A stretch of 64,000 nt of DNA from Macrostomum hystrix (taxonomy: Eukaryota > Animalia > Platyhelminthes): assembly GCA_950097015.1 (NCBI GenBank), contig CATNEN010000031.1:2542001-2606000 (forward strand), in the 5' to 3' direction. The position numbers were made by a program, and so were the translations under genes. The notes under the pieces were generated by a model. That model was not told where the DNA came from, searched no databases, and was given only the letters and a program-made list of their open reading frames with translations. Positions 1 to 64,000 of the stretch are shown one piece after another (the first letter of the stretch is position 1; each line of letters starts with the position of its first letter).

Positions 1-75
1 AGATGAGACAGGGAGAGATGAGACACTGAAGAGATGAGACAGGAGAGAGATGAAGGGTAGAGATGAGACGAGACG
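1..75. repeat. End of a GAGAGATGAGACAGGG-type minisatellite
   Basis: Same unit as 11365-11900. Confidence 0.7.
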
Positions 76-1044
76 GTGGTGAGATGGGATAGGGGAGAGT
101 ACGTGATGGAAGGTGCCAGGGGGCTGCAAGTTCTGAGGGCCGCTCCTGTATCGCATGCCGGGGCTCCCTACAACAGTCCCGCCTGTACCGCGAGGGTGCA
201 GATGAAGCCAGAGGTTCAGGACCCGGGGATCTGTGATGCCTAATCGCCACCCGGCTCATTTCCGCGGTTCTCGAACGTCTGTAGGGCTCTGTCTGCCTCT
301 CTCTGTCTCTCTGGCTTGGACAGGATGGGATTTCTCGGGCAGTTTTTAGGGATCAGGAGCGGCAGCGAACGGAAATCGTAGCGAAGCGAGCTTGATGTCG
401 GGTAAGTCGAGTGGAACCTTGGCCTCACGCGTTGGGGAGTTTTTCGCTTCGTATCGGATACGCCATGGGGAGTGAACAGGGAACTTTAAGCCGGGACATA
501 AACAATGCGTTGACAAACCGATCCGCACAACTCTGCATTTGCTGCCCCCCGCCCCCAGCTACAGTAACCTCCTTTACTGCGGTTTTAGTTGTTAGACAAC
601 CGTTTAGGCTATCGTTTGCGACGCTGCGAACTTCGTTTAGGAATTGCAACGGACCCTTGCGCTTCTGCGTTGCCGCTGCTGCTGTTGCCGCTGCTATTGC
701 GTGCTGGTGATTCTGTTTTCTAGCCGGGCAAAACACACCGCACTGTGACATTTTCCAAGGCCGAGTCCCTTGCGGAATATCCATCTTTTGATTGCTGCTG
801 CTGCTGCTTGACCCCTGTGTGTTTTTCTCTGGTCTGTCATTTTGTTTCAATTTCACTTTTTCCGAATGCTGAAACTGGCCACTCCTGTTTTATTGTCTAT
901 TTTTGGATGACTAAATATTGAAAACTGTATTTTGGAAGGAATGTGGGGAATCGACTGGACGCAATGGACCGAATGTAATTAGCTGAATAAAAATGATTAA
1001 AGGAAATTTATCAGCTTAACTAACTGGAGTCATCTGCCTGGAAT

Positions 1045-1545
1045 CGATTTTATCGGCTGAAAGGAATGGACTGAAAGGAATGGACTGAAGGGAATCGACT
1101 GAAGGGAATCGACTGAAAGGAATCGACTGAAGGGAATCGACTGAAAGGAATCGACTGAAGGGAATCGACTGAAAGGGAATTAAAAGAAGAAAATCGACTG
1201 AAAGAAATTGACTGAAGAGAATAGACTGAAGGAATCGACTGAAGGAATCGACTGAAAGGGAATTAACTGAAGGGAATCGACTGATAGAATCGACTGAAAA
1301 AATCGACTGAAGAGAATAGACTGAAGGAATCGACTGAAGAGAATCGACTGAAGAGAATAGACTGAAGGAATCGACTGAAGAGAATAGACTGAAGAAATCG
1401 ACTGATAGAATCGACTGAAAAAATCGACTGAAGAGAATAGACTGAAGGAATCGACTGAAGAGAATAGACTGAAAGAAATCGACTGAAGGGAATCGACTGA
1501 AGGGAATCGACTGAAGGGAATCGACTGAAGGGAATTGACTAATGA
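1045..1545. repeat. Minisatellite, 13-14-bp GAATCGACTGAAG(G)
   Basis: Tandem copies visible directly. Confidence 0.92.
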
Positions 1546-2329
1546 GAATCAGCAGAAAGGATTTGCCAGAATAGTGTCAGACAGACCGCCTAAACGAATG
1601 GGCTTCATATTCGGCAGGTTAAATTGCTTTCAGATGTATTCATTACTGTAAAGTGCAAAGAAATTGCATGCCGGAAATTAGTTTTTTAATATTTGTTATA
1701 TCTGTTATATATTTGCATATTTTGCTTCCAAGTTTATCACTCAAATAATATGTGGGTTCTCTCTCTTTCTCAATTTCTGAAGATGAAGCCAAAAACTCGC
1801 AGAAATTTGCTTCATAAAGGAAACGATAAACAATGCAAACAATAAAAATAAATAAACAAACGAACAGACAGGCGGACAAACAAACAACAACTAGCAAGGT
1901 TGAAAGTGGACTGGGGTGTGGGAAATGAGGTTTAAGCTCTTGCAGGTTGTGCTCTGTGTGTGTGGCTTGTACAATAATAACAGTACAAATTATCAAACAG
2001 AGTTATCTGACAAAATCGAGGACAAATCGAATCAATGTGATTGGGAAGGGATTAAAAATATTGAATTATAAAATCGTTATTTTGAGTTAACAAATATTAA
2101 TATTAAAAAACAGGAGGGTAAAATGCATTATTGCAAGCTTTGAACTTAGTACTTCTAGACAGTTTTGATAACTGCCTAAGAATCTTGCAATAAAAATGTT
2201 TCCTTTTGTATAAAAATACTGCTCAACCCGTACTCTCCCAAAACACTACATTAAACAATCTATGCGGAATTCAAACTGATCAGCATGACCCGCCTGAGAG
2301 AGTTTGGCTCGGAGACAAATAGGACACAT

Positions 2330-3120
2330 CAGGTACAAGTAGGACCCAACTGGTACAAGTAGGACCCGTCTGGTACAAGTAGGACCCGTCTGGTACAAGT
2401 AGGACCCGTCTGGTACAAGTTATAGGACCCAACTGGTACAAGTAGGACCCGTCTGGTACAAGTTATAGGACCCAACTGGTACAAATAGGACCCGTCTGGT
2501 ACAAGTAAGACCCGTCTGGTACAAGTAAGACCCGTCTGGTACTAATTGGACCCATCTAGTACAAGTAGGACCCGTCTGGTACAAGTAAGACCCGTCTGGT
2601 ATAAGTAAGACCCGTCTGGTACAAGTAAGACCCGTCTGGTATAAGTAAGACCCGTCTGGTACAAGTAAGACCCGTCTGGTACTAATTGGACCCATCTAGT
2701 ACAAGTAGGACCCGTCTGGTAAAAGTAAGACCCGTCTGGTACAAGTAGGACACGTCTGGTACAAGTAGGACCCGTCTGGTACAAGTAAGACCCGTCTGGT
2801 ACTAATTGGACCCATCTAGTACAAGTAGGACCCGTCTGGTACAAGTAAGACCCGTCTGGTACAAGTAAGACCCGTCTGGTACTAATTGGACCCATCTAGT
2901 ACAAGTAGGACCCGTCTGGTACAAGTAGGACCCGTCTGATACAAGTAAGACCCGTCTGGTACTAATTGGACCCATCTAGTACAAGTAGGACCCGTCTGGT
3001 ACAAGTAGGACCCGTCTGGTACAAGTAGGACCCGTCTGGTACAAGTAGGACCCGTCTGGTGCAAGTAGGACCCGTCTGGTACAAGTAGGACCCGTCTGGT
3101 ACAAGTAGGACCCGTCTGGT
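2330..3120. repeat. Minisatellite, 20-bp GGTACAAGTAGGACCCGTCT
   Basis: About 40 tandem copies with variants. Confidence 0.95.
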
Positions 3121-4024
3121 TCACAATGGACTTACCTGGCATATACCCCAAATGATTATCGGATCACGCTTCAGACCTCACGCACAATGGTAAATAAAAC
3201 GGTATAAAAAACACCGACTATAAAAAAATTGAATCGCGCAGACCAACTGACATTTAGAATAGGCTAGGGGAAAATGTTGATAAGGAATCGGCATCGCTTA
3301 GAAAATATGTTAATTAAATAAAACATAGCTACTTTGGTTTGTGATGCGAGCAGTGCTGTAATTAGTAAATAAATAAGAATGGATAAAATTGTGTGCCAAT
3401 ATGCTGCAGACATATTCAACGATGCAGTTTTTTTTCTATTTGATGAAACTTGGACAAGTCAGTATGAGCTGACATTTTATGATTAACAGATCCTTGTACA
3501 TAATGAATAGAATCTCGAATAGAATTTCTAGTCTGCCATTGAGTAGTTTCCAACTTCTAGTTAAACTACAGTTGAGATAGTATTCTAGTCTGGTGTAGTT
3601 TGGCAGCTGTTGTCCCACCGAACTGGCTAACTGAACCGGCAAGGAAGTGTTTGGAAATTCCCAAAAAAAGGACTCAAAAACCACTCGCGCGTGAGAAAAT
3701 AGCAAGGGATAAAAATTGAGGGGAAGTTAACAATGGCAAACAGCAGTGCGGGGGTTACAAAAATATCATTGCGAATAGAGCGCGTGCTTCGTACTAACAG
3801 CTTCGGTTTCGATGCCGCATAATGTTTTAGAGAGCATGGAAAACTGTGCTCACAACAAAAAACCAACTCAGTGCCGTCTCGCAGTTTGTGCAAAGCGCTG
3901 TTAATCGTGTGAGAGAGAGAGAGAGAGGAGACAAACAAACAAAACACAAACAAAACATTATATTAGTAAATAGCAATAATATAATTAATTAGCGAAAACA
4001 CAAAAGCGCAGATTAAAGAATTTT

Positions 4025-4147
4025 TTATATGCCGAAAAAACCGATGAAGGAGGCATGAGCAAGTGTCAGGATTTGCGCGGCTGAGGACTGGAACATAGAC
4101 ACATCGGCAGCGATCACACACATCGCACACACAGGCTTAACGCGCGG
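4025..4147 (-). CDS. Candidate terminal coding exon of Musashi
   Basis: Strong acceptor ccctgtctcttttcgcag; phase 0 reads PRVKPVCAMCVIAADVSMFQSSAAQILTLAHASFIGFFGI*. No recognisable conservation, and other acceptors exist nearby. Confidence 0.25.
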   Translation of the reverse strand, partial: PRVKPVCAMCVIAADVSMFQSSAAQILTLAHASFIGFFGI

Positions 4148-4594
4148 CTGCGAAAAGAGACAGGGAGACTGTGGGATGGGGCGGAGGGGGTGGGTGGCGC
4201 GCGTATGTACAAGCGATGACGTCACTCCCAAGCAGAAGAAAAACACGCACACACTGGCTTGCTAGCGCGCGCCAATCAAAAGCACTCACAGCACACACAT
4301 GGTCTGGCGCAGACTCCAGTTGATTTTTATGGTAGGATAGTAAGTATAGATTTGACAGAAATAGCAAATGTTCGTGTAAAATGTTTAACTCAGAAATTGC
4401 GTCTTTCAGGCCCGGCTATGAAATAATGTTTTAGTCTGAGTCGTAGACCTGGCCCCACATGGACTGTTGTGGTCTGAAAATTGGAAAGAGTGATTGGTCT
4501 TTCTTGAATTCATAATAGCACAGGTTTAAGGTTACAATCACGATGCCCAATGAGCTGCCGACAGCAAGCCAAACCCATCTCGCTGAATCAAACC

Positions 4595-4830
4595 CAAATA
4601 ATCTTCCTCCGGACACCCACCTCACTCCGTTTCACTTATGAGGCCAAATCATCTGCCCCAAGTCACCAACCTCACTCCGTGTCGCTAAAGGCCCAATCAT
4701 CTGCCTCCAGACACCCACCTCACTCCCAACCAGTAAGTGATCCAGTTTCTTACCCGCCTACACACACGCCCTACAGTCTTCCAGTCGGATTTCTGCACAC
4801 AACTAGCACCCACCTCACTCCCTATCTCCG
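4595..4830. repeat. Degenerate, about 49-bp tandem repeat (AATCATCTGCC...CACCCACCTCACTCC)
   Basis: Three to four diverged copies. Confidence 0.6.
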
Positions 4831-5350
4831 CCTTCCCGTAGCTACTCACCAAAAAGCTGTTGTCGCTAAATAACTTCAAAGCGCAGTGTTGGGCATCCAT
4901 CCGACTCGGATTAGTGGAAGCCATTTTGATAGTGCGGAATCAGCGTGCCCTGTGGGGAAAGTTTTTGAAAAAGTCGCATTGAGTCAACTTGCTTTTGAAG
5001 CAGTTATTTTGGCTTTCAATTTCTGTGGGACATACAAAGGCTCAAAAGAATTCAGTCCATCGGTGGATTATGGAGGCCCGGTAAATTCGCGAGTATACTC
5101 AGTGAGTCTTGGACAGAAACGGATTTACTCTTAATCCGGCTCTAAAGCCGGTTTTTGGCCTGATTACTCATGTTAATCCTTGATGCAGAAACTTTCAACT
5201 GATCTCGCGTTTCATCGCCAATGGCACCCAAATCAACGAATGTACTTTTGGAGGAGTTTCTATTTAAAAGCCATATTTGGAAGTCCAGATGGGCCTTAAA
5301 AAAGTTCCTTCTCAAGAGCTCCAGAGATTTTCAGGGATAAAATGTCTCAC

Positions 5351-25550
<20,200 letters not shown>

Positions 25551-27746
25551 GATGTGTAAATTTAATAAAAGAGTAAATGCGAGCTTCTGAAGGAAATTAA
25601 TTCTGGACAAAATTAGAAAATAATTCAGACACAATTATGTTGTCTTGAGACCAGTAAATCACCTAAAGTTCTCGCCGATGAGAAAGAGAATCAATGGAAA
25701 CACGCAAACACAAAGAAGTTGCAGACTGAAGCCTTCAGGGCTTTTAGGCCAAAACAACTTTTGAGGAGCTTAATGGGATTGGCTCACAGTAATTCTGTGT
25801 AAGCAATCTGATTCGTCCACGACAGTTTTTTTTCAAATGTCAGTAGTCTAGAAAAAATAAATGAAGGGTAGTAAAATAATATTTATTATTATTATTTTTA
25901 TGAAAATAAGTGGCTATGTACAGTCAGAATCAATAGAATTTGTTAAAAAGCTAAAAAGAAACCGAATTTTGTTTTCTAAGAACGTTTCTTAGAAAACAAA
26001 GCTATATAGAAGTTGTATGAAACGGCCAGTTCAGCTAATTAGTTATTTTAATGAGTGTATAATCTTGAACTTAATATCATAACCCACTGAGCCACCATAA
26101 GTGTACATTTATATAAAGTTTAAAAGCCGTGTCCAAGATAGTTGTCTGTGTTAGTGCTGCCTAGCTGTTTAACAATAAAGTAAACCACATCTGATTATAC
26201 ACGTCAATAACACTTAAATCTCGTTATCACGAGATGTATTTTGCTGCCACTGTTTTTACTGTTGCGAATAAGCCACTATAGTAAGATAACTGTTAGATAA
26301 TATTCTTTATTATAGCATTACAGCCTTTGTTTTATAAATTGATCATATGTCTTGTGTCTATTATTTTTATTAATATGAGCCTTAGAGGAAAGAATATCTG
26401 CAGCCAGACAAAAACGCTGTAGTGCAACTACATAATTGTATGAATAAAAAAAATTTGTGTTGTGTAGTCAAGTGCTTCCTTTTTTGTGTCTAACATTATT
26501 TGCATGAATGCATGGTTGAGCAACCTGAAATATTATATCTAGCTACCAAGCTACTGTTGTACTGACACAGTGAATTTTTGTTAATTTTTATGCATGAATA
26601 CATTTGCATAGGCATGTTTAAAAGAATTTATTTGGAGATCTTCCTTGTCAGTCATAGCTAAAAATATTTGACCATTAACCATTTTAGCCTCAAATCATTT
26701 TGGCCTCACTTGTAAAAAGTCATTTGATGTGCTAGTTTTTATCTATTTTTATTTTGTTTCTAAATTTACCAATTGTTTTCTTTAAGTGTGTTTTATTTTA
26801 AGTGATGTTAATTTCATTTATAACAACATGGTATGAGTCCATGAATTTTAAATTTTCATGGCTATATTTATTGCTATTTCTAAAATTTTTCTTTCTAAAT
26901 ATTTTCTATTCTACATGTGAATTTTGTTTGTCTATAAGTTTGTATTTATAATTGTGCATTTAAGTTTGTGTATTAATCTAAGTATGTAATTGTCAAGTGC
27001 CCCAGGCCCCCTGCAAGTAAGTCAGTATGTAATTACAAAAATATTGACAGTTCCCAAAAAGTAAAAAAACACATTATCATCTTATACCAATAAAATGATA
27101 GGCATTCCAACTTTTGTAAGCTAGGTCAATGATAGCCTATCACTTACTACTCAGTTCAACTACAGCCTGCCAGAATGTCCAGAAAGGCACCAGCTGGTTG
27201 ATGTGAAAATTAGCTATTTATCTTAGATAGCGAACTTATATATGTATGGGTATAATTTTTAAGCACTGCTCAAATATAAACAAAAGTAGGTATGCTTTTT
27301 GCCCATGTTCCTTTTATTATAGCTAGTAGTAGATATGTAGTGAAGTAATGCATGCCATAGCAGGCTATATCTGATAAAAATGACAATGACATAATGAGCT
27401 AATAAAGCTCTAATTGCTATAGATAATAGTGAATTATTAGTAATTGATATAGGTGTTTTAAAATATTAAAAACTCAGTAACACATCTTCTTAAACTTGCA
27501 TCTAATATCATAGTAAATTATAATAGAACTTACTTTTTTCGATTATTGGTTTATTGGTTACAAAATTGGTTTCACTCTTATTAATGTCCAGATCATATGC
27601 ATCCAATTTATTTGAGCTCTGAACATTTTTAAAGCCAGCGTTCAGTTTTTATAGTGAATTGTTTCTTAATGTATACTCTACAAACCATTTATATATTCCC
27701 TCCTGTAATCTTGTTCTCGCTGCTCCTTCAGCAACATCAGGCTAAA

Positions 27747-30700
27747 ATGTTCGCTCGCGCCTGCTGGCACGCGGCTTGCCGCAGCCTGTCAACCGTCTCA
27801 TCATCGACGTCTTCGTATGCTTTCGCCGAACTGCCCGAGACGCATCGCCTTCTTAGGCGAACCTGTCGCGATTTTGTTAACGCCGAAGTGGCGCCAGTTG
27901 CTGCGGCCATCGACCGTGAGCACCGGTACCCGGCCGAGCTCGTCAAGCGGCTGGGCGACCTGGGCCTCATGTGCGTCGCCGTGCCGGAGTCCGACGGTGG
28001 CACCGGCTTGGATTACCTCGCCTACGCCGTCGCCATGGAGGAGGTGTCGCGCGGCTGCGCCTCGCTAGGCGTCATCATGAGCGTTAATAATTCCCTGTAC
28101 ACTGGGCCAGTGGCCAAGTGGGCTAGCGAGGAACAGAAGGCTGCCTTCCTGCGGCCATACCTGGACGGCAGTCGGGTTGGTTGTTTCGCGCTCAGCGAGC
28201 CCGGCAACGGCTCCGATGCCGGCGCGGCTAGCACCACCGCTAAACGGCTGGGAGAAAGGTGCGAGTTGTGATCGGGAGCTGGGATATTTGGGGTGATTTT
28301 ATTGGCGACAAATTCTCAAAGCTCATGTCACTGTATTCTAAGAATCAAAATCCTAATTTAAAATCGGCTGCCTATTTTTTAATTATTCAAATCCATGTTA
28401 TCAAAATCTTACAAACTCTTCACGATATCGTAATTCACCCATTCATGAAAGTCCTTTGTTCTATTCATGAAATCCCTATTCTCCCATTCATGAAATCCTA
28501 TTCTCCCATTCATGAAATCCCTATTCTCTTATTCATGAAATCCCTATTCTCTTATTCATGAAATCCCTATTCTCCCATTCATGAAATCCCTATTCTCCCA
28601 TTCATGAAATCCTTATTCACCCATTCATGAAATCCCTTTTCTCCCATTCATGTAATCCCTATTCTACCATTCATGAGATCCCTTCTCTCGTATTCATGAA
28701 ATCCCTATTCTCCCATTGATGACATCCCTTTCTCCCATTTACAACATTATTATCCCTATGAATCCCCAGCTACACCCTGACTGGCGCCAAGGCTTGGATC
28801 ACCAACGCCGCAGAGGCCGGCGCCTGCGTCCTGTTCGCCACCACCGATCGGGCCCAGCGGCATCGCGGCATCAGCGCCTTCCTGGTGCCCATGAACGCCA
28901 AGGGTGTCAGCCTTGGCACACCTGAGAGCAAACTGGGCATCCGCGGGTCCTCAACCTGCACCATCCACCTGGACGAGGTGACCCTGCTGGCCACAGATTG
29001 CATCCTGGGCGAGCCCGGCCAGGGATTCAAGATTGCCATGGCAACGCTGGACGCCGGCCGGATTGGCATCGCTGCACAGGCGCTGGGCATTGGGCAGGTG
29101 AGAATCTGGCTGAGCTAGATAATAGCAGTTAGTTAATAGTTAATACCCGCTAAAAATAGCGATGTTTCTTTCGGTGATTCCAGTTGGAATCTGCGGTGTT
29201 TCCAGAAAAAGAAACAGCTGAACGCTGGAAACATACCAAACGGATGATTCCATGCTTAGAATCTACCCAACTGGGCGTTTTCTCGGTGCTTCTTGGTGGC
29301 GAAATGGAATCACCCAAAGAATCCTCCAGTTCGGAAGATTCCATGCTCAGAAACCGCCGAGGAATCGCCCGTAAATAATTCTCTGGTTGTCTCATGGGCC
29401 ACTGGTTCGGGTGATTCTTCGGCGGTTTCCGCACAATTTACGGTTACATCGGCTGCTTCCTGGGTGGTTTCTTTAACTCTTGTGAGATAGGGGGGATTTT
29501 GGTAGATTCCACTCCTATTTTGCACATAAAACCCGCCGAAGAAGCAGCCGAATTTTTTACAGGGTAGCCTGTCGAGTATAATTTCCCAATCCAGAATTCA
29601 GTATTCCCATAATTCCCATATTCAGTATTATTCCCATAATCAGTATTCTTCCCATAATCAGTATTCTTCCCATAATCAGTATTCTTCCCATAATCAGTAT
29701 TCTTCCCATAATCAGTATTCTTCCCATAATCAGTATTCTTCCCATAATCAGTATTCTTCCCATAATCAGTATTCTTCCCATAATCAGTATTCTTCCCTAA
29801 ATCAGTATTCTTCCCATCCCTAAATCAGTATTCTTCCCATAATCAGTATTCTTCCCATAATCAGTATTCTTCCCATCCATAATCAGTATTCTTCCCATAA
29901 TCAGTGTTCTTCCAATGATGAGTATTCGCGTATTCAGTATTCTTCCCATGACCACAACCATAACCGTGCTCGGTTTGTCGCCCGCAGGCCGCCCTAGAAT
30001 GCGCCACAGACTACGCACGCCAGCGCCAGGCGTTCGGCTCTCCCATCGCCAAGCTGCAGGCGGTGCAGTTCAAGCTGGCGGACATGCACACCCGGCTGCA
30101 CTCGGCCCGCCTGCTCACCTGGCACGCAGCAGCTTTGAAGGACGCCGGCAAGCCGTTCACGCAGGAGGCGGCCATGGCTAAGCTCAGCGCCTCCGAGGCC
30201 GCCACCTTCTGCTCGCATCAGGCCATTCAGGTGAGCTTCTTTTAGATGGGATCTAGATGATCTGTTATGGTCTCTTTACATGCTCTGATCAATCCCCAGT
30301 CTTATTGCATGCTCTGATCAATCCCCAGTCTCATTGCATGCTCTGATCAATCCCCAGTCTCATTAAATGCTCTGATCAATCCCCAGTCTCATTACATGCT
30401 CTGATCAATCCCCAGTCTCATTACATGCTCTGATCAATCCCCAGTCTCATTACATGCTCTGATCAATCCCCAGTCTCATTAAATGCTCTGATCAATCCCC
30501 AGTCTCATTACATGCTCTGATCAATCCCCAGTCTCATTAAATGCTCTGATCAATCCCCAGTCTCATTAAATGCTCTGATCAATCCCCAGTCTCATTAAAT
30601 GCTCTGATCAATCCCCAGTCTCATTACATGCTCTGATCAATCCCCAGTCTCATTACATGCTCTGATCAATCCCCAGTCTCATTACATGCTCTGATCAATC

Positions 30701-31200
30701 CCCAGTCTCATTACATGCTCTGATCAATCCCCAGTCTCATTACATGCTCTGATCAATCCCCAGTCTCATTACATGCTCTGATCAATCCCCAGTCTCATTA
30801 CATGCTCTGATCAATCCCCAGTCTCATTACATGCTCTGATCAATCTCCAGTCTCATTACATGCTCTGATCAATCCCCAGTCTCATTACATGCTCTGATCA
30901 ATCCCCAGTCTCATTACAGAATTAATGAGTTTCTGTGCATCAATTTTCTCAAAGGAGTTTTCTTTGTTCATTTCGCACATTGTTGATGCGAATATTATTA
31001 GCTTCTATTACAAGTAGGCAGTTGCACAGAGGTAAATACCCACAATTTGGCCTCCGCAGGTGCTTGGTGGCATGGGCTACGTGACCCAGATGCCGGCTGA
31101 GCGGCACTACAGAGATGCCCGCATCACGGAGATCTACGAAGGCACAAGCGAGATTCAGCGGCTGGTCATTGCCAATGAGCTGTTAAAACGCCAGGACTGA
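27747..31200 (+). CDS. ACADS: Mitochondrial short-chain specific acyl-CoA dehydrogenase (about 407 aa, 4 exons)
   Basis: Exons 27747-28258, 28770-29097, 29988-30230, 31060-31200 join in frame. Motifs: [96 protein letters not shown]. Arg-rich N-terminal transit peptide. Confidence 0.96.
28435..28740. repeat. 23-bp minisatellite ATTCATGAAATCCCTATTCTCCC (ACADS intron 1)
   Basis: Tandem copies visible directly. Confidence 0.92.
29600..29950. repeat. 18-bp minisatellite CCCATAATCAGTATTCTT (ACADS intron 2)
   Basis: Tandem copies visible directly. Confidence 0.93.
30277..30918. repeat. 29-bp minisatellite ATGCTCTGATCAATCCCCAGTCTCATTAC (ACADS intron 3)
   Basis: About 22 near-perfect copies. Confidence 0.95.
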
Positions 31201-31780
31201 CATCACAAACTCTCTGGTCTTTGATTTCCCCTACTTGTCCCTTTAGACGCGCATGAAATCCCACAATTAGGGTCTGTTCACGCTGGCTTTATCAGGGTTC
31301 TTCAATTAACGGTGATTTTCTGTGTTATTTCAACACAAACTTGGCCCAGCCAATAACAGAGCGGAGGATGGTTTGATTGGCTGGTGAGTAGACCAGTTGT
31401 ATGATAAGATGACAGTCGTAGTAGATTACCATTATTTGTATCAATGACCTTGGTTAGTTACAACCATTTTGTGAACTAAAAATGCTCTGTGCGTTTTTAT
31501 GTATCGTTTTTTACTCTTACAAAGTACTACTTGAATGACTTAATTATCATTGAAGCTTTGCGATGAAGAAAATATATTACTTTTTGTTTGATTGCCATTC
31601 AAATTTAGCTTTAGAAATCGAAAAGCTTGTTAATTGTCTTCTCTTTTACTAATTATACCGAACTTAAATTAGTTGCACTACTTTAAGTAGAAATGCAAAC
31701 AAAAACTACAATCCAAATACGCTGGAGAAGTCTAATTGAACCCTTTTTATTGATTTAACCTTCCAGCGCCAGGCCGACAG

Positions 31781-32734
31781 ATGACCGTTCGCCTAGAGGA
31801 GGCGGAGCTGGTTCTGCCCTACGAGTTGGAGCGACCGGACAAGCGACAGAAGATTCGCGTGACCCGACTTGACCCAACCGAGGGTGTGCTAGAATTCGAT
31901 CTGATTCACGCCGAGACCGCGTTGGCCAACGCTCTGCGTAGAATTTTAATAGCGGAGGTGCCCACAGTGGCTGTGGAGAAGGTGCTGCTGTACCAAAACA
32001 CCTCCGTGCTGCCAGACGAGATGCTCTGTCACCGTCTAGGATTGGTGCCGCTGCGAGTTGATCCCCGCCTGTTTAACGACTGTCCGAACCTGCAGCCAAC
32101 TGACGACCTCGAAGCTTTGGATCCGCGCTCCGTGCTAGTCTTCGACTTGGATGTCCAGTGCCGCCAGCGCGAGGACGGCAGCCTGGAGCACGATAGGGTC
32201 TACTCCAAGGACTTTCGCTGGGTGCCTATTGGCGACCAGAAGGCCTTGCTTGGCGGGCGAAGCCGCGGCGGCGCCCCGGCCCCGGTCCTGCCGGAGATCA
32301 CCCTGGCCCGCCTGGGCCCCGGGGCTCGAATCCACGCCCGGATGCTGTGCGTGCGCGGCCTAGGCCAGGATCACGCTAAGTTCTCGCCAGTGGCCACCGC
32401 CTCCTATCGCCTGCTCAGCGACATCCGACTCACCAGGGAGGTGGACGGCGAACTCGCCGATCGGCTGCGCGCCTGCTTCGAGCCCGGCGTCATCGCCCTG
32501 AGCGAGGACGGCCAGGCTTGCGTGGCGAATCCCCGGCTAGACGTGAACTGCAGCCGCGAGGCCCTGCGAGACCCGGAGCTGCGCGACTGTGTGGAGCTCG
32601 GCCTGGTTCGAGATCACTTCCTGTTCAAGGTGGAGTCTACCGGCTGCCTGCCACCAGAGGAGCTGCTGCGCGAAGCTGTCAAAGTGCTCATGCTAAAGTG
32701 TCGCAAGTTTCTGCAACTCCTGGGCCATGAGTGA
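31781..32734 (+). CDS. POLR1C: DNA-directed RNA polymerases I and III subunit RPAC1 (AC40), intronless, 317 aa
   Basis: Motifs LEFDL, ALANALRRILIAEVPTVA, NTSVLPDEMLCHRLGLVPL, GLGQDHAKFSPVATASYRLL, DHFLFKVESTG. Confidence 0.95.
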   Translation: MTVRLEEAELVLPYELERPDKRQKIRVTRLDPTEGVLEFDLIHAETALANALRRILIAEVPTVAVEKVLLYQNTSVLPDEMLCHRLGLVPLRVDPRLFNDCPNLQPTDDLEALDPRSVLVFDLDVQCRQREDGSLEHDRVYSKDFRWVPIGDQKALLGGRSRGGAPAPVLPEITLARLGPGARIHARMLCVRGLGQDHAKFSPVATASYRLLSDIRLTREVDGELADRLRACFEPGVIALSEDGQACVANPRLDVNCSREALRDPELRDCVELGLVRDHFLFKVESTGCLPPEELLREAVKVLMLKCRKFLQLLGHE

Positions 32735-34024
32735 CTGGTCTTGTGCTGGAATCTAGTGTCCTGCAACCTTATATCTCGCATGGCCTTAGCATATTACTGA
32801 TGTGCAAGTAAGTAGTATGATGCAGCTTAGCGTTTCACAGTTCTTCTCTATGGCGTAGTGTTTGTGTGTGTGTGTTTACGAGTAATTGTAATTTTACTAT
32901 TGACTCTATGATTGGCATTTGTGAATGGAGGTGTCAAATAGACTGACAGTTTAATAGTGAGGCCCTGGTCTAAAGGTGCCCGCAATGTGCATTTCACCTT
33001 GTTTGATAAATCTTGTCAATCGCAGCCGTTTGAAGTTTTTCTAGTATTTCTTTCTTCATTTATTGCATTTATAAGCATTTTATATATAACACGTAGCTTA
33101 TATAAATCAGTTAGACAATTTAGCTGAATATTTTTATCGTGATTTTTCTAAACGAAACTACAAACTTTCAAGCTTTTATTTATTGATTTGGATTTCAGCC
33201 CATAGACAACAGATTTGGACTTTATTGGTTTGCCTGAATTAAGACCATTGGAGTTTTTTTAACTTAAAAGAAATCTGGATTTGCTGAACACTTAAAAGCG
33301 ATGCTTCAAGAACAACGAAATGCTGAAGTCAAAGTTCATCCTGACATTCAAAGGACTATCTCTGCTTAGACGGAAATCAACTCTAACGGGATGGTGCAAG
33401 ACAAAACGAATGTGAAAATAAACTGGTCAACATGGCTGTTTACAGTGGAACTACCTGGGAACCCCCTGACAATTATTTTTGCTGCACCCGAACGGAGCAA
33501 CGCAAGCGCACGTTACTCAAGAACACGGGCCAACTTTTTGTTGCGCATCTTCTGGAACAAGAATCAAATCGCCAGCCCTTTAGACCGTCGAGATATTCGA
33601 CGGTTCTGGCCGAAGGTCAGATTTTTCCCATAAGCGCTAGTGTATTTCATACACCCCAATACACGAATTAGCACTGCGCCTCGGTGCGGCCTTGCCAGGC
33701 TTTCAAAATTGATCAGCATGTCACCCGAATGTGCCTGCATCATCTCCGACTTCGGTGGTTACCGGCCTTTATACCATTGGTTTAAAAAACAGGCGGCAAA
33801 ATGGCTGTAGGACAGTAAGTAGTCCTACTGTTAATACTATTCCCGCTTTTGGTTCTGCAGCCAATCAGAAGTGCCGGTATCGAGTTACCAAGCCGTCCCT
33901 TCAGATGCTGCCTAATATATAACCATCCACAGGCTGAGACGAGAACTCTCGCCACCTGCTCAGTCGAAGCAAACTTAATCTATATCGGCAGAGTCCTCAC
34001 GGCTGCTTAATAAAAAAGTCGGCA

Positions 34025-34312
34025 ATGTCTCCGTCTCTGTTCCTGCTGGTCTCGCTGGCCCTGGCCGTTGCTGTTGTCACCGCCGAGACCGGCGCAGACG
34101 ATTCGAGTGCGCCTCTGCCGCTGGAGTACTTCTCTAGCCTGGAGCCGTGGCAGCGCTGCCTGTACATCTGCCGCCAGTGCTACGCGGAGCTGCCCGAGGC
34201 CAGGCTCAACTGCGCCAACGCTGTCTGCCTGGAACGAGTGTTGCAGCGCAATCTGCCTCTGCCAGCCTCCGCAGTGACCGAATGCCCGCTGTTTCGCTTC
34301 GTCTATAAGTGA
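34025..34312 (+). CDS. Small secreted six-cysteine peptide precursor, eclosion-hormone-like
   Basis: Hydrophobic signal peptide (MSPSLFLLVSLALAVAVVTA); C-x3-C-x2-C-x10-C-x4-C-x18-C; GC-rich coding-like codon usage within AT-rich flanks. Confidence 0.75.
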   Translation: MSPSLFLLVSLALAVAVVTAETGADDSSAPLPLEYFSSLEPWQRCLYICRQCYAELPEARLNCANAVCLERVLQRNLPLPASAVTECPLFRFVYK

Positions 34313-34604
34313 CAGACGGCTACTGCCCGGAGATGATTCCGAAAATTAAAAAGAGCGACTGAACACAATTTTTCTCTTTCGTTTGGTAGTCTGGAAAGGC
34401 TGGGAAACAATGTACCTCGATAATGTTATTTATTAAAAAAGTTTAGTAACTCTAAAAACAATATTTAATATTGAAGAAAAAATATACTGCGGATTGATTT
34501 GCTTCGAATTTGTGAAGCGTCAACATTATGAGTACTCGTATTTTTTCCTTCTTTCGACCGCAAATTTAGTAGATACTCGTAGGTAAGCCTGTGAGAAGGC
34601 TAAT

Positions 34605-34902
34605 TATTCGAGTAGTAATAATAATAAATTTGCAGGAGGGCTGTGGCACATTGTTTGGTGATAGTCGTCCCGCAGCCAGCGAGGAGGCAATTCTGCCCAT
34701 TCTGCTGTCTCCTGAGCACAAGCACACAGATACTGTACGCAGGCACACTCACACAGGTGTGTACATCTGCCCTGTCTTTGTCATCATCCGGCAGTGTGCA
34801 ATCACGGTGCCTTGGAGCTTCAAAGGCGTAAATCATAACAGGCTCCCCAATCCTTGACTGCGGCCTCGCCGCGGAATCGGAGACCGCTCTGCCACTCACC
34901 CC
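34605..34902 (-). mobile_element. tRNA-derived SINE family B, copy a
   Basis: Head GGGGTGAGTGGCAGAGCGGTC; shared body (…gatgtacacacctgtgtgagtgtgcctgcgtacagtatctgtgtg…); (TAT)n tail. Confidence 0.75.
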
Positions 34903-36384
34903 AGTGGGAATACTAGAAGACGTACCTTGCTTTTTTATAATTTTGTAGTATTTTTCACTTTTATAAAAGCACCGCGCGTGCCTGCGCTTGTTTTGACTTA
35001 TTGAGAAAATGAATAGACTCTAATCGAAATTCAGCTGTGCCAATCTAATTAGTGAGCCAATATCTTTGCTGCAACACGTCTGCTTTGATGTGGGAAATGC
35101 TGACATGGATGTAAGCAAATCGTTCTAGACGCTGCCTCAACAAAAAGTTTAGAAAAAAACACTAATGATGTCGAATCGACTTTGGCAACAGTGAGTTGCT
35201 ATTGGAATTGCTATTTTCTTACTGTTAATTGTGTTTTTCATGGTGACGTCTGGTTCGCATCGCTGCTCGTGAGTCTCTAATTATCGAATAATTAACTCTC
35301 ACCTGACTTCCTATCTGCAACGGCGTTGACGTCAGTTCGCGACAATTTCTCCTTCCGCTATGCGACAATCTTTCTGCTGCGCTGCACACAATGAGACTCG
35401 ACCTGGTCAAGCGGAAATCCTACAGTCACGCGAGCCTGAAATACATATAGCACATGGCCTGTTAAATACATCAATGTTAATTTGTGATAATTCTTCACAT
35501 TTGCACAGTCAAACTAGCTTCCAAAAAGTCAAATTGATCGTTAACTAAAATTCGTAACAACGTTCATTGTTTTTAAATGCTTTAGATCAGCTAGCTCAAT
35601 GCGTCATGTGGACATTGTGTGGAGTGGGGAATTCTACCCGGTGTTTCTGTGATTCATGGGCCCAAAGTCAGGATTTTTTACTCGGCCTCATCTTCTATTC
35701 CACAAACCTATTCCACAAACCTATTGATCGCCTATTCAATTTACTTATATTTAGACTTTTTCCATACAGGCAGGTCATTGTTCAATTGTCAATCGTCAAT
35801 ATCTGTGATGAATTGTTGATGAGAGGGTCGTGTCAGGCTGCGCTTCCGACTGTAGCTACGCATTGCATTCAATTTGTTTTTTTGGCTTGTTTAGCTTGGC
35901 TTTTGAAAACATTGTGCCAGATTATTTTTGCTTATCCACTGAATCTGATTATGTGGCACATGTTGGAAAATCTTGTTATTTACTGGGCCTCACCCTTGAC
36001 TGGCCTTGATTGTGCAGATATATTTTAATCAGTGCCTTGACATGTCGCTGATATGTTTACATAGATTAAATAGTTCTTTTCACGTAGTTCAGTGCACTCT
36101 AAAAGCAAAGATTTACTTCGATAATTGTTACAATAAAGATCTAGTGCTGAGTTTAGATCTTCAGACTCCTAATCCAGAGGTCGAAAATGAGAATCTTAAA
36201 CCAAATGAAAAGTATTTCTGTCCTTAAGACACTTCATTCTCAATTGCTTAAGTCCACCAGCAAAATCTCGAAAATAGGTACTAGCGTTAGCTAGGGTAGA
36301 AAGGGGTGAGTGGCAGAGCGGTCAACGCGTTTGACCTCATGCCTGAGTTATTTTTGTTGTTGATATAATAATACTAAACTAACA

Positions 36385-36717
36385 CTTTCAAGGCACATCA
36401 TTTGGTGACACTAGACCCGCAGCCAGCAAGGAGGCCATTCTGCCAATTTCGCTGACTCCTGAGCACACACGCACACAGATACCGGACGCAGGCATACGCT
36501 CACACAGGTGTGTACATCTACCTGACTTTCTCATCGTCAGGCAGTGTGCACTTTTCCTGTGCCTGGGAGGTTGGCCTTCAAATGGCATAAATTGCACGAC
36601 AAGCCCCCAAGCCTTCTCTCCGCGGCTGCGCCCCAAAAAATGTGGCCTCGACGTGGAATCGAACTCAGGGACCTTGGAGCGAGAGGCAAACGCGTCGACC
36701 GCTCTGCCACTCACCCC
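36385..36717 (-). mobile_element. SINE family B, copy c (most complete)
   Basis: A-box GTGGCAGAGCGG, B-box GAGTTCGATTCC, same body. A head-only copy lies inverted at 36303-36338. Confidence 0.8.
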
Positions 36718-36861
36718 AGAGTGAGCGTTAGCGGGGGGATAATTTTTTGTGAGTGTAGCAGCCACCCAGTCCACAGACTGAACTGCTGTACCCACAATAG
36801 GAATGACCGTAAGCCCATGAGATGCCTCTTAACTAAACAGCTTGACACCTTTGCAGCTGGC

Positions 36862-37443
36862 ATGCTGAACGAACTCACATACGAGGAGGCTATGTCGCCG
36901 GAGTACTCCGGCATGACCAGGGCTGCTCACCTCATGCTGCACAGCCGCCTGCCCGAGCGCCAGGTGTTTGACACCCTGAGCCAGCACGCAGTCCTCATGG
37001 CCCTCCGCTTCGACGGCTGTCTGGGCTTCATCGGCGGCCTCATTGACGCGTCAGACGCTTCTGTCGAGGCCGGTTTGGCGCGTGAAATCCGCGAGGAGAT
37101 TGGCGCCGATTTGGCGCCAACCAGGGAGCACTTTTCATGCGCCCACGTCAATGCCGACAGGGGCATTGTTCTGTTCTTCTATGTCATGTCGGTGCCCTCC
37201 GACCTGTACTGCGGCATCGAGCGGGCCGCTCCAGCGTGGCAGGATCACGGGCACGAGACGCTGGGCTGCGTCCGGGTCCCCTGCTACCGACTGGCCGGCA
37301 GGCCGCTTCTGGGCATTGTGGCCTTCATGAGGCACAATTTTGTTGGAAACTCGCGCCAGCAGCTCGCCATCGGCCTGGCCCGGGCTGGAGTGTTCTCGAC
37401 CGATGAAGTGAACCAGATCCTGCTGGATGCCGGCATAGTCTAA
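36862..37443 (+). CDS. NUDT16: U8 snoRNA-decapping enzyme-like Nudix hydrolase (NUDT16/X29), about 193 aa, intronless
   Basis: MALRFDGCLGFIGGLID..., Nudix box GGLIDASDASVEAGLAREIREEIG, DHGHETLGCVRVPCY, NFVGNSRQQL parallel the NUDT16 family. The longer ORF from 36544 runs through a SINE, so the ATG at 36862 (after the acceptor ttgcag) is preferred. Confidence 0.88.
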   Translation: MLNELTYEEAMSPEYSGMTRAAHLMLHSRLPERQVFDTLSQHAVLMALRFDGCLGFIGGLIDASDASVEAGLAREIREEIGADLAPTREHFSCAHVNADRGIVLFFYVMSVPSDLYCGIERAAPAWQDHGHETLGCVRVPCYRLAGRPLLGIVAFMRHNFVGNSRQQLAIGLARAGVFSTDEVNQILLDAGIV

Positions 37444-37525
37444 CTGCTGGGCCTCGTGATGTATTTTTAATGAAAAATAACAACAGTCTGAGAATTTATC
37501 TAAACAACCATGACCTATTTTTATG

Positions 37526-37870
37526 AGGGAGTCGGTGGCAGAGCGGTTGACGCGCTTGCCTCTCGCACCACGGTCACTTATCTCGATTCCGCAGCGAGGG
37601 CACATTCATTTGTGGCGCAGCCGCGGAGCCAGCGGGTTTTCGCTTCTTGTCGGAGAGAAGGCTTCGGGGCTTGTCGTGTAATTTACACCCATGAGGGCCA
37701 ACCTCCAAGGCACAGTGAAGTGTATACACCATGACGATGAGAAAATCAGGGGCAGATGTGAACACCCTGTTTGAGCGTGTGCCTGAGTACGGTATCTGTG
37801 TGCGTGTGTGCTCAGGAGTCCGCGAAATGGGCATTTCCCGCAGCCCTCCTGCAATTATCATAATTATTAT
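37526..37870 (+). mobile_element. SINE family B, copy d
   Basis: Head GTGGCAGAGCGGTTGACGCGCTTGCCTCTCGC, same body, ATT-rich tail. Confidence 0.75.
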
Positions 37871-37994
37871 TGCCTCATTTTCAGTGTCCTATAAATAACT
37901 TTATGAGTAGATATAAAATTATAAGACTAGAAGTGGCCTTAACGCAATATTATAAATTTACATTTTAATATGAGGCAACAAGTAACTTCTATTC

Positions 37995-40900
37995 TGCATT
38001 CTATTCTTCTATTTTTCATTTTTAGTATATTAGACAAGCAAGCAAGCAAGCAAGATTTTCATTTTTAGTATATTAGAAGACTAAGTGCCCTTCGCTACCC
38101 TCTGGGTAGCCTCCCTTGAGTTCTTATCAGTGCGTTATCAAAATTTGCTCTGATGCAATCATTAAAATTGGCACTGGAGCCTCACTGTGCACAAGCTGAA
38201 AACAAGAATGCATTAGAAAAGCCTATTTAAAACTGTTTTTCGAATATTAAATCCCCTTGGCAATGGAATTAAGCTTAATAAAAATACGTGTATATGTGTC
38301 CCCATATTTGGCATCTTTTGGTGAAGAAATGGTGAAAATCGGTTGAGCCGTTCGGGAGAAAATCAATTACAAGCAAGCAAGCAAGATTTTCATTTTTAGT
38401 ATATTAGACTAGCTGCCTTCGCTACCCTCTGGGTAGCCTCACTGGAGTTCTTATCAGTTTGTTATCAAAACTGGCTCTGATGCAATCATTAAAATTGGCA
38501 CTGGAGCCTCACTGCGCACAAGCTGAAAACAAGAATGCATTAGAAAAGCCTATTTAAAACAGTTTTTCGAATATTTAATCCCCTTGGCAATGAAATTAAG
38601 CTTAATAAAAATACGTGTACCGATTCCAGCCCAATTGCGATCTTTTAGTGAAGGAATTTTGAAAATCGGTTGAGCCGTTCGGGAGCTAGTCGATTGCAAA
38701 CATACAAACATACAAGATTTTCATTTTTAGTATATAAGAAGACTAGCTGCCTTCGCTACCCTCTGGGTAGCCTCCCTTGAGTTCTTATCAGTGCGTTATC
38801 AAAATTTGCTCTGATGCAATCATTAAAATTGGCACTGGAGCCTCACTGTGCACAAGCTGAAAACAAGAATGCATTAGAAAAGCCTATTTAAAACTGTTTT
38901 TCGAATATTAAATCCCCTTGGCAATGGAATTAAGCTTAATAAAAATACGTGTATATGTGTCCCCATATTTGGCATCTTTTGGTGAAGAAATGGTGAAAAT
39001 CGGTTGAGCCGTTCGGGAGAAAATCAATTACAAGCAAGCAAGCAAGATTTTCATTTTTAGTATATTAGACTAGCTGCCTTCGCTACCCTCTGGGTAGCCT
39101 CACTGGAGTTCTTATCAGTTTGTTATCAAAACTGGCTCTGATGCAATCATTAAAATTGGCACTGGAGCCTCACTGCGCACAAGCTGAAAACAAGAATGCA
39201 TTAGAAAAGCCTATTTAAAACAGTTTTTCGAATATTTAATCCCCTTGGCAATGAAATTAAGCTTAATAAAAATACGTGTACCGATTCCAGCCCAATTGCG
39301 ATCTTTTAGTGAAGGAATTTTGAAAATCGGTTGAGCCGTTCGGGAGCTAGTCGATTGCAAACATACAAACATACAAGATTTTCATTTTTAGTATATAAGA
39401 AGACTAGCTGCCTTCGCTACCCTCTGGGTAGCCTCCCTGGAGTTCTTATCAGTTCGTTATCAAAACTGGCTCTGATGCAATCATTAAAATTGGCACTGGA
39501 GGCCTCACTGTGCACAAGCTGAAAACAAGAATGCATTAGAAAAGCCTATTTAAAACTGTTTTTCGAATATTTAATCCCCTTGGCAATGGAATTAAGCTTA
39601 ATAAAATTACGTGTACCGATTCCGGCCCATTTGTGATCTTTTGGCGAAGGAATTTTGAAAATCGGTTGAGCCGTTCGGGAGCTAGTCGATTGCAAACAAA
39701 CATACAAGCAAGATTTTCATTTTTAGTATATAAGACTAGCTGCCCTTCGCTACCCTCTGGGTAGCCTCCCTTGAGTTCTTATCAGTGCGTTATCAAAATT
39801 GGCTCCGATGCAATCATTAAAATTGGCACTGGAGCCTCACTGCGCACAAGCTGAAAACAAGAATGCATTAGAAAAGCCTATTTAAAACAGTTTTTCGAAT
39901 ATTTAATCCCCTTGGCAATGGAATTAAGCTTAATAAAAATACGTGTACCGATTCCGGCCCAATTGCGATCTTTTAGTGAAAGAATTTTGAAAATCGGTTG
40001 AGCCGTTCGGGAGCTAGTCGATTGCAAACATACAAACATACAAACAAGATTTTCATTTTTAGTATATTAGATTTTTCGAATATTTAATCCCCTTAGCAAT
40101 AAAGTTAAGCTTAATAAAAATACGTGTACAATTGTCCCCATATTTAGCATCTTTTGGTGAAGAAATGGTGAAAATCGGTTGAGCCGTTCGGGAGAAAATC
40201 AATTACAAGCAAGCAAGCAAGATTTTCATTTTTAGTATATTAGATTACAAGCAAGCAACCAACCAACCAACCATTTCATTTTTAGTATAGTGGACTAGCT
40301 GCCTTCGCTACCCTCTGGGTAGCCTCACTGGAGTTCTTATCAGTACGCGCGTGCGTTATCAAAACTGGCTCTGATGCAATCATTAAAATTGGCACTGGAG
40401 GCCTCACTGTGCACAAGCTGAAAACAAGAATGCATTAGAAAAGCCTATTTAAAACTGTTTTTCGAATATTTAATCCCCTTGGCAATGGAATTAAGCTTAA
40501 TAAAATTACGTGTACCGATTCCGGCTCATTTGTGATCTTTTGGCGAAGGAATTGCGAAAATCGGTTGAGCCGTTCGGGAGCTAGTCGATTGCAAACAAGC
40601 AAGCAAGCAAGATTTTCATTTTTAGTATATAAGTATATAAGAAGACTAGCTGCCTTCGCTACCCTCTGGGTAGCCTCACTGGAGTTCTTATCAGTTCGTT
40701 ATCAAAACTGGCTCCGATGCAATCATTAAAATTGGCACTGGAGCCTCACTGCGCACAAGCTGAAAACAAGAATGCATTAGAAAAGCCTATTTAAAACAGT
40801 TTTTCGAATATTTAATCCCCTTGGCAATGAAATTAAGCTTAATAAAAATACGTGTACCGATTCCGGCCCATTTGCGATCTTTCAGTGAAAGAATTTTGAA

Positions 40901-41937
40901 AATCGGTTGAGCCGTTCGGGAGCTAGTCGATTGCAAACAAGCAAGCAAGCAAGATTTTCATTTTTAGTATATTAGACTAGCTGCCTTCGCTACCCTCTGG
41001 GTAGCCTCCCTGTGAGTTCTTATCAGTACGCGCGTGCGTTATCAAAACTGGCTCTGATGCAATCATTAAAATTGGCACTGGAGGCCTCACTGTGCACAAG
41101 CTGTAAACAAGAATGCATTAGAAAAGCCTATTTAAAACTGTTTTTCGAATATTTAATCCCCTTGGCAATGGAATTAAGCTTAATAAAATTACGTGTACCG
41201 ATTCCGGCCCAATTGTGATCTTTTGGCGAAGGAATTGTGAAAATCGGTTAAGCCGTTCGGGAGCTAGTCGATTGCAAACATACAAACAAGCAAGATTTTC
41301 ATTTTTAGTATAATAGACTAGCTGCCCTTCGCTACCCTCTGGGTAGCCTCACTGGAGTTCTTATCAGTTTGTTATCAAACTGGCTCTGATGCAATCATTA
41401 AAGTTGGCACTGGAGCCTCACTGTGCACAAGCTGAAAACAAGAATGCATTAGAAAAGCCTATTTAAAACTGTTTTTCGAATATTTAATCCCCTTGGCAAT
41501 GAAATTAAGCTTAATAAAAATACGTGTACCGATTCCGGCCCATTTGTGATCTTTTGGCGAAGGAATTGCGAAAATCGGTTGAGCCGTTCGGGAGCTAGTC
41601 GATTGCAAACAAGCAAGCAAGATTTTCATTTTTAGTATAATAGACTAGCTGCCCTTCGCTACCCTCTGGGTAGCCTCCCTGTGAGTTCTTATCAGTGCGT
41701 TATCAAAATTGGCTCTGATGCAATCATTAAAATTGGCACTGGAGGCCTCACTGTGCACAAGCTGAAAACAAGAATGCATTAGAAAAGCCTATTTAAAACT
41801 GTTTTTCGAATATTTAATCCCCTTGCCAATGGAATTAAGCTTAAAAAAATACGTGTACCGATTCGGGCCCATTTGTGATCTTTTGGCGAAGGAATTGTGA
41901 AAATCGGTTGAGCCGTTCGGGAGCTAGTCGATTGCAA

Positions 41938-41970
<33 letters not shown>

Positions 41971-41993
41971 ATTTTCATTTTTAGTATATTAGA
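37995..41993 (-). mobile_element. Tandem array of about 11 non-autonomous mini-Helitrons (about 330 bp each) plus 5'-end fragments
   Basis: Unit 3' ends (CTAG) at about 38080 (variant), 38409, 38743, 39070, 39404, 39736, 40295, 40646, 40977, 41318, 41645. Each unit reads TC...(CTTG/TTTG/TATG)n...hairpin GCTACCC-AGA-GGGTAGC, 8-9 nt, CTAG on the minus strand. Confidence 0.88.
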
Positions 41994-42859
41994 CTAGCAA
42001 TTTGTGCCCCCCTTTGGGGAGCTTAAACCTAAAGGCAACTTTGAAATTATGAAACAATTTTGGTTAGTCAATAAAAAAATGTATAGCAGCTAACGAAGTT
42101 CAGTATTTAAACAAACAAAAATGTAAACTTTTATTGACGACCTAATAAAATGAAATAAAATAAAATCTCTTTTATTGATGCTCCTTTGTCCTTTACCATA
42201 CAAATCTAGACAGTCCCTTGTCCAAATATATACTGATTTAGGTGCTGATTCAGATGCATCTGCAGAAATCGCCACCAGCAAGACCAGAAACCCTGCACAG
42301 TTTGATCAACTGGATCTATTCCCAGGTGTCAGTCTTTCTACTTGCTGGCTTCAAGTCCGCATGGGAGATTGAATTTGAGAAGTCAATAATAGTAAAATAA
42401 GAAATGTAGCAATCAATCCACTTTAGGCCAGTTAATAACTGCAAACTCATTCTCACATATTTCAGTGACAATAAAATTAGTAGTGAGGTGGGGGTTGGGC
42501 AGATGCTTCTGCAGAGTTTGCCACCAGCAAGACCAGAAACCCTGCACAGTTTGATCAAATGGATCTATTCTCAGGTGTCAGTCTTTCTGCTTGCTGGCTT
42601 CAACTCCGCATCGTGGGAGACATGCATGGGGGCTAAGCAATGCACTCAGCACACTCAGCAGCTGGGAACAGCTGTTTACTCTCGAATTAAGCATCACAAG
42701 GAGCCTACAGGTCTGCTAAGGCTACTTCAGACCATGGCTGCATAGTCTCTCCAGTTTAAGCAGAAGAAAGTATGGATCATGAAAGTAGCGAACATGTACT
42801 TTTCAACTGCTTCTCAGGGCCCACACTATGCAGCCAACCTGCTCTCACTACAGTGGCAC

Positions 42860-43170
42860 GAAACCTTACAATGCTAATCTATATTTGTCTACATTTTATT
42901 TTCAAGCTTTTGCTTGCAATTTTCGCACATGAAGTGCTCAATTATTTCTAGCTAATCTATATTTGTCTAATTTTTTTCAAGCTTTTGCTTGCAATTTTCG
43001 CACATGAAGTGCTCAATTATTTCTAGCTAATCTATATTTGTCAATTTTTTTTCAAGCTTTTGCTTGCAATTTTCGCACATGAAGTGCTCAATTATTTCTA
43101 GCTAATCTATATTTGTCTAATTTTTTTCAAGCTTTTGCTTGCAATTTTCGCACATGAAATGCTAAATTAT
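42860..43170. repeat. 75-bp tandem repeat x4 in the Helitron 3' region
   Basis: CAAGCTTTTGCTTGC recurs at 42903, 42978, 43053, 43128. Confidence 0.9.
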
Positions 43171-43416
43171 TTTTAGCCATAATATATCTGCACTGAATTG
43201 TCTTTAACGAAAATTGTTATATTTTAGGTGCTAGTTTTTATATGCTTCAGATTTTGGCTGGTAATAATCTGACTAAATGGCTTTAACTATGGTGGTGCAC
43301 TTGTTTTTAAGGTTTTTAGTGCCACTGTAACAGGATTTGAACTGATATGCCTTCCATGGGCCCATGGTGTTAAACACCATTTACATATCAGGTGGCTCAA
43401 CTTGTGATACCGAGGT

Positions 43417-46400
43417 TCAGTCACTCAGCACCTCAGGGTACACGACATTTCTCGTCCGCTCACCGGAGATCCGGACGCGCACGCTGTCGACATTCTTGGC
43501 CCGGGACAGCGCCGTGTACAGCTGGCCGTGGGCGAAGCAGCCGACAGCTAGGTCGATGCCCACGGTGTCGAGCGACTGGCCCTGCGACTTGTGGATCGTC
43601 AGGCAGAAGCTCGGCTTGACTGGGAACTGCAGCCGCTTGAAGCAGACTGGCAGGTCAGCATTGTTGGGCTCCAGTGGAATCCGCGGCAGCAGGATCTCAT
43701 CTCCAGTGAACTGGCCGGCAGCGACTTTGCAGCGCAGCACATTCTCGCCCAGCTCCAGGATGATCAGCCGGGTGCCGTTGCACAGCCGTGGCGGATTCAG
43801 ATTCCGCAGCAGAACCAGCGGCATGCCCACCTTGAGCTTCAGCAGGTGAGCAGGGAAGTTCGGAGCATCCAGCTGATTCAGCAGCTCCGGAGGAAAGTGC
43901 GTGGCCGCTTCCTCGTCAGCCACGCTGTCCACTGAGCGATACTCGCGCAGTTGGCCTGGGAACATGGCCAGGCACTCGTTGTTGATCGCGTCAACCGCAT
44001 CGTTGTAGGGCGCCAGAATGGCTCGGCTGGCAAAGTAGCCGTCGCGCTCCGCTGACGCCTCGAACGAAGGGTACACGAACTGGATCAGCTCGGACAGCGG
44101 TGCCTCCGTCGGAATGATGATCTTGGCAGGAAGGCAGACCGTGTCGTCTGACTGATCGGCTACCCCAGAGCCGATCTGTGTGGGGTTGGCAGGTAAATGC
44201 ACGAGAACTGCAGCCTGTGAGGTTATCTAAAAACAGCATGAACAAAGCTTACCTGCATGAGCAGCTGCATATAGCGATGGTACAGCTCAGCATCAGCACA
44301 GCTCTGCAGCCGGATGTTCTTGGATAGGCGGTGCCTCCGGAACAAAGACCACAGCGGGGACTTGCTAACACACGCCAGGATGTTGTTAGCGCGCGTGCCA
44401 TTTTTCACCACCGGCAGCAGCTGGCGAAAGTCTCCAGCGCAGACCACGACGATTCCGCCGAACGGGCAGTCCTGCTTCCGCAGGTCTCGCAGACTGCGGT
44501 CGACAGCCTCCAGGTCCTTCCGGTTTGTCATGGAGATCTCGTCCCAGACGATCAGCCGTACAGTGCGAAAGACTGCGGCCAGCTTAGACTGCGCTCGGAC
44601 AGAACACACGTCCTTGTCAGAGCGAACCAGCCGCACTGGGATCTTGAATCTGGCGAAAAATGTAGATTGAGACTGAATGAGCAGGAGAACATTAAGTGTG
44701 AATTTGATTTCCATTAAAAAACGCACGTTGAATGCGCCGTCTGCCCGCCTGGCAGCAGGGTGGCTGCGATTCCCGACGACGCAACAGCCAGGGCGACTTC
44801 CCCTCGACTCCGCACAAACGCCAGCAAAACCTCCAGCAGGAAGGTCTTGCCAGTGCCTGCCGGAGCGTCAATGAAATGCAGGCCGCCCGAGCCAGCGACA
44901 AGATCCACAGTCACAGCCTCGTAGATGGCCATCTGCTCGGCCGTGAGCATTGGCAGCCGCATCTCGGTGATCTCCGCCTGTTCGACCGTGTCAAACTGCA
45001 GCGGCCCGACTTGCGGCATTGCAGAGGCAGCAGGCAGTCCGTACTCTTGCAGACTGCGGCCGCCCATTGACGTCAGCATGCTCTGCAGCTCCCGCAGAGC
45101 CAGGTCGCTGACTTCCTCGGCGCTTAAGTCCGGTTGGTGGAAGCGCAGGTCTTCGCAGAGATCCTCTGCAAACCTGCTCCACAGATCAGCGCCGTCGTCT
45201 GGCTCGCCCCAGATGAGAACGACAGCCAGCAGGTGCCTCAGAGCTCGCGGCATTCGGCTCTGGACAGCCTCAGTCATGCAGCGATGCCAGTGATCATCAC
45301 GCTGCAGCAGGCCGAGAGCCATGCAGGCGGCCTTGGCGCTGGCACAATGCACGCCGGCCACGGTCTGCAGCGACTCGAAGCTGGTCGGTCCTCGCACGTG
45401 CAGCAGCAACAGCCGCAGGTAGAACAGGTCACCAGCTCTAGGACTGACCGTGTACATCCGCGCAATGTTGGTGTTGCGCTTCACGCCGGGATGTCCTTCG
45501 ACATCGACGCCCTGCTTGGCTCGACGCCACTCTCTCGCACTCGGGTGCCACACGAAGAAGGTGGGCACCTCTGTGTAGAGTAGCAGGCGGGCGAACTCGT
45601 CAGTGCGGCACAGCTTGAAGAAGGCCGTCAGTGTCGAGTCTCGTGGCGCCTTTGCTCTGGCGCCCGCGGTCTGCTCGTTGAAGTACACGAGCTGCTCTTC
45701 CGACTTGTGCACACAGAGTCGGATGACCGCTGGGAACCTGTTGTGCACCTGGGCAAAGGTGAGGATATTTTTTGAGCATCAGAGCTGCTGAAAAAAACGT
45801 AATGCAGTACTAAAAGCACAGGCAATGAAAGCAGAGCAGAGCAATTACCTCAAAGGCCAAGATGGTGTTAACAGCTTCCATCGGACCAATGTAGCGTGCA
45901 GACAGGTACTCGGAGATTTCATCACGGGGCTTCTCCGGCTGCTCAGATTGAGCACTCGGCTGAGCTTCAGCAGCTCCTGCGGCGGCGGCGACTTTGAAAA
46001 CCGCCATGTCGCCATTCTTCATCAAGTACTTGATCACGTACTTGACAGACTTGACAGTGGCACAAACCTCTACGTTCAAATGGCACGCGAACTGTAGCAG
46101 CAGGTCAGGGTTGTATGGCACCACCCACCTGGTGATTGGAGGGAAGCAGCGGCTTGCAGAGCACAGAAATGCTATGGCCACGCAGCTACTGACTCACCTG
46201 TTGTCCATTTGGATGCTGCGACCCTTGAACAGTTTGTCCACCGTGAAGCCTCCCATCTCAGGGGAGCGCCTCCTGTAGAACGGATAGCCGCTGTCGCTCG
46301 TCAGCGTCACCGGCTGGAAGTCCTTCGGGAAGCTCTTGCTGCACTTGCCGTTCTCCATGCAAGGGCAGGCCGGGTTCAGCTCGCCACACGGCCCGTGGAT

Positions 46401-49400
46401 CATGTGGGTCTTGACCAGCTCGTGCAGCACTGGCTGCCGCTGTGGGTCTGGGATCTCCGCAGACACGATGGCATCGTAGCGATCCGGGGTGACTCGACTC
46501 CCGTTCGCCAGCCAGAGCAGGAAGTGCACATGGGGAAGGCCTGAGGCGAGTTGATAAAAGCATGCGGACTCGTTATTCCAGGCTGTTAATATTGCCAATG
46601 TCTGCATGAAAATCTGATTTTACTCACCGCGCTTCTGGTACTCCAAGGAGCACACATGCGCAGCCTCCTTGCCAAAACGCTTCCTGAGCACTTCAAGCAG
46701 AGCCTTTTTCTTCAGTTCAAAGACTCGAGTCACAATGTCCGGGCGGTCCTCTGCCCGCTGACCGGGCAGCAGCTGCACGCTGATTTCCGGCCACTTCGGG
46801 TTGCACGTGGCTGTGACAAACAGGTCCGGCTTGCCGAACTTGTGCACGTAGGCCATTGCATCTTGCAGCCGCTCCATCAGGTACCTGGGTCCACCTACAA
46901 AGCTGGAAGACAGGTACACATGGGCAGGCTTACCAATCTCATTGGGGTCTCTCTCGGTGCTCCTGCCATCAGCAGCGAACAGAGCGTCTCGCAGGCCGCT
47001 GTAGGTCTCGCTGCGCAGGTCGTTCTGATGAGTGCGCAGGTACAGCAGCCTCTCGGACTCGATCTTGGCAGCCATGTCAACCAGGTACTGCTGGAAGAGG
47101 CGCCTGCCGTGGTGCAGCACGTTGAACTGGCCAGCTCGCACCATGATTTCGCTGGCGTAGTACTTCATGGGCGTCAGCTTCCGCCCATTCGCCATCTGCA
47201 GCTCTGGGTGCCAGCCGTCCTCGCCATTCGGGAACAGCAGCACGTACTCCAGAGGGTCGTAGGACCGGTGGGTCTCGGATATGCGCTGGACTTCGCCTCC
47301 GCGCAGTCGAATCACAACGTCACGGCTTGTCGGTGCGTCCTCGGAACCACCGACAACCAGGATGCCAACCTCATTGGCAGTAGGGAGATTGTAACGCCTG
47401 GGAATGAACAGGAATGGAATTGGTACAGCAGGTACTTCACAGAATCAACTGCACAGACTGAACAGTATAAGTGCAGGCGAAATAGGATCCCAACCAGCAG
47501 CTCCATAACACAGCTCACTCACCGAATGTGCTCCCCAGCTGGTCGTCGGTCCGGGTGAATCACAATTCGCGCATCTCCCAGCTCAGGGTCGCCACTGATC
47601 CGCTGAGCAGCGGCTCGCAGGCTCTGCACATAGCCGTTGCACTCGTGCAGCACAGTTTGCAGCAGCTCCAGCAGCTCCGGCTTCACCTTCTGGCTGAGGC
47701 TCAGGCGGCTCTCCAGCTCGCGGTCCGTGAAGTACACCTGCCAGCCATGCGGCACGGCTGAGGTGTCGGCAAGCAGCGGCCCCATGTTGTGATGCAGCTG
47801 GCCGCTGATGATGAAGCTGGGACTCCAGCCAGGCACCAGTCTGAGCCTCGCACCCAGAGATGTCAGGTGCAGCACAGAGTTGTAGCTCCTGATGTTAGCC
47901 AGGAACTCTGCACTGAGGCGGTGCTGCCCCGTGTACAGATCTGCCAGGACCTGCGGCATGGAACGGGTGGGCAGCTTCACCTTGCCCTTGGCGCAGCAGA
48001 AATTGCTCGTCTCCTTGGCCCACAGCAGGGCGCCGCAGTCATTGCAGGCGCGGTTCATTGGGCCGCATTGGTGAGCCGGGGCTTCTGGCATCACCGGCTC
48101 GGCATGCCTGTGAGCAGGGTTTGAGTAGGGGTTGAGCCGAGTTTATTAAGAGGGTACATTGATTTGATTGACATTGCTTTCCATGCTAGTGATTTATTTG
48201 TGTCAGCAGATTAAGCTGATTTAAACGAATAAATGCAAAATAACAAAAGCAAGTTACTCACATCTGCTCAGCCTGTGCTCCAGTGTCAGCACATGAGCTG
48301 GGGCTGTCAGCTGGCATCGCTCTCGGGCCCTTGGCTTTCTTGGCCCTCTTGGCAGGAGTTTTGCTTGCTGCCAAGCTTGGAAACTCTGCATCTGAAAGGG
48401 CTTGCAAAGGCTCTCGAAGTCTCAGTGACTCGTAATGCTCATGGCGCAAGAGCACGCGCACAATCGCATTAGGAGGATAGAGATTAGCCCTGAAATACTG
48501 CATCACATTACCATTGGCCTGGTAAATGACCAGGTCCACATTAAAGCAGCGGCTCAACAAAGAGGCAACTTCGTCTGAAACATAAGTGCCTGTTTGAAAA
48601 GAGGAACTCACAATGTCATCAGCACTCTCAGGTGCGATGAGGCCATCTGCAACCAACTGTGGCATGAGTTCTGCAACACGGCAAGACAAATCCTGCCGCA
48701 AGGAGGCTGCGTCAGTTTCTAGCGGGGTTCCACGCAGCTGATCACACACAGCATAAAAGAAGCAATTGCCATCACCAATAATAGGGATTACCTGCAACTG
48801 CTCAAATGGTACAATAGCTTCCATACCTTGCTGCTGGGTGTCCGACCTAAGTTGGCAATGCAGTGAAAATAAAGCACAGCTGCATTTACAGAATTTTTAA
48901 ACCAATTGTTGGACTGCAGGTTGAGTTACTCAAATCTACAGCAAAAAAATCAACACTTATGAGGCAATTTAGAAAAAAACTAAATAAAACCATAATTATG
49001 TTATGTAACGTTATTTTATAGAGCCTCATAAAACTCACTTGGAAACCAAAGCTCCACGGCGACGAATCTGCTCGGCTTCCAGTCGGGCAGCCCGCTCTGC
49101 CTCAGTCTCAGCATCTCTGCGCTGAGCATCCCGCTGCCGCTGTTCCTCCAGTCGGGCAGCTCGCTCTGCCTCAGTCTCAGCATCTCTGCGCTGAGCATCC
49201 CGCTGCCGCTGTTCCTCCAGTCGGGCAGCTCGCTCTGCCTCAGTCTCAGCATCTCTGCGCTGAGCATCCCGCTGCCGCTGTTCCTCCAGTCGGGCAGCTC
49301 GCTCTGCCTCAGTTTGAGAGGCTCGCTTCTCAGCCATTCGCTGACGTCGTTCTTCCAAACGGACCTCGCGATCGGCCTCGGATTCAGCTTGTCGCCGTCG

Positions 49401-49448
49401 CTTGGCATCGCGACTTTTCTTCAAACTGCTTGCGCCGCGTCGAACCAT
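43417..49448 (-). CDS. Helitron Rep-helicase with N-terminal 23-aa repeats and OTU domain (about 1716 aa, 9 exons)
   Basis: Exons 49448-49039, 48846-48262, 48107-47523, 47397-46628, 46540-46198, 46128-45849, 45748-44727, 44649-44253, 44175-43417 join in frame. Motifs: OTU GDGNCFF...HYESL; CNDC...FCCAKG; RRYNLPTANEV; KPDLFVTATCNPKWPEI; EYQKRGLPHVH (HUH); YVIKYLMK (Y2); PIF1-type DAPAGTGKT, IVWDEISM, GDFRQLLPV, TIHKSQGQS, HGQLYTALSR. Confidence 0.93.
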
Positions 49449-50049
49449 GATTGAGAACTGAAAAGTGAAATGAAATGATAAGTTGAGAGATAATGAAAGG
49501 CTTGAAAGAGAGATAGGTTGTGAAATTTGGATTTGAATTTCGATGTCTGAAGAATCAGATAAGGAGCCTTTATAAACCACACTAATTTGCAAGCTATATA
49601 TCATCACAGTGGGCTGAATCGGATATTATCTTTAGACCTAGGGTAAAAATCGATAAAACGGACCTCTGACCGCTTGAAATCTTAAAAACCGATGGAATGG
49701 GGTGAGGGCTCTCCAGCCCGTGCGTGCACATTTGGGGGCAAGAGGGGGAATAATGTACATTGCCTGCGCCAGCCTAGAATAGCCGGTAAGGACTTGGCTT
49801 GGGTAGGCCAGTGCGCCCAAATTTCAATATGATAGCGTCTAAGTTATCTCAAAGGCCTTTCACGTCTCTAAACTCTCAACTCTAAATTGATGTGAAAAAA
49901 TGCGTCCACTGACCGATTACCACACGATGATAGTCTTGAGTCTTGATGAAACTTGTATGTCACTGTTGTGCCTTGAAATCTGACAGTGCTGTGCTTTCGA
50001 ATCAGTCATTATTGTCTTAAATAAATATCATTGTATATTTACAAATTCG

Positions 50050-50945
50050 GAGCCTATGTATCTATCAATTCTAATTTCTGAGCCTAGATTTCAATCGATT
50101 CTGTGCCTAGATACCCATCGATTCTCAGCCTAGATTTCAATCGCTTCTGTGCCTAGATACCCATCGATTCTCAGCCTAGATTTCAATCGCTTCTGGGCTT
50201 AGATATCTTTCAATTCTGAGCTTAGACATCTATACGTGTATTCTGAGCCTTGATTTCAATTGATTCTGAGCTTAGATATGTATCGATTCTGAGCCTAGAT
50301 TTCTATCGATTCTGAGCCTAGATAACTATCAATGCTGAGCCTAGATTTCTATCGATTCTGAGCCTCGATAACTATCAATGCTGAGCCTAGATAACTATAA
50401 AAATGTTGAGCCTAGATATTTATAAAAATGTTGAGCCTAGATGTCTATCAATGCTGAGCCTAGATAACTATAAAAATGTTGAGCCTAGATATTTATAAAA
50501 ATGTTGAGCCTAGATGTCTATCAATGCTGAGCCTAGATAACTATAAAAATGTTGAGCCTAGATATTTATAAAAATGTTGAGCCTAGATGTCTATCAATGC
50601 TGAGCCTAGATAACTATAAAAATGTTGAGCCTAGATATTTATAAAAATGTTGAGCCTAGATGTCTATCAATGCTGAGCCTAGATAACTATAAAAATGTTG
50701 AGCCTAGATATTTATAAAAATGTTGAGCCTAGATGTCTATCAATGCTGAGCCTAGATAACTATAAAAATGTTGAGCCTAGATATTTATAAAAATGTTGAG
50801 CCTAGATGTCTATCAATGCTGAGCCTAGATAACTATAAAAATGTTGAGCCTAGATGTCTATCAATGCTGAGCCTAGATATCTATCAATGCTCAGCCTAGA
50901 TATCTATCAATGCTCAGCCTAGATATCTATCGATTCTGAGCCTGG
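50050..50945. repeat. GAGCCTAGAT-based minisatellite with a 73-bp higher-order unit in the Helitron leader
   Basis: Monomers of 25+25+23 bp recur as a trimer (e.g. 50383, 50456). Confidence 0.9.
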
Positions 50946-51533
50946 ATTTGTATTTATGCTATTTGGCTGTGTCATTGTTGTGCATGGGATTCGGTTCGGT
51001 TCGCTTCGCTCTGCTAGAAAAAGGCCGATCACTTGGATCAATTCAGTTCTCAGCTGTAGCCTTTTGGTGTATGATGTGAATATGCTATTTGATTGCAAAA
51101 ACTCAATAAATAAATAAATAAAATAATAAAATATCACACTGCCAGCAGTTAACAGAAGCCAGCTCAGCCTGTGCACATTGGGCATAATTATCTTGCCAGT
51201 GGGGTTGACACAGCTATGCACATTTGGGTGAGAAATTTCTTATCAGTACGCTCGCCTAACAAAACTGGCCCTGATGCAATCATTAAAATTGGCACTGGAG
51301 CCTCACTGTGCACAAGCTGAAAACAAGAATGCATTAGAAAAGCCTATTTAAAACTGTTTTTCGAATATTTAATCCCCTTGGCAATGGAATTAAGCTTAAT
51401 AAAAATACGTGTATAGTTGTCCCCATATTTGGCATCTTTTGGTGAAGAAATGGTGAAAATTGGTTGAGCCGTTCGGGAGAAAATCAATTACGAACAAGCA
51501 AGCAAGATTTTCATTTTTAGTATATTAGATAGA

Positions 51534-52164
51534 CTAGCTGCCTTCGCTACCCTCTGGGTAGCCTCCCTGTGAGTTCTTATCAGTTCGCGCGTGCGTTATC
51601 AAAACTGGCTCTGATGCAATCATAAAAATTGGCACTGGAGCCTCACTGTGCACACGCTGAAAACAAGAATGCCTTAGAAAAGCCTATTTAAAACTGTTTT
51701 TCGAATATTTAATCCCCTTGGCAATGGAATTAAGCTTAATAAAAATACGTGTATAGTTGTCCCCATATTTGGCATCTTTTGGTGAAGAAATGGTGAAAAT
51801 TGGTTGAGCCGTTCGGGAGAAAATCAATTACGAACAAGCAAGCAAGATTTTCATTTTTAGTATAATAGATAGACTAGCTGCCTTCGCTACCCTCTGGGTA
51901 GCCTCACTGGAGTTCTTATCAGTTCGTTATCAAAACTGGCTCTGATGCAATCATTAAAGTTGGCACTGGAGCCTCACTGTGCACAAGCTGAAAACAAGAA
52001 TGCATTAGAAAAGCCTATTTAAAACAGTTTTTCGAATATTTAATCCCCTTGGCAATGGAATTAAGCTTAATAAAAACACGTGTACCGATTCGGGCCCATT
52101 TGTGATCTTTTGGCGAAGGAATTGCGAAAATCGGTTAAGCCGTTCGGGAGCTAGTCGATTGCAA

Positions 52165-52201
<37 letters not shown>

Positions 52202-52224
52202 ATTTTCATTTTTAGTATATTAGA
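51534..52224 (-). mobile_element. Two further mini-Helitron units directly upstream of the autonomous element
   Basis: Units 51534-51872 and 51874-52224; same sequence family as the left array. Confidence 0.88.
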
Positions 52225-52406
52225 AGATAGAAGATATGCGAATTTTTTATTACGATCCACTGCAATAACAGCTCTGCAAGTTTAACCTTTTCTGTATGGT
52301 CCCTTTGCCAAATCATATTGACAATGTGCCTTTCGTTCACTTTTCGACATTCCTATACCACTTGTGAATAAAAATGAGTAGTTCTTGCATAGCCAAAATA
52401 CGACAC

Positions 52407-52591
52407 TGTAGTGTGCGTACGCACGTGAGCCAGGCCCAGGTGTACACCTGGGTCGTTTGATTGGTTGCGGAGCGGGGTGGGTGTCGCCACCCCAGTTCTA
52501 GCAAATAATATATGGACGCGCGCTCAGCGTGGCAGTAAAGATTGAGAGTTTTGTCTGCTCACTAAAAATAGCCTCGGCCTTAGTTATTACA
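52407..52591 (+). repeat. 5' LTR
   Basis: Direct repeat of 56826-57010. Confidence 0.97.
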
Positions 52592-52623
52592 ATGGCATCG
52601 CAAGCACCGAACCCTAGTGCACC

Positions 52624-55600
52624 ATGACTGAGCAAATTTCTCTCGCGCCTCCCGGCCAGTTTGTTATCGATAGCGATTGCCACTCAACTGCACAGCGCTG
52701 GACTGCATGGGCTCGCCGGTTCGCCACATACATTAACGCAGCTGGGATCCATGACGCAAAGCGAGGGCAGCACCTGCTTTTGTACGCCGCGGGAGAGGAG
52801 CTGCAGACCATCGTCGAAGAGAATGAAATTGACGCTGGGGAAGACTACAGCAGCCTCGCAAAGAATATCCAGGAATTCTGGGACGGCAAGAACAGCATCG
52901 TGTTCCTCCGCTTCAAGTTCGAGACCTGCAGACAACAGCAAGGCGAGACAATCGACCAGTGGTACCAGCGCCTGCGCAAGGCGGCGGAGCCGTGCGAGTT
53001 TGGAGCGATCAAGGACTCGCTGATCCGAGACAAAATCGTCGCCTACTGTGACTCCGAGAGGCTGAGGAGAGACTTCCTACAGAGCAAAGACATCACCCTG
53101 ACAGATGTGCTGAGGAAGGCGAGAGCCAAAGAAGCGGCGGAGCAGCAGGCCAGCGCGATGGAGAACGGCAGGCCAGGTGAGCCGCAGCAGCAACTCGCAG
53201 CCATCCGGAGAGCCGAGCAGCCACCAGGGCCGCAGGTGCGCTGCAATCGGTGCGGCAGGCCAGGGCACTCCACGTGCGCCGCGGCGCAAGGCAAGAGCTG
53301 CAGAAAGTGCGGAAAGCCAGGCCACTTCGCCCGAGCTTGCAGGTCCAGGCAGGAGGCGCCCCAAAGCAATTCGAATGCTGTCGCGATGCTGCAAGGTGAG
53401 ACCAGCTACGAGAGGGTGGACGACCCGGACACCGGCATATTCAAGGTCGACCAGGAGGAGCAATCCGCCCACACAGTAGCTGAGATCAACGGCACCAGAC
53501 TGTCAGTGCTGATCGACAGCGGGGCGGCTCGCAATGTGATCAACCGCGCAACGTTTGAGAGCCTTAAACAGCGGCCGCGTCTGCAAGCAGCCTCTGACAG
53601 GTTGTTCGCGTACGGCTCGGACCGGCCGATGCAACTCATCGGCAAGGCGGCGATGTCCATCCGCTTATTCGGCCGACGGGCGGTCGCCACATTTCACGTT
53701 GTCGAAGGCAGAGGCATCACCATCATCGGCAGGCAGACGGCCACTCAAATGGAAATCCTGCGGATCGGACCACCACCGACGGTCGATCATCAGGTGCTGC
53801 AGGTCGCGGAAGCGGAGGCGGCTGTCGACAGCCTCCTCGGCAACACGAGATCCAGTGGAATGCCCCAAGATGCCCTTGGCAGGATACTGCGCAAGTACTC
53901 CAGCGTGCTCAGCGGCATCGGCTGCTTCACCGGGCCGCCAGTCAGCATCCACCTGACCGACAACGCCCGACCGGTTTGTCACGCACCGTCTAAGGTACCG
54001 ATTCACCTGGCCGAGGCAGTGGACAAGGAGCTGCAGCTACTGGAGCAGCTCGGAATCATCGAGCCCGTCGACGGACCAGTTCCGTGGGTCGCGCGGATGG
54101 TCGTTGTGCCCAAGAAGGAGCCAGGCGAAGTGCGGATCACACAGGACCTCCGCGATGTCAATCGCTATGTCATCCGCGAGCGTCACCAGATTCCGACTTT
54201 TGAAGAGGTGACGGGAGACATGGCCGGCAGCACCGTCTTCTCGGAACTGGACATCGCGAAGGCGTTCTACCAGGTGCCTGTAGCAGAAGAATGCCGCAAT
54301 CTGCTGACATTCTCGACACCCCGAGGACTTCGTCGTCTCACTCGGCTGTGCATGGGCCTGTCCACCTCACAGGAGATCCTACAGAGCGTGATGTGCAGAG
54401 TGCTGTCAGGCCTGCCCAACGTAAAATGGATCCACGACGACGTGGTCGTGTTCGGCCGCACGATGGCGGAGCACAACAGCAGCCTCGAGGCCTGCCTGGC
54501 CCGCCTGGCGCAACACGGCATCACGCTAAATGCTCGAAAATGCAGGTTGGCACGCAGCAGCATTGAGTTTATGGGAATGCGACTGACGGCCGAAGGAGTC
54601 CAAGCCACAGAAAGCAAGGTCGCCGCCGTTCAAGAATTCAAGGAGCCAGAGACGATAAGCCAACTTCGATCGTTCTTGGGCCTCGTGAATTATCTCGCAG
54701 TATTCACGCCACAGCTGGCCAAGGTGGCGGAGCCGCTGCGACGCCTGACCCGGAAGAACACCGACTGGCAGTGGGGCGCCGACCAGGCCAGCGCCTTTGC
54801 GCAGCTAAAGCGCAGCATTGCGGAGCCGACAACGCTGGCATTCTACGACAAGCGGCTACGGACACAGCTGATTGTGGACGCGGGACCAACCGGACTCGGC
54901 GCAATCCTGGCGGAAGTACAGCACGACGGCAGTTCGCGGCCAGTCGCATACGCGAGCCGGACCCTCTCCGACGTAGAGCGGCGATATTCGCAGACCGAAA
55001 AAGAGGCGCTCGCCGTGAAGTTCGGCTGCCTGAAGTTTGAGTACTACTTGTATGGATCGCCCGAATTCACGGTGATCTCCGACCACAAGCCGCTGACAGC
55101 CATGTATGCGCCAGGGTCACGGCCGCCTCCACGAGTCGAGCGTATGGCGCTGCGTATCCAGCACCTGGTATTCAAGGTCGAATACCAGCCAGGAGCGTCC
55201 AATGCTGCAGACATACTCAGCAGGCAGCCTCTAAACGCTGAAGGAAGTAGGACCAGCGAGCAGCTGAGAGAGGCCTACATAAACGAGGTAGCGCAGGCGG
55301 CTGTCCCGAAAGCGCTCACGCTCGAAGACATCCGCAAGAGCTCAGCCAGCGACCCAGTTATCCGGGCAGCGATAGCAGCGATGCAAGGCGGCCAATGGGA
55401 CCGCTCTAGCGCTGAGATGCGGTCACTCCACGCGCTGCGAGAGGAGCTGTCGGCGGTAGACGGAGTTCTTCTTCGGCATCAGCGGATTGTCGTGCCAGCA
55501 GCTCTACGGCAGCAGATGCTCGAGCTGGCGCACCAAGGACACCAGTGCTCGCAGAAGACGACCGCAAGGCTCAGCAGCAAGGTCTGGTGGCCGAGAATGG

Positions 55601-56607
55601 CAACACAAGCGGAGGAGTTCGTCAGTCGGTGCCGCAGCTGTGTCATCACGTCTCACACGCCAGCCGTCCGGGCTACGCCTCTGCAGCCGACGCCTATCCC
55701 TAAGGGCGCCTGGTTGTCGATTGGGGCTGACTTTGTAGGCCCGATCAACAACAACATGCTGCTGGTGTGCGTGGACAGATACTCGAGATTCCCAGAGGTG
55801 CAGCTCATGCAGACAACGACGGCCGAGGCACTGGTCCCGCGCCTGCGAGAAATGTTCGCGCGATTTGGCATCCCGCAGGAGCTCGTAACTGACAACGGGC
55901 CGCCATTTTCATCCAAGGAGTTTGGCCGTTTCCTAGAAAGCTACGGCATCAAGCACCGCCTCATCACGCCTTACTACCCAGCCGCCAACGGCATGACAGA
56001 GCGGCTGAACCGCTCAATCAACAAGGTCGTGCGGGCGGCAATCGAGGAGCGGCGCGACTGGAGGGCTGCTCTGGACGAGTGGCTGCTGGCCTACAGGAAC
56101 ACGCCGCACACAGCCACGGGCCGCGCGCCAGCCGAGCTGCTGATGGGCCGGCGACCAAATGATGTCATCCCCGCCGCCCGGCCATCCCAGCGCGTCCGCA
56201 TCAACGAGCAGCGGCTGCGAGAGATGGATGCGAGCGCCAAGGCCGCGATGAAGCAGCGAGCGGACGCCAGGAGGCGGCCACGGCGGCACGAAATCCAGGT
56301 CGGCGATTCGGTGCTGCGACGGCGAGTCGGTGCCAGCAAGACGCAAACGCCATTCGAGAGCGGCGCCTGGACAGTCCAGCGGGTGGCCGGCAACTCGCTG
56401 ATGCTGCGTCGTGACGGCGCGGCCTGCTGGCGGCATTGCACGGCGGTCAAGGTCGTCACCCCAGAATCAGACGACGCTGGTGCCAGGCCGCAGGCTGCCG
56501 CGCCAGAAACTCCAGGCGAGGCGGCGCGGAACCCGGCCGAATCCCCGGTGGCGCTGCGCCCGCACCCCCGCGCCGCACGGGGTGGCGTGAAGATCTACAA
56601 GGACTAA
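52624..56607 (+). CDS. Gag-Pol polyprotein, single ORF, 1327 aa
   Basis: Paired Zn-knuckle region (CNRCGRPGH...CRKCGKPGHFARAC), aspartic protease LIDSGA, RT (ELDIAKAFYQ, WIHDDVVVFG), RNase H (VDAGPTGLGA, YSQTEKEALA, SDHKPL), integrase HHCC plus GADF...TDNGP...NGMTER. Order PR-RT-RH-IN indicates Ty3/Gypsy. Confidence 0.96.
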   Translation: MTEQISLAPPGQFVIDSDCHSTAQRWTAWARRFATYINAAGIHDAKRGQHLLLYAAGEELQTIVEENEIDAGEDYSSLAKNIQEFWDGKNSIVFLRFKFETCRQQQGETIDQWYQRLRKAAEPCEFGAIKDSLIRDKIVAYCDSERLRRDFLQSKDITLTDVLRKARAKEAAEQQASAMENGRPGEPQQQLAAIRRAEQPPGPQVRCNRCGRPGHSTCAAAQGKSCRKCGKPGHFARACRSRQEAPQSNSNAVAMLQGETSYERVDDPDTGIFKVDQEEQSAHTVAEINGTRLSVLIDSGAARNVINRATFESLKQRPRLQAASDRLFAYGSDRPMQLIGKAAMSIRLFGRRAVATFHVVEGRGITIIGRQTATQMEILRIGPPPTVDHQVLQVAEAEAAVDSLLGNTRSSGMPQDALGRILRKYSSVLSGIGCFTGPPVSIHLTDNARPVCHAPSKVPIHLAEAVDKELQLLEQLGIIEPVDGPVPWVARMVVVPKKEPGEVRITQDLRDVNRYVIRERHQIPTFEEVTGDMAGSTVFSELDIAKAFYQVPVAEECRNLLTFSTPRGLRRLTRLCMGLSTSQEILQSVMCRVLSGLPNVKWIHDDVVVFGRTMAEHNSSLEACLARLAQHGITLNARKCRLARSSIEFMGMRLTAEGVQATESKVAAVQEFKEPETISQLRSFLGLVNYLAVFTPQLAKVAEPLRRLTRKNTDWQWGADQASAFAQLKRSIAEPTTLAFYDKRLRTQLIVDAGPTGLGAILAEVQHDGSSRPVAYASRTLSDVERRYSQTEKEALAVKFGCLKFEYYLYGSPEFTVISDHKPLTAMYAPGSRPPPRVERMALRIQHLVFKVEYQPGASNAADILSRQPLNAEGSRTSEQLREAYINEVAQAAVPKALTLEDIRKSSASDPVIRAAIAAMQGGQWDRSSAEMRSLHALREELSAVDGVLLRHQRIVVPAALRQQMLELAHQGHQCSQKTTARLSSKVWWPRMATQAEEFVSRCRSCVITSHTPAVRATPLQPTPIPKGAWLSIGADFVGPINNNMLLVCVDRYSRFPEVQLMQTTTAEALVPRLREMFARFGIPQELVTDNGPPFSSKEFGRFLESYGIKHRLITPYYPAANGMTERLNRSINKVVRAAIEERRDWRAALDEWLLAYRNTPHTATGRAPAELLMGRRPNDVIPAARPSQRVRINEQRLREMDASAKAAMKQRADARRRPRRHEIQVGDSVLRRRVGASKTQTPFESGAWTVQRVAGNSLMLRRDGAACWRHCTAVKVVTPESDDAGARPQAAAPETPGEAARNPAESPVALRPHPRAARGGVKIYKD

Positions 56608-56825
56608 ACCAAGGACTGAAAACGAACTGACTTTTCTACTGACATTAACATCACATGCACGCTTTTCTTTGCAAGTCCGATGCGACTATCATTTCGAGTG
56701 TTTTATTTCCTCCAATAGCTGCATATTTTTTTTCGGTCGAGTTCTTTTTCGTTTTTTTCGACATCTTGCTTCTCGAATTCGTTCTTTTTTTGTCTCCCCA
56801 CAGTTTCTGTTCGAAGGGGGAGAGA

Positions 56826-57010
56826 TGTAGTGTGCGTACGCACGTGAGCCAGGCCCAGGTGTACACCTGGGTCGTTTGATTGGTTGCGGAGCGGGGTGGG
56901 TGTCGCCACCCCAGTTCTAGCAAATAATATATGGACGCGCGCTCAGCGTGGCAGTAAAGATTGAGAGTTTTGTCTGCTCACTAAAAATAGCCTCGGCCTT
57001 AGTTATTACA
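56826..57010 (+). repeat. 3' LTR
   Basis: Direct repeat of 52407-52591, preceded by the PPT. Confidence 0.97.
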
Positions 57011-57020
57011 GACACAAATG

Positions 57021-57026
57021 TTTATT
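57021..57026 (-). promoter_or_regulatory. Putative CLCA polyadenylation signal AATAAA
   Basis: About 150 nt after the CLCA stop codon, 10 nt from the LTR edge. Confidence 0.55.
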
Positions 57027-57174
57027 GATGCATATTCATACACGTGCGATAATTAGTAAAATCGGTGTCAATTCATGCAAGACTTTAGGAACTTCGAAAA
57101 GCAGTATATACGAGCGTATATAGTTTGCAACTGTCTTAGTGTTGATTTAACTTGAAGGCAGCTTAGAACTACCA

Positions 57175-60100
57175 CTACGAGAGCAGATTCACCCAAAGTG
57201 ACACGGCGAAGAGGCTCAGGCTCGTGAGCAGCAGTCCGCTGACCCCGCTGCTCTGCAGCACTCCGCGGCCACCCGCAGTGGTTGTCTGAATCTCTGGAGC
57301 TCGCGTGCTGCTCGTCAAGGTGCCGTCGATGCTGTCGATGTTGTCGGGCAGCTTCAGCTGAGTGGCCACCAGATTGGACAGGTCCGACTCGACTCCCTTG
57401 TCGCTGACAGTCTTCACAGCTAGGTAGAAGGTGCTGTTGTAGCTGGCCAGCTGGTCAGCGCTGATGTTGATGGAGTGCGCGGAGCCGGCCTCCAGCGGAG
57501 TCACCGTCACTGACACGTTGTCGGCCGAGTGAAAGTCCTCCTCGATCAGGGTGTCGTTCTCTGACGTCTTGATGATGATGCTGGCAGCTGGAGTCAAGGT
57601 TATTTAATACTCTGAGAAAATATGTTCACGGCAAGAGCATCAGAGCAAGAACAGACACAGGTGCATGCAGGTACACACCAGTTCCCTGGTCCTGTTCGTT
57701 GCCCACTGCAGTCCACCAAAGTCGGATTGTCTTTGATGGCAGGTGGACTGACACCTTCAGATCCTTGACGGGATTCGGCGGTAGATTCTGCAGACTGCCG
57801 AGGTCGACGGACTGCACATAGAACTTTCCGGCACTCGTCACCCGGCTCACAGGTGAGTCACTGATGAGCCTGACGTTGTACTCTTGCACTTTGGAGACAC
57901 TCTTGAGCGGCACCTGAGCAGTGTAGATCCCGTCTCCTGCTTCGGAATCGGGGACTGGAAGCCGAGGAGGTGGAGGGTCGCAACTGAAGGTCGGGTCGGA
58001 GTTGATGAATGGAAGATCGCCTCATATACTCCAAACTCCAAACTCACAAACTCCATCGTCCTGCAAGTTGAGCACCGCGTCGGTGTCTTTCTCGGACTCT
58101 ATCTTGGCCAGAATGGCCGCACCTCCGATGCGCTCGAAGCCTCGGAACACGGAGGCGGTAATGAGGATCGAGGTGGATCGGTTCAGGCGGATGTTGAGGT
58201 CAGCGCTCACCGAGCCTTCCAGCACCACAGGCTCCTCCTGATTGGCGGGCTTCGATGTGACGGTGAGGGCGGACCGGGTGTTGATTACCTGTGAGCTGGA
58301 CCAGGACGGCTGCAGCAGGGCTGACGTGCCGTCGGACGCCCGCCACTCACCGACCTGCAATGCAGTCATAGGAAGCGTATAATTCTGCCTATGCGACCAT
58401 GTTCTAAACTTTTTACTAAGTAAAAATGGAAGTCGTAGCTCGTACCTCAGCCTGACCGTCGATTTTAATGGTCACTGTGCCATGCGTTATGTCCTTGTAG
58501 TACTCGCGTGAGTTTCGGTCGTATATTTTTCCATTCGGGCTCATGACTTTCAGATCCATGTTTTTAATGTCTGACGCACGGTAAGTGCTGAGCATAAAGC
58601 TGGTGTCCTTGCCGATGGAATCATCGATGTTGACTGGGACGTTGAACACGCTCTCTATTTGTGATGAAAACACCTAAATTTCAGACCATCCAGAGTGTGT
58701 TTTATAATGGCTTCTCTGTTTTGCTAATAAAGGACAATTTCGCAAAAAGTCTACTAGGCACTCACATCGATTGGCATACTGGATGAGTCGACCCTCTTCT
58801 GAACCATCAGAATGAGCTGGTCAATAAAATCATAAGCGGAATCTTGAAACCTGCAAGTGAAGCTCAGCCCGTTAGTGTCTTCTGATATTTGCGTGAGTCG
58901 TTTGTCAGCCTTTGGTCCGAATGTAACGGTGTCAACAATCAGTGACATATTTTTTAGCAAATCGGCTGCCGCTGGCAGCGAGTAGTTTTGGACTCTGTTT
59001 TCAGCGCCATCCGATAGAAGCAGTATGTAGCCCGGAACATTGTTTCTCGGATTTTCTGGGTTTACACCAAGAATCTGAAACGAAAAATAGTTTGGAAAGA
59101 CATGAATCTGAGGTGCCTGAGCTCGAATCCGCGGCGAGGCCGCAGTCATTTAAGGAGCAGCCTCGGACACAAGGCTTGTGGCACAGTGAGAGTGTACACT
59201 TCCAGGGCACGATGAGAAAGTCAAGGTACGTGTAAAAACCAGTGTACGTGTGTGTGCTCAGGAGTCAGCGGAATGGACAATTATAACAATTACAACAATT
59301 ATAACCCGAGCTCACTCTCATTCCCAGCGCTAGAGCATCTCCGATGGCGGTAAATCCACTGGCGGACAATCGTTTCGCGGCGTCACTGTATTCTCTGCGA
59401 ATCGTCTCTGAACTGAGAAAAGTTAGCGGCTTCACTAGCTGAGTCAGATGATTGAAGGTTATCAGGGCGCACTCGATTCCATCCTCCAGCAGTGACTCCA
59501 AAAACTTTGTCATACCAACCTTTATTTTATTAAGTGGATCACCCTGAAACAAATCATGATTCTCGTTTAGAACCCCTAGGAATCGAATCAATACGCTCGT
59601 ATATCTGCATCAGAATAACTAGAAATTAAATAATAGTTTAAACCTGCCCCAATTAGACCAGATGTTTAGCCGACAGCACAGCCGCTGCTATTGCGTGGCG
59701 AATCTGAAGGCTGCATCTGAAGGTTCAGTTGGAAGGTTCAGGACTGGGAGGTTGCTAAACCCAACCTCAAATACCCTGGCTGATGCTGGTACCCATTTAA
59801 CAGCTGGATGAACCGAAGCAACGCAGAGCTAAGTTTTTTGCGAAAGGACACCTATTATACTAGTGGAGTCGTGAAACGAGTCCCCAAGGCGTAATTTAAA
59901 CGCCCTAACCTGTGTGCTGCAACCCCCTCTGACTATTGTGCTTACATTCATGCTGCTGCTGATGTCAATTATGATGACGAGTCTTCGATATGGCAGCGGT
60001 CGCACCACCGAGAGCTGAATCGTTGGCCTTCGTGGAGATAATTCTGGATTTCTGGCAAAGTCTCCAGTTAGCGACATCTTCATCAGGGCTCTGGCACCTC

Positions 60101-61387
60101 TGTGAGGCCGGCAGGCGCTATTCAATGGCACAGGGGCCCGTCTATTGTGCTGAAGCTCAACCGGTCCGGAGTCTGAGTGATCGCAGAAGTGCTCAATTCC
60201 TTTCACATCAGTCGTGCTTAGAAGAGAAGCCAAAGCTTCTTGTTCGGCGTACGGATAGAACTTGCACTGCGGCTCCAGCTCAGTGGTATTCACGTCAACT
60301 TTGCAAGGTTGATTGGTTACGTTGTGTCTGAAGATCCCTCGGATTTCTTTAGTGCAAATAGCCGGAATAATTTTACCGTCCTCCATGTAGTATTGCTGTC
60401 CATTTTCACCGTTGTGCTCACTTCTAAGACCCCAACGGAGCTGGCCAAATTCCGCCAGCATTTTCTTGCCAACTGAAATTTTTTGGGTAGATCAAAGCAG
60501 TTAAAAGTGCTGCCCACTTAAAAGAATGCCCAACTGTAAGATGTAAAGAATGACGCAATTTTCATACGCCTGTATTCGTCGGCCTTGTAAAAGTGTCCCG
60601 TGTCAAAAACGGTATAGTCTCCAGGAACGCCACACGGACTGCTGTGGTAGGTGTAGTGCAGCTGCTCAGGCACGTGTCCCAATCGAATGTCAGAGTTTTC
60701 AAATGTCTGCCAGGTGGAGCTCTCATCAACAGCCGTCCTGTTTGTCCAGGTCCTCGGCACCAAGATGTACGCGTGTTCCAGGCGAAGACTGGCGCCATTG
60801 TTAAACATTGGCTCCGTAGCGATGGAGAGCTGCTGGGAGAACTGGACCAGTGTTCTCTGCAGGAATAATGTTTTTATGTTTTATTTATTGATTTTTTAAC
60901 TACGGCGCATCGCCAGTTGCCCGTTACATTTTATTAAAAATTGGCAGAAGGGCTGTGGGCGATGGCACAATATTTGGTGATAGCGGACCTGCAGCCAGTG
61001 AGGTGTTTTTGGCCATTCCGCTGCCTCCAGAGCACACACGCAGACAGATACTGTACGCAGGCACACACTCACACTGGTGTGTACATCTGTCCTGACTTTC
61101 TCATCTTCAGGCAGTGTGCACACTGTGCGAGGAGGTTGGCCCTCAAAGGGTGTAAATTGCACGACAAGCCTCAAGCCCCGAACTCCCCGCAGCTGCGTCT
61201 TAAATGGTTGTACCTTTATTTTTTCTACAAGCTGGGGATCCTCAGGCAGACTTCGGTTGATTGCAATCACCAGATCCTTGTAGCTGCCGTCACTGCTTAA
61301 TCTTAGTCGGCTTCGCTCTTTGGCAAAAAGTGGCATTGCGGCAATCAGCAGCAGCAGCAGCAGAAGCTGCAGCGTCACACGGAGCAT
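57175..61387 (-). CDS. CLCA: Calcium-activated chloride channel regulator (CLCA) family protein, about 916 aa, 9 exons
   Basis: Exons 61387-61214, 60856-60568, 60472-59946, 59543-59316, 59074-58766, 58673-58446, 58354-58048, 57954-57679, 57587-57175 join in frame. Signal peptide; DGSYKDLVIAI..LPED; ILVPRTW; CG.PG; LRWG; vWA motifs IIDISSSM, SASGFTAIGDAL, LLLSDGAEN; DDGVFPDSEAGDGIYT; PPNPVKDL, WTAVG, SDLSNL; hydrophobic C-terminus. Confidence 0.9.
59105..59305 (+). mobile_element. SINE family B, degenerate copy e (CLCA intron 4)
   Basis: gatgagaaagtca, gtgtgtgctcaggagtcagcggaatgg, (ACAATT) tail. Confidence 0.6.
59625..59910 (-). mobile_element. Second, more diverged copy of the CORE-like SINE (CLCA intron 3)
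   Basis: Reverse complement matches 23569-23878 (gtgtcctt..caa..acttagctctgc.ttgcttc.gttca.ccagctg.taaatgggtaccagcat). Confidence 0.75.
60925..61200 (-). mobile_element. SINE family B, copy f (CLCA intron 1)
   Basis: Body matches copies a and c (gcacacacgcagacagatactgtacgcaggcacactcaca, taaattgcacgacaagcc). Confidence 0.7.
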
Positions 61388-61934
61388 CGTCAGATTGAGC
61401 TGTTGTATTTTAGTAGGTCGATGACAATTGTTAACTGTAAGTCGATTATTCGCTGGGTCCTTGGGCAAATAAATAGTATGTCAGAGGCGGACATGACTCA
61501 AGTTCAAAGTCAAGAATTTTATTTATGATAACATGGCTTATCTCCTGCTGTTTTAGCTGAATGACTGTTTATGTCGACTTGATTTTTTTATTTTAAACCT
61601 TTTTTTAAAAAATGTGCCTTTCTTTCATTAACTTTATCTCGAATCCTTGAGAATGCAGCATGCAAATATTTCAAATTTGCCCTTCGCCCCAGCGCTTCTA
61701 CGTACGACTCGTATGTCTGTGAAATTTAATCGCAAAACGTAACTTCACGACTTTAAGAGCTCAGGCACAAATATTTGGATAAGAAATTTAGTTTTTTTAT
61801 AGAGGGTAAAACTTAATAAAACATTGTGCTGTAAGATTCATTGTCCATATAGCTTTCAATATGGTTTTCTTGGTCGTCAGCAAGTCTGCGCCGCGGCACC
61901 TCCAGGTCCGCTGGAATGTCATTTAACACGTTCA

Positions 61935-62098
61935 GCAGGTGAATTTACCGACATACTCATACCCATCTTACACCTGGGTGAGCTCAATCATTAGGTTGTT
62001 AACTGTCTCGCTCAGAGGCACATATAGTTGTCCTTGGGCTGAGATTCGAACTCCAGACCTTCGAACTCGAACTCAAATTTGTTGTCATAAATGGCCTA
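61935..62098 (-). mobile_element. Related CORE-like SINE fragment
   Basis: Minus strand: B-box GAGTTCGAATCT, GTGCCTCTGAGCGAGACAGTTAAC, CACCCAGGTGTAAGATGGGTA. Confidence 0.6.
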
Positions 62099-62176
62099 GA
62101 GAGAAATTCAAAATGAGAGAAGAAAAATAGAGAGAGATGCGCCAAAGGCGTAGGCGCACAAAATTTACACACTTAC

Positions 62177-63230
62177 TCTCATTCCTAGTACCAGTCCGTC
62201 TCCAATCGCAGTGAAGCCACCAGCCGACAGAGCCCTGACGGCCTTGGCGAAATCCTCCCTATCAGCCAGCGAGTTGAAGACGCTCAGTGGCTTAACAAGC
62301 TGCGTTGTTTCGGAGAATACCAGAGCGCACTCGATGCCATCCTCCAGTAGATTGAGAACGAATCTTTCAACGTCAACCATGATTTTATTCAGCGGATTGC
62401 CCTGAAGCAAACAGGATTTATCTTACAATTTTGTATTTTGAAATTCGAGCATGTTGTTGATGCCATCCCGTCTTGACTCTAATTATACGCGAGCCCTGAC
62501 GATTTCCGAAACGGATGAAAAAACCTTTATGTGATTCTAAACTAAATTTAAGCCTCAGAAATTTCATTGCAATACGATAACCATGCTTACTCTCATGCTC
62601 CCGCTAACGTCGATGATAAGAACAAGCCTGCGATACGGCAACGGTCGCACCACACTGACGTGCATCGGCGGAGGAACGCTCCCTTCGGGCGACGGGGCAG
62701 CGCGGAAATCTCATAACTGTCTCATGATGTCGCGGGCGCTTTGATGTCTCATGATGTCACTCACCAATTACCTACCATCGCTCACCAATTACCTACCATC
62801 ACTTACCAATTACCTACCATCACTCACCAATTACCTACCATCACTCACCAATTACCTACCATCACTTACCAATTACCTACCATCACTCACCAATTACCTA
62901 CCATCACTCACCAATTACCTACCATCACTCACCAATTACCTACCAACACTCACCAATTACCTACCATCACTCACCAATTACCTACCATCACTCATTAATC
63001 GCCTACCATCTAGGATACTAGGTGAGTCGTGCGTATTTGTTTTTCGGTCATTCAATGGTATTTTAGAAAAAATGTCAGTTAATTATACCTTAATCTTGTT
63101 CACAAGCTGTGGATCCTCAGGTAAGCTCACTATCGATTGCAATCACCAGATTCCTGTAGCCGCCATCGCTGCCTAAGCTGAGACCGGCGATCGGTGCCAA
63201 GACTTTTGAAATCTAGTTATTCATTTAGAC
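62177..63230 (-). pseudogene. Truncated, internally deleted CLCA paralogue
   Basis: Exon-1 homologue at about 63090-63200 (SDGGYRNLVIAIDS...PEDPQLVNKIK) with a +1 frameshift. Remnant of the exon-3 end at about 62591-62735 (VVRPLPYRRLVLIIDVSGSMR) with an in-frame stop. Exon-4 homologue 62401-62177. No later exons are seen before the intact CLCA. Confidence 0.75.
62750..63000. repeat. 21-bp minisatellite CACCAATTACCTACCATCACT
   Basis: About 11 copies, located at the deletion point of the CLCA pseudogene. Confidence 0.93.
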
Positions 63231-63719
63231 CACAGATACTTTATATTACTACGAGCTAATATTAGTAATAAAGTATCAATTACTTATATAGACAGTCTAT
63301 AAAGCGGTAGCAATCCAAGGTAAGAGCTGGATTGGAGTGAAGTTTTTTTATTTAATGTGGCCAGTTACAAAGAAAATTGAAAATATGAATTTGTAACAAA
63401 TTCATTGATAAAAGACCGAATGATAGGAAAACTTGTCTACTTTGTACTTGCAAAGCTTGACGCACAGTCTGTTTTTATATTGTAAAAAATAGAGACTCCA
63501 GCCGAGTGGTCGCATGACGGGCTAGTATACATTTACGCTAATAAATTGTATTGATAGCCAGTCAAATTTTAGGCAAACTAAGAAATATATTTAGGTACTC
63601 GTAAGTGCAAATGCATATTAAGGATTGCGATAGCTCTAATTCAACTTCATGGAACATTATTTACGAATTTTTGCACCGGGATTCCGGGAACGACAATCAC
63701 CACAATGTTCATGACGTTA

Positions 63720-64000
63720 CTAAACTACGGTCTTTGCGGATTTCTCGCGCTTCAGCAGCCACAGTTTAGTGGCGTCCGCTTTGCCACCTGCGAAGTGGCC
63801 AGGCGAGCCGTCGGTGCGAACCACCCGATGGCAGGGCACCAGCAGTGGCACCGGATTCGCGCGCATAGCCGAGCCGACAGCTCTAGCTGCACCGGGATTT
63901 GCGCCAGCCAGCGAGGCCAACTGCTGGTAGCTGACGGTGACGCCTGGCGGCACAGAGGCGGCCAGGGCGCGCCAGACTCGATAACGAAAGCTACCCGGCG
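63720..64000 (-). CDS. MGMT: Methylated-DNA-protein-cysteine methyltransferase, 3' part (runs off the window)
   Basis: [56 protein letters not shown]; active-site PCHR. Confidence 0.9.

Follow-up and report, generated by a model that had tools for sequence, protein, structure and literature searches.

The locus is a train of Helitrons that occupies positions 52227-38014 on the minus strand. It lies in a 64-kb stretch of DNA from a flatworm, probably a macrostomid, the whole of which was analysed here (the window), and consists of 13 complete mini-Helitrons of about 330 bp, four fragments that carry only a 5' end and one Helitron of 9,540 bp. Each complete mini begins with TC and ends with a 7-bp hairpin and CTAG. 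The minis and the large Helitron share one orientation, and the large element is placed in register as another unit. TRF arrays with a period of 327-342 bp were found at 38035-40067, 40274-41954 and 51260-52177, and the reading of this apparent 330-bp satellite as a chain of complete mini-Helitrons, proposed in an earlier note on this DNA, was borne out by 13 units with TC, hairpin and CTAG ends (CTTAG in D11, where the 3' end is mutated). The wording that a satellite is being generated here was too strong for a mini array of about 4.7 kb and 13 units, which is intergenic and lies between host genes. The diagnostic motifs occur on the minus strand only and, within the 64-kb window, are confined to the train (the 5' motif 18 times, the mini hairpin-CTAG end 13 times and the large-element 3' end once). 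Unique host sequence flanks the train on both sides. At the upstream edge a host A precedes the first unit, and the far edge is a 5' stub without a canonical CTAG|T boundary. The mini hairpin and the invariant body motif gave no match in two scans of metagenome contigs.

Two complete minis lie upstream of the large element. U1 (51874..52227, minus strand) is a complete A-type mini whose 5' end, TCT-TCTAATATAC, comes after the host A at 52228; since TCTTCTA is duplicated, the unit may instead start at 52234, where an A precedes it too. The longest (GCTT)n tract of the train is found in U1. U2 (51534..51873, minus strand) is a complete B-type mini with the same TCTA-TCTA 5' duplication as the large element, which follows at 41994..51533 on the minus strand. 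Downstream of it are 11 complete minis (D1-D5, D6c and D7-D11) and the four 5'-only fragments, so that the two upstream and about 11 downstream units counted before were recovered, with the fragments in addition. D1-D5 (40295..41993, minus strand) are all complete A-type minis; their 3' ends lie at 41645, 41318, 40977, 40646 and 40295, and all of their joints are CTAG|TC. The next region (40073..40294, minus strand) holds a 44-bp 5' fragment (D6a, 40294-40251) and a 178-bp B-type unit without a 3' end (D6b, 40250-40073), and in both cases the 5' end that comes next, TCTAATATAC, is exact. Six complete minis (D6c, D7, D8, D9, D10 and D11) occupy 38081..40072 on the minus strand, with 3' ends at 39736, 39404, 39070, 38743, 38409 and 38081. 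The train is closed by two 5'-only stubs at 38014..38080 on the minus strand, D12a (38080-38036, 45 bp) and D12b (38035-38014, 22 bp).

The CTAG|TC joint is present 14 times, 13 times after a mini 3' end and once after the large element, and host bases between the elements are found at none of these joints. The mini 3' ends, GGCTACCCAGAGGGTAGCGAAGG(G)CAGCTAG, are in every case followed immediately by TC and the next 5' head. The few extra bases at some joints are small duplications of 5'-terminal bases, namely TCT-TCT..., TCTA-TCTA... and TTATATAC (the last found twice). The ORFs that span the diagnostic joints have no usable start codons.

The large element starts with TCTATCTAATATAC directly after the CTAG of U2 and ends with ...GCTCCCCAAAGGGGGGCACAAATTGCTAG directly before the TC of D1, which agrees with its previous description as one more unit of the chain. 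Its 3' hairpin, GCTCCCC-AAA-GGGGGGC, is followed by 12 nt ending in CTAG, and the hairpin geometry is the same in both element types (7-bp stem, 3-nt loop, 12-nt tail). The 5' untranslated part contains an internal tandem repeat with a 23-bp unit and 73/146-bp higher orders (50076..50947), and the 3' untranslated part contains four 75-bp tandem repeats (42873..43177). Terminal inverted repeats are absent, with only weak internal inverted matches in two units, and no subterminal inverted repeats were found in the units.

The RepHel gene of the large element lies at 43417..49448 on the minus strand and was modelled with nine exons, eight GT-AG introns and a product of 1,716 aa. The exons are 49448-49039, 48846-48262 and 48107-47523 (exons 1-3), 47397-46628, 46540-46198 and 46128-45849 (exons 4-6), and 45748-44727, 44649-44253 and 44175-43417 (exons 7-9), all on the minus strand. 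The product contains, in order, basic STPR-like repeats, an OTU-like exon, a Helitron_like_N domain (E 3.5e-47) and a Pif1 helicase. In the spliced model the catalytic motifs of the Rep domain are an HUH motif (LPHVHFLL) at aa 785 and a YxxxY motif (KYVIKY) at aa 928. The helicase, C-terminal to Rep, is covered by PIF1, Pif1_2B and UvrD_C_2 matches in exons 7-9, with Walker A (GTGKT) at aa 1289 and Walker B (WDEISM) at aa 1368. The RPA-like ORFs of the relative L001 are missing from the large element. The region also contains many short minus-strand ORFs, but a frameshifted, dead RepHel was rejected because the junctions read as the eight GT-AG introns. The introns are backed by homologue alignment, and intron 7, a clean 77-nt GT...AG stretch, also by intron-less relatives, being absent from L001 and L002 in the alignment. 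Intron 8 was set at 77 nt rather than 38 nt, as the shorter version would add 13 residues that homologues, which read ...LL-xIGxG, do not have. Short-read contigs were aligned to the gene region (43400-49399, 6,000 letters), and splicing at introns 3 and 6 was seen directly in spliced contigs, which come from a multi-copy family of 90-99% likeness and are not assignable to the present copy. The 1,716-aa reading frame has no stops and keeps the HUH, YxxxY and Walker A/B motifs, so the large element, called intact and autonomous before, is coding-intact by the nine-exon model, and its transposase gene is apparently functional.

The element has the features of a canonical Helitron (RepHel, Helitron1-type), that is, HUH with two tyrosines, a Pif1-like SF1B helicase, TC/CTRR termini with a hairpin, and no TIRs; the TC and hairpin-CTAG termini are shared by the 13 complete minis. 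Helentrons and HINEs (DINE-1-like) are recognised by an endonuclease domain in the transposase, subterminal inverted repeats and a T|T target. Such an assignment, which the internal microsatellite had prompted, was rejected because no exon encodes an endonuclease domain and subterminal inverted repeats are lacking.

The minis are related to the large element at both ends. The first 297 bp of the large element (51237..51533, minus strand), which contain a short (CTTG)n microsatellite, are 97.0% identical to U2, 96.2% to D9/D11 and 91-93% to the A-type units, in line with the match of about 293 bp reported previously. The similarity stops about 30 bp short of the position of the mini hairpin. 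The 3' terminators of the two element types agree in register at 19 of 29 positions, and the changes in the stem keep the pairing; among about 420 CTAG-ending 29-mers in the 64-kb window this was the best non-self match. By their head identity and the terminator match with conserved pairing, the minis are family-level deletion derivatives, which have retained the 297-bp 5' head and a diverged 29-nt 3' terminator. An origin of the mini 3' end in place, from the large-element sequence that follows the shared head (51236-51200), finds no significant backing, since the weak similarity there is the product of an optimised alignment.

The units of the train are heterogeneous. Alignment of all units and junctions, a check proposed in the earlier note, upheld the CTAG|TC joints and separated the minis into two subfamilies (A and B), which are 88-90% identical to each other and 94-100% identical within, and which are interleaved along the train. 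Mini lengths range from 327 to 351 bp, and the microsatellite tracts also vary between units. The informative sites are shared between units as a mosaic, and most units carry only 0-1 private changes. Judging from the interleaved subfamilies, the mosaic sharing and the few private changes, the differences between the units are older than the joints. Private mutations were also examined for a gradient along the train, as a measure of age under upstream addition, but at 0-1 per unit in most units they carried no information. One part of the train has a different history, as D8-D9 and D10-D11 form a duplicated A+B dimer (D8 and D10 are 100% identical, D9 and D11 98.3%), which appears from these identities to be a plain local duplication later than the joining.

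This heterogeneity bears on the proposal that the train is a single rolling-circle concatemer, in which one circle was replicated for many rounds and the multimer was integrated once. Helitron circles carry exact CTAG|TC joints of this kind (PMC5876387), and tandem arrays in bats and plants have been interpreted in this way in the accounts given in PMC2267711 and in PMC12628747 (citing Xiong et al. 2016). Copies of one template, however, would be identical at birth and then gain only private mutations, whereas the differences here are shared. The subfamilies alternate, the units vary in length and in their microsatellite tracts, one of them measures 9.5 kb, and the truncation points differ from each other, unlike repeated copies of one truncated circle. 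The mixed autonomous/non-autonomous concatemer suggested before is unsupported for the same reasons (two subfamilies, mosaic sharing of variants and almost no private mutations), and a 9.5-kb element cannot have been copied from the same template as 330-bp units. A concatemer is thus contradicted for the whole train and very improbable; it could survive only for the D8-D11 dimer pair. An assembly artefact, such as a collapsed, expanded or chimeric repeat region, is scarcely credible. Tandem arrays with 100%-identical units such as D8 and D10 are the type of sequence that assemblers get wrong, but, unlike artefactual repeats, the units can be told apart by length, microsatellite, subfamily and truncation. 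In addition, short-read contigs of a DNA run that looks independent agree with the large element at every base over pieces of 240-580 bp, and both flanks are unique host sequence.

Ordinary satellite dynamics could also be considered, in which one or two chance adjacent insertions were followed by unequal crossing-over, slippage and gene conversion with no further transposition. The recent D8-D9/D10-D11 duplication, the mosaic sharing of variants that does not fit a tree and the scarcity of private mutations all agree with such a history. In contrast, unequal exchange cannot yield two subfamilies that are 10-12% apart in a 40-bp block, nor the in-register placement of a 9.5-kb element, and if the head of the large element had exchanged with a mini, the large element would have been deleted or duplicated. 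It also cannot stop three truncations exactly at the first base of a unit, and this explanation is therefore improbable.

These truncations are part of a polarity. The train contains 18 5' ends versus 14 3' ends, and an exact TCTAATATAC comes after each of the three 3'-truncated units (44, 178 and 45 bp). Deletions at random would stop at the first base of a unit in about 1 of 330 cases, so three such cases are not chance. In Helraiser experiments the 5' end was always precisely joined, and the 3' end was sometimes truncated or read through (PMC4778049); the train resembles this in its precise 5' ends and variable 3' ends. The polarity, with exact 5' ends, variable 3' ends and a host A upstream, favours a series of joining events at the 5' ends of resident elements. 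Most likely (with a probability of roughly 0.55), the train was built stepwise by transposase-mediated joining at such ends, together with at least one local dimer duplication. Different members of the family, including the large element and some 3'-truncated copies, would have arrived one by one, and the transposase would have joined each newcomer exactly at the 5' end of the element already present. The A|T target would be made up of the upstream base and the 5' T of the resident; alternatively, the resident 5' end itself may be cleaved like a target. Later, an A+B dimer would have been duplicated locally at least once, lengthening the array. Both the sequence of these events and the choice of resident 5' ends as targets are inferred from the arrangement of the units. 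At the internal joints the base before the resident's T is G, not A, so internal additions would need non-canonical cleavage, or all additions would have been made at the upstream edge. Repeated self-targeted insertion, the other possibility raised in the earlier note, fits the polarity of the train, but not D8-D9 and D10-D11, which apparently arose by local duplication.

Several points weigh against stepwise joining. Mosaic variants can also arise by gene conversion or unequal exchange in an older array, and the model leaves the TCT-TCT and TCTA-TCTA duplications of 5' ends unexplained. Multi-unit blocks might also come together through 3'-end read-through from another train. In the fullest form of this last idea, blocks from other trains were mobilised by internal 3'-end read-through, landed as oligomers and were then rearranged by recombination. 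Such read-through is documented by experiment and in bats (PMC4778049), and a single mobilised dimer, present in two copies, could account for the identical D8-D9 and D10-D11. However, this history merely shifts the origin of trains to another locus, and the three truncated units with exact next 5' ends still require 5'-end-specific joining, which makes it unlikely as an account of the train.

Head-to-tail Helitron trains are known in bats, maize and flies from the accounts in PMC2267711, PMC5876387 and bioRxiv 10.1101/2021.06.02.446622. For Helibat of Myotis lucifugus (Pritham and Feschotte 2007), head-to-tail junctions and tandem arrays are described in PMC2267711 and PMC5876387. As presented there, the Helibat arrays resemble the flatworm train in that their CTAG|TC joints are exact and leave no host base between elements, their orientation is uniform and their units are mostly non-autonomous, but they were read as rolling-circle repeats of one element, whereas the flatworm units are heterogeneous and include a coding-intact, putatively autonomous element. 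In the maize r1 region, two unlike adjacent Helitrons joined CTAG|TC were read as consecutive insertions (Du et al. 2008; PMC2267711), the same mechanism as that favoured for the flatworm train. The maize pair consists of two large gene-carrying elements, whereas the flatworm train has 18 5' ends in a row, satellite-sized and truncated units and a transposase gene inside. Plant centromeres hold tandem arrays of truncated Helitrons (Xiong, Dooner and Du 2016) that, as summarised in PMC12628747, are also satellite-like, with more 5' than 3' ends and short derivatives. In that summary these centromeric arrays have many 5' ends with a single 3' end and as many as hundreds of copies, and their origin is put down to circles that lost the terminator and were copied by rolling circle. 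In contrast to the arrays so summarised, both ends are present in most flatworm units, no two truncations are alike, and the train lies in euchromatic, intergenic DNA. Helitron-1_DPe on the large Y of Drosophila pseudoobscura is likewise an animal Helitron with many head-to-tail junctions, but it is Y-linked, megabase-scale and of a single family rather than a mixture of minis with an autonomous partner (bioRxiv 10.1101/2021.06.02.446622). Rolling-circle elements with an internal microsatellite also give satellite-like DNA in the Helentron/HINE satellites DINE-TR1 of Drosophila and Cg170 of oyster (PMC7492417, PMC12628747) and in the Heli2Xen minisatellites of Xenopus (PMC12001565). In these Helentron/Helitron2-type cases the repeats are internal to one element, whereas in the flatworm the repeat unit is a whole element of a canonical Helitron family with neither endonuclease domain nor subterminal inverted repeats.

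Heterogeneous CTAG|TC Helitron trains have thus already been described (PMC2267711, PMC5876387, PMC12628747), and the locus reveals no new kind of element or mechanism. It is a natural example that speaks clearly against the multimer model and in favour of 5'-end-specific joining, and in which an apparently functional transposase gene lies in the same train. Since 2007 it has been debated whether Helitron tandem arrays form as rolling-circle multimers or by insertion beside a resident element. As a tentative extension, the Helitron transposase of this flatworm lineage may prefer the 5' end of a resident Helitron as its integration site, and such homing may stack mixed elements, the autonomous one among them, head-to-tail and seed euchromatic proto-satellites genome-wide. 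If this is true, the polarity observed would be the footprint of 5'-end homing: the 5' ends exact and the 3' ends variable, with stubs of the 5' end and a host A at the upstream edge only. If the host belongs with Macrostomum-like flatworms, which are kept as laboratory animals, the 1,716-aa RepHel and the 330-bp mini would be a compact pair for testing target choice directly. For repeat annotation, the locus shows that complete transposons stacked in a row can be taken for a satellite by repeat finders.

The Helitron train runs head to tail on the minus strand from 52227 to 38014, and Tandem Repeats Finder detects it in the window as 327–342-bp arrays at 38035–40067, 40274–41954 and 51260–52177. 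Read 5' to 3' on the minus strand, the units share the head TCTAATATACTAAAAATGAAAATC, then a (CTTG/GTTT)n tract that varies, a conserved body, a hairpin and CTAG. In the mini-Helitrons (minis), the 7-bp hairpin GCTACCC-AGA-GGGTAGC is followed by 12–13 bases ending in CTAG. Minus-strand reading and a motif scan place the TC of the next unit directly after each CTAG, and internal joints read G|T. The scan found the unit motifs only on the minus strand, and none outside the train in the 64-kb window. Thirteen minis are complete, namely U1 (52227–51874, −) and U2 (51873–51534, −) upstream of the large element, and D1–D5 (41993–40295, −) and D6c plus D7–D11 (40072–38081, −) downstream of it. Four fragments keep the 5' end only: D6a (40294–40251), D6b (40250–40073), D12a (38080–38036) and D12b (38035–38014), all on the minus strand. 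The 9,540-bp large element (51533–41994, −) lies between U2 and D1; its TC start abuts the CTAG of U2, and its hairpin and CTAG end abut the TC of D1. An assembly artefact as the source of this arrangement is extremely improbable. Every unit has, 25 nt from its 5' end, a tetranucleotide microsatellite ((GCTT)n with GTTT/GTAT variants, 2–8 repeats; e.g. 52160–52200) whose position is conserved and whose length varies; the head of a related autonomous element (contig L002:100–125) carries one too.

Tandem Repeats Finder, minus-strand reading and the motif scan confirmed the unit counts, coordinates and junctions described in the earlier note. Its claim that the large element begins like the mini body also holds, over 297 bp at 91–97%. 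These first 297 bp are 97.0% identical to U2, 96.2% to D9/D11 and 91–93% to the other units, and the similarity ends some 30 bp short of the mini hairpin. The 3' terminators of the minis and the large element have the same fold geometry, and their last 29 nt match in register at 19/29 positions (41994–42022 versus mini 3' ends, e.g. 51874–51902, minus strand). Compared with the roughly 420 29-mers of the window that end in CTAG, it ranks first as a non-self match, with a binomial P of 5e-6, or 2e-4 when CTAG is left out. The differences in the stem keep the pairing (A-T to C-G; T-A to T.G). The two terminators are thus diverged homologues rather than unrelated sequences of equal geometry. With the shared 297-bp head and the homologous terminators, the minis are deletion derivatives of this Helitron lineage which kept both ends; this exact copy of the large element is not their source.

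Two subfamilies can be told apart among the units, A-type (U1, D1–D5, D6c, D7, D8 and D10) and B-type (U2, D6b, D9, D11 and the head of the large element). They differ by 10–12%, mostly in one 40-bp block, and are interleaved along the train. In 54 informative columns, variants are shared among units as a mosaic that no tree fits, and most units carry only 0–1 private changes. The earlier note had offered two readings, a mixed autonomous/non-autonomous concatemer or repeated self-targeted insertion. Mosaic variants with few private changes are the reverse of what copies of a single circular template should display, so a single concatemer is rejected for the whole train and was given a very small probability. 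D8 and D10 are 100% identical and D9 and D11 are 98.3% identical, which shows that an A+B dimer was duplicated once, recently. Ordinary tandem-repeat dynamics thus had a share in building the train.

The train contains 18 5' ends and 14 3' ends. Three 3'-truncated units are cut at three different internal points, and in each case the next unit begins with an exact canonical 5' end; by chance, a random deletion would hit the first base of a unit in only about 1/330 of cases. Expansion purely by recombination is quite unlikely to have built the train. At the upstream edge, a host A is followed by the 5' T, and the train ends downstream in a 22-bp 5' stub, not in CTAG|T. In experiments with a reconstructed bat Helitron, the 5' end was always joined precisely and the 3' end could be truncated or read through (PMC4778049). 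The same 5'/3' asymmetry is found in this train. The polarity of the joints speaks for resident 5' ends as targets. Together with the experimental asymmetry of the bat Helitron, it favours a mechanism in which elements would have been joined serially by the transposase at resident 5' ends, and local duplication would have occurred later (probability about 0.55). Arrival of pre-formed blocks by 3' read-through is unlikely. The duplication of the first 3–8 bases at several unit 5' ends falls outside the serial-joining account.

The RepHel gene of the large element (49448–43417, −) carries Pfam matches to Helitron_like_N (E 3.5e-47), PIF1, Pif1_2B and UvrD_C_2 on successive minus-strand ORFs, and thousands of RepHel relatives were retrieved from 1.84 billion representative proteins. 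In tblastn, full-length relatives cover 49.4–43.4 kb in frame-changing blocks, whose boundaries are short introns with GTGAGT/GTAAGC donors and YAG acceptors. The spliced model has 9 exons and 8 introns of 69–192 nt and gives a stop-free protein of 1,716 aa; the length of intron 8, 77 nt, was chosen to fit the LL-xIGxG reading of homologues at this place. Compared with the related contigs L001 and L002 from other sequencing runs, intron 7 is a cleanly bounded GT...AG insertion of 77 nt, and the related sequences L001–L006 all lack it. Along the protein, the order is basic 23-aa repeats with a weak STPR-like match, an OTU-like exon, HUH (LPHVHFLL), YxxxY (KYVIKY), Walker A (GTGKT) and Walker B (WDEISM). 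The gene is thus predicted in silico to be coding-intact. In exon 1, a 69-bp coding repeat of 3.4 copies (49078–49388, −) encodes the basic N-terminal RLEEQRQRDAQRRDAETEAERAA repeat, which weakly resembles STPR DNA-binding repeats and is common to a few distant RepHel proteins (P0017, P0013, P0047 and P0143). Exon 2 (48262–48846, −) is an OTU-like cysteine-protease exon that includes GDGNCFF; its Pfam OTU match (E 0.014) does not reach the curated cut-off. Its codon phase is 2/2 at entry and exit, so the reading frame could survive both loss and gain of the exon.

Public contigs were aligned to the gene region 43400–49399 (6,000 letters). Spliced joints lie exactly at intron 3 in an RNA library and at intron 6 in public contigs, alongside many unspliced pieces. 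As a family, RepHel is therefore transcribed, and its splicing agrees with the model at these two introns. About 180 DNA contigs in one run are 90–100% like this region, so the family is multi-copy. Wastewater metatranscriptome contigs (runs X15–X18) carry RepHel sequence 90–99% like 43400–49399, one of them with intron 3 spliced out; such water is home to the host or a close relative, and the family is transcribed there. Among named proteins, two UniRef entries of Macrostomum lignano come closest (tblastn blocks 63–87% identical), and the host is probably a macrostomid flatworm.

The L001 gene shares 85–90% nucleotide identity with that of the large element, and past the stop codon the two share only the last ~29 bp. 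The L001 terminator matches that of the large element at 24/29 positions and is followed by unrelated sequence, so L001 is a solo insertion. RPA-like OB-fold ORFs lie 3' of RepHel in L001 (5736–6835), whereas none was found in the large element (41994–43416). L002 has a homologous 5' head as well as a microsatellite. In the large element, the untranslated parts include a tandem-repeat block of about 870 bp at 50076–50947 (23-bp unit, 73/146-bp higher orders) and four 75-bp repeats at 42873–43177. The 5' untranslated region of L002 is much shorter and lacks the 23-bp-unit block.

The train is euchromatic and intergenic. A Nudt16-like ORF (36544–37443, +), an Rpb3-like ORF and an acyl-CoA dehydrogenase exon lie on one side, and CLCA/VWA-like exons (57–61 kb, −) on the other. 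About 175 bp upstream of the train is a Ty3/Gypsy LTR retrotransposon (52407–57010, +) with 100% identical 185-bp LTRs. Its ends are TG...CA, the target duplication is 5 bp long (GACAC), and a gag-pol frame of 1,327 aa, with zinc knuckle, protease, RT, RNase H and integrase, is open; the element looks very young. In the downstream flank (37870–37990, −), TTGCCTCAT and ATGAGGCAA form a short inverted repeat whose arms are about 110 bp apart, and a further CTAG|TC there has no hairpin. This could be a small foldback element or a chance occurrence. A 29-bp tandem repeat (22 copies, 97% identity, 30270–30918) is unrelated to the Helitrons.

Adjacent heterogeneous Helitrons and tandem arrays are already described as a class. 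Unlike adjacent Helitrons were interpreted as consecutive insertions (PMC2267711), and truncated-Helitron arrays with excess 5' ends are attributed to Xiong et al. 2016 in a later paper (PMC12628747). Tandem Helitron clusters occur on a Drosophila Y chromosome (10.1101/2021.06.02.446622), and Helitron-derived tandem arrays in Xenopus (PMC12001565). Within the set of papers searched for Macrostomum and Helitron, no Helitron trains are described. The locus adds a compact, well-resolved animal example in which an apparently coding-intact autonomous element stands in register with its satellite-sized derivatives.
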